Positions 1 through 64,000 of a DNA stretch of 64,000 nucleotides are shown here, piece after piece. Location of the stretch: NCBI RefSeq assembly GCF_902713615.1, contig NC_052149.1, positions 231,162,986 through 231,226,985 on the forward strand, in the 5' to 3' direction. Source of the DNA: Scyliorhinus canicula. Taxonomy: Eukaryota. The notes under the pieces were generated by a model that saw only the letters and a program-made list of their open reading frames with translations, had not been told where the DNA came from and searched no databases. Position numbers and translations under genes: made by a program. Position 1 is the first letter of the stretch. Every line of letters starts with the position of its first letter.

Positions 1-560
1 CACCCATTCTGTACCCAAAGACCAGGTAATGTTCGAGATGAGAATTGTTTAGCTGTGCCATGGGGTGGAACCTTGTGTCTCCTCTCTGGTAAGTTTATTG
101 GTGGGGGCGGCCATTTAATGAGACAGGAGGGCTGTGCTCTGCCACCAATTGAGGTCCATAAGTGGGTAATTAACAAAGGAATCAGTCCGGTGAGCCTCTG
201 CTGAACTCCCTCTGGAGCAAGTATATCCTTCCTTAGGTAAGGAGGCCAAAACTGCCCACAACACTCCATGTGTGACTCACCAAAGTGCTGCGTAGCTGCA
301 ATAAGACATCCTGTACTCAAGTCCTCTAGAATGAAGGCCAACATATCTTTTGCCTTCCCAACTGCTTGTTGGACCTAACTGCTTTCAGTGACTATGTCAC
401 CCAGGTCCCTCTGTACGTCAACATTTCCCAATCGATCACCATTTAAATAATACTCTGTCATTCTGTTACTCCATCCGAAGTGGATAACTTCACATTTATC
501 CACATTATACCACGTCTGCCATGTATTCGCCCAGTCACACAACTTGTCTAAATCACCTTT

Positions 561-1829
561 TGTTGCCAATTTGCACCAGAGACGCCAATAATGTTGCCAC
601 GTCTGGGGTATCTACATTAGTGAGATATTAGTCTGACCGTTATTAATGAGGATTTTGCTTTCAGAGTCGCCAGGGTAGCAGCAGGGTAGCATGGTGGCTA
701 GCATAAATGCTTCACAGCTCCAGGGTCCCAGGTTCGATTCCCGGCTGGGTCACTGTCTGTGTGGAGTCTGCACGTCCTCCCCCTGTGTGCGTGGGTTTCC
801 TCCGGGTGCTCCGGTTTCCTCCCACAGTCCAAAGATGTGCGGGTTAGGTGGATTGGCCATGCTAAATTGCCCGTAGTGTCCTAATAAAAGTAAGGTTAAG
901 GGGGGGGGTTGTTGGGTTACGGGTATAGGGTGGATACATGGGTTTGAGTAGGGTGATCATGGCTCGGCACAACATTGAGGGCCGAAGGGCCTGTTCTGTG
1001 CTGTACTGTTCTATGTTCTATGTTCTAGGTATCAAATGATACCACCACAACCGGATATCGATCAAAGACCCAACAACCAGTCAGTTAGTTCAAGTTCAAT
1101 AATAGTTTATTTACACACAAGATTAAGTCACACATGCAACATAAAAACACTACAAGCTAAATTAGACCTAACACTACAACAACCTGTACTTAACTTTCAG
1201 GCACCCGGCTTTATGCAGAGGAACAAGGCCTTTGTTTGGATCTGGAGTGGCTGGGTCTGGAGAAGTAACTTCGGTTCTGCTGGGCTCATCTGCCTGTAGC
1301 GATCGTTGATCTTGAACTTGCCTCTGGCTGTGGTGCTGCAGTTGGCTTCAGGTGTAAGCCGGGCCGAAGAGTGCCGGTGTGCCAGGGCCAAAAGAGATTG
1401 AACACATGGCAGTGTCTCTCTTTATCCTTCTGGGGTTTTGCGCTCTTTCGAGCGGCCCTTAGCTTTGGACCCAATAATTCGGCCGGCTTTGATTACTGCC
1501 TTCGATTTTAGCCAATAAAGGGGCGGGTGCCTTGATGGCTGGGCGAGTCCTGAGCGGTCATTGACCTTGGCTGTTTGGGCTTCCTGGGTGAAGGGAGTGG
1601 CGCCGATGTGTCTGGATCTGTATCTGATACCTGAGCACTAGCCCTTTGTCCTGGGGCAATGGGCCATTAGAATGTAAATCGGCTAGGGGGTTTCGATACT
1701 GTCTGGTTCTCTGTTAGCAAATATACATTCAGGCTCTGAGTTTGCCTGAATCCTGTATTGGCCATATTTCCATTGAGTCTTTGCAAGTATCCATGTTTCC
1801 TTTGTCAGTGGCCATCTAAGATGGCTACA
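561..1829 (-). mobile_element. Solo LTR of a family related to the provirus, inserted in a CR1 LINE and itself interrupted by a SINE
   Basis: Termini TGTAGCCATC...GGCAACA. The flanking CR1 sequence rejoins (aatcacctt|ggagcc) with a cctt duplication. The motif gagtcgccagg|tatc is split by the SINE at ~675-1027. Confidence 0.8.
675..1027 (+). mobile_element. tRNA-derived SINE (HE1/V-SINE-like, long form)
   Basis: A box, B box GGTTCGATTCC, V-core gtgtggagt.tgcac.ttctcccc, CR1-like tail (tatgttc)n. Confidence 0.9.
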
Positions 1830-2346
1830 CCTTGGAGCCGCGAAAATCCTCCTCGCCACTCACATTCCTATGAGTTTCGTGTCATCAGAAAAATTGGAAA
1901 TGTTACATTTTGTTCCCTCATCCAAATCATTAATATATACTGTGAATAGCTGAGGCTCAAGCACCAATCCCATGTGGAACTCCACTTCTCACCGCTTGCC
2001 ACTCTGAAAAAGACCCATTCATTCCTTCACTCTGTTTCCTGTCTGCTGACCAATTTGCGATCCATGGCAATATATTGCCCCCAATCCCGTGTGTTTTAAT
2101 TTTCTACACTAAACTCTTATGTGGGAATTTATCAAAACCTTTCTGAAAATCCAAAGGCACCACATCCACTCGTTTATCCTTATCTATTCTACGAATTACA
2201 TCATTAAAAAACTCCAGTAGTTTTTTCGTGATTTCCATTTCATAACGATGTTGACTTTATCTAATTTCATTGATATTTTCAAAGTGTCCTGTTCTAACAT
2301 ATTTTATAGACTCTAGCATTTTCCCTTCTCCTAATTCTAAGCTTTT

Positions 2347-2568
2347 TTAAAATCAATTTAAAGTACCCAATTATTTTTTTCCAATTAAGGGCAATTTAGT
2401 GTAGCCAATCCACCTATCCTACACATCTTTGGGTTGTGGGGATGAATCCCACGCAGACACGGGGAGAATGTGCAAACTCCACGAGGGCAGTGACCTGGAG
2501 CCAGGATCGAACCCGGGTCCTCACCACCGTGAGGCAGCAGTGCTAACCACCGCGCCATTGTGCTGCCC
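2347..2568 (-). mobile_element. tRNA-derived SINE (short form)
   Basis: Reverse complement of the A/B-box head and V-core. Confidence 0.88.
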
Positions 2569-3474
2569 CTCTACTGATACTAAGCTAACAACTCTGTGAT
2601 TGCTTGTTTTCACGTTCGCTCCTTTTTTAAATAGCGAGGGTTACCTTTGCCACCCTCCAATCGGTTGTGACTGTTCCAGAATCTACAGAATTTTAGAAGA
2701 TGATGAGCAACACGTCCACTATTTCCATGGCCACGTCCTTTAGCACCCTGAGATGCAAATTATCAGGCCCTGGGGATTTATCAGCTTTCAGTCCCATTAA
2801 TTTCTCCAGCACTATTTTGCTCGTAGTAATACGAATTAATGCCCAATTAAGTACCTCATCCCATCATTGTTGGTATTAACCTAGTGGCAGGCAAGGAGCT
2901 GACCATGTGGGGTGGGGCTGGTTCAGCACAGTGGGCTAAACAGCCAGCTTGCAAAGCAGAACATGGCCAGCAGTGCAGGTTCAATTCCCGTACCAGCCTC
3001 CCCGAACAGGTGCCGGAATGTGGCGACTAGGGGCTTTTCACAGTAACTTCATTGAAGCCTACTTGTAACAATAAGTGATTATTATATTATCATTAAATCC
3101 TGGGACTGATGCGTTTGCATGTGGGCTCCATGAGGGGGTGGGGTTTATTCAAAAGCATTCAGTGCCAAATTAAGGACCTGGCAACAGGAGAGAGGTGCCC
3201 ACTGAAAGAGACCCCTTTACCCTTGCTGCCCAACTGCCCTCAGACCCTCTCCCCCCATGACCCCATCCCCCCCCCCCCCACCCCCCACCCCCCACCCCCC
3301 ACCCCAGACATTCTCACCATCATCACTCACCACTGCCTGTATCCCTCCTTGATTCAAAGCCCCGGGTAGGTGCAGCTCTGGCAGCAACCAGCCGCACACC
3401 AGTGGCGCAGCTGAGCACTAAAGAGCTGACGGCTCTCGCCAGCTGGGACTTTCTCCTCCTCAGTCCTTAATTTA

Positions 3475-3815
3475 TCATAGAATTTACAGTGCAGCAGGAG
3501 GCCATTCGGCCTATTGAGTCTGCACCGGCTCATGGAAAGAGCACCCTACCCAAGGTCAACACCTTCCCCCTATCCCCATAACCCAGTAACCCCACCCAAC
3601 ACTAAGGGCAATTTTGGACACTATGGGCAATTTATCACGGCCAATCCACCTAACCCGCACATCTTTGGACTGTGGGAGGAAACCGGAGCTCCCAGAGGAA
3701 ACCCACGCACACACGGGGAGGATGTGCAGACTCCACACAGACAGTGACCCAAGCCGGGAATTGAACCTGGGACCCTGGAGCTGTGAAGCAACTGTATTGT
3801 GCTATCCGCAATGCT
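3475..3815 (-). mobile_element. tRNA-derived SINE (long form)
   Basis: Same family as 675-1027. Confidence 0.88.
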
Positions 3816-4358
3816 ACCGTTGATGCCCTGTTGAGTGCCCGAGTGGCACAAGAAGTGATTGGTCGCCTCGAAAAGAGGCGACAAGGGCGTCCCACCTGTC
3901 GGCCATTAGTCCCTTCACCTCCACAAGATTCTGTTCATGTCTATATCAAAGGCTACAGAACCAAGGGGAGTAGATTGAGTTAAAATAGAATCACATCTGA
4001 TCTACTTGAAGGACTAAATGATCTCCTCCTGTTACTAAGCCTATCAAGCTCAGTTTGAAACTTTCAGTGGGGCTATACCATCTTGTCCAAGGAGGGTATT
4101 TCCATGTATGGACTTCCAGCAGCCCATCTCATGACAGGGGGAGGGAGTACATTGAAATTCACTAGAAAGGTAAATTGCAAGGCCAAGTTCCTTAGTTTAG
4201 TTTAGTATTTCCTTGCATCGAGCAGGATGAGGGATAATCTTATTAAAGTTGATTGAAATGAGATTCAACCGGGCCATCACAGAGAAGATATTTCCACTGG
4301 TCGGGGGTTTGAAACAGGGGGAACACAATCTTCACATCAGAATCAGACCATTGAAACT

Positions 4359-4832
4359 AAATGAAATGAAAATCGCTTATTGTCATGAGTAGGCTTCAAT
4401 GAAGTTACTGTGAAAAGCCCCTAGTCGCCACATTCCGGCGCCTGTCCGGGGAGGCTGGTACGGGAATGGAACCATGCTGCTGGTCTGCTTTAAAAGCCAG
4501 CGATTTAGCCCAATGAGCTAAACCAGCCCCTAGATTAAATCTAGAACACCTTTTCACACCATCTCTCTGGGATCTATCCTCTAGGTTAAGTGGGTGCGTA
4601 GGGTGCCAATTGGAGTTAGAACCATAGAATCATATAATTCCTACAGTGCAGAAGGAGGCCATTTGGCCCATCGAGTCTGCACCGGCCCTCTGAAAGAGCA
4701 TCCATACCTCAGCCCATACCCCATCCTTGTAAACACATAATCCCAGCTAACCTGCACATCTTTGGACTTGTGGGAGGAAACCGGAGCACCCGGAGGAAAC
4801 CCACGCCGACACGGGGAGAACATGCAGACTCC
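4359..4832 (-). mobile_element. Two SINEs (4359-4530 short type; 4620-4832 HE1-like)
   Basis: Similar to other copies in the window. Confidence 0.8.
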
Positions 4833-5231
4833 AGACAGAACTCTTTCTCCTCAAAAGCTGCTGGGGTCGGGAGTTCCCTTGAAAATTTCAAAGCGGAGAT
4901 GGGTGGATTTTTGTTGGACGAGGATGTTGAGGATTACAGGAGCCAGACGGAAGGGTGGAGTGAAGATAGAGATCTAATTGAACAGGCTGAGGTGCTGAAC
5001 AGCCTCCTGTTGGTGGCTGGAGATTCTGTCAGAGCGGAGCAGAGAGGAGGTTAAAGGGAGATTTAATGGGGCTGTAAAATCATGAGGGCTTTTTTACAAT
5101 ATATCTTTTTATTCGTGTATGTTCACTGATACAAATAACACAACAAACCCACAAATGATTCTGCGTCCAGTAATATAGAAAGGGACAGGAGAACAGGAAC
5201 ACAGTGGGTTCAGCTTAATCATTAAACTGGG

Positions 5232-5460
5232 GGGGGCAGCACAGCGGCGCAGTGGCTAGCACTGCTGCCTCACGGCGCCGAGGTCCCAGGTTCAATCCCG
5301 GCTCTGCATCACTGTCCGTGTGGAATTTGCACGTTCTCCCTGTGTTTGCGTGGCTTTCGCCTCTGCAACCCAAAGATGTGCAGGTGGATTGGACACGCTA
5401 AATTGCCCCTTAATTGGAAAAAATGAATTGGGTACTCTAAACTAAATTTTAAAAATAATT
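5232..5460 (+). mobile_element. tRNA-derived SINE (short form)
   Basis: gggcagcacagcggcgcagtggctagc...ggttcaatccc. Confidence 0.88.
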
Positions 5461-5730
5461 TAAAAAACATTATACTGGGGGCCACACCGAGCGGTGATCG
5501 TCCGATTTCACAGTTTTCAGAGGAACGAGCGGGTCCTGGAGTGGGCCAAGAAGAATCGGCACATTAATTGGGACTGATGCAGGGTGCGCAGTTATCAAGA
5601 CATTGGCACAGAGCCGGGGAAGAGTTGGGCGGCCTTCAGTGAGGTGAGGGCAGGACTGATCATCAAGGGTGTGCGATTCGGGGTAGTGTATCAAACGAGA
5701 CTGAGAGTCACGATGGACTGGGTAGATCAC

Positions 5731-6628
5731 AAGCGGAATTCTCCGCTCCCCACGTGGCGTGGGAGAATCGTGGGAGGGCCTCCCGACATTGTTTACGCCC
5801 CCCTGGCGCCCCCAGCGATCCCCCCCCCCCCCCACCCAAACTCGGAAAAATCATCGCTCGCTGTTTGTTGCGGCGAACGGCGATTCTCCGAGCCCGATGG
5901 GCCGAGCGGCCGGACCTACACGCCCGTTTCACCACGGCAGCAACCTTCATGAAACGGGCACCAGATGCCCGTTTGGGGCATCTAGAGGGCCGATTTGGAC
6001 GGGAGCACCGCGACTGTGCTCGAGAGGGGACAGGCCCGCGATCGGTGCCCACCGATCGTCGGGCCAGCGTCCAAAACGGACGCACTCTTTCCCCTCCGCC
6101 ACCCGGCAAGATCAAGCCGCCACGTCTTGCCGGGCGGCGGTGGAGAAAGACGGCACCGCGCATGCGCGGGTTCGTGCCGTTTGAGCACTGATGTCATCCG
6201 CGCATGCGCGGGTTGGAACCGGCAACCCGCGCATGCGCGGATGACATCAGAAAAGCGCAGTTTCCGCGTCATTTCTGGCGCAATGAGGTCGCGGCCGGAA
6301 ACGAAGGGGGCCCATTCCTAACCCCCCCGGGTGGGGGTGAATTAGGTGCGGGGAGCCGGCCCCGAGGCCATCATGAGGCTCGGCCGATTTCACGACGGCC
6401 ATCCCGATTTTTATCGGGAGTGGAGAATACCGCCCCAAGGGTGGGATTCTCCGCCGGCGGGATTCCTGTGGCGCCATCAGCGCGCCCACACCTGCGGGCC
6501 TCCCGGCGGTTTGGGGTGACCACAATGGGAAATCCCATTGGCAGGTGCTGGGAATGGAGAATCCAGCTGCCGGCGAGGGCGTACTGCCCAGGAAAACGTG
6601 GCTGCCGGTCCGGAGAATCCAGCCCCAT
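5731..6628. mobile_element. Two adjacent GC-rich Harbinger-type MITEs
   Basis: Ends of the GGGCGG(G/A)ATTCTCC...GGAGAAT(C/A)C.GCCC type, the same family as 20547-21284. Confidence 0.6.
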
Positions 6629-6889
6629 GACTCTGACATGCCGGTGCAGGCCGAGGCCTACATCACGGATAAAGGACTGGGTCCGGATTGAGGAGGGTTC
6701 GTGGGATTGTGGGTGTGAAAGTCAGGTTGGGTGCATTGTAAATATTGCAATATGTTATGTTATATTTTGGTTCTTGTTTTTCTTGGAGACTGGGAGAAGG
6801 TTTACTTTCTATTCTTGAGGCCAGATTAATTGGGGATGGTAAAGCGGGTGGATTAATCTGGTCATTGGAGGGGAAGAGGAGCATGACAC

Positions 6890-7167
6890 GGTACTGATCT
6901 GACTGGTGACCTTGTAGTAGCCTGACCAGATGTGCTAGCTACCACATGGTGTTTGCACTTGCTAGCTCGTGGACTCTGACTGTCTCAGTGGCTGGGTCCC
7001 AAGAGAGCGGGAAACCTGGTGCCCTCTGGCTTTATAGTGGTAGTGTCCTGTCTGGTGATTGGCTGTATTGTGTTGTATGCTTACTGGTCATCCTATGTGT
7101 CAATCACTGCCTGTCTACACCTCATTATATACATGAGTGGATATTATGACATCTTCCCCTTTTTTTT
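6890..7167 (-). mobile_element. LTR fragment of a second family with polypurine tract
   Basis: Minus strand reads AAAAAAAAGGGGAAGA|TGTCATAATATCC...; the same 11-bp LTR start recurs at 8271-8281. Confidence 0.55.
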
Positions 7168-7223
7168 AGTTAAATAAATACTGAGGTATGTATACGTATA
7201 TGTATATATATATATGTATATAT

Positions 7224-7570
7224 AGGGCAGCATGGTAGCATTGTGGATAGCACAATCGCTTCACAGCTCCAGGGTCCCAGGTTCGATTCCGGCTTGGGTC
7301 ACTGTCTGTGCGGAGTCTGCACATCCTCCCCGTGTGTGCGTGGGTTTCCTCCGGGTGCTCCGGTTTCCTCCCACAGTCCAAAGATGTGCAGGTTAGGTGG
7401 ATTGGCCATGATAAATTGCCCTTAGTGTCCAAAATTGCCCTTAGTGTTGGGTGGGGTTACTGGGTTATGGGGATAGGGTGGAGTTGTTGACCTTGGGTAG
7501 GGTGCTCTTTCCAAGAGCCGGTGCAGACTCGATGGGCTGAATGGCCTCCTTCTGCTCTGTAAATTCTATG
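7224..7570 (+). mobile_element. tRNA-derived SINE (long form) in a (TA)n tract
   Basis: Complete head, core and tail; flanked by tatatata. Confidence 0.9.
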
Positions 7571-7627
7571 AATATATATATATATATATGCCTGACTATA
7601 TACAAACGGTGCTTGATCAAACGTATA

Positions 7628-8238
7628 CAGTAGTCCCCCTTTATAACGCGGGTGTTGGGGTCCAAGACAGTCACTCGCGTTGCATCCGAGCCGCGGATAT
7701 CCACGATGGGGGTTAATTTTAGAATACAGGGCTACAGAGGGGAGGGGCAATGTGAGACCATGCTGGTCTTGCAGAGGCCCGTATGACCTCCTCCTGTGTT
7801 CTCTGCTCTCTCCCTCCAATCAGCCGGCAGTGTCAATTTCAGCGGCCAGCTCACTTTGATCCTGAGAGGGAAGCTGCTCTCTCACTGAAACAATCAGCCG
7901 GCCGCTGAAGTTGACACTGCCGGCTGCTCTCTCCCTCCAATCAGAAACATTAAAACTTAAAAGTTGGATTGGAGGGAGAGAGCAGCCGGCAGTGTCAATT
8001 TCAGCAGCAGGCTGATTGTTTCAGTGAGAGAGCAGCTTCCCTCTCTGGATCAAAGTGAGCCGGCCGCTGAAATTGTCACTGCCGGCTGCTCTCTCCCTCC
8101 AATCAGCCGGCAGTGTCAATTTCAGCGGCCGGCTCACTTTGATCCGGAGAGGGAAGCTGACAGTTGGGGTCCATAAGCCCCCCCGCCGTATATCGTGAAC
8201 CACGGTATTGCGGAGCGCGGTATAACGGGGGACTACTG
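7628..8238. mobile_element. Tigger/pogo-type (Tc1-mariner) non-autonomous element
   Basis: TIRs CAGTAGTCCCCC.TTATA...CGCGG / CGCGGTATAACGGGGGACTACTG, flanked by TA on both sides. Confidence 0.85.
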
Positions 8239-9224
8239 TATACATGGGAAAGTGTCGATAGTGCAGATACATATTATGACAGTCACCAGGGGGTTATCTT
8301 TGTCACAACCAGGGGGTGGTGCAGGTGGCCATATTAGGTAGGCCTGGGGCCTAGGAAATTATGCTGAAAGCATGACGCATCGTGGTGATAATGGCTGACT
8401 TGAGGTTGAGAGGCTCTCAACAAGGTTAGTCAGCTGGAACATGCGAGGCCTGGGGGTTTGGGGGAGGGGGCGGTTGGCAGAGGGGGGGGGGGGGGGGGGG
8501 GGGGGTTGCCTTCTGAGGAACAGAGTTCCAGGAAGTCACTACCCTCTGAGATAAAAACATCCTCCTCCTCTCAGTATACAGTCAATAAACCGAAGATCAA
8601 ATGAACTTGCCAGAATTCATTGATCAAATGAATCAAAAGTAAACCTTCAAAGTCCTGAAAACAATTCAAACCGTTCCTGTTTGTGGGTTTTTGTAATGTT
8701 TAAACCGAATCAGGAAATTGTGTTGGGGACTTTCCATTCCAGATTGTTGCCAGGCGATGTGTCTTGGTTTCATTGAAGAGGTATGCAGGGGGTGGGGTTA
8801 AGCACCTACAGGGAAAATCCGCACTGTCCAGCTCTGAGTTCATAGAATCGTAGAGCACAGAGGCCATTTGGCCCACTTTGCCCATGCCTGCCTGAGCCGT
8901 CCAGTCAGCTCCACACCATCCCCCCCCCCCCCCCCCCCCCCCCCCCCGCCCCTGGTCTCGGCACGCAGCTCCGCAACCTTCTTCCCCTTTAAGTACTTGT
9001 CCAATTCCCCTTTCATAATGTTAAATTGGCCTCTCAGGCAGCGCATTCCAGATCGTCACAACTGTTACTGATTGAGGCTGATCTTATCTCTGTTAAAATT
9101 GGAAGAATGCAAAAACTGCAGGATGTACACAGCAAGTCAGGCAGCATCTGTGGGCTGGGAAAGGCTGGCGGGCTTACGCTAAGGGGCAAGGGGTCAATGG
9201 TGGCAATGAAATCACTGCAATTAT

Positions 9225-9421
9225 TTTTTTTTCCATTTAAGGGGCAATTTAGCGTGGCCAATCCACCTACCCTGCACATCTTTGGGTTGTGGGGTTCAGA
9301 CTCACGCAGACACGGGGAGAATGTGCAAACTCTGCACAGAGAGTGACCCGGGCCGGGGATCAAACCCGTGTCCTCAGCGCTGTGAGGCAGTAGTGCTAAC
9401 CACTGTGCCACCGTGCTGCCC
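9225..9421 (-). mobile_element. tRNA-derived SINE (short form)
   Basis: Similar to other copies in the window. Confidence 0.85.
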
Positions 9422-10429
9422 ATAGGGAGGTGGGCATCGTTGGTTAGGGCAGAACTTTTTACCCATTGAGAAGGGCAATTTCTGCACCTCCTTGGATTCC
9501 ACCTGCTGCCTGTGCTGGGGCCTTGCAGCCATCATTTCCACGCCAGATCTCTCAGCTCTGAGTCAGAAAGGGTTTTCATATTCATTCGTGGGGTGTGGGA
9601 GGGCCAGCAGTTATTGCCCTTGAGAAGCTGGTGGTGACAATGGAGCACAAAGGCCATTTTCAGAGGGCAGTTAAAAGTCAAACACGTTGCTGTGGATGCT
9701 GGTCCCAATCCTAGACCTGATCGTAACAAGCTGATACTCCTGGTGCCATGCGGAGGGTGGACCGCACGGCTGGACGTTCTGTCTTTCACATGAGATGCTA
9801 ATCAACCCTCTCCACCATCGACTCTCCAGGTTTGACGTTATCGATCCCACAGCACTAATGAGAGGAAGAGCTAGGGAGTTCCCTCTCGGGGACTGAGCCA
9901 TTATTTCCTGCATTTCACTTTTCAAACGTTCTTTGTCAGCTGCTTCGTGCTTTGGGGTGTCCTGAAGTCACAAAAGGCTCACCGTACAACGTTTCTTCAC
10001 TCTGCATATTGAGGGGCATTCGTACCAATACAAAGACCTTTTACGATTAAACATAGAAAGGTTGATGTGGGCCTTTTGAAAACAGATGGATGGTAGGTGA
10101 TGTGATGCAAGGATGGGAATTGTTGTATTCCCATGGGCTTTGCTGCTATTCTTTCTTTCATCCCTTCATTTATCACGCTCATGCAGCCTGTACTCACCCA
10201 ATCTGGGAGTGAAACTCTATATTGTGCCCCTGGAAGATTTCTGGCTAAACATTGGTGACAAAATAGCGAGAAGTCCAAAGAAAATCCTCGACGGAAGACA
10301 GCAGTCAGAAACAACCGGGGTGGAGCTGAGTCCTCAACTGAATCCTCGAATGGGCTCTCAGTCCAACGCTCTCAAAGGCATTACAGCTGGTGACTGCTAA
10401 TGTCATTAAGGTCACGGATGAGAACCGCG

Positions 10430-12330
10430 GCTTAAGAACAAAGAAAAGTACAGCACAGGAACAGGCCCTTCGGCCCTCCAAGCCTGCGCCGACCATGCTG
10501 CCCGTCTAAACTAAAATCTTCTACACTTCCTGGGTCCGTATCCCTCTATTCCCATCCTATTCATGTATTTGTCAAGATGCCCCTTAAACGTCACTATCGT
10601 CCCTGCTTCCACCACCTCCTCCGGCAGCGGGTTCCAGGCACCCACTACCCTCTGTGTAAAAACTTGCCTCGTACATCTACTCTAAACCTTGCCCCTCGCT
10701 CCTTAAACCTATGCCCCCTAGTAATTGACCCCTCGACCCTGGGAAAAAGTCTCTGACTATCCACTCTGTCTATGTCCCTCGAAATTTTGTAGACCTCTAT
10801 CAGGTCGCCCCTCAACCTATCTATCACTGTCTTAAAGACACTCTGTGATTTGGATTCATCCTTTAGTCTGAGATTGTGTCCTCTGTTTCTAGTTTTTCCC
10901 ACAAGTGGAAAAATCCTCTCCACGTCCACTCTATCCAGGCCACGCAGTATCCTGTAGGTTTCAATAAAATATCCCTCATCCGAGTACAGACTCAGAGTCC
11001 TCAACCGTTCCTCACAGACGCAGGCACAGGGGCTGGTTTAGCTCACCAGGCTAAATCGCTGGCTTTTAAAGCAGACCAAGCAGGCCAGCAGCACGGTTCG
11101 ATTCCCGTACCAGCCTCCCCGGACAGGCGCCGGAATGTGGCGACTAGGGGCTTTTGACAGTAACTTCATTGAAGCCTACTTGTGACAATAAGCGATTTTC
11201 ATTTTCATTTCACCTAACCTGCACACCTTTGGACTGTGGGAGGAAACTGGAGCACCCGGAGGAAAGCCACGCAGACACGGGGAGAACGTGCAAACTCCGC
11301 ACAGGCGGTCACCCGAGGGACAATAAGGGATTTTCATTCCATTTTTCATTTCATATAAGTTCTTCATTCCAGGGATCATTCTTGTGAACCTCCTCTAGAC
11401 CCTTTCCAAGGCTAGCACATCCTTCCTTATATATGGGGCCAGAAATATCTCACAATACTCCAAATGAGGTCTGACCAGAGCCTTATATAGCTTCAGAGGT
11501 ATATTCCTGGTCTTGTATTCTAGCCCTCTCGACATGAATGCTAACATTGCATTTGCCTTCCTAACTGCCGACTGAACCTGCACGTTAACCTTAAGAGAAT
11601 CATGAACAAGAACTCCCAAGTCCCTTTGTGCTTCTGATTTCCTAAGCATCTTCCCATTTAGAAAATAGTCTAAGCCTCCATTTCTCCTTCCAAAGTGCAT
11701 AACCTCACACTTTTTTACATTGTATTCCATTTGCCACTTCTTTGCCCACTCTCCTAGCCTGTCCAAGTCCTTCTGCAGCCCGCCTGCTTCCTCAATACTA
11801 CCTACCCCTCTACAGATCTGTGTATCATTTGCAAATTTAGCAATAGTGCCTTCAGTTCCTTCCTGCAGATCATTAATATATATTTTTAAAAGTCGTGGTC
11901 CCAGCACCGACCCCTGAGGAACACCACTAGTCACCGGCTGCCATCCTGAAAAAGGTTCCTTTATCCCCACTCTCTGCCTTCTGCCAGTCAGCCAATCCTC
12001 TATCCATGCCAGGATCTTACCCTTAACACCGTGAGCTCTTAATTATTTAACAGCCTCCTATGCGGCACCTTGTCAAAGGCCTTCTGGAAATCTAAATAAA
12101 TCACGTCCACTGGTTCTCCTTTGTTTAACTTCCTTGTTACTTCTTCAAAGAACTCTAACAGATTTGTCAGACATGACATCCCTTTGACAAAGCCGGGCTG
12201 ACTCAATCCTATTTTATCATACACTTCCAAGTACTCCTCAATCTCATCTTAATAATGGACTCTAATATCTTACCAATGATCAAAGTCAGGTTAACCGGCC
12301 TATAATTTCCCATCTTCTGCCTCTCTCCCT
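10430..12330 (-). mobile_element. CR1 LINE fragments (3' end and RT region)
   Basis: ORF 11395..11970 SGVPQGSVLGP...KFANDT...WQMEYNV.KCEVMHFG; ORF 12039..12230 CLTNLLEFFEEVT...DFQKAFDKVPH. Confidence 0.92.
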
Positions 12331-13587
12331 TCTCCTGATCTCCTTCTGCACCCTGGAGTTCCGGTGAGCAGAACCCCTCAGTGCAGGGAATGGGATGAAG
12401 TCAGTGGGACATTCCCCGCTGAGGCCCCAGATTGCAATAGTGTCCCGTTCGATGGCATGGTCCTTCTCAGGAAACACCCGGCTCAACACACTCGACACGG
12501 GACTCTGTTGCAATTCGGTTAGATCGCGCCCAGGATATATTGGCCTTGGGAGGAATGCAGTGTAGATTCAACAAAATGTCACTGGGCCTCCGGTGTCACC
12601 CTGCCCCAGAGGGCAGTGGAGGTTCAGTCGTTTAGTCTGCTCAAGACTAAAATTCATGGATTTGTGCCCATTAAAAACATCAAGGATCAAAGGATGGAGG
12701 GATAGGGCAAGAAAATGGTGTCAAAATAGATCATGTCAGCCATGATCTCGTGGGACCTTGCTGACCTTGACCATTCATGTGAGATCATTGAAGTGGGCTC
12801 AAATGGCTGAATGGCCTCTTCCTGTTCTTATTTCTTGTGAAGGGTTAGTTTATGAGGAGGGATTATATAAACTGAAATGTCCTGGGATATAGAAGATTAA
12901 GGAGTAAATTGCTTTAGGATTTTGAAAGGAATTGATCTCCTTTAATATAGGGCAAGCCATCACCTGGTTACAGAGCCGCTAAAAGTTCAATGATCTCACA
13001 TGAATGGTCAAGGTCAGCGAGTGCATCTTTAAATACCATAACCTGCCCAATTATACCCCACCAATCTCTAACATTGTTTAATGCACCACACCCTCATCAC
13101 TCACCCATCAGTGATCCTTTTCAATAGGTTCTCATGACTAGCTCTCAGCAAGCCTCGCACCCACATCTCGCAGCGTAAACATATTTCTAGCTATTCAGCC
13201 ATGGCAGGCACATCGCCCGGGCACATTGCAATACTCAATACTTTTCAATATGTTGAATGGCGGAGCAGGCTCGAAGGGCCAAATGGCCTGCTCCTGCTCC
13301 TATTATCTATGTTTCCAAGTTTCTATGACACATTTCCCTCTCACTCGCAGGACAAGTTGTCCCACCACGGGATGAAGCAGCAGAAATTGCCTGAGACAGG
13401 CACCCCTGCACTTTCTGCATCCTTCAGAGTGGACAATGGTGCAGATTATCAGTGTGGCAGTGACTGAGGCCATTGAAACCGGTCCAGCCGAGAACCTCCA
13501 TGATAGCCGTCTGTTCCTGCTGAATGGACCTCCTCGATCCCACTTCACCCGCATCCTGCAATATGACGCGAAGAATAAGTTTCAGAT

Positions 13588-14236
13588 TGTTGCTCGTTGT
13601 GCTCTCTCCTTAATTGGCTCTGTTTATGGCGGTTAATATGGTCGCCGTCCTTAATTCTAAATATGTTTGCTCAAGCGTCGACAGGTATCTTTCGATACCG
13701 CCACAAGGTTCAAAACCAAATACTGATCAAAGACTCGATACACCAGTTAGTAAGTTCAAAATCAATACTCATTTATTTACACAGTCAATTATACTCATGC
13801 ACAAACTCTACTAACTAAACTATCACTACTACTAAAAGCCTATACTTAGCTTCGGGCGCCCACTCAGTCAGAGGAACAATGGCCGTTGTCCGGTTCTGAG
13901 GCTGCTGGAGTTGAGCTGGTACGGAATAGTAGCTAGCAGCGTCTGTCTCGTAGCGTGTGTTGACTTTGGACTTACATGTCTGGTGGAGCTGCGAGGCAGG
14001 TCTCTCCTCGCTGAGAGCCAAGGCCAAGAGAGTGATTCTCTCTTGGGGGCTTCTTTTTATACCCCAAAGGGGGCTTCGCGCTCTTTTGGGCGGGCCTTGA
14101 ACTTGGCCCCAATTAATTGGACCATATCCTAATCATCGGTATTGATTTTCTCCAATAAAGGGGTGTCCAATTTTCCCTTCATTCTCTGCAAATGTCAAGT
14201 TTGTAATCGGGACCGTGGCCACCCCAGGTGGCTACA
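13588..14236 (-). repeat. 3' LTR with internal deletion
   Basis: Begins TGTAGCCACC. TATA-like GGGTATAAAAAG near 14052-14064 and AATAAA at 13772-13777. Homologous by eye to the solo LTR at 561-1829. Preceded by purine tract AAGGAGTGAG (PPT, 14237-14246). Confidence 0.85.
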
Positions 14237-14678
14237 CTCACTCCTTGTGATCCTCAACGCGAAGCGTGAAGGATCACATTACCGCGTCGTCTTCGTTCTC
14301 TGACCAAGCGGGGCACCTATGACTAGGCTCTATACTGTCCTATACTATGCAACACAATTTTACCTAAATCATTTTAAATACATACATCATCAAAAAATAC
14401 TCTACGAGACGCTATGGCATTAAGGCATGCATTGCAAAAGTGTTTTTAAACTGGAACCTCTAACTATTCTCAATAAACTATTCTCATTTAAACAATCCAA
14501 AAATATTTCAACATCTTAAACTGTACAAAATAGCAGCAAACAAATTTCCCTGGCTTGGCAGTCAAGCACAGAGATCGCACTTCTTTATTGAGACAAACAA
14601 AACACACACAAAAAAATGGATGCTCTTTAATCCATGTCAAGGGGTTCGGGGGTCTGGTGAAATCCGAACATAGGGGCC

Positions 14679-14984
14679 CTAAATCTGTATACCCAGGGTG
14701 CGAGAGCGGTAGGCTCTCCTTCGCCATTTTCTCATCCTAATGGTCTGCAGGACACTGCAAAGTATCGCCAGTGCTAAGTGTGCTTCTACAACATATGAAA
14801 GTGAATACCAAGTGATAAACTTATCACACCAGGTCGGGGTACTGTTAACTGTTGCTGGGCTCTGTGTACTGCAGGGGAGGGAATCATTGATGGACTGTGG
14901 GGTAGGGGTGAGTGGGTTAGCGTCTGCACGCAACTGAAGGGATCCCGCTAAGATCCATGTGACAAAAATGGAGGTCGTCTTCAT
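14679..14984 (-). CDS. Proviral accessory ORF: 101-aa predicted single-pass membrane protein
   Basis: Open frame MKTTSIFVTWILAGSLQLRA (signal-like), S/T/P-rich segment with 2 Cys and NDS/NST sequons, hydrophobic WYSLSYVVEAHLALAILCSVLQTI, polybasic RMRKWRRRAYRSR. Lies between integrase and the PPT. Confidence 0.65.
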   Translation of the reverse strand: MKTTSIFVTWILAGSLQLRADANPLTPTPQSINDSLPCSTQSPATVNSTPTWCDKFITWYSLSYVVEAHLALAILCSVLQTIRMRKWRRRAYRSRTLGIQI

Positions 14985-15828
14985 CTTTCTTCTCTTCTTC
15001 TTCTCTTCTCTTCTTGTAGTTCTTGAGTTTCCGGAGTCCTGTGAACACAAGCATAATACCTGTTATTATCTTGCTTAAGATCTCGTGTGTTTGTCTGTTG
15101 TCCTTTATGGCCAATTACCCTTTATAATTGGTCACCATCTGTGACTCCCTCATTTTTCTTTTAAACCGAATTGCTGGACAAGATATCTGAGAAAATACTG
15201 ACACAGTGCGAGCCGTCTCGCAGCCTGTGCGATTTACCATCCCAATGTTTGAGGATGTAAATAGTATGTGGAAGGGCAACCTAAGGGTCGCCGTGAAACA
15301 AACAAAAAAAAATTTTGAACTAAAAGAGCCAAATTGAGGTGCGTATGGGCCGCGGCGGGTAAGAAATGGATGGAATCCCCGGGTAGGACGGTGATCAGTG
15401 CCGCGTGTGCTCTACCCGAGCATAGCTGACCGGGGGGGTCCTCAGGCAGGGCGGGGATTAGTGCCGTTTCTCCACTGCCTGAGCAACCGGCAAGAACGGG
15501 TACGAATGTGGTCGTCGCGGGGGTTGCAATAATGCCTCTTCTCCCTCGAATCAGAAGAGCAGTTATGAAATGGTGTCTGGGCAAACTTTCAACTTCTCAG
15601 AGGTTTCTGCTGATAAACTAGTCGGTTGTCTGTGGACAAACTTGTTCCATTAACTGCCTGGGGGCATTAAAGGAGTGGTGGCCTGGGGCCATGAAAATGT
15701 GCAAATTCTGAACGATCAACACTTAACAGTTACACAAACAAACAAACATGCAACAAACTTGGTGTAGGTTCCATCAGAAAGGACACCGTATCTCTCTATC
15801 GGTTACTTTTTACCATCATCTGGACACC

Positions 15829-18800
15829 TCAGTTTTCGGTCGGGAACAGAGTCGCAAAGGGATTCGTTTGGTGGGAGTTAGACTCAATGTCATCATCTTC
15901 TCCTGGCTGCCATACTCTAGACTGGAGTAACTTTGCCAAAGCTGCGTGGTGCGAATTGGGGTCCATCTCATCATTCCAAATGAGCCTGAACGAATTGTCT
16001 CGGTGCCAGAATCGTGTGTCAAGTTTGGAACGGCTGGGGTTCAATCCGTAATCGTCGGGTGGTGGGTCTGGGTCAGGGGCTTTCATGTATGCGATCTCAA
16101 AGGGATCACTAGAATCGTTGGGAGTGGGGCCTGGTGCAGGGGGATAGTCATAACATGGCGTGCTGTGGCTGTCGTCAGTCCTGTCGCAGTCACTGTCGAT
16201 GTCGCTGCTGGTTGGGGGCGGGGAGAGGCGGAGTCGTGTGTCTGGGGGCGGAGTTGAAGTCGAGTCTGAGGACGGGCTGGACTGGCTGGGGGAGGATAGG
16301 AATGTGTCATCTGTGGGTGGGGCGTGCTTGTCTGCTGCTGCGAGCAGGATGTGGTGTGTGTGGTTATTCTGCGAGCCATAAGCCTTGAGCTAGTTTATGT
16401 GAAACCACGCAGACTTTCCATTGGGATATGTGATCTTGTGTACCGAGGGGCTTACTTTGTCCGAAATGGAGTGCGGTCCTGGGAATTTTGGGGAAAGGAA
16501 TGAACTGGGGTTGTATAGAGAAAGCATCACTTGCTGCCCTACTGCAAACTCAGTGGCGTGCACTCTCTTACCGAAACAAGCCTTGCTCTGTTTCTTCTGT
16601 GTTCCCAGTCTGACAGATGCTGCGAGTTGGGTGCCTTACTGTTCTCTATTAGCTGCTGTACAGCGTTTTCATGTGTGAGGGCTGTGACTGTGGGGCTGGC
16701 CAAATCCAATCCTAATAAATACTCTGTCCCTTTCATGGGGCGTCTGGTCATGGGAGTGTGGGGGGTGTATCCTGTGGACATGGATACCGTGTTCCTTAAA
16801 AACATTAACGCAAATGGGAGAACTGAATCCCAGGTGCTGTTATTCTGCTGCACCATTTTCCTGAGGGTGGCTTTCAATGTCCTGTTCATTCGTTCGACGA
16901 TACCACTTGACTGGGGGTGGTACGCGATATGGAATTTTTGTGTTATGCCGAAAATTGTGAGGACATTTTTCATAACTCGTCCTGTAAAATGGGAGCCTTG
17001 ATCGGACTCTATATTGCGGGGAGTCCCCACCTTGTAAAGATGTAGAGGGTTAGGATTTTTGCGGTTGTCTTTGCTGTATTTGTTCGCGATGGAAAAGCTT
17101 CCACCCATTTTGTGAAGGTGTCGATGCCCACCAACGCATACTTATATCCATTTCTGCAAGGGGGTAGGGGTCCTATGAAATCTATCTGGAGATTATTCCA
17201 TGGGCCATTAACGGGGCGGTAATGACTAAGTTGAGCCTTTTTTGCATATCTGTTCGGATTGTTCTGGGTACAGATCCAGCAATTCTCTATGTAGTGGGTG
17301 ACATCGGCTTTTAAATTAGGCCAGCAGCAGAGCGGTCTGAGGTGGGCTAAAGTTGGCTCAATTCCTTGGTGTCCATTATTGTCATGGAACTGACAAATGA
17401 TCTGGTTCCTGTCCTGCCTTGGAACTATGTAAATGCCGTATTTCAGGATCACACCGTCGTGTGTGGTTATAGAATTCTTAAACTTGTCATAAGGGGCTGG
17501 GAAGGTTCCCTTTAAAACTGCCCTGAGTTTCTCATCCTGTTTCTGTGCCTGTGCTAAACCCTGGATGTTGGTTTGTGAGACCTGAACTGTGTGTACAGGG
17601 GTGCTTTCGGGGGGGAGGGGTCCAAAAATAACCATGCCTAGGGCGTCTGCTTTAACATTACCTGGGGGGGGGGGGGGGGGGGGGGGGGAACGGTGATGAC
17701 TGCGAACTTTAATAATTCCGGATCTTTGTCTGCTCTAAAATTTGGCGGAGTAATGGGACTGATGGTAGGGGTTTTCCGTCTGCGGAAACAAATCCTCTTG
17801 ATTCCCACAGGGGTAGGAATTCCGTCAGACTTACGCAGACATACAAGTTGTCTGAATAGATGTCTCTGGGGTCGGGAACGAGTCGGGGTGGTCTACTATA
17901 TAAGCTATCGCTGCCAGTTCTGCTGCCTGCAAGCCTCAGTGTCCTGGCAACTTTAGGGAAATCTCTTCTCGGGTGCGTCCCTGCGCGTCCTCTACATAAA
18001 TTCCGCAACCTGTTATTCTTTCTCCATCCAAAACCGTGGAGGAGCCATCTACATAAATCTTCAGGGGTGCGCATGGGTCTGTGGGCTGGGGTCTCTGAGG
18101 TGTACTACCTATTTTCTTGGGAGGTGTCTTCGGAATAAATGGGTCTATGTTGTGTTTTATGACGACGATCTCACATTCATGAGGGGTGCCTGGATACTGT
18201 AAATTATCGGCAAGGAAAGTGTGGGTCTTTGTTTTTTTAACTGTGATGTCCCGTCCCTGAAAAGAAGGGTCCAACAGGCTGCTCAGATTTGGCTGACTGT
18301 GCCATCTTTAAGTCATCCGTCTAACAATAACTGTGTTGGGGTGTGTTCTGTGAGGATGGTGATGGGGTTGAGTCCTGTTATGTATGCAAAGTACTGTACT
18401 GCCCAAAAAACTGCGAGCAGGTGCCTTTCACAGGCAGAAAATCCTTGCTCGACAGGGTCTAACACCCGTGAGGCAGTATGCCACGGGTCGTAACTGGTCA
18501 TGGCGTTCCTGAAGAGCACGGCCGAAAGGGTTTTGTCAGTGCTTGCTACATCGATAGCGAACGGGGATAGGGGGTCTGGGGCCTGTAGTGCGGGGGCTGT
18601 GCTGAGTGCTCTTCTTAAAGCATCCACGGCATCCGTATGCTGTGGAAGCCATTCCCAAGGTGCCTGCTTCTTGTGAAGTTCAGATAGGAGCGCTGCTTTC
18701 ATGGCGAAACTGTCAATGTGGTTTCGGCAGCAGCCAACCAGTCCTAAAAATGGCCGGAGGGCTGAGACATTGTGGGGAAGGGGCAATTTGACAATCGAGT

Positions 18801-20021
18801 CCATTCTCTTTTGCTCGATCTCGTGTTCACCCTGTGTGATAACTGTACCCAAGTATATCACTTTTTCTTCCAAAATCTGGGCCTTTTTGGGATTTACCTT
18901 ACAACCAATTTCTTTCAGGAGTCCCAGGAGTTCTGCGAGAAGCGAAATGTGCTCTGCTTTTGTGTCTGTCTGTAGTAGCAGGTCGTCTACATACTGGACC
19001 AGACACTCAGGGCGAGAAAATTTAGCTAATCCATTTGCCAGCTGTTGGTGAAAAATGGAGGGGGAGTTGTGGAAGCTTTGTGGAAGGCACGTCCTTTAAA
19101 AGTGAAGTCGAATTTATACTGGCACGCTTTAGCCAATGCAATGGACCAAAAGCCATTGCTAATGTCCAAAACTAAAAATAATTTTGACTGGAGTCCCTGT
19201 TTGAGCATGGTCTCGTGACTCGTGGCTACGGTGGGGGCTGATGCTGTGGTTACTTTGTTCAGTTCCCAGTAATCAATGTTCAGTCGCCATGATCCATCTG
19301 GTTTCCTGACGGGCCAAATTGGTGCATTGTTTGTGGAGGCTATTGATCTCAGTACGCCTTCGTCCAGTAAACTATCTATTACTTTCGAGATTTCTCCCTC
19401 TGCTTCCTGGGGAAATCCGTACTGCTTCTGGGGTCTGGGGTCAGGACCTGTGATATGCACAGAGGCAGCCATTCTGCCACAGTCATGCTGTGCAAATGCT
19501 GCTTTGTGTTCTTGCAGGACTGCCCTACCCTGTCTGTCTGAACTAATGGCTCGAGGGTCGAACCAGAACTCTCCGACTGAGCTGATTCTATTCTCGTACT
19601 CTCCAACTGTGAGCGTGGTGGGGGCTCGTGCTGCCTTTGCCATTCTCCAAACACACTTGGTAACTGGATCAAAGGGAAGGTTGTGGGAGCTCATGAAATC
19701 GATCCCTAAGATATGTTCTGCTATGTGGGGCAGATCAACTAAAACTATGAGGTGCTTGGTGGTAATGTTGCCTATCTGTATCGCTATGGGGGCTGTGATG
19801 TGTGCCTGTCGTAAGTGACTTGTAAAGGCGCTGAGTGTAACGGTGTCTGTTGTGGGCCACGTGTCTCTCTGAAACATCGTGGAGTAGTTGAGTGTGGTGC
19901 GGGACCCTCCTGTGTCCCAAAGAAATTCTACGGGCTGGCCCCGGACTTTGCCTGCTACGACCGGTCGACCGGACTTATCCCAAAGGGTATCGCAGACCCA
20001 AGTTGGGGAGCCCGAACACCA
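15829..20021 (-). pseudogene. pol: pro-pol with frameshifts: protease, RT, tether, RNase H, integrase
   Basis: Protease FLWDTGGS (DTG 19908-19916) and ILGIDF; RT NAPIWPVRKPDGSWRL and YVDD (18982-18993); degenerate RNase H-like tether; RNase H KIYVDGSS/QAAELAAI/IYSD; integrase H-H-C-C, LQIDFIGPLP, ESDQG, GIVERMNRTLK. Confidence 0.93.
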
Positions 20022-20041
20022 TCAGTCGGTGCCATTCATGT

Positions 20042-20189
20042 CTCCATGGTCTGAACGGGCGATAACGCTATGAATAGGTTCCATGGTCTGAACGGGCGAT
20101 AATGCTATGAATAGGTTCCATGGTCTGAACGGGCGATAATGCTATGAATAGGTTCCATGGTCTGAACGGGCGATAACGCTATGAATAGG
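20042..20189. repeat. 37-bp tandem repeat x4 at the end of gag
   Basis: Unit ttccatggtctgaacgggcgataatgctatgaatagg; ccatgg recurs at 20044, 20081, 20118 and 20155. Confidence 0.95.
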
Positions 20190-20546
20190 CTTTGCCCTAT
20201 TCCTATTTAGGGTGCCAATCTTTTGGACTCTTTGCTGCCTCTGTGGCGCGTTGCACTCTCGTGCAAAGTGTCCTAACTGTCCACAGTTGAAACACTCCTG
20301 TGATTTGGGCTGGGGTGGGCTGTTCCTGCCCTCATTTACCCATGCGGGGTTCTGGTGCGCTTTTACTGGATGCATGTCTGCATCTGCCTGCTCTTCCTCG
20401 GGTTTGATAAATGCGGTTTTGTTATGTACGGATTGCTCCCTAGCGTGGGATAACCTTTTCAAAACCCACTTTTCATTGTGGGCCTGGTCTGAGGGGTCGT
20501 AATTTGCGCCAGCTCTCTGTCCTGCCTCTGTTGCATGAGAGACCAG

Positions 20547-21284
20547 GGGCGGCATTCTCCCCTACCCGGCGGGGTGGGGGGTCCCAGCGTAGCGGAGTGG
20601 CGCCGACCATTCAGGCGTCGGGCCTCCCCAAAGGTGCGGAATTCTCCGCACCTTTAGGGGCCAAGCCCTCACATTGAGGGGCTAGGCCCGCGCCGGAGCG
20701 GTTGGCACCACGCCGACTGGCGCCAAAACCGGCACCAGCGGCCTTTCAGGTCCGCCGCCCGACGCCGGGGCTGGCCGAAAGGCCTTCGCCGGTTCGCGCA
20801 TGCGCCGGTGGTGACGTCGGTGGCAGCTGCCGCTGACGTCACCACTGGCGCATGCGTGCTGGGGGATTCTCTTCTGCCTCCGCCATGGTGGAGGCCGTGG
20901 CGGCGGCGGAAGAGAAAGAGTGCCCTCACGGTACTGGCCCGCTCACCAATCGGTGGGCCCCAATCGCGGGTCTGGCCACCGTGGGGGCACCCCCCGGGGT
21001 CCGATCGCCCCGCGCCACCCAGGACCCCGGGGGCCCGCTCGCGCTGCCAATCCCGCCGCCACCAGAGGTGGTTCAAACCTCGGCGGCGGGAGAGGCCTCT
21101 CAGTGGCAGGACTTCGGCCCATCGTGGGACGGAGAATCACCGCAGGGGCCTCGCCGCTCGGTGTGGCGCGTTTCCCACCACCGCCAATTCCCGAGTGGCA
21201 GAGAATTTCTGCCACGGAGGGGGCGGGATTTTCGGCGGTCCCAGGCGATTCTCCGACCCTGCTGGGGGTCGGAGAATTTCGCCC
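20547..21284. mobile_element. PIF/Harbinger-type MITE inserted in gag
   Basis: TIRs GGGCGGCATTCTCC / GGAGAATTTCGCCC and 3-bp TSD CAG (CWG) at 20544-20546 and 21285-21287. Similar copy at ~61125-61730. Confidence 0.8.
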
Positions 21285-22250
21285 CAGGACTCGAGTCCAT
21301 TTGGCCATGTTATCTGCAGACAAATGGAAGTGGGCTAATTCTCCAAAAACTGCTGTGAAGTGTATCCACAAGCATCCAGCAAACGCTGTGGGGTGCTCTG
21401 TTTTCTTTTGCCTACATTTGTTTAGGTCTTCTACCGGGTCTCCTCTGTTGTAGCCAATCGCATCAAGGATCGCTGTGTGCATCTCTTGGAGTGTGCCTCC
21501 TCCTACATTCTGTGGCTAGGGAAGGGCTGCCATGACTGAAGGGTCGAGACTTCAAACTGTGAGCTTTATCTGCTCTCTCTCGTCCAGGCCATACATGGTG
21601 GCCTGCTGTTTTACTTTAGCAAAAAACTAGTGGGGGTCTGATGTGGGAAGGAACGGTGTAATTTTTCCACACGCATCCCGTAATTGGGTCACGGTTAAGG
21701 GGGTTGTATAGTGGAAATCTGTGTCTCCTTCTGCTGCGGCTCTGCGGTATGTGGTTACCGGGTTCATGGGGGTGTGTTCTATCTGTTCAGTTGGGGGTTG
21801 GGGTGCTCTCCTTTTCTGGGGCTTCTCCTGCGTACATGCTCCATGTACATATCTATGGGCTGTTTTGTTCAATTCCTGCCAATCGGGGCCATTCTCCTGA
21901 TCTAGTTGGGGTCCGAATGTGGTCTGAAATCCATTTTGAACTGAAAGTAGGGATTGCAATTATGCAAGTTGCTTCCGGCACTTTGCGTGGTCTACGGAGC
22001 TCTGCCTTTGTTCCGTTGTGGAAGTATGGAGTGCTGGTAGGGCTGCTTTCAAGTCATTGCACTGTTTCTGCAATGTTTCTACCTGCCGCTCGGTTTCCTA
22101 TCTTACCAAGACCACACGTTGATAAGGTAGGCCTTATCGGACTGCGTCTGGAAGCTACTTAAGTGTGGGAGACAAGACTGGTGTGCCCTCTTGGCATCAT
22201 CCACCTCTCTGTCCTTTGCTGCTGGCTTCTCTCTCAAATCCACCAGCACT

Positions 22251-22477
22251 GGGGTGTCTGCTTTGGTATCGTTTGCTTAAGTGTTTCTCTTTTGTCCCCG
22301 GAGATAGCTCATTAGTATGCTAATGGCTTTGCAGTATCGGTCTTGTCTGGGAGCTGCAAACTTCAATCCACAGACAAACCTTGCACCTGCTTGCTTTCTC
22401 AGCATTGTCCAATTTTCCCTTCATTCTCTGCAAGTGTCCATTTTGTAATCGGGATGTGGCCACCCCAAGTGGCTACA
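22251..22477 (-). repeat. Truncated 5' LTR (U3 start only; R/U5, PBS and leader deleted)
   Basis: Shares its first ~73 bp with the 3' LTR and resembles the solo LTR over ~1600-1829, then runs directly into gag-like sequence. Confidence 0.8.
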
Positions 22478-23691
22478 AGATGCTGCCGCCCAACCTGAGG
22501 TAGTGTCATCTGAAGCCAGACCCTCAAGGGCACTGGCTGTTTGAGGATATCCTGGACAAATGGCAACAGTAGTAAACCTTTTAACCTTTTGTACTTGCTC
22601 CATCATTCAATGGCATCTTTCCCACTCTAACTCCATAGTGTTTGATTATGTGAGCCTGTTTACAATTGATGCTCACTGTGCTTGTTTAGTTCAGCCTGGG
22701 TGTGGACTCGGAGAAAAGTAAACCAAACCGTATAAAGAGCCGGAAGCATGGAGACATTTCAAAGCACCGTGAAAAAAAAATCTGTTGTACACATAATAAC
22801 TAGTGTGTTCTGTGCTTAAGTCTGAGATGTAAAATATTCAACGACCACTGGAGTAATGCTGTTTTAGAGGATTCGGACAGACAAACAGGCACTAAGAGAA
22901 TACACAAGAGTGCTTAGTAGAGTTTTGCAAATATCATTGGACGTGTTGCTGGATAAAGTTGCTCGGGAATAATTTCATTCACTGGGATTTTCCAATCCCG
23001 CCCACCATGGGACCGGGGATTGCCGTCTTCCAAACTCCTTTTTCTGGTCTGTCAAATTTTGTTTCCCGACCACGACTATTCCTGCCATGGTCAGACAATC
23101 TGAACCTTTGTGCTGTCCGTTATGTCGGGATCTCGTTCCAGGAGGATGCTTTGATTTTCTAAGGTGCTGAGGGATGGAAAGGTGGGGAATTATGGTACAA
23201 GGATGACACAGGGATATTTTCAGAAGAATAGGAATCTGGTCAGCTCCTCACGGAAGCCACAGTTTCTTGGATGTCCCCTTCCTCCCTCCGCTCCCTCCTC
23301 CTTCAGAGTACAGCTTCCCCTCTCTGCTGCCTCGGCTCCATCTCCCCGTCATGCTGCAGTTCATCAGTGTGTGTAACCAGAGCCACCCTCCCCTCACCCA
23401 CCCTGTCGAAGGAGGCCTTCAAAATTCCTTTGGGAATGTCCAGGAACTTCCTTCTGACTCCAATAGCTCGGGTGAGCTCCCCCACAGAATGTCCACTCAC
23501 TTTAGTCAGAAGATCCTCTCCTCAACATCCCATGATGCCAATGTTTGAAGAATGTTATTGGTTATCCCTGGTGTGGCTGAAGGCAGGTTGAGCTGCGAGT
23601 GTTTGAGAGGGATGAATGTTGGCCCAGGACACGGGGGAACTCCCCTTGCTCTTCACAAGATAGTGGCTGTGGGACCTTCTACCCATTTGAG

Positions 23692-24287
23692 AGGGTAGCA
23701 CGGTAGCATTGTGGATAGCACAAATGTTTCACAGCTCCAGGGTCCCAGGTTCGATTCCAGCTTGAGTCACTGTTTGTGCGGAGTCTGCACATCCTCCCCG
23801 TGTGTGTGTGTGGGTTTCCTCCGGGTACTCCGGTTTCCTCCCACAGTCCAAAGATGTGCAGGTTAGGTGGATTGGCCATGATAAATTGCCCTTAGTATCC
23901 AAAATGGCCCTTAGTGTTGGGTGGGGTTACTGGGTTATGGGGATAGGGTGGAGGTGTTGACCTTGGGTAGGGTGCTCTTTCCAAGAGCCGGTGCAGACTC
24001 GATGGGCCGAATGGCCTCCTTCTGCACTGTAAATTGTGTGTGTGTGTGAGTGCGCTCCTTTTAAAAAATAAATTTAGAGTACCCAATTCAATTTTTCCAA
24101 TTAAGGGGCAATTTAGCGTTGCCAATCCACCTACCCTGCACATCTTTGGGTTGTGGGGGTGAAACCCACGCAAACACGGGGAGAATGTGCAAACTCCACA
24201 CGGACGGTGACCCAGAGCCGGGATTGAACCTGGGACCTCGGCGCCGTGAGGCAGCAGGGCTAACCCACTGCGCCACCGTGCTGCCCT
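23692..24287. mobile_element. Tail-to-tail SINE pair (23692-24035 plus, 24060-24287 minus)
   Basis: Long and short forms in opposite orientation. Confidence 0.88.
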
Positions 24288-24959
24288 GAGTGCCCCCCTT
24301 TTAACGCTTCACCCAAAGAGGCATTGTGATTCAACACAATTAGTATTATTAAAGCTTCACCGTCATGCTTCAATTTGAATGGCTGGTGAAGTAGTTCCAA
24401 CTTCTCCGGAGTGAATAGATCAGTCCTGCCAATTGCTCCCTAATCTGGGAATTATCATGGGGAACTGTGGCTGCGGAAGCTCTGTGAATTATCTTGTTCC
24501 ACCATTGCATCACACAGGATGTCCCTTGGACCCATTCCCATTATTTCATCCAGTGACTACATCAGATTCCAGAGAGAGGGAATTCTGTGGAGCTAACTTC
24601 CTCTGCGCAGGGCCACCGAGATAATTGGGCCAGCCAGCCAAAGAGAAGACATTCGAGGGGTGACCAAACCAGGCGTGGGATCTTCCGGCCGTACCCACGG
24701 ACCCTTGGCTGGTCTGTTACATTTTACGCCCCCGGCCACGACGATTCCCTCCAAGGGCAAGATCAGAAAGCCTCGGCCTTGGCCAGAGGGCTTCAGGAAG
24801 CATCTGAGAGGAGGAGCAGGAAGTGGTGAGCTGGCGAGGTTTACCACAGAGTGGCAGCGTTCAGAGCCTCAGCAGCTGAGAGCGCGGTGAAGTGATTAAA
24901 ATCAGCGATGCGCAAGGCCCCAGGACTGGAGGAGCACAGAGAACCCGGAGATTTGGGGT

Positions 24960-26450
24960 TGGGAGATGGGGAGGGCTGTGTGCGGGGTGGTGGGGGGGGG
25001 GGGGGGGGTGGTGTGTGTGTGGGGGGTTGGTGGAGGGGTGTGTGGGGTGGTGGGGGAGGGGTGTGTGCAGGGGGGTGGGGGGAGGGGTGTGTGGGGTGGT
25101 GCGGGGGCGTTCGAGTTGGTGGGGAGGGGTTTGTGGGGTGGTGGGGGAGGGGTGTGTGGGGTGGTGGAGAACGGGTGTCTGCGGGGTCTGGGGGAGGGGT
25201 GTGTAGGGTGGTGGGGGGTGGGGGCGAGTTGGTGGGGGAGGGGTGTGTGGGACGGGTGTGTGCGGGGTAGTGGGGGGCGGGTGTGTGCGGGTTGGTGGGG
25301 GAGGGGTGTGTGCAGGGGGGTGGGGGTAGGGGTGTGTGGGGTGGTGGGGGGGGGGTGCGAGTTGGTGGGGGACGGGTGTGTGCCGAGTAGTGGGGGAGGG
25401 GTGTGCGGGGGATGGGCGAAGGGTGTTCAGGGTGTGGGGAGGGGTGGGTGCGGGGGGGGAGGGGTGTGTGCGGCATTGCGGGGGGGGAGGCGAGGTGGTG
25501 CGCAGTGTGGGGCAGGGGTGTGTGCGGGGGGAGGCAAGGTGGTGCGCGGTGTGGGGGAGGTTGTGTGCGGGGGGGGAGGTGAGGTGGTGCGTGGTGTGGG
25601 GGAGGGGTGTGTGCGGGGGGAGGCGAGGTGGTGCGCGGTGTGGGGGAGGGGTGTGTGCGGGGGGAGGCAAGGTGGTGCGCGGTGTGGGGGAGGGGTGTGT
25701 GCGGGGGGAGGCGAGGTGGTGCGCGGTGTGGGGGAGGGGTGTGTGCGGGGGAGGCGAGGTGGTGCGCGGTGTGGGGGAGGGGTGTGTGCGGGGGGAGGCG
25801 AGGTGGTGCGCGGTGTGGGGGAGGGGTGTGTGCGGGGGTGTGTGTGCGGGGGGAGGCGAGGTGATGCGCGGTGTGGGGGGGGGGGTGCGGGGGATGGGTG
25901 AAGGGTGTTCAGGGTGTGGGGAGGGGTGGGTGCGGGGGGGGAGGGGTGTGTGTGGGGGGAGGCGAGGTGGTGCGCGGTGTGGGGGAGGGGTGTGTGCGGG
26001 GGGAGGCGAGGTGATGCGCGGTGTGGGGGGGGGTGCGGGGGATGGGTGAAGGGTGTTCAGGGTGTGGGGAGGGGTGGGTGCGGGGGGGGAGGGGTGTGTG
26101 CGGGGGGAGGCGAGGTGGTGCGCGGTGTGGGGGAGGGGTGTGTGCGGGGGTGCGGGGGAGGTGAGGTGGTGCGCGATGTGGGGGAGGGGTGTGTGCGGCG
26201 GGGAGGCGAGGTGGTGCGCGGTGTGGGGGAGGGGTGTGTGCGGGGGGTGCAGGGGGGAGGTGAGGTGGTGCGCGATGTGGGAGAGGGGTGTGTGCGGGGG
26301 TGCAGGAGGGAGGTGAGGTGGTGCGCGGTGTGGGAGAGGGGTGTGTGCGGGGGGAGGCGAGGTGGTGCGCGGTGTGGGGGAGGGGTGTGTGCGGGGGGTG
26401 CAGGGGGGAGGTGAGGTGGTGCGCGGTGTGGGGAGGGGTGGGTGGCAGTG
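24960..26450 (+). repeat. G-rich minisatellite (~40-45-bp unit ggggggaggcgaggtggtgcgcggtgtgggggaggggtgtgtgc)
   Basis: Many diverged tandem copies with extreme G/C strand skew. Confidence 0.92.
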
Positions 26451-27919
26451 ATATTGAATGGGGACTTGTGCAAGTCAGGACGTGGGTAACTGAAGTCGAC
26501 GGAGTTTGGGATGTGGGAGTCTGGGAATGGGAGCATTGGAATTGTGGAATCTGAAGGCATCAATGACGATGGAGGAGGATTGCAACAGAAGATGGGTCAA
26601 TTAGTCCAAAAAGGTGGATCACAAGCAGCTCCTCGAGAACAATGAAACATGGGCAACAAGTTCCCAACTTGCCAGTGACACTCATCCCAGCAATAAATGA
26701 AACATAGGGGCAAGAGGGGCAAAGACACACAAGTACCCTCGTCTACGTGGGTCTTGGCTCCACAACCCAAAGATGTGCAGGGTAGATGGATTGGCCATGC
26801 TAAATTGCCCCTTAATTGGAAAAAAAGGACACAGTCATGTAATTTTCCTCTGACCTTTATTCCTTTGTTACTCCTTTATAACAAATCCAAATCCTTTCTC
26901 TTTTACAAATGACATTAATCAGAAGCCATTTTCTCATCTCAGAAGCTCTCTGAACACCCACCACCCCCTGAGCAAGGAATCACCACTGTACCACAGTTAG
27001 CACATTCCACCAAGTCCGCAATTCACTGCCCAGAGCCCCTCCTCCCTCCCTCGAGCGACATTAATGGTCATTCCTATAACAGCCTGCCCTCTCAGCTAAT
27101 GTCGCTTCTTCTTAAACTTATCCACCAACATCGACACAACTACACGCAGGAAAAACTTTATTTAAGCAAATCTTAATTATAATGTGCAAATCTTAAAACA
27201 ACACAAGTTTTTAAATGCAAAGGCCATAGAAACTCCAGCAGGTGATAGGTCACCCCTCTGACAGAAACCAAACTAAAATGAATGAATAGTCCTTGAAAGA
27301 AATGTCCCACTTTTGGGAAAGGTACTGGTTGTAAAGCCGGCACTGCCAAAAATATTAATAGATTAGCCGCATCGTTTGCAATGTCGGCGGCAGATCCGTC
27401 AAAAATTACCTCATGCTCATAACGCGGACGCACTTCAGAAACCTTTTCCACAGCAATGCGCTCCTATTCAAACTCAAAGTTACCCAGCAAAAATAGGCAA
27501 CAATTTCTAGCGCTTAAAGCCGCAATGCACATCACACACTGACAGAAGAGTTGGCGAAACTGTTTGCCAAACTGCTCATTTCACCGGGGACTTCCTGTCA
27601 TTGAGGCCAAGATGCTCATGGGAGCCATGTCTGACCTGCAAAATTGTGGCAGATTGGCACTGGGTCAATCAGTAGAAAGTGCAGCCAATTGTCCAGCTCA
27701 TGGCTCAACCTCTCATCATTTTGATTGAAAAACTAGCAAGGTAGCATCGTCATATGGAGCCCGTCGCCGTATCAGATTATTTGACAGATGAACACTGCTG
27801 CCGGTTGCAAACACCTGTGAGAAACTGACTGGTTTGGATTTGGCTTGTGTGTCTCTGTGAGAGGATCAAAGGGAATGAACAGAGAAGACTTTTCATCCTT
27901 GATTGGGCCAAAGTGGGTT

Positions 27920-28140
27920 TTTTTAATTTAGAGCGTCCAATTATTTTCTTCCAATTAAGGGGCAATTTAGGGTGTCCAATCCACCTACCCTGCACATCTA
28001 TGGGTTGTGGGGGTGAAACCCACGCAGACATGGGGAGAATGTGCAAACTCCACACGGACAGTGACCCAGGGCCGGGATTCGAACCCGGGTCCTCAGCCTT
28101 ACAGTCCCAGTGCTAACCACTGCGCCATGTGCCATGCTGG
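27920..28140 (-). mobile_element. tRNA-derived SINE (short form)
   Basis: Similar to other copies in the window. Confidence 0.85.
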
Positions 28141-28241
28141 GTTAAAGTTGATGGTGAAGGATATTAACCACAGGGAATTTGCTGATCCACGGCTTTGATA
28201 AAGTTGTATGAAAATAAAACAACAAGAATAAATTCCCTCCC

Positions 28242-29548
28242 TTTATTGCAAAATTATTTTCCCCATCTACAGTTAGCAATCGCTGTTAAGTAACAAATAA
28301 AAAGAACAGGAAGCAATATCATTTTCTCGCAAGTTGATTATAGGCAATACTAGCTTCAAACAAAGTAATCAATAGCCAGGCACACAGTTAGAAGGTGATG
28401 CTTCGGTAAGGTGTGGTAATGTATATCGTAGGAATATAAACTGGTACTACCACGATAACCCGTTCAAACCTTGAACCCCAAAATATGGGGATGGGGCAAA
28501 GTCACTTTGCATCGAAAAACAATTCGCCGAGGAACAATTTCTGGCCCAAATCATCTACTTCTGAATCCGAATGCGGCCAATGCTAGCCAGGTCAACAAAT
28601 ATTGAGCATCCCTGGTCAACAAATATTGAGCATCCCTGGTTGACCTTTTGAGATGGTGATGCGAGCTTTCTTCTGAACCCATTTCAGTCTGTGGAGTGAT
28701 TGTCCTTCAATGCTGCAGTTGGCGGGGTACAGTGCAGAGGGGTTGGGTGGGGGGATGGAGGAGGTGGAAAGAGGGGGGTGGACTTCGAGGGTCATGACCC
28801 CAGTATAAAAGTGCCAACAGAGGTTTTAGATTCAAATCAAGATGGGCCGTGTGGCTAATGGACAGGTCAGTATATAAAGGAGAAGGGCAGGTTTAGATAA
28901 TAGTTGGGAGCCATCATTGGATTAGGCCCTAAAGAAGGATCCCCCCTCCATCTCAAACCTTTGCCCCTTTTGATGTCGTGAATTGCCAGAATTCTCTCAC
29001 TAATCGTGTTCTGGCATCCAGTTATTTATGTTCCTCTGTACCAGTGTATATTCCTTTGGCATTTCTACGATTAAACCACTCCCGTCTGACATTTTACTCT
29101 TCAGCTCTCCTCATGTCTCAATGTTGGCAAGTTTGAAACGGCAAATCGTTTTGGGTTTTTTTAAGTAGGGCCTGAGATTTAGGGGATGTTGTTCTCCCGG
29201 TTCCCTGTGGGCCACCCAAGAACAAACCTCGGAGGGGGAATACTGTGTTTTGTCACTTCCTCCTGGGAATTGGATCACAGCATCCCCGTGGAATTTCCTT
29301 ATTGGGGATGGGGGGGGGGGGGGGAGCGCCAAATTAGGAATGGCAAAGATCTGGGCAAGTTGAGACAAGTCTTCAAGAAGAGTGGGAAGTACAATAGCCA
29401 GGCAAGGAGGCAGCTGTCAACGGTTAGCGATCATACCCAAGGTTAATAAAAATCAGTAGTTGCAATTAATGAATGATTGAATTGTGGAGGGTATCCAGCC
29501 AGGATGTGCCCGTCTCTCCATCAAGAGTCCATCTTCACCCTTAGTGTG
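28242..29548 (-). other. Candidate CD74 terminal exon / 3' UTR
   Basis: Strong acceptor ctctttctctttgattacag| at 29549, then 'ca cac taa' (stop after two codons in phase 1), then mostly non-repeat sequence. AATAAA on the minus strand at 28242-28247 and 27157-27162. Other acceptors (e.g. 32537) are possible. Confidence 0.35.
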
Positions 29549-30114
29549 CTGTAATCAAAGAGAAAGAGTTCACATGAGTTTAAAAATTATTCCAAAATTT
29601 TGAAGTTTCAACAATGTTTTCAACATTGTTTTCCTCTGGGTTCCATATGCAGACAATTTGTATTGTTTTTAAAAATTCTTTCATGGAACACAGGATTGCT
29701 GGCTCGGCCACGACTATTTAATGGCCATCCCTAATTGCCTTTGAGAAGGTGGTGATGAGCCACCTTCATGAACCGTTGCATCCCCCCCCCTGCTGTAGGT
29801 ACACCCACGGCGCTGGTAGAGTGAGAGTTCCAGGATTTTTGACCCAGTGACAGTGAAGGAACGGCCGATATATTTCCCAGTCAGGATGGTTAGTGGTTTG
29901 AAGGGGAACTTTCAGGTGGTGGTGTTCCTATGTGCCCTTCTAGATGGCAGAGCGCATGGAAGGTGCTGTTGAAGGAGCCTTGGTGAGTTCCTGTGGTGCA
30001 TCTTGTAGATGGTACACACGGCTGTTACTGTGCGTCGGTGTTGGAGGGAGTGAATGTTTGTGGAAGGTGTGCCAATCAGATGGCTGCTTTGTTCTGGTTG
30101 AGCTTCTTAGATAC

Positions 30115-30815
30115 ATAGAACATACATACAGTGCAGAAGGAGGCCATTCGGCCCATTGGGTCTGCACCAACCCACTTAAGTCCTCGCTTCCACCCTATCT
30201 CCATAACCCAATAACCCCTCTAACCTTTTTTGGTCACTAAGGCCAATTTAACGTGGCCAATCCACCCAACCTGTACATCTTTGGACTGTGGGTGGAAACC
30301 GGAGCACCCGGAGGAAACCAATGCAGATATGGGGAGAACGTGCAGACTCCACACAGACAGTGACCCAGCAGGGAATCGAACCTGGGACCCTGGCACTGTG
30401 AAGCAAAAATGCTAACCACTGTGCCACCGTGCCGCCCTTGAGTGATGTTGGTGCTGTATTCATCCAGGTAAGTATTCCATTACACTCCTGACTTCATGGA
30501 ATCCATACCGTGCAGAAGGAGGTCATTCAGCCCATCAAATCTGCACCGAACCTCCGAAAGAGCACCCCATCTGGGCCCAATCCCCAGTCCTATCCCACCC
30601 AACCTCTGGACACTGAGGGGAAATTTAGCACGGCCAATCCGCCTAACCCGCACATCTTTGGACTGTGGGAGGAAACCGGAGCACCCGGAGGAAACCCACG
30701 CGCACACGGGGAGAACATGCAGACTCCGCACAGACAGTGACCCAAGGCCGGAATTGAACTCGAGTCACTTGGCGCTGTGAGGCAGCAGTGCTAACCACTT
30801 TGCCACCATGCCGCC
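30115..30815 (-). mobile_element. Two tandem long-form SINEs (30115-30437, 30495-30815)
   Basis: Similar to other copies in the window. Confidence 0.87.
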
Positions 30816-31002
30816 TGTGTCTTGTAGATGATGGACAGGCTGTGGGGAGTCTGGAGGTGAGTTACTCACTGCGGCATTCCTCAATGTTGCATTTTATTTT
30901 GTGTCTTTCATGACCTCAGACCTTCCCAGAACACTTTACATCCAATGCAGTGCTTTTGAAGTGCGAATGTACGGAATGTGGCTACCAATATGCACACTGA
31001 CT

Positions 31003-31202
31003 AGTAAGAAGTCTTGCAACACCAGGTTAAACTCCAATGGGTTTGTTTCAAATCGCTAGCTTTCGGAGCAGAGCTCCTTCATCAGGAAGGAGCTGTGCTC
31101 CGAAAGCTAGTGATTCGAAACAAACCTGTAGGACTTTAACATGGTGTTGTAAGACTTCTTACCGTGCCCACCCTAGTCCAACGCTGGCATCTCCACAGCA
31201 TG
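31003..31202. mobile_element. Second Penelope-type palindromic insert with the centre deleted
   Basis: Same arms as 50471-50707; near-perfect TSD gcacactgactag / gcacactaactag. The minus strand keeps CUGAUGA-GGAGC/GCUCC-GAAAGCUA. Confidence 0.75.
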
Positions 31203-31864
31203 GCACACTAACTAGGGTTGCAAACTCTCCAGGATTTGCCCAAAGCCTCCAGGAACTGAAGATCAATCTCCACGACACACTGCTGTGTCCGATCCTAGAG
31301 AAAATTATTCAGGGCATTAAAAAAGATTGGGGATTTTTTTTTCTCATGTTCATTGAATATTTTGGGAATGTCAGATTGGAGATTGTGCTGAAATCTCACC
31401 CACAACTCGCTGACTCAGAGACGAGAGTTACTCACTGAGCCACAAATGACAGAAACCTCCCTCTGTGGTATTCAATTTGGACCCTGTTTGTAATTTCCAT
31501 CGAACACAAAGCAGAAAGCCACAGTGAGCGTAAAACAACATTCCCTTGAATAGTGAGCAGAAGCGTCCCTTTCTGTATCTGCCAAAACCTCCACCCTTCA
31601 GGGTTAAATTGCAAAGGCGGGTTGCAGAAACTGGCTTGAGAGCTTTAAAATGAAGGTGTTGTCCCATTGTTCCCGTACCAACCTCCCCGGACAGGTGCCG
31701 GAATGTGGCGACTAGGGGCTCTTCACAGTAACTTCATTGAAGCCTACTCGTGACAATAAGCGATATTCATTCATTCATATTTATTCATTGTTCAACTGGG
31801 AACTAACGTGGATCAGCGAGCGTGACAGCAACTGGTGAATGGGACTTGGTGCGAATTAGGGTAT

Positions 31865-32190
31865 AAGAACATAATAAGAACATGAGAACTAGGAGCAGGA
31901 GTAGGCCATCTGGCCCCTCGAGCCTGCTCCGCCATTCAATTAGATCATGGCTGATCTTTTGTGGACTCAGCTCCACTTTCCGGCCCGAACACCATAACCC
32001 TTAATCCCTTTATTCTTCAAAAAACTATCTATCTTTATCTTAAAAACATGTAATGAAGGAGCCTCAACTGCTTCACTGGGCAAGGAATTCCATAGATTCA
32101 GAACCCTTTGGGTGAAGAAGTTCCTCCTAAACTCAGTCCGAAATCTACTTCCCCTTATTTTGAGGCTATGCCCCCTAGTTCTGCTGTCAC
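31865..32190 (-). mobile_element. CR1 3' fragment
   Basis: RTRGHSLKIRGSRFRTEFRRNFFTQRVLNLWNSLP; (cataaga)n tail. Confidence 0.85.
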
Positions 32191-33439
32191 CCGCCAGTGG
32201 AAACAACCAGGTGGCAAGGCTTTGGAGGGGAGGAGGTGGGTGGTTGGTCAGCAGGAGGAGCATAAATACCGCATGGCCCCATTGGGCTGAATGGCCTATT
32301 TCTGTCCTTTGGGGATCAGGGAACATTTGTATCAAATTTTCCCTCAGTGACATATACGTGTGAGTGGAATCCATTGCAGGGGAGAGTTTATATTGCCTGT
32401 GGAAGGATAATAAATGGATAAGTAGAGTTTATTATAGCTTATAGCTTGGACACAGGGTTTTGAGGACTTTCCTCATTTCTGGCCTCATTACATTCTTCAG
32501 GTCACACATGGACCATGCACAACAGTCCTTCCTAACCTGCAGGGGCAAAGCGTTGTCGTGCCAAACGATTTTTACAGTAACTTCATTGCAGTGTTAATCT
32601 AAGCTTACTTGTGACACTAATAAAGATTATCGTTATTATTATTGTACAATTCATAGAATGTCACACAAGTGGGTAGTGGCCCTCCCCTTGAATCTTTGCG
32701 GGTACGTCTGCTTTGCAGGATTACAGAACGCTGCGCAGTGTTAATGTCATTCCGAGACACGCAGAGTTGAAAATACAACTCTAGTCAAGAGTCCAAACCA
32801 TTCTAAAAGCCATCCAGCCATCCTCGAAATGTGCTGCGTTGGTTGTTAAGGCTGCAGCAGTATTTGGGGAGTTGTCCGCTATGGTTGATCTTCGGACCCA
32901 ATAGTTTTCACTCCTGATCCCTGGTGGGTGAATCCTTCTGGGCGGTTCCAAAGGATGGGCCCCAGTGATGGCCTGCCATTTTGACCTGGCTGAATTAGTC
33001 TTTCCCTGAGGGCTATTCTCATTGAGGGGCTTCAAACGATTGGTGTGGTAACGCCGGACAAATCCTTTATTCTGATAGTGGGCTGGGATGGAGGGGCGGG
33101 GGGTCTTGGGGTGGAGGGGGTGGCATCGGAAACTAGGGAACCAAATCTTAAAATTAGTGCAATTAGGAGCAAACTGAGAGAGAAATTCTACACACAAAGG
33201 GTAAGGGAAATCTGGAAGTCTCTCTGCACTGAAAAGGTTGTGGATTCTGGGGATCAATTGGATCATTCACGTCTATGACAGATTTCCTTGAAAGTAAGGC
33301 CATAAAGAAAGATGGAGCAAAAGCAGCAAAAAGGTGCTAAGGTACAGATCAATCGTTGTCGTATCAAATTGTGGGACAGGCTTGAGGGGCAGAATAGTTA
33401 AATTCCATTCCTACATTTCAGTTTATCCGTTCACGGGAT

Positions 33440-34190
33440 AAGAGCTTTGCTGGCCAGGCCAATGTTTATTGCCCATCCCTAATTGCTCTTGAGTTGGTGG
33501 TGGTGAGCCGCCTCCTTGAACCGCTGCAGTCCCTGTGGTGTAGGTACACCCACTGTGCTGTTAGGGAGGGGATCCCTGGATTTTTGACCCAGTGACAGTG
33601 AAGGAACGGCGATGTATTTCCAAGTCAGGATGGTGAGTGACTTGGAGGGGAACATCCAAGTGCGGGCGCTCCCAAGTATCTGCTGACCCTGTCCTTCTAG
33701 CTGGTAGAGGTTTAGAAGGAGGCTGTTGAAGGAGTCTTGATGAATTGTTACAGTGCATCTTGTAGATGGTACACGCGGCTGCTGCTGTGTGTTGGTCGTG
33801 TCGGGAGTGAATACTTATTGTGGTGGATGGGGTGTCCTGGATGGTATCGAGCCTCTTGACTGTTGTTGGAGATTCACTTATCCAGGCAAGTGGGAAGTAT
33901 TTCATCACACTCCTGACTTGTGCCTTATAGATGGTGAACAGGCTTTGGGGAATTCACTTCAGAAATCCCAGCCTCTGAACTACTCCTGTAGCCACAGTAT
34001 TTATATAGCTAGTTCAGCTCAGTTTGAGGTTGTTAGCGATCCCTAGGATGTTGATGGTGGGGGACTCCACAATGGTAATACCAGTGAATGCCAAGAGGCG
34101 GTGGCTATTGCCTGGCACTTGCGTGGCGTGATTGCTACTTCCTACTTAGTTGGCCAAATATGAATGTTGTCCAGGTCTTGCTGCATGTGG
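33440..34190 (-). mobile_element. Fragment of another LINE family (related pieces at ~9430-9730, 29690-30100, 39905-40470, 59560-59830)
   Basis: Degenerate RT C-terminus M.YFPLAW....PTTVKRLDTIQD...TIYKMHC; shared 3' sequence caattagggatgggcaa. Confidence 0.65.
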
Positions 34191-34266
34191 GCTCTGAAAG
34201 GGGGTGGGGGGGTACTTTTTAAATCACATTTGTACTCCCAGGTAGATCAAGAAAACGAAAACATAC

Positions 34267-34464
34267 GTTTGCAGTTTAATTGGTGCCGACTGTCTGTTCC
34301 TTCGATCTTGGTTCCATTCAGATAAACGCACCAGCAGAATCCTGTGCTGGGCCAACATTGCTTCACCTCATAGTTTCCCATCTCATCACAGTTGGGGAGG
34401 AAGGCTCCAGGAATAATCCTGGCTTTCGTGCGACGTCTCTCACAGTCAGTGTCGGCTTTGAGCA
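34267..34464 (-). CDS. CD74: CD74 thyroglobulin type-1 domain exon (p41-type; VLKADTDCERRRTKARIIPGAFLPNCDEMGNYEVKQCWPSTGFCWCVYLNGTKIEGTDSRHQLNCK)
   Basis: Acceptor ccctttcctcatccag|tg, donor c|gtatgt, 198 nt, phase 1-1. Six Cys with QC and CWCV motifs. Confidence 0.96.
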
Positions 34465-34747
34465 CTGGATGAGGAAAGGGAATGATTGGCATCAGAATGA
34501 TGTTCTTCACATCCCAAGGTCCTCTGCTGGCAGCCTGTTTCCTGCATTTCCCCCCTAATCCCTCCATGGGCCTCTTCTGCCTCCCTGTCTCTGTCACCCC
34601 CCCCACACCCCGCCCCCCGCCCCCCCCCCCCCCACCTCCCCGAGCCCTTCAAACCTCCGAGATCTCTGCACTCCTTTCATTCTAAACACTTGTGCATCCT
34701 TGATTTTAATCTCGCCACGAGTAGTGGCCGTTCCTTCAGTAGCCTCG

Positions 34748-35730
34748 GCCCTCCGTGCACATAAACAGTGTACATAAACAACTTGGAGGACAATGTAGTC
34801 AGTCTGATAAGTAAATTCGCGGATGACACCAAGGTTGGTGGAGTGGCAGATAGTGTCTGGGATTGTCAGAGGATACAGCAGGACATGGACAGGTTGGAGA
34901 CTTGGGCAGAGAAATGGCAAATGAAGTTTAATCCGGACAAATGTGAGGTAATGCATTTTGGTAGGTCTCACATAGAGGGGAAATATACCGTAAATGGTAA
35001 AACTCTTAGGAATATAGAAAGTCGGAGAGATCTGGGCGTGCAGGTCCACAGATCTTTGAAGGTGGCAACACAAGTGGACAAGGTAGTCAAGAAAGCATCC
35101 GGAATGCTTGCCTTCATTGGACAGGGCATCGAGTATAAAAACTGGCAAGTCGTGCTACAGTTATATAGAATCTTGGTAAGGCCGACTTGGGATGTTGCGC
35201 ACAATTCTGGTCACCACACTACCAGAAGGATGTGGAGGCTTTGGAGAGGGTGCAGAGGAGGTTTACCAGGATGTCGCCTGGTCTGGAGGGTGTTAGCTGT
35301 GTGGAGAAGCTGAATAGACTCGGACTGTTTTCATTAGAAAGACAGAGGTTGAGGAGTGACCTGATGGAGGTCTACAAGATTATGGGGGGCATGGATAGAG
35401 TGGATGGGCAGGCACTCTTTCCCAGGGTGGAGGGGTCAGTCACCAGGGGGCATAGATTTAAGGTCCGTGGGGCAAAGTTTAGACGAGATGTGCGAGGCAG
35501 CTTTTTAAGTAGAGGGTGGTGAGTGCCTGGAACGCGTTGCCAGGGGAGGTTGTGGAAGCAGATACATTAACGGAGTTTAAAAGGCATCTTGATAAACACA
35601 TGGATAGGATGGGTATAGAGGGATACGGCACTAGGAAGTGCTGAGGGGTTTGACAAACGTTGGTATCATGACCGGTACAGGCTTGGAGGGCTGAAGGGCC
35701 TGTTCCTGTGCTGTATTGTTCTTTGTTCAG
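34748..35730 (+). mobile_element. 5'-truncated CR1 LINE in the CD74 intron
   Basis: ORF 34768..35313 YINNL...SKFADDTK...KWQMKFNPDKCEVMHFG, followed by the C-terminus and 3' tail. Confidence 0.92.
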
Positions 35731-37587
35731 CTCTGAAATTTCCTCCATAAACCTGTTTGCCTTTCCACCTCACTGTGATCTTTAAAGCCACCTTTTGACC
35801 AAACTCACCCTGTTAACTCTTTTATGTGGATCGGTACCAATCATTCCTGTGAAGCATGTTGGGATGTTTTATTGTGTTAAAGGTGCTACATCAATGCACG
35901 TTGTTGTTTCTCCCCCCCCAATCATTAACCTTGATGCCTCTGGCTCTCCATTCAAGGCACATGTAATTGGGAGATGTTCCTGGAATTGGGATTTTCAATC
36001 GGCTGACTGCATGATCACCCGTCAGAGAAGGGACCAGGACATTCTGAGGGACTGGGAAAGAGGGGTTGGTATCCCAACCTCCACAGCGAAAATGAAAGCA
36101 GCATTGAGCAAGTAAGTCCCCAACGGCATAACAAAGAACTGAAGAATTCTTTCTTGAGAAGATGTGTGGGTGAAAACCTGTGCCTTAAACACTCCAAGGT
36201 GCAGCATTCCAGAGCATTCCTGATCTTGTGCTCGAGTTCTTTTGGATTGTGGCCTTGCATGGATTAAGCAGATCAGTCTTCAATTCATCAATATTGGGCA
36301 CTCCACGAGGGCAGTCTCGTCGCTCTGGGATAAACCAGAACCTAAAAATTGGTTTAAATCCTCCCTTCACTCACAGCAGCTGAGAAATGAACTTGCAGCA
36401 ATTCTTCACGGCCCGTGAGTCATTAACAGAATTCCAGTGTTGAATAACAAAAGTGCAATATGAATCAGTATTTTAGAATTTCTCTTGATGGATAACGGAA
36501 TATTGATATCAAACATTTTTTTTCAGAAGAGTAAATGACTGGATAGGGTCCAATAGGCAGGCTGTACATACTGTGTGGGCAGAGATTTAGTGACTGGGTA
36601 GAGTCTATCTTGGGGGAGATTGTACATGGTTTGTGGGCAAAGATTCAGTGATTGGGTAGAGTCTATCTTTAGAGTCAGTGTACATGATCTGTAGAATGGA
36701 ATTCAATGAGGTGGTAGAATCTATTAGATGGGCCGAGTCTATGGTGGGGGAGAGTGTACATGGGCTGTGGGAAGAGATCGAATGGTTAATGTTATTTTCT
36801 CCGTCACTGTTTATATGTTTGCACTATTGTATGATAAATCCAACACAGTGGTTATAGTACTGGATTCTTATAATCCGGAGTTTTGGACAGCTAATCTTTG
36901 CGTTTCCTCCTTGTGTTTTCAGAATCAAGGATTTCACCAGTTTGTCCTTCAATGCCAGTTCCTGCCTGAATAACCTTCAGTGGCAAAATGTTCCAGCCAT
37001 TCCCTGGATGGAGATATTTCTCCGAATGAGACCTTGCAGCAGAAGTAGGCCATTTGGCCCATCGCGTCTGCTTCACCATTCAATGAGATCGTGACTGATC
37101 TGATGTGATAATCCTCAACTCCACTTTCCCGCCTTATCTACATAACCCTCGATTCCCTCACTGATTAAAAATCTGTCTCTCTCAGCCCTGGACATACGTA
37201 ACGACCCGGCCTCCACAGCTCTCTGCGGTAAAGAATTCCACAGATTCACTAACCCCTGAGAGAAGAAATTCCTCCTCATCTCGGTCTTAAATGGGCGAGT
37301 CCCTCACTCTGAGATTAAGCCCTCTGCTCCTAGACTCTCCCACAAGTGGAAACAACCTTCCCCTTAATCAATTGCCTAATCAAGCCTAATCAAAGACACA
37401 TCAAAAATTTACAAACCTCAATTAAAACTGCTCCTGGACCTCTCTTCAACAGTGAAAATAGTCCCAATATCTCAAGTCGCTCCTCAAAACTTGACTTATC
37501 CCCTGCATCTCTCTGGTGAATCCAGCCTGTACATGTGCCATGTGCCCCACCTACATCATACAACACTCATGGAGTTTCTTGATAATC

Positions 37588-38985
37588 TTTTTTTTTTAAA
37601 TTTAGAGTACCCAATTCATTTTTTCCAATTAAGGGGCAATTTAGCGAGGCCAATCCATCTACCCTGCACATCTTTGGGTTGTGGGGGCAAAACCCACGCA
37701 AACAAGGGGAGAATGTGCAAACTCCACACGGACAGTGACCCAGGGCCGGGAAGGAACCTGAGACCCTGGCGCCGTGAGGCAGCAGTGCTAACCACTGCGT
37801 CGCCATGCTGCCCTTCTTGCCAATCATGCCGATCAATGATTCAGAGCCTTTTGTGTCACACACGGTGTGACAGAGTTTACAACAGGCCCAGGCATGAGGC
37901 CCCTGTGGTGGCGAGCTTGGGGAACCATAGATCCAGAATTACCTGCTTCTCCGAGCACGTTACACTCACCACACGCCCGGCCACATTTTCTGGCCCTGAC
38001 ACTGACTGGAAAATCTGCGGAGCAGTTAAAAGTCAGCAGCTCTCCAAATGTTCCACCCCTGCCCGTGACCATGACCACCAGCGTCGAGGTCAGAAGACCC
38101 CCTATCCTGCATGTCTCAAAGCTACTCAGAATCTGTATTCCAAATTGTTGTTTTGTGAATGAAGTCTATCCGGCTTGCAATTGAATGAATCAAGGCCTGA
38201 CGAGAAATTATGCACCTCCTGACTGAGGTAAAGAATAAGGACCGAGGTGGCAATCTGATTGCAATTGCCACTCCTGAGCCTATCTTTTTAGCTCATTCAG
38301 GCCTGTTCATTTGCACGGAGTTAAAACAGGGTCCAAATTGTTTTGCAGGGAGTAATATTGAATTTTATCCCTTTGAACTGGTTCTGCTGTTCTGGACAAT
38401 GTGACTGTGTGTAAGTGAACAGCTTTATGACACCGTTCCTAATCCAGTTTGAATCTTTGCTCTGTGTGGGCTAGTCGCACTGTTACACTGACACCCAAAC
38501 TCGATCCTTTCCAATCCCGTATTTGCTGTGGATTAAACATTCGTTGCCATAGTTACCCTTTGCTGCAGGCACAACTTTGGGAGATTTGGCCTTAGCATCA
38601 GCTGCGACTGGCATGTCGACCATCATTGGCCTCATGGCTATGCTTGAATAAATCTTCCTCCCTGTGGCAAACACAAATGATGTAGCAGTTTCAACAGAAC
38701 GTCACAATGATACATTTGGCACCAGTTGTAGAGAGCAAGTTGGCGTTGATGTGATTTTCTTTTTTTTTATAAATTTAGAGTACCCAATTATTTTTTCCAA
38801 TTAAGGGGCAATTTAGCGTGGCCAATCCACCTACTCTGCGCATTTTTGGGTTGTGGGGGCGAAACCCACGCAGACACGGGGTGAATGTGCAAACTCCACA
38901 CGGACAGTGACCCAGAGCCGGGATCGAACCTGGGACCTCGGCGCCGTGAGGCGGTTGTGCTAACCACTAGGCCACCGTGCTGCCC
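37588..38985 (-). mobile_element. Short-form SINEs at 37588-37814 and 38760-38985, on either side of the linker exon
   Basis: Similar to other copies in the window. Confidence 0.8.
38557..38661 (-). CDS. CD74: CD74 extra linker exon (GRKIYSSIAMRPMMVDMPVAADAKAKSPKVVPAAK) with a CLIP-like repeat
   Basis: Acceptor ttgtgtttgccacag|gg, donor g|gtaact, 105 nt, symmetric phase 1-1. Keeps frame between exon 6 and the thyroglobulin exon. Confidence 0.8.
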
Positions 38986-39114
38986 AATTTTGAAATTCTT
39001 ACCCTTCTTTTTAAATCCATCCATGGTCTCACTGAACCTTCAGCCAGACAACCCTCCGAGTTATCCACCCTCTTTAAATTCTGGCCTCGCGCACATCCCT
39101 GACTTTTAGTCAAT

Positions 39115-39530
39115 CATAGAAACATAGAAAATGGGAGCAGGAGGAGACTATTCGACACTTCGAGCCTGCTCCACCATTCTTTATGATCATGGCTGATCAT
39201 CCAACTCACCAGCCTCATCCCGCTTTCCCCCCATGTCCTTTGATACTCTTCGCCCTAAGTGCTTTATCTAACTGCTTCTTGAAAACATTCAATGTTTTGG
39301 CCTCAACTACGTCCTGTAGTAACAAATTCCACAGGCCGACCACTCTCTGGGTGAAGACATTTCTCCTCATCTCTGTCCTAAATGGTCTACCCCGCATCCT
39401 CAGATTTCCACTCCTGTTTGTGGACACCCCCACCATGGGGAATATCCTTCCTGTATCTACCCTGTCCGGTCCTGTTAGAATTTTATAGGTTTCTATGAGA
39501 TCCCCCCTCATTCTTCGGAACTCAGAAGAG
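39115..39530 (-). mobile_element. CR1 3' fragment
   Basis: RRMRGDLIETYKIL...RTEMRRNVFTQRVVGLWN. Confidence 0.85.
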
Positions 39531-40507
39531 GTTCCTTGACAGGGGTTCACTTTAAGACATCTTGAGGATGAGAAAGGTGCTCCATTAATGCAAGTCCTTT
39601 CTATTCTTTGTGTCTGCCGAGAGAGGGTGAGCCAGCTCCCTGGGCTGACACCTTCAGGACAAGGGACGAGAAAGAGAGAATAAGAGGACAGAAGTTGGCC
39701 AAGAATGAGGAAGAATAACATATTTTATTTATTCTTTCATACGGGGGGGGGGGGGGGGGCAGTGATGTAGTGGTATTTTCACTTGGTTAGTAATGCAGAG
39801 ACCCAGGGTAATGCTCTGGGAACCTGGGTTTGAATCCCACTAGGGCAGTTGGTGGAATTTGAATTCAAGAAATACCTGGAATTAAAAGTCTAATGATGAC
39901 CGTGAAACCATTATCGCTTGTTTAAAAACCCATCTGGTTCACTAATGTCCTTTTGGGAAGGAAATCTGCCGCCCTTACCCGGTCTGGCCTACACTTGACT
40001 CCAGACCCACAGCAATGCGGTTGAGCCTTAAATGCCCTCAAAGATGGGCAATAAATGCTGGCCCAGCCAGCGACGCCCACATCCCATGAGTGAATGAAAA
40101 AAAAAGGTGAGGTTTTGCTATCTAGGCCATCACTTGTTGCCTTTGGGAGCCGGCTTCGTGAACCGCTGCAGTCCCTGTGGTGTCGGTACACCCACAGATC
40201 TGTGGGAGGTACAGGAATTTGACCCGGCGACAGTGAAGGGACAGCGATATATTTCCAAGTCAGGATGGTGAGTGGCTTGGAGGGGAACTTGCAGATGGTG
40301 GAGATCCCATGCATCAGCTGCCCTTTCCCTTCTGGATGGGAGAGGTTGTGTGTTTGGAAGGTGCTGTCGAAGGAGCCTTGTTGAGTTACTGCTGTGCACC
40401 TTGTAGATGGAGCACACGGCTGCCACTATGCGCCAGAGCTGGGGGAGGTGAATGTTGAGCTGCTGAATGGAGTGCCAATCATATAAAATCATATGACAGA
40501 TACGTAC

Positions 40508-40622
40508 CGCTGGGTTGGGGTTTGGGTTCCGGCGCGGGTTGGGGGGGACTAGTTGTTGGGGCTGTCTTCTTCTCCTGGATGAGTTGAAAGAGGAGCCAGT
40601 TTTGGAGCCAAGTTTCAAAGTT
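40508..40622 (-). CDS. CD74: CD74 exon 6 (NFETWLQNWLLFQLIQEKKTAPTTSPPQPAPEPKPQPS)
   Basis: Acceptor tcttttgtttccag|aac, donor g|gtacgt, 115 nt, phase 0 to 1. Contains the FE.W...WLLF signature of the trimerisation domain. Confidence 0.95.
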
Positions 40623-41392
40623 CTGGAAACAAAAGATACATCACACGGTCAGTTCGAATGATTTGAAACAGGTCCTTTGAACTATACTGCACGTTTACAT
40701 TTAGCTACAAAAAGACTTCTAATGTTAAGTATTGAAGCATGTCTGATATCAAGCTCAAACACTAAAGATAAAAGTTTCCTCAAACTTTAAACTTATGAAT
40801 GGTTTCGAAAGAGTGGAAGCAGAGAAAATGTTTCCAATTCTTCACCCAGGGGCTGGCGCTGGTGTGGCACTCTCTCCCACAGACAAGCAGTCGATGCCAA
40901 CTCAATTTATCCTTTCCAATCCTGAGAGCGAGGGATGTTTGCCCGCCATGGGGATGAAGGAATTGGGGAGCCAGACAGATGGATGGAATTAAAGTTCAGA
41001 TGAGCCATGATATCATTGAATGGCAGATCACACCTCAGGGGCTGAATGGCCTCTTCCAGTTCCTGTGTTGTGGGAGAAGCCAGGACTAAAGAGGCCATCA
41101 ATGTAAGACAGTCACTAATAAATCCAGGAAGAAATTCAGGAGAAATCTTGTTAGCCAGGGAGTGAGGGAATGTGGAGTTTCCTGTACAGAGAGCAGTTGA
41201 GGTGAATGGCGTGGCTACGTTCAAGAGGAAGCTAGTAAGACGCATGAGGGAGAAAGGACGAGAAGGTTAAGCTGATAGAGTGGAGTGGGAGAAGGCTGGT
41301 GTGGAGCATTGACACTAGTATGGACCAGTGGGGCTGAATGGCCTTTTTCTGTGCTGTTATTTCGATGCAATTCTCTGCGGCAAAGCACTCAC

Positions 41393-41488
41393 CTGCCAAT
41401 CGGATTCCGGCATGCTCTCTTTCAGCAGGTTCAGGTTGGTGGAGAAGGTGCTGTTGAATTCAGGAATCATCTGAGTTGTGTTCTCCTT
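41393..41488 (-). CDS. CD74: CD74 exon 5 (KENTTQMIPEFNSTFSTNLNLLKESMPESDWQ), trimerisation domain
   Basis: Acceptor gtttttcaacggcag|aag, donor cag|gtgagt, 96 nt. Aligns by eye with mammalian P.L.GSF.ENL..LK..M...DWK. Confidence 0.93.
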
Positions 41489-42111
41489 CTGCCGTTGAAA
41501 AACCAACACAATATCATCATTGGCCAACCATTTCACCAAAGGTGCAGTCACCCCATTGTTCAGAGACATTAAACCTCCTGCTCAAACATGTGCTACAAAC
41601 AAATGAGTGCACACAGAGGGAGAATTCAGAATGTCCAATTCATCTAACAAGCACGTCTTTTGGGACATATGGGAGGAAACCGGATCACCCGGAGCAAACC
41701 CACGCAGACACGGGGCGAAAGTGCAGATTCTGCGCAGAAACCCAAGCCGGGAATCGAGCCCGGCTCCCTGGCGCTGTGAAGCAACAGTGCTAACCACTGT
41801 GCTACCGACTGTGAAAGAGCTATCTGATTAGTCCGGCAGACACTGCCCACCCCTCACCCGGAACCCAGCAAATTTAACCTTTTGAAATCACTTTTTAAAG
41901 GCCTGTTGTGAATCACTAGCTCAGTCCCAGCTACAGCACTGTGTCCAATTCCGGGCACCACACATTAGGATGGGTGTCAAGGCCTTGGAGAGGGCGTGGA
42001 GGAGATTTATTAGAATGGTACCCAGGGATGAGGGGCTTCAGTTGTTTGGCCGCTCTGGAGAAACTGGGGCCGTTCTCCTTGGAGCAAAGAAAGGTGGCAC
42101 GGTACGGTGGG

Positions 42112-43712
42112 GGCAGCATGGTGGCACCGTAGTCAACGCTGCTGCCTCACAGCGCCAAGGACCCGGGTTCAATTCCGGCCTCGGGTGACTGTGTGGAGTT
42201 TGCACGGTCTATCGTGTCTGCATGGTTTCCTCCGGGTGCGCCGGTCTCCTCCCACAGTCCAAAGATGGGCGGGTTAGGTGAGTTGGCCATAATCAGTTGT
42301 CCCTTGGTGTCCAAGGTTATGGGGTGGCAGGAATAGGGCGAGGTTAGTGTGCTCTTTCAGAGCATCAGTGCAGAATCAAGGGGCCGAATGGCCTCCTTCT
42401 GCATTGTAGGGATTCTATGGTTTAAAATGTATAGGGCGATTTAATAGAGTTCTCAAAATAATGAACGGATTTAGGAGAGTAAATGGGAAGGGACTGTTTC
42501 CATTTGAAACGAGGTGGGTCACCAGAGGTCACAGATTGAAGTTCATTGACGAAGGAATCAGGTGGGAAATGAGGAGGTTTATTTCGCACAACGGATTGTG
42601 CGCTGCCAGAAAGGACGGCAGGAGCAGATTCGGTGATGAACTTTCAAAGGGAATTGGAGAAATATTAGAAAAGGGAGAATTTGCAGGGCGCTGGGGAAAG
42701 AGCTGGTGGGAGTGGGACTACTTGGGCGGCTCTTCCAAGGAGTTGGGATGGGCACGGGCGGCCTCCTCCTCTTCTGTATCGTTCCATGACTCTACAATAG
42801 CTGTCAAAGCTTCCCTGCAACCCTACCTTCAGCTGTTCCTGCACTTGTTCCAGCAAGGTCATGGGCTTGGCGGGAGTGGTTTTCGGAGCCTGTGGAAAAA
42901 CAATCACAAGAATGAAACGTGTACATTTCTAAGATCAATTTTATTGGTCGTAACCACCATGAACTGTTTTAAAATCAAATTTGTCACAATATATTGGTCC
43001 AATTCTGCCTGCAGTATCGCATTCGATTCTGGGACACCCCATCTCAGGGGAGGATTTACCAGCTCCCAGTGGGTAACTTTCTTGCCTCTGCGTTTGCAGG
43101 TTGTGGGTTCAAATCCCATCCCAGAAACTCAAATGTAAAAATCTAGGTCGACGCGCGCTGTGCCAGTACCGAGGAGGAACCGCACTGCCAGGTGAGATGC
43201 TGAACCCACGATAGTTGTCCTCTGAGCGGGTGATATATGATCCCACAGTCTCTGCTGATGAGCAGGGTTGTTCTCTGTTTAAGCTTTTTCTGGGAATGTG
43301 GAAGGTTCTGTGCAAATGCAAATCTTTTCCTCTCTTCATCTATGTGCAGGTGGCCGTGGGCTTAAGCCCTCAAGCATCAAGTCATAGAATCATACAATTT
43401 ACAGTGCTGAAGAAGGCTATTCGGCCCATCGAGTCTGCACCGGCCATTGGAAAGAGCACCGTCCACGTCTCTATCCTATCTCTGTAACCCAGTAACCCCA
43501 TCTAACCTTTTGGATACAAAGGGGCAATTTATCATGGCCAATCCACCTAACCTGCACATCTTTGGACTGTGGGAGGAAACCGGAGCACCCGGAGGAAACG
43601 CACGCAGACACGGGGAGAACGTGCAAACTCCACACAGGCAGTCACCCAGCGGGGAATTGAACCGGGGACCCTGGGGAAGTGAGGCAGCAGTGCTAACCAC
43701 TGTGCCACCGTG
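42112..43712. mobile_element. Long-form SINEs at 42112-42420 (plus) and 43384-43712 (minus), flanking CD74 exon 4
   Basis: Similar to other copies in the window; opposite orientations. Confidence 0.82.
42827..42889 (-). CDS. CD74: CD74 exon 4 (APKTTPAKPMTLLEQVQEQLK), start of trimerisation domain
   Basis: Acceptor ttgtttttccacag|gct, donor aag|gtaggg, 63 nt, phase 0-0. Confidence 0.9.
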
Positions 43713-44467
43713 CCAGACGGAAAGACAAAATGGTGAAATTAGATCTTCCGACCCTAGCTGGAGAACTCAGAGTGGGATCCTTCCATTATTCAATCAGTGC
43801 TTGAACAGCGAGGTTCCTTTGCAGATTAAACGCGGGATTGTGGAAGGTTGTACATAAGAGAAACGGTATGGATTGGATTTTACATTTCTTGGTGGGGTGA
43901 GGAACTGAGACTGAGTCTTCCGCTCGCTCCCACCCTCACCCTCTGTCTCAGCTTGTCAAATCGACCTTGGATGGCCAAATAGTGGCTGTCTGGCAGGAAG
44001 GTGGGGAAGGGCAGGTGGGCCGGGGGGGATGCACCGTTCCAAACGGGTCTCCAGGATGCACACAGTGAGAGGTATACCGCAAACAGGAAGTAATTTACGG
44101 CTACAAACTTAGAGCCCCCGCCCTGTTCTCTGAATCGGTCTTTATTTTTATTGTAAGCTCAACAAACGTTAAGTAGAATGAGATTTTAAAATCATAGCGA
44201 CGCTGTCACCTTCACTAACAGAATCTGCGGCTCCTTCCAGCCATGGTCCCAGCGGCAAGCCTATTCTTCCACTCTTAGGCCCCCTCATCATAGCTGGCAT
44301 AAAACACCCCCAAACCTTGCCACATCTAACGTCTGAAAAATGCAGCGGACAATGCAGAGTTTCGGGCGACTGGGTTGTCAGCAAACTCAAAGGTTTGCGA
44401 ATTAGGAATTGCAAAATGGCAGCCGGGCTTCCGAATTCCGTGCCCGCTCTCATTCCATAGCTTGCGT

Positions 44468-45356
44468 GTCTGGCGGTCTGATGTCACCAGGCCCTGGTTC
44501 ACTGTCCGTGTGGAATTTGCCCATTCTTCCCCCTGTTTGCGTGGGTTTCGCCCCCACAACCCAAAGATGTGCAGGGTAGGTGGATTGGCCGCGCTAAATT
44601 GCCTCTCAATTGGAAAACATGAATTGGGTACACTGAATTTATTTTAAAAAACGTTTGTGCAGAGCGTGGGGCGGTCTACCCAATTCCCCGCTGTGAAATC
44701 CAGCTCTCTGGCCAATTGCAGCAAATAATGGGACCATTTCAAAAACCCCACCCGACAAAGCTCTCCCCCAATCTCGGAGAGTTTGGATGCCGATCCTGCT
44801 GGGATCCAGGCGGTACTGCGCCAACCTTGCAGAGTCCCACCTGAGGGTCAAGGAATCGAAAAACCCGACTGCCAGCCTCACCAGAGGCAGCGCTCGATTT
44901 GATCCATTTGCTTGTGTGCGCGTTGGGCGGGCAGGGGTGCTCACGCTGAACATCGGCCGACTTGGCATGCAGAGGGGGAAGGGGCTGGGCTGGGAATCGG
45001 GTTGTGGGAGGGGGGGTGCAGGGAATAGAACATAGAACAGTACAGCACGGAACAGGCCCTTCGGCCCTCGATGTTGTGCCGAGCAATGATCACCGTACTT
45101 AAATCCACGAAACCCGTATACCCGTAACCCAACAATCCCCCCATTAACCTTACACTACGGGCAATTTAGCATGGCCAATCCACCTAACCCGCACATCTTT
45201 GGACTGTGGGAGGAAACTGGAGCACCCGGAGGAAACCCACGCACACACGGGGAGGACGTTCAGACTCCACACAGACAGTGACCCAGCCGGGAATCGAACC
45301 TGGGACCCTGGAGCTGTGAAGCATTGATGCTAACCACCATGCTACCGTGAGGCCCC
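44468..45356. mobile_element. SINEs at 44468-44650 (plus) and 45024-45356 (minus)
   Basis: Similar to other copies in the window. Confidence 0.8.
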
Positions 45357-45881
45357 TACTGTTGACTGAAGTTGGAAAAAGGAGACAAAAAGCCTCATGG
45401 GCCATAGGCTGTACGCAGAGCGTGAAGACGGTGGGGGAACAGGGGGCGGGGGTCGAGGAGACCAAGGGAGGTCAATGGAGGAGGTCCTCCAAAAACAACA
45501 TTGAGTTACCTTAAAATGATGACCTTTCCCTCTGCTGGCTCCATCATTGAGCCCCAACCTATCACTGACCTGGTACTCCACCAAGCTCCCCGCTAGGACT
45601 TGGGGCAGGTTCCCATTGGGAGGATGCTTCTCTTTTTGTAACACGTTATCCCATTCTCTGACCACCTCTGCGCCCAATGAGTCTGTTTTGAAGATCAGTC
45701 ACTGTACTCATGTTGACCAAATGCAGCAGCCACTGTTGTGTACAGTACGATCCCGGAAACAGTAAAGTTCGATGACTAACCACCTAATGTGTCCCTTGGC
45801 AGTGCTGACTGAGCTTTAGTTTTTATTCATCCATTCGTGTTAAGTGTAAGTTCTTGCTTTTCTTTCTTTGCTGAAAGTTAC

Positions 45882-45961
45882 CTTTGGATGTTCCATTTTT
45901 GGGTCAATGTACGCAATGGGCAAGTCCATCATCATGGGTCGGATCATCATTTGTTTAGGTC
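45882..45961 (-). CDS. CD74: CD74 exon 3: CLIP region (RPKQMMIRPMMMDLPIAYIDPKMEHPK)
   Basis: Acceptor ttttatttcttcag|ga, donor aag|gtaact, 80 nt, phase 1 to 0. Met-rich CLIP-like peptide at the expected position. Confidence 0.92.
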
Positions 45962-47413
45962 CTGAAGAAATAAAAGGGAATGATATTTTTTTAATGAGTG
46001 CTCCTCACTGACAACCTGGAAAGAAGATGTGGAAACAAAATTGTCATCTTTCGATGGAGGTGCGAATTGGGTTGCGAAGCACTGAGCTGTTTCTTTCCTT
46101 TTTGCCGTCCCCACACACTTCCGGCTGGACGTTTGGTGGGTTGGGAGGGTTTTGGTTGAAAAACGCACATGTGCCTCTTCTGGCATCGAGGTCCCCAGTA
46201 TGAAAACCATGGGAAGATTTGCTCCCGTGCACTATTTTCACGTGCTCGTGTCAGGTTTTCAAGTCCCAAAAGAACGTATGTCCTTGGAAAGTTTGGGGGA
46301 TGCCTGGGCAGTGGGAACATGTTGACAGGGACGTGTTAAATGTTTAACGGCAGTGACTCATCACAGGGGTCTGTCCTACAAAAGTAAGTTCATCGTTACA
46401 TTGGCCAACATTGTGTAAGTGCTGAAGTGCATGACAGTATTTTTTTCCCAATGGAGAGGTTTTTAGGATTATGTAAGGGTTGATAGGTTCGGCATCGTTG
46501 GTTCCATAGAATGACGAGGTGGTACAAATATGAGAACGTCACCCTTCAGCCAATAATGTATTCAGGAGAATATTCTTTAACCAGAGAGTGTGGACCTCAC
46601 CAACACGTGGAGTGGTTAACGCCAAAAGCATAGACGCAGGAGAAATTGGATTAGCACATGAGGTAGAAAGGAATTGAAGAATACGTTGGTGTGATTGGAT
46701 GGCGGAGGCTAGTGTAGAGCATGTAAACCCACAGGGAACCTTTGGGCTGAATGGCCTGTTTCTCTGTTCCATATACTGGGTAATGACGTTATACCAAAGC
46801 ACTTGCCAGAGGAAACATTTCTCCTACTTGCTCTCTCAAAACCATTCAGAACTGTGAACGCCTCCGTTAAACCTCTTCTTAACCTTCTCTACCCTCAGGT
46901 GAACAACTCCCAGCTTCCCCAATCGCCCCAGATGGCTGTACACACCTTAAGCAGAAGCTCCCAGCGAAATCACCTGGAGGGTTCCTTTTTAAATCAAACT
47001 TGGGAATCGTTCATGCTGTAGGAGTTTGTTTTAATTCAGTTTTGCAACAGGTTACTGCCGCTCACATTGTTTGTGCAATTTTCAGTTGTTCTGTGTTTGA
47101 TTATGTGGGTCTGCTTACTACTGGTGCTCACTGTGCTTGAGCATGGGCATTGACTCAGAGAAAAGTAAACAAGCTGTAGAAAGAGCTGCAGGCTGAGAGC
47201 AGAGCGGCATTTAAAGCACTGTTGGGCAATAAAGTTCTTGTGCACTTAGAAACTAGTGTCATTTCGGCCTAACTCTGAGGTATAAAATATATAACAGCTC
47301 GCTTTCAATCTCGTCACTGTTTAGCTAATATCGTGTTATTCTGTCTCCAGGGCTCTCAGATTTATTTGGGCTTGAATCAAAACAGTTATTGAGTTGAAAG
47401 AGAATGTACATAC

Positions 47414-47592
47414 TGACAGGATTCCGGCTTGAAGAGTACTTGTTTTCAATTCGATCCGTTGTCTTCTGCAGATGGGTTATCTTGTCCTGTTGCTTCAGCA
47501 GGAACATGACGCTGACCACTTGCCCGGCAATTAGCATGGCTGCGAGCACAGTCACGCCACCCCAAAGGAGGCTTCGAGAGCATTTATTGCTG
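47414..47592 (-). CDS. CD74: CD74 exon 2: type II transmembrane segment (SNKCSRSLLWGGVTVLAAMLIAGQVVSVMFLLKQQDKITHLQKTTDRIENKYSSSRNPV)
   Basis: Acceptor tatttcag|c, donor a|gtatgt, 179 nt, phase 2 to 1. Matches the invariant-chain pattern KCSR...LL.AGQ...FL.QQ. Confidence 0.95.
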
Positions 47593-47855
47593 CTGAAATA
47601 TAGACAAGAGGAGTAAAATGAGGGAATATTGTCATGCTCTCTAAGGTTGAAAGGTTTGCCAAACCCTGGCTGGGCGCATTCCTTGACCTTTCATTGCATG
47701 GTCTTCCACCTCTGATGTTGACGTGACTGATTGCCCCACATTCCCATTACCCGATTGGATGGTTCTTGATCGACGACCAAACAATCTTTCCTTCTCCTCC
47801 CCACCTTCTCCAACATTTTAACAAATGCTAGGGGAAAAGTATTGAGAGTATATAT

Positions 47856-48072
47856 TTTTAAAATAAATTTAGAGTACCCAATTCATTTTTTCCAATTAAG
47901 GAGCAATTTAGCAAGGCCAATCCACCTAGCCAGCACATCTTTGGGTTGTGGGGGGTGAGTCCCACGCAAACACGGGGAGAATGTGCAAACTCCACATGGA
48001 CAGTGACCCAGAGCCGGGATGGAGCCTGGGACCTCGGCGCCGTGAGGCAATGTGCTAACCACTTGCTGCCCC
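47856..48072 (-). mobile_element. tRNA-derived SINE (short form)
   Basis: Similar to other copies in the window. Confidence 0.85.
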
Positions 48073-48499
48073 CAGGTGGGGTTTTTAATGACAATCTGGC
48101 AGGTAGCTTCAATCCGAATCAGATTAACATCTTACTCCAAAAATACTTAGTCAACTGAATTCTATTTGCCCCAGCTGCAGTGGCGAGATTTGAATTGATG
48201 TCGCCGCAGGCCGCTGGATTATAAATCCAGTACTATAACAACCATCGCGCTAGACTGCCTTAAACTTAACCAGAAGATGAAATAGTTTTCATGTTACAGA
48301 CTCACATTCAAACTTGACAGATTGGACCATGGAGTTGAGCTCTCTCCCTCAGCATGAATGATAGGTGGTCAAGTCCACTGACAGCCCAAGATATCTTTCA
48401 ACCTCTCCCCTAATTAGCCCATCGCGGTTCAATCAATGACTACAGCTGTCCCAAATGTGTAAGAACTTGAACCTTGATCATTATTAAACTAATCCTGTT

Positions 48500-49030
48500 C
48501 AGTATTAGTTTGTGCCCCGTATCTCAGGAAGGATGTGCTGGCCTTGGAAAGGGTCCAGAGGAGGTTCACAAGAAAGATGCCTGAAATGAAGAACTTGTCG
48601 TATGAGGAACGATTGAGGGCTGTGGGTCTGTACTCGGAGTTTAGAAGGATGAGGGGGGAACTTATTGAAACTTACAGGATACTGCGAGGCCTGGATAGAG
48701 TGGACGTGGAGAAGATGTTTCCACTTGTAGGAAAAACAAGAAGCAGAGGACACCATCTCAGACTAAAGGGTCGATCCTTTAAAACTGAGATGAGGAGGAA
48801 TTTCTTCAGCCAGAGGGTGGTGTATCTGTGGAACTCTTTACCGCAGAAGGCTGTGGAGGCCAAATCATTGAGTGTCTTTAAGACAGAGTTAGATAGGTTC
48901 TTGATTAATAAGGGGATCAGGGGTGATGGGGAGAAGGCAGGAGAATGGGGATGAGAAAATATCAGCCATGATTGAACGGCGGAGTAGACTCGATGGGCCG
49001 AGTGGCCTAATTCTGCTCCTATGTCTTATG
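48500..49030 (+). mobile_element. CR1 3' fragment
   Basis: ORF 48535..48954 LALERVQRRFT...RGELIETYRIL...FFSQRVVYLWNSLP. Confidence 0.9.
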
Positions 49031-49597
49031 GTTTTAGTATTATTGTTGTCCAGTTGGATTAATCCGCACCGGTTTCATTGCACAGCAACAGGCCCCGCCC
49101 GCAATTTGTGAAAGATTATCTGAGAATTTGCCCAATTTACATTCCATTTTTTGAATTCAAATTTCTTGGATCACTGAGAGTCAAGCAGGACCTGGAAAGT
49201 CCCAAAGAATCCTCCACTCAGCTAGTGCTATCAAACGGTAATTAATGGTCTCTGTGGCAACAAAGGGCAATGATCACTGCATTTTAATGTCTTGTGTATC
49301 GGTGTAAACTAACATCCTTCCTGTATCCTTTCAGATGACCTTTTCACATGGGCTATATTGTGCTAACAAGGTGCTCTGTTCAATTAGATCTCTCTGTAAG
49401 GCTACAGGAAGGTTACAGAGAGGTCGGGGAGGTATCGTGCCGAGGGCGAAGCCACAAGGAATTTGAACAGGAAATTGAGAATTGTTCATTTGAGCTGGTT
49501 CTGAACTGGGACATGTGTCCTGAGTTGTAAGAGGGAGTTTCTGGATGAAGGAGTGTGCAAGTGCACAGTGGGTAGCACTGTTGCTTCACAGCACCAG

Positions 49598-50025
49598 GGT
49601 GCCAGGTTCAATGAGGAAAGGCTGAAGGACTTGAGGATGTTTTCGTTAGAGAGAAGAAGGTTAAGAGGGGACTTAATTGGGGCATACAAGATGATCAGAG
49701 GATTAGATAGGGTGGACAGCGAGAGCCTTTTTCCTCAGATGGTGATGTCCAGCACGAGGGGACATTGCTTTAAATTGAGGGGAGATAGATATAGGACAGA
49801 TATCAGAGGTAGGTTCTTTACTCAGAGAGTAGTAAGGATGTGGAATGCCCTGCCTGCAACAGTAGTGGACTCGTCAACACTAAACGCATTCAAATGGTCA
49901 TTGGATAGACATATGGACGATAAGGGAATAGTGTAGAGGGACTTTAGAAGGGTTTCACAGGACGGTGCAACATCGTGGGCCGAAGGGCCTGTACTGCGCT
50001 GTAATGTTCTATGTTCTATGTTCTA
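49598..50025 (+). mobile_element. CR1 3' fragment
   Basis: EERLKDLRMFSLERRRLRGDLI...FFTQRVVRMWNALP; (tatgttc)n tail. Confidence 0.88.
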
Positions 50026-50470
50026 TGTGTCACTGTCTGTGCGGAGTCTGCACGTTCTCCCCGTGTCTGCCTGGGTTTCCTCCGGGTGCTCCGGTTTCCT
50101 CCCACAAGTCCCGACAGATGTGCTGTTAGGTGAATTGGACATTCTGAATTATCCCTCTGTGTACCCGAACAGGCGCCGGAATGTGGCGACCAGGGGCTTT
50201 TCACGGTATCTTCATTGCAGTGTTAATGTAAGCCTTCTTGTGACAATAAAGATTATTTTTGTTTTAATTGTTTTTTGAAAGGTGAGAGGGGAGAGATGCA
50301 AAAGGGTCCAGTGGGGCAATATTTTTGCACAGAGAGTGGTGAGTGTCTGGGATGAGCTGCCAGAGGTTAGTGCTGCAGTGTTAATGTGAGCCTACCTGTG
50401 ACACCAATAAAGATTATTATTATTAAATGCCTCAGATTTATCTTCACAAGGATGCCATTGAAAATTGAGC

Positions 50471-50707
50471 ACAGTAAGAAGTCTTACAACACCAGGTTAA
50501 AGTCCAACAGGTTTGTTTCAAACACGAGCTTTCGGAGCACGGCTCCTTCTTCAGGTGAATGAAGCCCCTGAATGCCCCTTCAGCATTCACCTGAAGAAGG
50601 AGCCGTGCTCCGAAAGCTCGTGTTTGAAACAAACCTGTTGGACTTTAACCTGGTGTTGTAAGACTTCTTACTGTGCTCACCCCAGTCCAACGCCGGCATC
50701 TCCACAT
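50471..50707. mobile_element. Penelope-type palindromic non-autonomous insert with hammerhead cores
   Basis: Perfect 95-bp inverted arms (50467-50561 / 50584-50678, starting 4 bp inside the left TSD); 15-bp TSD CATTGAAAATTGAGC (50456-50470 and 50708-50722). Confidence 0.8.
50588..50622 (+). ncRNA. Minimal type I hammerhead ribozyme motif (mirror copy on minus strand at 50523-50557)
   Basis: cac-CUGAAGA-a-GGAGC(cgu)GCUCC-GAA-AGCU-C-gug: core boxes, 5-bp helix II, palindromic helix III, predicted cleavage after the CUC at 50619. Confidence 0.7.
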
Positions 50708-52189
50708 CATTGAAAATTGAGCCAGAGCATGGAAATCCCCTCCTGATCCGAAAGTAAAACGGCAGTCTGGAATTCTGGAAACTTCCTGCATTCCAAATAG
50801 CAAATGATGTCATTCAAGGTCATTGTCAGATGCCGTATCTGTTTGTTTCGCGCTGTGGATAATGCCCACGGGGAGAGAAGTTATGCTCCCCCAGTTTCCT
50901 GCTCAATGTTTGTTTGCTTGACCGACGACAGTGAAGCAGAAATCATAAGCTCGACCACAATGCTATCACTGAGGCCTTGCAGAAGGTGCAAAAGAGCAAC
51001 CGCATTTCTTGTAGATGCTGAGAGACTGTTTGCACTGATCGGAAAACTGAAAACACAACGAAGGGGGATCCTTTATCCTGAGATAATCTCAGGATAAAGG
51101 ATCATCCATTTAGGACTGTGATGAGGTGAAATTACTTCACTCATAGGGATGTGAATCCACAGAGTTCTCTCCCAAGAGGGTTGTAGATTCTCCATAATTG
51201 AATATATTTATTCAACTTGAAACAAACCTGGTGTTATAAGACTTCTTACTGTGCCCACCCCAGTCCAACGCCGGCATTTAAAACGGGGATAGACAGAGGG
51301 CAAAATTCCCCATTTGGAGTTCTCTCTCCGGAGCTGAATTGTGCACATATATGCATGGCGAGGATTGCAAGGGATTCCCTAGGGAATCCTGTTACCCGGC
51401 CGCCATTTTGAGCGAACAGCACGATAGTGAGGTCCCACGGTTGGCCATTACCCCCCCCCCCCCCATCCCATTGCAACATCTTTGATTGACAGGTCCTGCC
51501 CCACTTCAAACAGAACTAAGTGCTTTCCAATCACCTCCCTCACGGTTAAGTGATTTTGAAGTGGTCAGCTGGAAATTGACAGCACTTAACTCCCTTTGAA
51601 GTAGTTGGTGTTTACCGTTAGAGCCCTTCAGAATTACTCAACTGTGAAGCAAGTTGAATGGAGCGAGGTTGACAGCTGTGTGTGCCTATAAGGGAGGGGG
51701 TCTCCCTATTTACGGGATTTACTTATTTAGACGGTCTGTGGGTGGGGTCTCCTTCTGAATGGATCTCTAGGGGGTCTCTTTATTTAGGGGGTCTCGGGTG
51801 GGGGGGGGTGAGCAGGACTTGCATTGCGAGGAGGAGGGTAGCCCTCGGGTAGACTTTGGGGCCAACTCCCTTTAGAAGGTACCCCCTTGGTCCACCAGAA
51901 TGTCCACCACGTCAGAGCCACGCCTGCCAAGACCAGTAGTAATTCTCGTCCACGTAAATCCCGGCTCAGAGAGAATCACGCTGGCAAAGAGTACATGGTG
52001 CCAGGCCCGCTGAGCCCCATTTGCATCCTCCCGGTGATGTGCAGGCACGAACCTCAATCCTGACCCAGCAGGAGGCTGGAGCATCAGGAAGCACCAATCC
52101 CGTTTTCTCTCTGACTCCGGATTCTCCGCCTCATCAGGTACTCCGCTACCGGCGGCACCAGGCGGAGAATTTCTCCTAGAGTTTTGATC

Positions 52190-52640
52190 TCTCAGGGAAT
52201 TAAGGGATATGGGGAGCTGAAGCCTGAAATTATATTCATTGGAGTTTAGAAGAGTGAGAGGGGATCTCGTAGAAACTTATAAAATTCTAACAGGATTAGA
52301 CAGGGTAGATTCAGAAAGAACGTTCCCGATGGTGGGGGAGTCCAGAACTAGGGGGTCATAGTTTGAGGATAAGTGGAAAGCCTTTTAGGACTGAGGTGAG
52401 GAGAAATTACTTCACCCAGAGAGTGGTGAATCTGTGGAATTCACTCCCACAGAAAGTAGTTGAGGTCAAAATGTGTAATTTCAAGAAGGAATCAGATACA
52501 ACTCTTGGGGTTAAAGGGATCAAGGGATATGGGGGAAAGGCAGGATCAGGGTATTGAACTTGATGATCAGCCATGATCATAATGAATGGCAGAGCAGGCT
52601 CGAAGGGCTGAATGGTCTCCTTCTGCTCCTATGTGTTGTG
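52190..52640 (+). mobile_element. CR1 3' fragment
   Basis: GKPFRTEVRRNYFTQRVVNLWNSLPQ. Confidence 0.85.
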
Positions 52641-53074
52641 TCCTTGTATTACAGCAGATCGCAGTTGAGAAAGTGGTCCGTTGCCTGAGGGCACCCTGAG
52701 ATCGTGAAAGGCACTATAGAAATGAAGGCCTTTCGTTCAGCGAGGGATGGGCAACAAATGATGGCCCACGTCCCAACGTGAATTTGAAGACTACAAAATT
52801 CGTCTCAAACGTATCTTGCAGCATGACTTAGGGATTGCCCTCCTGGGCATCAGCCACTGCGGGTCAACCCCAGGTGGCAATAGCTGGATAGTTTTTTGAT
52901 CTTCTGCTGTACTTGCTTGAGAAAGACCATCAAGGGGCAGTTCAAGAAATAAGCAAAACAAAATAATTTTAAATTCATGAAATATCCTGGAATGCAAATC
53001 AAACATTTTGCCAATGGGTTTAAACATCACACGCTCACTAAGGACACGATGGGTGGCAGTATGATTGTGTATCG

Positions 53075-53295
53075 GGCAGCACGGTGGCGCAGTGGTTAGC
53101 ACTGCTGCCTCACAGCGCCGAGGTCCCAGGTTCGATCCTGGCTCTGGGTTACTGTCCATGTGGAGTTTGCACATTCGCCCCGTGTTTGCGTGGGTTTCGC
53201 CCCCACAACCCAAAGATGTGCAGGCTAGGTGGATTGGCCAAGCTAAATTGCCCCTTAATTGGAAAAAATGAATTGGCTACTCTAAATTTTTTTTA
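53075..53295 (+). mobile_element. tRNA-derived SINE (short form)
   Basis: gggcagcacggtggcgcagtggttagc...ggttcgatcc. Confidence 0.9.
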
Positions 53296-54100
53296 AATGA
53301 TTGTGCATCCATTATAGAATTTGACATTCCACTCCAATGGAAATGGAGCAGGTATTTTGGCACGGTGCATTTCGCTCCAGCAGATCACAGCCCACTGGGG
53401 GAGGGAATTGTGGAGTTAACCCCAGCGCTGTGCGTTTATAAGATTGACTTTAATACTTAAGCTGGCTGTAGAATCACCTCAGAATCTTACAGCACGGAAG
53501 GTCATTCGGCAAGTCGTGGCTGTCATGGCTCTTTGAAAGAGCGATTCAATTTAAGCCCACTTCCCGGAGGTTTACCCACTTTGTTGCTCATGTAAGCCTA
53601 TTTGTGACACTAATAAAGATTATTATTATAGTCTCCTTGTCCCAGTTGCTGTATACTTACAGCAGTAAGCACAAAGCGGCTAATGGGAACCTGAGAGAAT
53701 AAAGATCTCCCCATCCTCACTGAGGAATGAAAAGTGAAAGGATGAGAATTCAAAATGCAGGAGACTATTATCAGTAGAGGTGATAAAAAACGAGGCTGAT
53801 AGCGATTTTCTCAGCTGAATTCACCGTTTCAAATTTAAATTAGGGCTTTTGATTAATCTGGAAGGATAAATTATTTAAAACGAGTTATTATACCCTCTCA
53901 GTTTTCATAATTTCCATGTTACACCTACTGACAGAATAACTCCCATTTTAGGTTCATAGAAATGCTATTTTTGGGTTGACTATTCCCTCCATGACAGTTC
54001 TCAAACAAATTGGCCGCTGGAAGCACCCAATTGAAAAACTAGCCTTAAGACGGTGCCTAATGGCTTATATATGACTGTTCTACGGCTTGTAGGGACATGC

Positions 54101-54123
54101 TTCATGGAAATTGCTTCCCAGAA
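54101..54123. promoter_or_regulatory. Tandem GAS (STAT) motifs in CD74 intron 1
   Basis: TTCATGGAA-attgc-TTCCCAGAA: two TTCN3GAA motifs 5 bp apart in non-repeat sequence. Confidence 0.4.
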
Positions 54124-54859
54124 CCGACTAAATTAATATCTCAAAGGCTGCCTTGCCAATAGAAGGGCGGCCATTTTGTTTGACAGCCTGTTAAGGGATT
54201 GTGCTCACGTTAATCCTTTTTTGTGCTTTTGATGGCTGCATTCTTGTTAATAGCTGATTCCCTGATTGCATTTTAACCTTACCTGAGGGAGAGGAGAAAT
54301 GATTTTCTGAGAAGAGGTGAGGTGTCCATCGCACCGAACCCTGCGTTCGATACCAACCAAAACTAATACAAGGTAGATCCAATGTACTCGGTAACCACCC
54401 ACCCAACTGATCCACTCTAGAGGGCGACAAGACAATGTGCCAGGCATCCCCCAATCCCCCACCCCCAATCAAATCCAAAGCCCATCGGGTCTGCACCAGT
54501 CCTTGGAAAGAGCACTCTACCTAAGCCCACACCTCCACCTTATCCCCATAACCCAGTAACCCCACCGGCCATTACACTGCAACGTAAATCCCTTCCATGG
54601 CAGTGGCAAGTAAATGTGCAAAGATTCAACCAGAAATTAATTGTTTGCAAACCCTTCATAGAAACATTTGTTAAAACATGTGAACTTGTCTCCGTGGGGT
54701 GAATGCAGAAGATCTGGTTTGTAACCGGATTCAGGTTCAAACTGAGGTGGGGGCTCAACTATAGCCACGATTGAAAGCGTTTCATGTCCAAAGTGCTACC
54801 CTGGGGTCAGGAGAAAGAATCAAATTCAGCGAAAGATCCTGGTCCTGGCCATTGCCCAC

Positions 54860-55537
54860 AGTGTGTGGGCTTTGTGTGTGTGGGTGCATGCGTGTCTATA
54901 TGTGCCCGCATGTGCTTTGTGTGTGGCTGTTTTGTATTTATATGTGTGTGCATATGTGTGTATTCATCGGTGTGTGTGTGTACACGCATACCTGTATGGA
55001 CATAGAAATATGCCCATGTGTGTGCATATACCTATTTATGTGTATACATGTCTGTGTGAGTGTTCTTGTCCCGGTGTGGGGAGAGTGTGCGCGTGGCTGT
55101 GTCCATGTGTGTGGGTCTGTGAGTGTGCGTGTGTCCATGTGCGTGGGTCTGTGAGTGTGCGTGTGTCCATGTGCGTGTATATATTAGGTGAGTGCAGCAC
55201 TGAATTCATTTGTGATGCCCTGCCTTTTGTGTTGACACTCACTGTCCTGGTCCAAAGGGAAAAATGCCCGTCTCGGAGTCAAGAGGGAGGGTGTATGCGT
55301 GAGGAAATGAAGGCAAGCCTCAGTATTCTCAGACCAATGATATCAGCCTGGCTAAACTGACTGGGACATAATTAGACAGCTCCCTTGCGACCTCTGGTGG
55401 AGGAAGTGTGTGTGTGTCAGTGTCTGTGTGTGTGTGCAAGGCTGCATATGTCTGTGTTTGTCTGTGTGCATGACTGCGTGTGTCAGAGTATGTGTGTGCG
55501 TGTGTATGTAACTGTGTGTGTCAATGTATGTGTGTGC
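54860..55537. repeat. Degenerate (TG)n-rich simple repeat
   Basis: Visible TG periodicity; ends at the gap. Confidence 0.9.
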
Positions 55538-55680
55538 NNNNNNNNNNNNNNNNNNNNNNNNNNNNNNNNNNNNNNNNNNNNNNNNNNNNNNNNNNNNNNN
55601 NNNNNNNNNNNNNNNNNNNNNNNNNNNNNNNNNNNNNNNNNNNNNNNNNNNNNNNNNNNNNNNNNNNNNNNNNNNNNNNN
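55538..55680. other. Assembly gap (143 N) in CD74 intron 1
   Basis: Run of N. Confidence 0.99.
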
Positions 55681-56701
55681 TTAAACTTGCAAATGATAAA
55701 ATCGGGTGGGTGGGAGGTTCGGGGTTTTTTTTAATATAATAATAATCTTTATTGCCACAAGTAGGCTTCCATTAACACTGCAATGAAGTTACCGTGAAAC
55801 TCTGGCGTCTGTTCGGTTACACAGGAAAGAGAGCTGCCGCAAAGATGCACCAAACTTCTGCTGATCTATCGTCTCAACCTGGCTGGTTTGAAGTTGCAAA
55901 GAGGGGACAGGATGGAGATGCTTCAGGGGACAGACAAAGATCTGAAGGTGGAGGGGTTGGGTCGCACAGGACTCCAAAATTCAAAACACAAAGGAAAAAA
56001 AATTGCACAGCAGTTTGAAAGATCCAACCTGGAACTTCTCAGATTCCGATCGACCTGTCCTTGAACAGACAGAATGGATCATATTACACAAAGGATGCTG
56101 GTTGCCCTCGAGTGACTACTGAACCACCTCGAGAAAATTGCCTTTTGCTTCCAGAACCTGGCGCGATGCTCATGGTTTCGACTTCTCTTTAAACAAAGAC
56201 AAAAGGGACCTGCGTTCCTGGTGGTTTTCGTGAGACCAGTTTGCCTCAAAACACTTTACTAAAGATGCCGTACTTTCGAAGTGTGGTTACTATTGTAAAG
56301 TAGGGAACGCGCCCACTATCGTGCACACAGCAATATCCAACAAACAGGAATGTAATATACTCCAGACAGTTTTATCTTTGTGTGTGACATTGATTGAGGC
56401 GCCCGTACAATCCTTTACGTCTACCTTCATTTACCGAATGGGACACACCATCCCGATATATCGGCTGTTCTTTCACTGTCGCTGGGTCACCTGGAACTCC
56501 CTCCCTAACAGCACTGTGGGTGTACCTACAAGCACATAGACAGCAACAGATTCCATTCTTCCAACAGCAGCCATCGACCCACGCAGCTGCTGAGAGGATC
56601 CAAAGTGTTTCTTTATCCCCCCCCCCCCCCCTCACCAGGACTGCAACAAACAATTCCACGCAAAGTTTTTTAAAAAAAGACTTGTTGATAGCTAATCTTA
56701 C

Positions 56702-56802
56702 CTCTGCCCTGTGACAGTGGTCCTGGCTTCCACATTGGCATGGCTGGCAATATCCTGCTGCGAATTATTCAGCAAAGCGTTCTGCTGCTCGTCGGCTGAC
56801 AT
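56702..56802 (-). CDS. CD74: CD74 exon 1 coding part: cytoplasmic tail MSADEQQNALLNNSQQDIASHANVEARTTVTGQ
   Basis: ATG at 56802-56800 (ccacaATGt). Acidic/di-leucine sorting-type motif DEQQNALL. Donor ag|gtaaga, phase 2, joins exon 2 in frame. Confidence 0.88.
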
Positions 56803-56962
56803 TGTGGAACCTTTGTCTACACAACCTCCACGGGCTTGCCTTTCCTTTGCTACTTGCAGCGCTGTCCACTCTACACTGAAGACTCTGCTCTGGTGCTGCG
56901 AGAGGGAGTTATGTGCGCAGGCGGATCAAGGGTTTTTTTTTATTCAATCGCAGCCACAACTG

Positions 56963-56972
56963 AAGAGGAAGT
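56963..56972 (+). promoter_or_regulatory. PU.1/Ets site AAGAGGAAGT in CD74 proximal promoter
   Basis: Matches the PU.1 purine box and sits next to the kB site. Confidence 0.55.
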
Positions 56973-56989
56973 TGGCACAGGTTAGCTTT

Positions 56990-57000
56990 GGAAAGTCCCC
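56990..57000 (-). promoter_or_regulatory. NF-kB site GGGGACTTTCC in CD74 proximal promoter
   Basis: Exact canonical kB decamer about 190 bp upstream of the CD74 ATG. Confidence 0.65.
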
Positions 57001-57044
57001 TACCGTATTGAACTGAACATGAGTCGACCTCAGATATAAGCACC

Positions 57045-57345
57045 GGGAGGCAGCACGGTAGCACAAGTGGATAGCACTGTGGCGTCACAGCGCCAGGGTC
57101 CCAGGTTCGATTCCCCGCTGGGTCACTGTCTGTGCAGAGCCTGCACGTTCTCCCCGTGTCTGCGTGGGTTTCTTCCGGGTGCTCCGGTTTCCTCCCAAAA
57201 TCCAAAGGCGTGCAGGTTAGGTGGATTGGCCGTGATAAATTGCCCTTACTGACCCCAAAAAAAAGGTTATGAGGGGTTATTGGGTTACGGGGATAGGGTG
57301 AAAGTGAGGGATTAAGGGGCCTCCTTCTGCACTCTATGTTCTATG
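57045..57345 (+). mobile_element. Long-form SINE immediately upstream of the CD74 proximal promoter
   Basis: Similar to other copies in the window. Confidence 0.87.
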
Positions 57346-57749
57346 AGGGATCGAACTGAGCCCTGGGCTGAGGGCACCGCACTCTCTCGCCTCTTAGGCA
57401 ACAGTATGTGGATTCAAATCCCACTCATGGGGGGGGGGGCTTGAGCACATAATTGGCGGCCGCAACCCTGTTCGAGGTTGAGGGAGTGCTGCAATGTTAG
57501 AGGTGCTATCGTTGAGGTGAGATGTTAAACCGGGGGGGGGGGCCACATCTGTTCTCCCAGGCGCACACTAAAGATGTGAAGAAGGCCACGGCGAGTCCTG
57601 AGCAATAATGACCCTTCGACCAGCATTAGTTAAAAAAAGGTCTGGTCACTTTTACCATTGCTTTGGGCGGAAGCTGTGTTTCATACCTTACAACAGTGGC
57701 AAGATATCGAGCATACTTCACCTGTATTGTACTTGGCACCCTGAGAAGG

Positions 57750-58400
57750 TGAAAGGTAATGGGCGGGATGTACCCACATGACCGCCTCCCCTTCCCCCCA
57801 CCCACACCCCCCACGGCGCATTGCCTGGCAGAACAGGCGGCCTGCCATTGGCTGGAGGCAAGATCTTCTGGTTCCAATATTGTCTACCGGATTTTGTGTG
57901 TGCCGCTCGCTCCGACGCCGGGGGATATGCTACGGGGCGGGGGTGAGGCTGGGGTGAGGGGTCGCCATTGGCAGGGCCGGAAGATCCCGCCATCCTGTTC
58001 CCTCAGGATGCCCAGGTGACAGGTTGGCACTGCCAGGGATCGGGCCCTTGCCAGGTGGGGAGGGGGGTTGGTGAGGGAGTGTTCCCGGGAGCCTCCCCGA
58101 GGTTTGGGAGGGGAGTGGGGGCGAAAACCGGGGTGTGGCTAAAAGAGATTGGGGGGGGGGAGTGAGATCGGGGCTGCCAGACAGAATGGTGGCCCGTTCT
58201 GCGAGGAGCCTTTCCTGCTGGGCCCGCCGGCAGGAAATGACTCAAGTGCAGCCTCGGCGAAGAGAAACTCCAAAAGGCCGAAATACCCGGCAAAGTGTCG
58301 TTGTATAGTGGGGGGATTCTTGGCCCTGCAGCCGCCCAGCAACACCCCGCTCAAAACTGGACATGGATTTTGTTCTGGTTACATCGGGCCCAATGATTTC
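57750..58400. mobile_element. GC-rich Harbinger-type MITE(s)
   Basis: GC-rich sequence with GGGCGGGAT.../...ATCGGGCCC ends, similar to other copies of the family in the window. Confidence 0.45.
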
Positions 58401-60027
58401 AGGTGAGGATAGAGGGGAGCTATCCTTGCAAATAGGGGAAGGCCAGTGAGGACTCTGAAGAGGAACTCCTCTCTGTTTCAGAATGAACATTAATCCGTCT
58501 GCTTCAATCTCCGCATTTCTGGACCTATGACTCAAAAGGCAAGAAACCTGTTCTTCTAGTCCTCTGGCAGCTGACACTCCAGCTGTAAATACAAACGATT
58601 AAAGCAGTTTAATTTTATAGCACCTTTCTCCATCCCAACACATCCCAAAGCATTTTGTAGCCAATTAAAGTTATTTTTCTTATAATCGAGGGAAACACCT
58701 TGGCCAATTTGTGGATGGCAAACTCCCACAACACTAAATAATGACCCAATCATTTATATTTCATTGATACTGGCTAAGAGATAAATATTTCCACTGGGGC
58801 TGTTTAGCACACTGGGCTAAATCGCTGGCTTTGAAAGCAGACCAAGACAGGCCAGCAGCACGGTTCCAGTGATTCCCGTACCAGCCTCCCCGAACAGACG
58901 CCGGAATGTGGCGACTAGGGGCTTTTCACAGTAACTTCATTGAAGCCTACTTGTGACAATAAGTGATTTTCATTTCATTATTGATCAGGTCGCTGGGGAC
59001 TGCTCCCCTGGTCTTCTTCAAGTGGTGGTCAGGGGGCTGTCTGCATCCACCTGAGATGGGCAAACATCTCGGTTGAACGTCTCGAACAAAGGAGGACACC
59101 TCTGACAATGCAGCGCTCCCTCAGCACCTCATTGGAGTGTCAGCCTAGCATTACCAGCTCTATTTCCCGAGGTTTCATCAACTTAACTGGACCAGCCGTA
59201 TAAATACTTTGGCTAGAAGAGCAGGTCGAAGGCTGGAAATTCTGCAGGCAGTAACTCAGCTCCTGACGAATGCACTGCACTTCAGCAACTCACTCAGGCT
59301 CCTTTGTGAGCACCTTCCAAACTTGTGGCCTCAATCACCCAGAAGGACAAGGCGGATTGGCCATACTAAATTGCCCCTTCGTGTCCAAAGATTAGGTGGA
59401 TTAGGTGGAATGGCCATGATCAATGCTCATAGAGGTAGGGCAGGGGAGTGGGCCTAGGTAGGGTGCTCTTTCAGAGCGTTGTTGCAGACTCAATGGGCTG
59501 AATGGCCTCCTTCTGCACTGGATGGGCCTCTATGGATTCAATGATAGAAGATGCATGGGGACACCACCACCTGGAAGTTCCCCTCCAAGCCGCTCACCAT
59601 CGCTGTTCCTTCAGTGTCTCTGGGTCAAAAGCCTCCCTCCCCAACAGCACCGTGGGTACACCTACACCACATGGACTTTATTTAAACATTTGGTCATGGG
59701 GACATGGGCGTCGCAGACTGGGCCAGCATTTATTGCCCCAGAGGAGACATTTAAGAATCAACCACATTGCTGTGGGTCTGGAGTCACGTGTAGGCCAGAC
59801 CAGGTAAGGACGGCAGATTTCCTTCTCAAAAAGTGCTCTGGGTCTCTGGCTTCCTAGTCCAGTGACAATACTACTACGTCACACTGCAGCGGTGCACGGA
59901 GGCAATTAGGGATGGGCAACAAATGCTGGCCCAACCAGCGATGCCCACATACTGAGGATCAGCATTTAAAAACTAACTTTGTTGCACAGGGCACAGAAAC
60001 ACTCTCATCCCCAATGATTCCAATGGA

Positions 60028-61735
60028 AATGGGACCTTAGGGGGAATTTTCCACCTCCTCAGTTGCATGTTCCTCAGCAGCACGCCGTCGCTGCCAGCGG
60101 GATTATTCATTCCAGCCGCTGGCCAATAGGATATCCCATTGTAGCTACCCACCCCCCCCCCCTCCACCGGGAAACCCCTGGGGGGCAGGGGGCACTGCCG
60201 GCGGATTGGAGAATCACGCCAGCGGAGAATTCACCCCCTTGTTGATTCTTGCTTATAATTTCCTTCCCCTTTCTCTGACTGGGAATGTGCCCATCAATAT
60301 TCCTCTGGTTCTTCTGTCAAATATATGGGTCTGGATTCACCGTTTTTGAGGTTAAGTGTCATCGCCGGCGTGGCAACTGTGGTGTTTTACAATCCAAGAT
60401 TGGCGCCGAACCCTCACCGATCCTGCAACTGGTGAGGGGTTAGCAGCCGCGACGGGTAACACTCCCGGCTCCCACTATATAAACGGCTGGAGAATGGCCG
60501 GGTTCGTGGTCGCACATGTGCACGGCGATGACCTCACCTCGCCGTGAAACATGGCACCGGCCGTGCGTGGACCCGACCTGCCAAAGAGTGCCCCCCCTTG
60601 GCCACCCCCCACCAATCCCCCCGCCTAGTATCTCCCGGCTGACTGTGGCACCGCTGGACACAGTCCATGGCCATCAGGCCGGGTTCCCGACTACGCGGTC
60701 GGGAACCCGGCCCAGCATGGGCGGAGTATCAGGGCGGGGCCTTCACCGTTCCTTCGCCGTTGGCGACGTGCCAACGCCGTTCGAATGGTGTGCAGTGTGC
60801 GACGTGATGATGCCATTTCGGAGGAGGCGGAGGACAGGAAACTGGCGTCAAACCAGCACTGCCCCCGATGTGGCCGTCGGATGGGATTCTTTGCCCAATC
60901 GCTGATTACGATATCGGCATCAGGGAACGGTGAATCCCGCCCATGATCTTCATATGTCATCCATGTAATTAACTTTGCCCAACCTCTCAAACCATGAGAT
61001 CATTGGGTGACAACCAGGAGAGTGAAATCCTGCCTGATTCTAACCACGTCCCCCTATTCCCCTCCCCCACTCTCACTCCCCTCTCTCCACTCACCACTGT
61101 CCTGGCTGAACAGTCTGGGGATTAGGGCCAGGATTCTCCCCTACCCCGCAGGGCGGGGGGTCCCGGCGTAGCGGAGTGGCGGAATTCTCCGCACCTTTAG
61201 GGGCTAGGCCCGCGCCGGAGTGGTTGGCGCCACGCCGACTGGCACCAAAACCGGCGCCAACGGCCTTTGACGACCGCCGGCCGGAGTCGGGGCTGACCGA
61301 AAGGCCTTCGCCGGTTCACACATGCGACGGTGCATCAGCTGCTGCTGACGTCACCACCGGCGCATGCGCGGTGGAGGGGTTCTCTTCCGTCTCCGCCATG
61401 GTGGAGGCCGTGGCGGAGGCGGAAGAAAAAGAGTGCCCCCACGGCACAGGCCCACCCGCCGATCAGTGGGCCACAATCGTGGGCCTGGCCACCGTGGGGG
61501 CACCCCCCGGGGTCCGATCGCCCCGCGCCCCCCCCCAGGACCCCGGGGCCCCGCTCGCACCGCCAATCCCGCCGCCACCAGAGGTGGTTGAAACCACGGC
61601 GGCGGGATTGGCCTGACAGCAGCGGGACTTCAGCCCATCGCGGGCCGGAGAATCGCCACGGGGGGCTCGCCGATCGGCGCAGCGTGATTCCCGCCCCCGC
61701 CAATTCTGGCCACACCGGGGGCGGGATTTTCGTTT
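60028..61735. mobile_element. Cluster of three GC-rich Harbinger-type MITEs (~60030-60238, ~60325-60942, ~61125-61730)
   Basis: GGG(N)GGATT(C/T)TCC / GGAGAATTCACCCC type termini. The last copy closely resembles 20547-21190. Confidence 0.6.
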
Positions 61736-62859
61736 GGAACTCTGCGAACAGAAATTGATGCTGAGTTAATTTCAAATCTGCTTCCGATATATTGTTCATC
61801 CGAGGGAATTGGAGGAAAAGGCCTCAGATCGGCCATGATCTCGTCGCATGAACGAGCGGCCAGAACAGCCATTTTCCTGTTCCCGTGGGTGAGTTTGGGG
61901 AGGTGATGGCATGGTGGGGCTGGCATTGTGGTTAAAGCCCTAGGGATCCGGTTTTGAATCCCACCTCGGCAGATGGTGGAGATTTGGATTCGGTGAAAGA
62001 TCTGGAGTTGACAGGCTGATGATGACCATGGAACCGTTGTTGTGAGAACCCATCGCGTACATCCATCAGGGAAGGAAATCTGTCGTCCTCGCCTGGTCTG
62101 GCCTACGTGTGACTCCATGTAATGCCAATAAGCACAGCAGAAACATCAAACCGGTTTGTTTACCTTCACCTCAGGGGGGCGGCAGTGAGTGAGTGAAATT
62201 CTTTGTTGTGAGTTCTTTCTCAAGAAGTCTCATTTCCCCATCTGGCCTGGTTTTGTTTTCACTGTATTAGAATAGGAGCAGGAGTAGGCCTCTCAGCCCT
62301 CAGGCCTGCTCTACCGTTCAATGATGTCATGGTTGATCCTCTACCTCAATTCCCTTTTCCCGCATTATCCCTGTATCCCTTAATCCCGAGTATCCAAACA
62401 TCTATCCAGCTCTGTTCTGAATATACTCATTGATTGAGCATCCACAACCCTCTGGGATAAATAATTCCAAAGATTCACAGCTCTTTGAGTGAAGAACTTT
62501 CTCCTCACAAATAGCCAACCTCCTTATCCCTGGATTGTGAGTCCAGGTTCTAGATTCCTCAGCCAAGGGGAATTTTTCTAAACCGGAAGGAATATAGGAC
62601 TGAGTCTGCTCAATTTCTCCCCTTTGTGGCTAATATCAGGACCTCCTGCATGGGGTTAGGGTGGCTGGATGTTTAATGGACATTAATCCACAAGACTGTC
62701 AAACAGGGCAACAGGAGAAGTCAAGAAAATTAATATTTTTTTTAACATTACACGATCCAGGGAGCCCGCAATCACATTCAGCCCCCTACAGAATGGAATG
62801 TCCCACCAACACGACAGATGTGTCTCCAGCAAGGCGTTCACGGGCGAGATTTTCTGGCT

Positions 62860-64000
62860 CCTTTTGGACTTGGATTTGGATATGTTTATTGTCACGTGTA
62901 CCGAGGTACAGTGAAAAGCATTTTTTTGCGAGCAGCTCAACAAATCATTCAGTACATGGGAAGAAAAGGGAATTAAACAAAATTCAAGAAAATATATAAT
63001 AGGGCAACACAAGATGTACAATGTAACTACATAAGCACTGGCATCGGTTGAAGCATACAGGGTGTAGTGTTAATGAGGTCAGTCCATAAGAGGGTCATTT
63101 AGGAGTCTGGTAACAGCGGGGAAGAAGCTGTTTTTGAGTCTGTTCGTGCGTGTTCTCAGACTTCTGTATCTCCTGCCCGATGGAAGAAGTTGGAAAAGTG
63201 AGTAAGCCGGGTGGGAGGGATCCTTGATTATGCTGCCCGCTTTCCCCCGGCAGCGGGAGGTGTAGATGGAGTCAATGGATGGGAGGCAGGTTCGTGTGAT
63301 GGACTGGGCGGTATTCACGACTCTCTGAAGTTCCTTGCGGTCCTGGGCCGAGCAGTTGCCATACCAGGCTGTGTTGCAGCCCGATAGGATGCTTTCTATA
63401 GTGCATCTGTAAAAGTTGGTAAGGGTTAATGTGGACATGCCGAATTTCCTTAGTTTCCTGAGGAAGTATAGGCACTGTTGTGCTTTCTTGTTGATAGCGT
63501 CGACGTGAGTGGACCAGGACAGATTTTTGGTGATCTGCACCCCAAGGAATTTGAAACTGCTAACCATCTCCACCCCAGCCCCGTTGATGCTGACAGGGGC
63601 GTGTACAGTACTTTGCTTCCTGAAGTCAATGGCCAGCTCTTTAGTTTTGCTGGCATTGAGGGACAGATTGTTGTCGTTACACCACTCCACCAGGTTCTCT
63701 ATCTCCCTCCTGTATTCTGACTCGTCGTTATTCGAGAGCCGGCCCACTATGGTCGTATCGTCAGCAAACTTGTAGATGGAGTTGGAACCAAGTTTTGCCA
63801 CGCAGTCGTGTGTGTACAGGGAGTAGAGTAGGGGGCTAAGTACACAGCCTTGCGGGGCACCGTTATTGAGGACTATTGTGGAGGAGGTGTTGGTGTTCAT
63901 TCTTACTGATTGTGGTCTGTTGGTCAGAAAGTCAAGGATCCAGTTGCAGAGTAGGGAGACAAGTCCTACGTTTTGGAGCTTTGATATGAGCTTGGCTGGG
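62860..64000 (-). mobile_element. Rex1/Babar-type LINE, 3' part with open RT frame (runs off the window end)
   Basis: ORF 63079..63900 GAPQGCVLSPLLYSLYTHDC...KFADDTT...WC..NNLSLN.SKTKE...RTNRLKNSFFP; (atccaa)-type tail near 62870. Confidence 0.88.

Follow-up and report, generated by a model that had tools for sequence, protein, structure and literature searches.

The window analysed here, a stretch of 64,000 nucleotides from the catshark Scyliorhinus canicula, carries a retrovirus-like element on its minus strand between positions 13588 and 22477 and, near the 3' end of that element, a small open reading frame (ORF) that reads as a membrane protein (Table 1). A dual RNase H, a YVDD motif and a tether in pol, a CCHC knuckle in gag, long terminal repeats (LTRs) and a target-site duplication together characterise the element as retroviral. 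Little of it is intact: pol, already described as full of frameshifts in the first-pass annotation, changes frame at least five times and has an in-frame stop at 16390-16392, and of the 5' LTR only 73 nt remain before a deletion that joins it to gag and takes away the primer site, the leader and the probable splice donor. The locus is dead, with breaks in gag, pol and the 5' LTR as well as in the end of the small gene. The family is multi-copy in at least two organisms, with 814, 6442 and 15058 read contigs matched from three runs and all 30 bins covered; read-contig depth over the 3' LTR is high down to position 13640.

Table 1. Features of the element and of its small gene, in window coordinates
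Feature	Position	Strand	Details and basis
4-bp target-site duplication, 3' side	13584..13587	.	Identical 4 bases flank 13588 and 22477
3' LTR	13588..14236	-	649 bp; TG...CA ends; TATA-like at 14061; AATAAA at 13777
Polypurine-tract-like stretch	14237..14256	-	15/20 purines; adjoins LTR
Cytoplasmic tail of small gene, out of frame here	14627..14692	-	21 codons to stop; tblastn with P0029 and P0030 tails
Small membrane-protein ORF, as readable in this copy	14679..14984	-	101 aa, last ~6 residues out of frame; homologues
Conserved core, residues 52-95	14700..14831	-	Trp-Cys and aromatic membrane-proximal stretch, transmembrane segment with E67, polybasic stretch; 68% pooled pairwise identity
Short Ser/Thr/Pro-rich ectodomain part, residues 23-51	14832..14918	-	Sequon N33; 43% pooled identity
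Signal-peptide-like N-terminus, residues 1-22	14919..14984	-	Hydrophobic in 5/5, 30% identity; putative cleavage
Probable splice acceptor	15039..15041	-	CAG, 54 nt before ATG; switch points of P0033 and P0029
Gene-less interval between pol and small gene	15042..15828	-	Possible scar of a lost env
pro-pol	15829..20021	-	Protease, RT, tether, RNase H, integrase; at least 5 frame changes
Broken gag	20142..22405	-	CCHC knuckle (zf-CCHC E 8e-8); foreign repeat at about 20545-21190
5' LTR remnant	22406..22477	-	73 nt, 92% like 3' LTR; remaining LTR, primer site and leader deleted
4-bp target-site duplication, 5' side	22478..22481	.	Identical to 13584..13587

Behind the in-frame stop of pol, the integrase frame continues as a 186-codon acidic, Pro/Ser-rich extension (15829-16389, minus strand) with no Pfam match, which is lacking in the frog and coelacanth relatives P0003 and P0005. 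A 37-bp tandem repeat lies near the gag-pol junction (20043-20189), and the GC-rich foreign repeat within gag occurs a second time at 61124-61706. Outside the element, a G-rich tandem array of ~1.7 kb with a 44-bp period and extreme GC skew occupies 24840-26560. The minus strand at 11395-12400 holds what we take to be a CR1/L2-like LINE fragment, and many SINE-like repeats of 200-350 bp occur in the window, as expected of a shark genome.

Read from ATG to stop, the small ORF encodes 101 aa. Its N-terminus is hydrophobic (maximum KD11 2.05), and a single later hydrophobic segment (maximum KD19 1.77, from residue 61) is assigned as transmembrane (TM) by hydropathy only. Two Cys and two N-glycan sequons lie N-terminal to this segment and a polybasic stretch C-terminal to it. 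Hydropathy and the letters themselves agree here with the earlier description of a signal-like start, a Ser/Thr/Pro-rich ectodomain with two Cys and two sequons, one hydrophobic segment and a polybasic part. Among the 82 Met-to-stop ORFs of 80-200 aa in the window, the small ORF is the only one that combines signal-like, TM-like and polybasic parts, which is a weak control because the thresholds were set with knowledge of this ORF. The sole other frame among the 82 with signal-like and TM-like stretches, an 88-aa frame at 54888 (plus strand) without a basic cluster, is probably due to chance.

The decisive evidence that the ORF is more than a chance frame comes from homologues rather than from this screen. 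A full HMMER scan gave six matches at E<=0.001, five of which are Scyliorhinus gene models containing the small gene (E 2e-27 to 3e-5); the sixth, P0032, is an unrelated repeat protein and was dropped. The homologues, from S. canicula and S. torazame, are 47-60% identical to the ORF and are computed gene models, not proven transcripts. Two of the five, P0029 (115 aa) and P0030 (114 aa), are open from their own Met to the tail, and the others are broken or chimaeric: P0028 has another tail, P0031 has another N-terminus and a short tail, and P0033 ends before the TM segment. The models are long (204-454 aa) because the predictor joined upstream exons encoding host immunoglobulin (Ig) sequence, a host EP3 receptor or unalignable sequence; as the additional parts derive from host Ig or 7TM proteins or from upstream exons that cannot be aligned, the models were rejected as longer forms of env. 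In all four relatives covering that part, the ectodomain is collinear with this copy to within one residue. Because every relative that covers it has the same short ectodomain, the short form did not arise by a deletion at this locus alone, and the fusion of signal peptide and TM anchor by deletion, raised earlier as what would undo the interpretation, is excluded as an accident of this copy.

Two of the S. torazame models merit mention in their own right. In P0031 (XP_072365112.1), a HEPACAM2-like Ig protein model uses the segment of the endogenous retrovirus (ERV) as its TM and tail, and in P0033 (XP_072367138.1) the ERV acceptor truncates an EP3 receptor isoform behind TM6. Predicted host isoforms also use the acceptor of the small gene, which in one case provides an Ig protein with its membrane anchor, and the ERV exon in the two models represents either exonisation or an annotation artefact.

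The family protein is 114-115 aa long, and in this copy a frameshift at about 14697-14692 has removed its tail from the 101-aa ORF. Searches by tblastn with the tails of P0029 and P0030 located the tail at 14692-14633 (55% over 20 aa) in frame -1, with the body in frame -3. The displaced tail shares 11 of 20 residues with each of the two, equal to the likeness between P0029 and P0030 themselves, and its frame stays open for 21 codons until the stop at 14629-14627. Forty-five contigs of run X13 depart from the alignment at 14696, adjoining the frame break. The ORF reported as uninterrupted thus stands as an ATG-to-stop reading of 101 aa but not as the complete family protein, and the contrast drawn between an intact ORF and a frameshifted pol does not hold, since the small gene in this copy is as decayed as its pol.

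Conservation among the relatives is uneven. With the near-identical pair P0029/P0033 excluded, pooled pairwise identity is 54/183 (30%) in the signal, 110/257 (43%) in the ectodomain and 295/436 (68%) in the core from Trp52 to the basic cluster. For the difference between the core and the rest, the permutation p is about 1e-5 (90 gap-free columns, four rows), a value that has to be read with the homologues having been picked by HMMER score, which favours the conserved core, and with the alignment columns not being independent. Three Trp, Cys53, the TM residue Glu67 and the sequon residue Asn33 are kept in every row covering them (Glu67 in 5/5, and the N33 sequon at the same place in 5/5). C38 and His69 are found only in this copy and the second sequon in 2/6 rows, so that both pairs of Cys and sequons noted at first are present here, but only C53 and N33 are conserved. 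The N-terminus remains hydrophobic in 5/5 (KD11 1.6-3.1) despite the identity of 30%, and the basic cluster adjoining the TM segment has 6-8 Lys/Arg in 14 residues in 5/5 rows. An early Met-Gly, as for myristoylation, occurs in 0/6 rows, and the hydrophobic moment of the pre-TM stretch (11 residues from Trp-Cys) is low to modest at 0.19-0.40.

As neutral decay should be even, this gradient from core through ectodomain to signal points to a protein under selection. The core might also be kept by an RNA signal that overlaps it, and no structured RNA was seen there (fold z -0.3 to 1.5); in the whole interval between pol and LTR, the best z of -3.1 at 15140-15319 is weak for 25 windows with 40 shuffles each. 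Among the 40 of 733 nucleotide differences listed from the read contigs, two fall within the ORF, both at third codon positions. Conservation of the ORF among copies, part of the check named earlier, shows in the five Scyliorhinus models that contain the gene and in the pooled core identity of 68%, but only two of the five are open from Met to tail. Taken at the level of sequence, the comparison supports a genuine, family-wide membrane-protein gene of a shark retrovirus-like element.

Entry into the small gene is probably by splicing. P0033 tracks the EP3 receptor up to the point where another isoform enters its next part and then continues as ERV sequence. In P0029 the switch from its own upstream part falls at the same residue, which aligns with position 15038, behind a CAG. 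The two models thus share a probable splice acceptor upstream of the ATG. With 9/14 pyrimidines, this site missed the scan cut-off of 10, which seven other sites passed, so that the case for it is made by the gene models. RNA run X22 contributed 378 matching reads, with a depth over the ORF of 6.6-9.1 on one strand and 0.3-1.9 on the other, and none over 15896-16440; oligo-dT 3' bias may explain the missing pol reads equally well. Only 26 of the 378 reads are at least 95% alike and 69% continue into sequence unlike the window, and the reads therefore come from other copies. No splice joint occurs among the 15 of 34 read-contig joints listed, and a search across sequencing runs listed no RNA data set with a match. 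Over the non-coding stretch 15332-15425, depth peaks in each of the four runs, with 58 RNA reads that have about 20 start points; the stretch has an unremarkable fold z and may be a conserved cis element.

As described in the first-pass annotation, about 1.6 kb follow the integrase stop (15829) up to the LTR start (14236) without an env-sized frame: the three minus-strand frames carry 21, 25 and 28 stops per 530 codons, with no open stretch longer than 127 codons. An Env SU/TM precursor of at least 400 aa with furin site, fusion peptide and heptads was not found in the frames of the element or in the Pfam searches. The env Pfam families gave only noise against the six rows (Baculo_F, E 0.21 in 1/6), and no furin site, CX6CC motif or heptad was seen in the small protein. 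Each of the listed read-contig joints skips part of this copy, and all have low depth; the longest listed pieces are shorter than 450 nt, and the 24 listed of 1439 loose contig ends show no dominant insertion point. Of the 15 joints listed, three that come from three runs have their ends at 15622-15624, and read-contig depth falls at 15520-15613. The length-variable spot at 15483-15624 lies directly behind acceptor-like sites at 15683 and 15658, and the cluster of joints is possibly the scar of a lost gene.

In the RT frame, the element matches Pols of frogs and coelacanth (46-50%). An RT tree, computed without snakehead retrovirus (SnRV), groups it with frog and coelacanth ERV Pols (11/27 rows, support 95/93), apart from gamma/epsilon-like and Gypsy rows. 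Compared by eye in the supplement alignment of PMC7947760, its RT motifs match those of the SnRV row but not those of the lokiretrovirus rows, and on this comparison the element appears snakehead-retrovirus-like, falling near the SnRV clade. Its nearest known counterparts would be that clade ('clade Huo', Xu et al. 2018) and the elephant-shark CmiERV lineage I. A lokiretrovirus was suspected at first because the Pol matches were named 'NYNRIN-like'; this identity was rejected on the differing RT motifs in the same supplement and on the lack of a Fusion_gly match in Pfam, and S. torazame stands among the genomes screened for lokiretroviruses without a positive mark in the accessible part of PMC7947760. 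XtERV-S was likewise rejected, as it has YIDD and an ERV-L-like pol (PMC8278194, in part). In one relative, the Pol of Pyxicephalus adspersus (P0004), the gene model extends past the integrase end, and its residues ~1190-1331 hold a stretch resembling a signal peptide together with a weakly matched Ig domain (Ig_3, E 0.012). This part may be a host exon, or else a second case in the clade of a surface-protein gene that follows pol.

SnRV itself carries an env, with a tail of 136 residues, and its sub-genomic RNAs serve ORFs of 52, 94, 76 and 205 codons, according to the accessible text of PMC12193657. The element shares with it the presence of a small and probably spliced ORF; it differs in that env is absent from this copy, and the literature searched, the 1996 sequence paper apart, gives no account of a small TM gene with a signal peptide in SnRV. 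Among related elements, an SnRV-like elephant-shark ERV carries env (PMC4422223, in part), and a frog transcriptome is reported to contain an SnRV-like element that lacks env (PMC4131045, in part). The catshark consensus ERV-Spuma.0-Sca, from the genus of the small-gene homologues, is 9220 nt long with 1.5 kb from pol end to 3' LTR; its LTR measures 866 nt, against 649 here, and it has a 442-codon frame called env by position, in which its authors detected no env domain (available text of PMC10699275). Short motifs of our element had no match in the available ERV-Spuma.0-Sca material, and that ERV is probably another family.

Searches with the small protein itself returned little. Pfam gave sub-threshold matches only (TMEM156 at E 0.09-0.22, Adeno_GP19K at E 0.014 in 1/6 rows), and the ORF had no match among PDB sequences at E<=10. 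An AlphaFold model with two long helices has a pLDDT of 60 and a pTM of 0.25. With such a model, the Foldseek comparison against viral proteins suggested earlier was uninformative, none of the 29 matches listed reaching E<=0.001. A homodimer prediction scored 0.01, and feature look-alikes in the ESM Atlas stayed under the bar of 0.9 (best 0.82 and 0.89). A word-index protein search gave 0/5 candidates for the ORF alone and 3/3983 for alignment A1, all three being homologues already known. No related loci were found in viral contigs (RT frame, ORF and P0002 as queries) or metagenome contigs (ORF and P0008).

ERVs of vertebrates without env are assumed to copy within one cell, and a selected surface protein in the place of env demands an explanation. 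The alternatives are an accessory gene, inherited from a complex fish retrovirus, that interferes with shark immunity, and a cell-to-cell route independent of env, hitherto shown only in flies. Of the fusogen, viroporin and immune-modulating accessory protein put forward earlier, the last fits the anatomy best. Our tentative reading, somewhat short of an even chance, is that the locus holds a decayed copy of the accessory gene of a catshark SnRV-like ERV, encoding a spliced type I glycoprotein that acts on a host membrane partner. A spliced subgenomic RNA would enter at the acceptor 54 nt before the ATG, and after cleavage of the signal peptide the product would be a type I glycoprotein that exposes about 35-40 residues outside and bears one N-glycan. 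Its transport to the cell surface would be directed by the polybasic stretch, a membrane-proximal basic cluster being a general Golgi-export signal (PMC3952855, in part). The lone conserved outside Cys suggests a bond between chains, and the conserved Glu in the TM segment suggests a partner within the membrane, presumably a host protein. An immune or restriction protein would thereby be re-routed or jammed, so that cells making the element would be tolerated, in the manner of Vpu, papillomavirus E5 or a signalling-adaptor decoy.

A different role at the cell surface would be that of an env substitute, in which the small protein drives transfer of capsids from cell to cell and from soma to germ line, in the way of reovirus FAST proteins and insect sORF2. 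We regard this as unlikely, and equally unlikely its wider form, in which a vertebrate retrovirus lineage swapped env for a 115-aa signal-bearing glycoprotein that carries capsids into the catshark germ line, as the vertebrate counterpart of the insect sORF2 route with a different design (type I, glycosylated, not myristoylated). The gene does occupy the place of env, with a splice acceptor as env has, its size, ~35-40 outside residues, single TM segment and 6-8 basic residues in 14 give the outline of sORF2 and FAST, the aromatic stretch before the TM segment is conserved, and an element confined to one cell would gain little from a surface protein. Some insect sORF2 genes also lie downstream of pol, in 7/22 lepidopteran consensus sequences according to the accessible part of 10.1101/2025.03.14.642691. 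Against it stand the low to modest hydrophobic moment, the lack of a Foldseek match among viral models, and a FAST design without signal peptide or glycosylation (PMC3952855, in part) set against a signal-like start and a sequon in 5/5 rows. The place of env and its possible acceptor would also be explained if an old internal deletion had fused the env signal peptide to the membrane-proximal region, TM and tail, the product being kept for Gag assembly at membranes or for a block to superinfection. Signal, aromatic stretch, TM segment and Tyr-bearing tail are what such a deletion would leave, and SnRV and its elephant-shark relative carry env. However, the Baculo_F trace is the sole env-type Pfam signal, the tail of about 33 residues is far shorter than that of SnRV Env, and between pol and the acceptor lie 790 nt without a gene and other acceptor-like sites nearer pol, from which env may have been a separate upstream gene. 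We consider an ancient deletion decidedly unlikely, and one peculiar to this locus is excluded by the collinear ectodomains.

That the frame is a neutral passenger, copied along by amplifying elements with no selected protein, has in its favour that this copy and three of the five relatives are broken and that gene predictors select open copies from a family as large as this one. The uneven conservation argues against it, with Trp, Cys, Glu and sequon kept, hydrophobicity preserved despite an identity of 30% and the tails of three copies still 55% alike, and we hold it to be improbable. A viroporin, whose TM oligomers would form an ion channel aiding particle release, appears to us highly improbable. 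Small size, polar residues and Glu in the TM segment and a basic tail are compatible with one, and influenza M2 is a feature look-alike at 0.75; this value is far under the bar, glycophorin, TMEM213, TMEM154 and UL132 score equal or higher, and known viroporins mostly have no cleaved signal peptide.

Returning to the accessory glycoprotein that we tentatively favour, we found the small ORF undescribed in the literature searched, which also included PMC4977317, PMC6001957, PMC10435555, PMC12440569 and 10.1101/2024.03.25.586437, each in part; most subscription papers, the original SnRV sequence paper, Repbase, Dfam and bioRxiv supplements were outside its scope. Earlier screens would miss such a family, because it has no Pfam model, no myristoylation motif and fewer than 400 codons: the sORF2 screen demanded a myristoylation motif (10.1101/2025.03.14.642691, in part), and a chondrichthyan env screen demanded frames of 400 codons (10.64898/2026.05.06.723177, in part). 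FAST and sORF2 proteins are about 100 aa long, with one TM segment, a short outside part and a juxtamembrane basic cluster, in elements without env, and the small gene in this env-less copy matches this outline: against a range of about 60-200 aa with one TM segment and ~30 aa outside, the precursor has 114-115 aa and ~35-40 outside if cleaved after residue 22, and the polybasic cluster is present in 5/5 rows. The first-pass comparison with FAST breaks down on the other characters. FAST proteins have no cleaved signal peptide but a reverse signal-anchor (PMC3952855, in part), most are myristoylated and they are not glycosylated, whereas the small protein has a hydrophobic, putatively cleaved N-terminus in 5/5 rows, a conserved N-glycan site, a TM Glu and no myristoylation glycine, with no match in sequence or fold. 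The virus groups differ as well, sORF2 belonging to Metaviridae, FAST to reovirus and the small gene to a vertebrate retrovirus. Complex retroviruses are known to carry small accessory genes, and env-less elements small TM genes; what we describe is a hitherto undescribed protein family in a vertebrate ERV. The Pfam families of adaptors, Vpu and E5 had no match to the small protein rows, and no ITAM was seen in the tails of the relatives. HIV Vpu, papillomavirus E5, SFFV gp55, the adaptors DAP10, DAP12 and FcR-gamma and herpesvirus gN are small type I membrane proteins with a charged TM residue, and with this group the small protein shares, in architecture only, a short outside part with Cys, an acidic or polar TM residue, a basic juxtamembrane stretch and a Tyr in the tail.

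What the first reader, a model, noticed from the sequence alone, without database searches (positions are those of the whole stretch)
38557..38661. A second CLIP-like peptide: the extra CD74 linker exon looks like a duplicate of the CLIP exon
Seen: exon 3 encodes QMMIRPMMMDLPIA and this later exon encodes SIAMRPMMVDMPVA. In the 12-residue core, R-P-M-M, D, P and A are identical and most other positions are conservative (I/M, M/V, L/M, I/V). Both exons start in phase 1 and share the donor gtaact. The extra exon is symmetric (1-1), so it can be skipped independently of the thyroglobulin exon, which allows up to four isoforms. Known: CLIP occupies the MHC II groove; mammalian Ii has one CLIP; an extended pre-thyroglobulin linker has been described in cartilaginous fish. 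Inference: that linker may be a duplicated groove-binding peptide, giving two class II-binding sites per chain or a CLIP suited to other class II lineages. I cannot tell whether this has been noted before.
Basis: partly seen in the sequence, partly recalled or inferred. Interest (0 to 1): 0.75.

Follow-up and report, generated by a model that had tools for sequence, protein, structure and literature searches.

The report
Second CLIP-like motif in shark CD74
The catshark invariant chain (CD74) gene has a real, expressed extra exon whose conserved first half closely resembles the protein's own CLIP peptide, is found in sharks and rays but not in the two tetrapods sampled, and may be a second MHC class II-binding site, though binding is untested.

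Summary
The window holds the Scyliorhinus canicula CD74 gene on the minus strand. A nine-exon model translates exactly to RefSeq isoform X2 (313 aa). The exon at 38557-38661 is 105 nt, phase 1-1, and lies between the trimerisation exon and the thyroglobulin (Tg) exon.

- **Similarity to CLIP.** Its motif AMRPMMVDMPVA matches the CLIP core IRPMMMDLPIA well beyond chance (shuffle p=0.0005). Across 17 elasmobranch sequences, the exon's profile hits the CLIP region as its single top match (hhalign P=8e-6; 0 of 400 column shuffles reach the observed score).
- **Conservation.** The first 18 residues are about as conserved as the trimerisation exons (0.55 mean pairwise identity). The rest of the exon is not (0.21).
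- **Expression.** Eleven small contig sets from five studies hold every sampled exon word and no flanking intron word, as spliced RNA would.
- **Splicing.** The exon is present in both Tg-plus and Tg-minus products (nurse shark, sawfish, skate mRNA contigs), so it looks constitutive rather than freely skipped.
- **Origin and function.** An ancient duplication of the CLIP exon is the likeliest origin but is unproven. Groove binding is untested. The "second class II lineage" idea fits the timing poorly.

The parts
38557..38661 (-). Extra 'linker' exon X of CD74: 105 nt, phase 1-1, acceptor ...GCCACAG, donor GTAACT. Encodes G/RKIYSSIAMRPMMVDMPVAADAKAKSPKVVPAAK/V.
   Evidence: It is part of the exact match to RefSeq P0158. 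All 7 sampled exon words are held by 19 runs, and 11 of those runs hold none of the 28 flanking intron words.
38606..38659 (-). Conserved N-terminal half of exon X (RKIYSSIAMRPMMVDMP): the CLIP-like motif.
   Evidence: Mean pairwise identity is 0.55 (0.48 between sharks and rays), against 0.21 for the rest of the exon. hhalign aligns it to the CLIP core.
45882..45961 (-). Exon 3, the CLIP exon: 80 nt, phase 1 to 0, donor GTAACT.
56702..56802 (-). Coding part of exon 1 (cytoplasmic tail, start codon at 56802).
47414..47592 (-). Exon 2 (transmembrane segment and stalk). It has a NAGNAG acceptor at 47592/47589; P0158 uses 47589.
   Evidence: Pfam MHC2-interact, E=7.7e-15.
42827..42889 (-). Exon 4, phase 0-0.
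41393..41488 (-). Exon 5 (trimerisation domain, first part).
   Evidence: Pfam MHCassoc_trimer, E=1.8e-5.
40508..40622 (-). Exon 6 (end of the trimerisation domain plus a Pro-rich tail). Its donor at 40508 joins exon X.
   Evidence: Pfam MHCassoc_trimer, E=6.5e-5.
34267..34464 (-). Thyroglobulin type-1 exon: 198 nt, phase 1-1.
   Evidence: Pfam Thyroglobulin_1, E=2.3e-17.
29541..29548 (-). Start of the terminal coding exon (completes P, then H and the stop codon).
   Evidence: It is the only AG|CNCAYstop candidate between 20000 and 34266. It completes the exact match to P0158.

Best explanation
The segment at 38557-38661 is a genuine coding exon of the small-spotted catshark invariant chain gene (CD74/Ii).

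Shown:
- It is spliced into the mRNA between the trimerisation exon and the thyroglobulin exon.
- It is kept whether or not the thyroglobulin exon is used.
- Its first 18 codons encode a disordered Met/Pro motif (consensus [FY]-S-S-x-[AV]-M-x-P-M-[ML]-x-x-[LM]-P). This motif specifically resembles the CLIP core of the same protein ([RK]-P-M-M-M-D-[LM]-P).
- The exon and the motif are conserved in sharks and rays. They are absent from the bird and gecko CD74 sequences retrieved.

Inferred:
- Origin: the exon most likely arose before the shark-ray split as a copy of the CLIP exon. A one-base change at the 3' end would have made it phase-symmetric, so it could sit between two phase-1 introns.
- Mechanism: the motif is tethered by a ~20-residue Pro-rich stretch to the membrane-distal trimerisation domain, close to where the class II grooves lie in the human Ii-class II complex. 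I think it most likely acts there as a second, CLIP-type linear ligand for the class II peptide groove. It could be a spare placeholder or a competitor of CLIP in animals that lack DM.

My odds for each layer:
- Real, expressed, conserved exon: 0.95.
- Non-chance, specific CLIP similarity: 0.9.
- Origin by duplication: 0.6.
- Groove binding: 0.3.
For: **Gene identity.** Pfam finds MHC2-interact, MHCassoc_trimer and Thyroglobulin_1 on the neighbouring exons. The nine-exon model translates exactly to RefSeq P0158.

**Expression.** Runs X1-X11 (five studies) hold all 7 sampled exon words. Over exon plus flanks they hold exactly 7 of 35 words, that is, no intron word. Skate mRNA contigs of about 1.1 kb encode the exon without Tg.

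**Similarity.**
- In 12 of 17 species the exon's best match within its own protein is CLIP, in one register, with p<=0.02 in 9 species.
- hhalign of the CLIP alignment against the exon alignment gives probability 83.5%, P=8.4e-6.
- Against the whole N-terminal alignment the only hit is CLIP, score 25.2. The column-shuffle null has mean 10.9, sd 2.3, max 20.4, and 0 of 400 shuffles reach the observed score.
- The pattern P[MLI][MLI]..[LMQI]P occurs exactly twice, at CLIP and at exon X, in 12 of 16 chondrichthyan proteins and nowhere else in them.

**Constraint.** The N-half has 0.55 identity, against 0.44 for the preceding Pro-rich tail and 0.21 for the C-half.

**Exon anatomy.** Both exons enter in phase 1 and both have the donor GTAACT. 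The collinear extension past the core is significant in Hemitrygon (p=0.006) and S. torazame (p=0.012).

**Structure and context.**
- Both CLIP and exon X are predicted disordered (pLDDT <50), as expected for linear motifs.
- The trimerisation domain is membrane-distal and flexible in the human complex (PMC11087810).
- DM is absent in cartilaginous fish (PMC8010645).
Against: - No binding data exist and no class II sequences were available for modelling.
- The most conserved residues of the exon (the SS pair) have no counterpart in CLIP.
- The D and the second P of the motif are lost in several lineages: skates, Narcine and P0169. Nurse shark has S in place of the central P.
- The two peptides show no same-species co-variation (p=0.27 and 0.37).
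- The extension beyond the 14-residue core is not significant at profile level (p about 0.37).
- Third-codon positions are random (4 of 14) and the exit phases differ. Common descent therefore cannot be separated from convergence.
- The CLIP exon itself carries a tandem [KR]P[IM]M mini-repeat, so such motifs may arise easily.
- Pfam's CLIP model matches neither short exon on its own.
Confidence: 0.5

Rival explanations
1. The conserved motif is real, but its likeness to CLIP is convergent or compositional. On this reading it is a Met/Pro-rich linear motif in a flexible tether that serves another purpose. Candidates are a protease processing site in stepwise Ii degradation, a docking site for a partner other than the class II groove, or a structured spacer for the Tg domain.
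For: - The conserved SS pair is foreign to CLIP, while D and the second P are variable.
- There is no co-variation with CLIP.
- There is no significant similarity outside the 14-residue core at profile level.
- No DNA-level trace remains.
- [KR]P[IM]M already occurs twice inside the CLIP exon.
- The motif lies C-terminal to the trimerisation domain, unlike CLIP.
Against: - Composition-preserving shuffles and column shuffles never reach the observed score.
- The match is in one fixed register in both sharks and rays.
- The best hits of the exon's C-half are mostly collinear with the rest of the CLIP exon.
- The exon is present without Tg, so it is not merely a Tg spacer.
Confidence: 0.33
2. The second CLIP-like peptide is specialised for one of the two ancient shark class II lineages (DAA/DAB versus DBA/DBB), while the canonical CLIP serves the other.
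For: Two very old class II lineages exist in sharks (PMC8010645), and there are two CLIP-like motifs per Ii chain.
Against: The same paper dates the lineage split to the shark ancestor, after the divergence from rays. Exon X with its motif is present in rays, sawfish, skates and an electric ray. Lineage DAA/DAB was found in only three shark orders, whereas the exon was found in every elasmobranch sampled here.
Confidence: 0.07
3. The resemblance is a chance match in a fast-evolving linker with no function of its own.
For: The C-terminal half of the exon is poorly conserved (0.21 identity), and several lineages have eroded motifs.
Against: The shuffle tests, hhalign P=8.4e-6, N-half conservation equal to that of the trimerisation exons across the shark-ray divergence, and the restriction of the motif to exactly these two sites.
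Confidence: 0.03

Closest known systems
CLIP segment of the invariant chain (Ii/CD74; Pfam PF09307 MHC2-interact)
   Same: A short, disordered Met/Pro-rich linear motif with the shared core [RK]-P-M-[ML]-x-x-[LM]-P. It is encoded by a small exon entered in phase 1 and lies in the same protein.
   Different: It lies C-terminal to the trimerisation domain, not between the membrane and that domain. It has a conserved [FY]-S-S prefix that CLIP lacks. It lacks the invariant Y-I-[DN]-P that follows elasmobranch CLIP. Groove binding is unproven.
The 'extended linker preceding the thyroglobulin-like domain' of cartilaginous-fish Ii (Criscitiello et al. 2012, Dev Comp Immunol 36:521; nurse shark proteins P0188 and P0209 here)
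   Same: It is the same exon. The nurse shark sequences carry ERKIFSSVAMKSMMVSLPEPAKAPVSKK at the same place, in both the Tg-plus and Tg-minus forms.
   Different: The paper is not in the held library, so I could not check whether it noted the likeness to CLIP. From memory of its abstract, it describes only an extended linker. The searchable papers turned up no mention of a second CLIP-like peptide (one search's four hits were only partly read).
p41/p33 alternative splicing of the thyroglobulin exon in tetrapod CD74
   Same: A symmetric phase 1-1 exon inserted after the trimerisation exon. The Tg exon is alternatively used in elasmobranchs too (P0188, P0191, P0192 lack it).
   Different: Exon X is a separate exon upstream of Tg. 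On present evidence it is retained in both forms rather than alternatively spliced.
Teleost CD74a/CD74b (two invariant-chain genes)
   Same: Another case in which a fish lineage has more than one CLIP-type segment available to class II (PMC6523485).
   Different: The teleost case is a gene duplication giving two proteins. Here two motifs sit in a single chain.

Membership tests
CD74 / MHC class II invariant chain gene | N-terminal cytoplasmic tail, type II transmembrane segment and stalk matching Pfam MHC2-interact | tested here: met
   Exon 2 translation matches PF09307 with E=7.7e-15, 55.1 bits (cut-off 26.9).
CD74 / MHC class II invariant chain gene | Luminal trimerisation domain (Pfam MHCassoc_trimer) | tested here: met
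   Exons 5 and 6 match PF08831 profile positions 13-44 and 45-65. The whole proteins carry the precomputed domain.
CD74 / MHC class II invariant chain gene | Thyroglobulin type-1 domain on a symmetric, optionally used exon | tested here: met
   PF00086 E=2.3e-17. The exon is phase 1-1. Tg-lacking products exist in nurse shark, sawfish and skate.
CLIP (class II groove-occupying peptide) | Sequence likeness to the CLIP core (Pro and Met/Leu anchor pattern) | tested here: met
   specific, significant, and in one register across species.
CLIP (class II groove-occupying peptide) | Position between the membrane-proximal stalk and the trimerisation domain | tested here: not met
   Exon X follows the trimerisation exon 6 and its Pro-rich tail.
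CLIP (class II groove-occupying peptide) | Recognised by Pfam's CLIP-containing model when taken alone | tested here: inconclusive
   Neither exon X (34 aa) nor the true CLIP exon (26 aa) gives any Pfam match on its own at E<=10, so the test has no power.
CLIP (class II groove-occupying peptide) | Binds in the peptide groove of class II alpha-beta dimers and is found in class II eluates | not testable with these tools
Exon duplication of the CLIP exon | Same intron phases at both ends | tested here: not met
   The entry phase is 1 for both, but the exit phase is 0 for exon 3 and 1 for exon X. The two 3' ends read CAAAG|GTAACT and CAAAGG|GTAACT, so a one-base difference would account for the phase change (inference).
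Exon duplication of the CLIP exon | Collinear similarity over the whole exon, not only a motif | tested here: inconclusive
   The core is significant. The C-part alone is not significant at profile level, but it is collinear and significant in two species.
Exon duplication of the CLIP exon | Residual nucleotide similarity at silent sites | tested here: not met
   Third-codon positions match at 4 of 14. This is expected if the event predates the shark-ray split, so it does not exclude an old duplication.

The most novel reading that the evidence does not exclude
Elasmobranch invariant chain carries two working groove ligands per chain. The exon X peptide sits on a flexible tether at the membrane-distal apex of the Ii trimer. 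From there it would occupy or compete for class II grooves: in cis once CLIP leaves, in trans on further class II dimers, or as a peptide released early in Ii breakdown. That would give DM-less vertebrates a built-in way to hold and exchange the placeholder peptide.
Probability: 0.2. Interest if true: 0.85.

Novelty: new variant of a known kind. Interest (0 to 1): 0.6.

Why it matters
Cartilaginous fish are the oldest living lineage with MHC class II, and they lack the DM editor that removes CLIP in tetrapods. How they load peptides is an open question, raised in PMC8010645.

A conserved second CLIP-like motif in every elasmobranch Ii chain sampled is a concrete, cheaply testable candidate for part of that answer. 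Synthetic peptides, recombinant class II and immunopeptidomics would test it.

Even if it does not bind the groove, it shows that the described 'extended linker' is not a passive spacer. It contains an 18-residue island under constraint comparable to the trimerisation exons. It also gives a likely example of intragenic exon duplication within CD74.

Tried and rejected
1. The search of protein representatives with the Tg exon. The top 150 were all multi-Tg-domain proteins ranked by summed score, with no CD74 among them.
2. The search for homologous proteins with the 133-aa stop-free stretch around the Tg exon, region 62-128. No candidates were returned. Full-length CD74 (296-332 aa) falls outside that query's length window.
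3. The search that worked used alignment A1 (P0114 plus the Tg exon) to bring the length window up to CD74 size.
No junction-level read evidence exists, and the isoform proportions in catshark are unknown.
   - I sent none of those places to any database, pattern, paper or findings search afterwards.
   - Three local scripts read the whole window file: an exact-string mapping, an exact-peptide lookup over 47600-64000, and a six-frame hmmsearch with the window as target. One search does not reach places 37702-37737; the other two touched them locally. Neither reported anything there.
5. The look-up of encoding contigs for P0158 was not on record. Exon structure and dN/dS in other species could therefore not be computed.
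6. Pfam on the two short exons alone gave no match for either, so it is uninformative.
7. A test for same-species co-variation or gene conversion between CLIP and exon X was negative.
8. A search for further copies or pseudo-exons of the motif in the window found none. The next best hit has E=0.34.
9. AlphaFold2 of the full protein shows exon X and CLIP both disordered, with no packing against Tg or the trimer helices.
10. Criscitiello 2012 and Dijkstra & Yamaguchi 2019 are not held. Four paper searches for a second CLIP turned up no mention of one (one search's four hits were only partly read).

Full report
**What is at the coordinates**

Read on the minus strand, 38557-38661 is an open 105-nt segment. 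It is bounded by a good acceptor (...TTTGCCACAG) and the donor GTAACT. In the frame set by a phase-1 entry it encodes RKIYSSIAMRPMMVDMPVAADAKAKSPKVVPAAK.

About 7.3 kb upstream, 45882-45961 (80 nt) encodes PKQMMIRPMMMDLPIAYIDPKMEHPK and also ends at a GTAACT donor. The two 14-residue cores share 7 identical residues, and the remaining substitutions are conservative. At the DNA level they share 24 of 42 bases but only 4 of 14 third-codon positions. The likeness is therefore maintained in the protein and is not a recent copy.

**The gene**

Pfam finds three domains on the neighbouring exons:
- MHC2-interact on the exon at 47414-47592 (E=7.7e-15).
- MHCassoc_trimer on 41393-41488 and 40508-40622.
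- Thyroglobulin_1 on 34267-34464 (E=2.3e-17).

A nine-exon minus-strand model translates without a single difference to P0158. P0158 is the NCBI protein 'H-2 class II histocompatibility antigen gamma chain-like isoform X2' of Scyliorhinus canicula, 313 aa. The exons are:
- exon 1: 56802-56702
- exon 2: 47589-47414
- exon 3 (CLIP): 45961-45882
- exon 4: 42889-42827
- exon 5: 41488-41393
- exon 6: 40622-40508
- exon X: 38661-38557
- Tg exon: 34464-34267
- terminal coding exon: from 29548

Exon 3 is phase 1 to 0. Exon X and the Tg exon are both phase 1 to 1. Skipping either or both keeps the reading frame.

**Is the exon expressed?**

I therefore have no junction reads.

The indirect evidence is nevertheless clear:
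- Nineteen runs from nine studies hold all 7 sampled words of the exon.
- When I asked for the exon plus about 150 nt of intron on each side (38400-38780, 35 sampled words), runs X1-X11 from five studies held exactly 0.20 of the words. That is the 7 exon words and none of the 28 intronic ones.
- Four runs of another study held 0.63-0.77.

Contig sets of 43-219 Mb that contain the exon but not its flanks are what spliced RNA looks like.

In a skate, 16 near-identical proteins come from Logan contigs of about 1.1 kb. Each contig has a complete 257-aa reading frame with untranslated ends, and the protein contains the exon X homologue joined directly to the terminal exon.

**Relatives**

Two protein searches returned CD74 sequences from sharks and rays.

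Sharks:
- Scyliorhinus torazame, Carcharodon, Mustelus, Chiloscyllium, Rhincodon, Ginglymostoma, Heterodontus and Heptranchias.
- One unnamed UniRef entry.

Rays:
- Hemitrygon, Mobula, Pristis, Amblyraja, Rhinoraja and Narcine.
- A skate known only from Logan contigs.

All carry a homologue of exon X between the Pro-rich end of the trimerisation exon and the Tg domain. The one exception is a 296-aa Chiloscyllium punctatum gene model (P0163), which goes straight from exon 6 to Tg. The bird and gecko CD74 sequences retrieved have no such segment.

The nurse shark proteins deposited with the 2012 description of shark Ii contain the segment in both the Tg-lacking form (P0188, 243 aa) and the Tg-containing form (P0209). 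The sawfish isoform X2 and the skate mRNAs also have exon X without Tg.

Exon X therefore looks constitutive, and Tg is the alternative exon.

**Is the CLIP likeness more than chance?**

- *Within each species.* I aligned the exon X peptide locally to everything N-terminal of it and compared the score with 2000 shuffles of the peptide. The best hit was the CLIP region, in the same register, in 12 of 17 species. The p-value was <=0.02 in nine of them, including S. canicula, S. torazame, Heterodontus and Hemitrygon at p=0.0005.
- *Profile against profile.* The 17-sequence CLIP alignment (A2) and the 17-sequence exon X alignment (A3) align over 14 columns, consensus mMHlRPMmMdmPia against SmaM-PMm--lp--. 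hhalign gives probability 83.5% and P=8.4e-6.
- *Exon X profile against the whole N-terminal alignment.* CLIP is the only hit (score 25.2; the runner-up scores 6.7). 400 column-shuffled versions of the exon X alignment gave a mean of 10.9, sd 2.3 and maximum 20.4.
- *Motif count.* The pattern P[MLI][MLI]..[LMQI]P occurs exactly twice, at CLIP and at exon X, in 12 of 16 chondrichthyan proteins, and never elsewhere in them.
- *Other copies.* A six-frame scan of the window with a core HMM finds only the two exons (E=4.7e-6 and 0.003; the next hit has E=0.34).

**What is conserved**

Mean pairwise identity along the protein is as follows:

| Segment | Mean pairwise identity |
|---|---|
| CLIP exon | 0.68 |
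| Trimerisation exons | 0.56-0.69 |
| Pro-rich tail of exon 6 | 0.44 |
| First 18 residues of exon X | 0.55 (0.48 between sharks and rays) |
| Rest of exon X | 0.21 |

The nearly invariant positions in exon X are R2, S6, S7 and P12, along with the flanking Met residues. The conserved pattern is [FY]-S-S-x-[AV]-M-x-P-M-[ML]-x-x-[LM]-P.

Skates, the electric ray and the unnamed species have eroded C-terminal parts of the motif. Nurse shark has Ser in place of the central Pro.

**Duplication or convergence?**

Points in favour of common descent:
- Both exons are entered in phase 1 and begin with a basic x-[PR]-K.
- Both carry the core at a similar distance from the exon start.
- Both end in a basic residue before the same rare donor. 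The 3' ends read CAAAG|GTAACT and CAAAGG|GTAACT, so one extra base would convert the 1-0 exon into the 1-1 exon needed at this position. That step is inference.
- The part of exon X after the core finds its best match collinearly in the rest of the CLIP exon. This match is significant in Hemitrygon (p=0.006) and S. torazame (p=0.012).

Points against, or neutral:
- That extension is not significant at profile level.
- Silent sites are saturated.
- The CLIP exon itself has a tandem [KR]P[IM]M mini-repeat, so such motifs may arise easily.

Same-species CLIP and exon X pairs are no more alike than cross-species pairs (p=0.27, and 0.37 when shuffling only within sharks and within rays). There is thus no sign of gene conversion or of lineage-specific co-evolution. 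I put duplication at about 0.6.

**How it may work**

AlphaFold2 with the 17-sequence alignment predicts both CLIP (residues 93-129) and the region 185-246, which contains exon X, as disordered (pLDDT below 50). The trimer helices score about 50-73 and only the Tg domain is modelled with high confidence. Exon X is therefore a linear motif on a flexible tether, as CLIP is.

In the human Ii-class II cryo-EM structures the trimerisation domain is flexible and sits at the membrane-distal end of the complex (PMC11087810). From textbook knowledge, not that paper, this is also where the class II peptide grooves lie. A motif tethered about 20 residues beyond that domain could plausibly reach a groove.

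Cartilaginous fish lack DM (PMC8010645). How CLIP is exchanged in them is open.

My preferred mechanistic reading, at about 0.3, is that exon X is a second CLIP-type groove ligand, acting as a spare placeholder or as a competitor. Two registers are conceivable (inference only):
- Pro at P6, as in human CLIP.
- The conserved aromatic residue at P1, with Met at P4, P6 and P9.

The main rival, also at about 0.3, is that the conserved island serves another purpose, such as a processing site or a docking site for another partner, and merely resembles CLIP.

PMC8010645 places the origin of the DAA/DAB and DBA/DBB lineages in the shark ancestor after the split from rays, yet rays have the exon.

**Comparison with what is known**

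The segment is the 'extended linker preceding the thyroglobulin-like domain' that, from my memory of the abstract, Criscitiello et al. 2012 reported for cartilaginous fish. The nurse shark sequences from that work are in my set.

That paper and Dijkstra & Yamaguchi 2019 are not in the held library. I therefore cannot say whether the CLIP likeness was remarked there. The searchable papers turned up no mention of a second CLIP-like peptide (one search's four hits were only partly read).

I file the gene as CD74 without reservation. I do not file exon X as 'a CLIP', because its position differs and binding is untested. It is best described as a CLIP-like internal repeat, which makes this a new variant of a known kind.

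**Verdict**

- Observation: confirmed.
- Interpretation: partly supported.
- Interest: 0.6. The feature is conserved, specific, apparently undescribed, and directly testable.
- Limits: function is unproven, junction reads are missing, and chimaera and bony-fish sequences could not be examined.

Noticed in passing
window 47589-47592 (minus strand, acceptor of CD74 exon 2): There is a NAGNAG tandem acceptor (…TTTCAG|CAG|CAAT…). The upstream site adds one Ser (GQSSNKC, as in S. torazame). RefSeq isoform X2 (P0158) uses the downstream site (GQSNKC). This probably accounts for the X1/X2 isoform pair.
   Followed up: partly
window 45900-45950 (CLIP exon) and homologues P0159-P0190: In many of the elasmobranchs sampled the CLIP exon itself holds a tandem mini-repeat, [KR]-P-[IM]-M, then two residues, then [RK]-P-M-M, spaced 6 residues apart. 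With exon X, those chains hold three [KRSQ]P[MIL][MIL] sites.
   Followed up: partly
P0114, P0127, P0135 (from; not in the window): These are a set of 240-275-aa proteins, at least one from a Logan contig. Each has a short N-terminal tail, one hydrophobic segment and two thyroglobulin type-1 domains. P0114 is 57% identical to the catshark CD74 Tg exon. Their layout is type II and CD74-like, but none carries a recognisable CLIP or trimerisation domain. The organisms are unknown.
   Followed up: no
P0163 versus P0164 (Chiloscyllium): The C. punctatum gene model lacks the exon X homologue but keeps Tg, while the Chiloscyllium isoform X1 has it. This is either a real exon X-skipped form or a missed 84-nt exon in the annotation.
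   Followed up: no
P0188/P0209 (nurse shark Ii): Both deposited nurse shark isoforms read MKSMM where its relative the whale shark reads MKPMM. The central Pro of the CLIP-like motif is replaced by Ser.
   Followed up: no
window introns, e.g. 38788-39024, 37567-37863, 43476-43708, 45184-45465, 47858-48112: A short interspersed repeat occurs in many copies on both strands within the CD74 introns. It shows up as recurring mechanical ORFs of the type …GSIPGWVTVCVEFA…SPRVCVGF….
   Followed up: no
window 54780-55680 (CD74 intron 1): A long TG/CA-rich simple-repeat tract (mechanical ORFs full of C-V-C-V / H-T-H-T) runs into the 143-base N gap at 55538-55680.
   Followed up: no
run X27: A run labelled as a different organism (organism B) holds 8 of the 35 sampled words of 38400-38780. 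That is about the number of exon words, which suggests a close relative with a nearly identical exon X.
   Followed up: no
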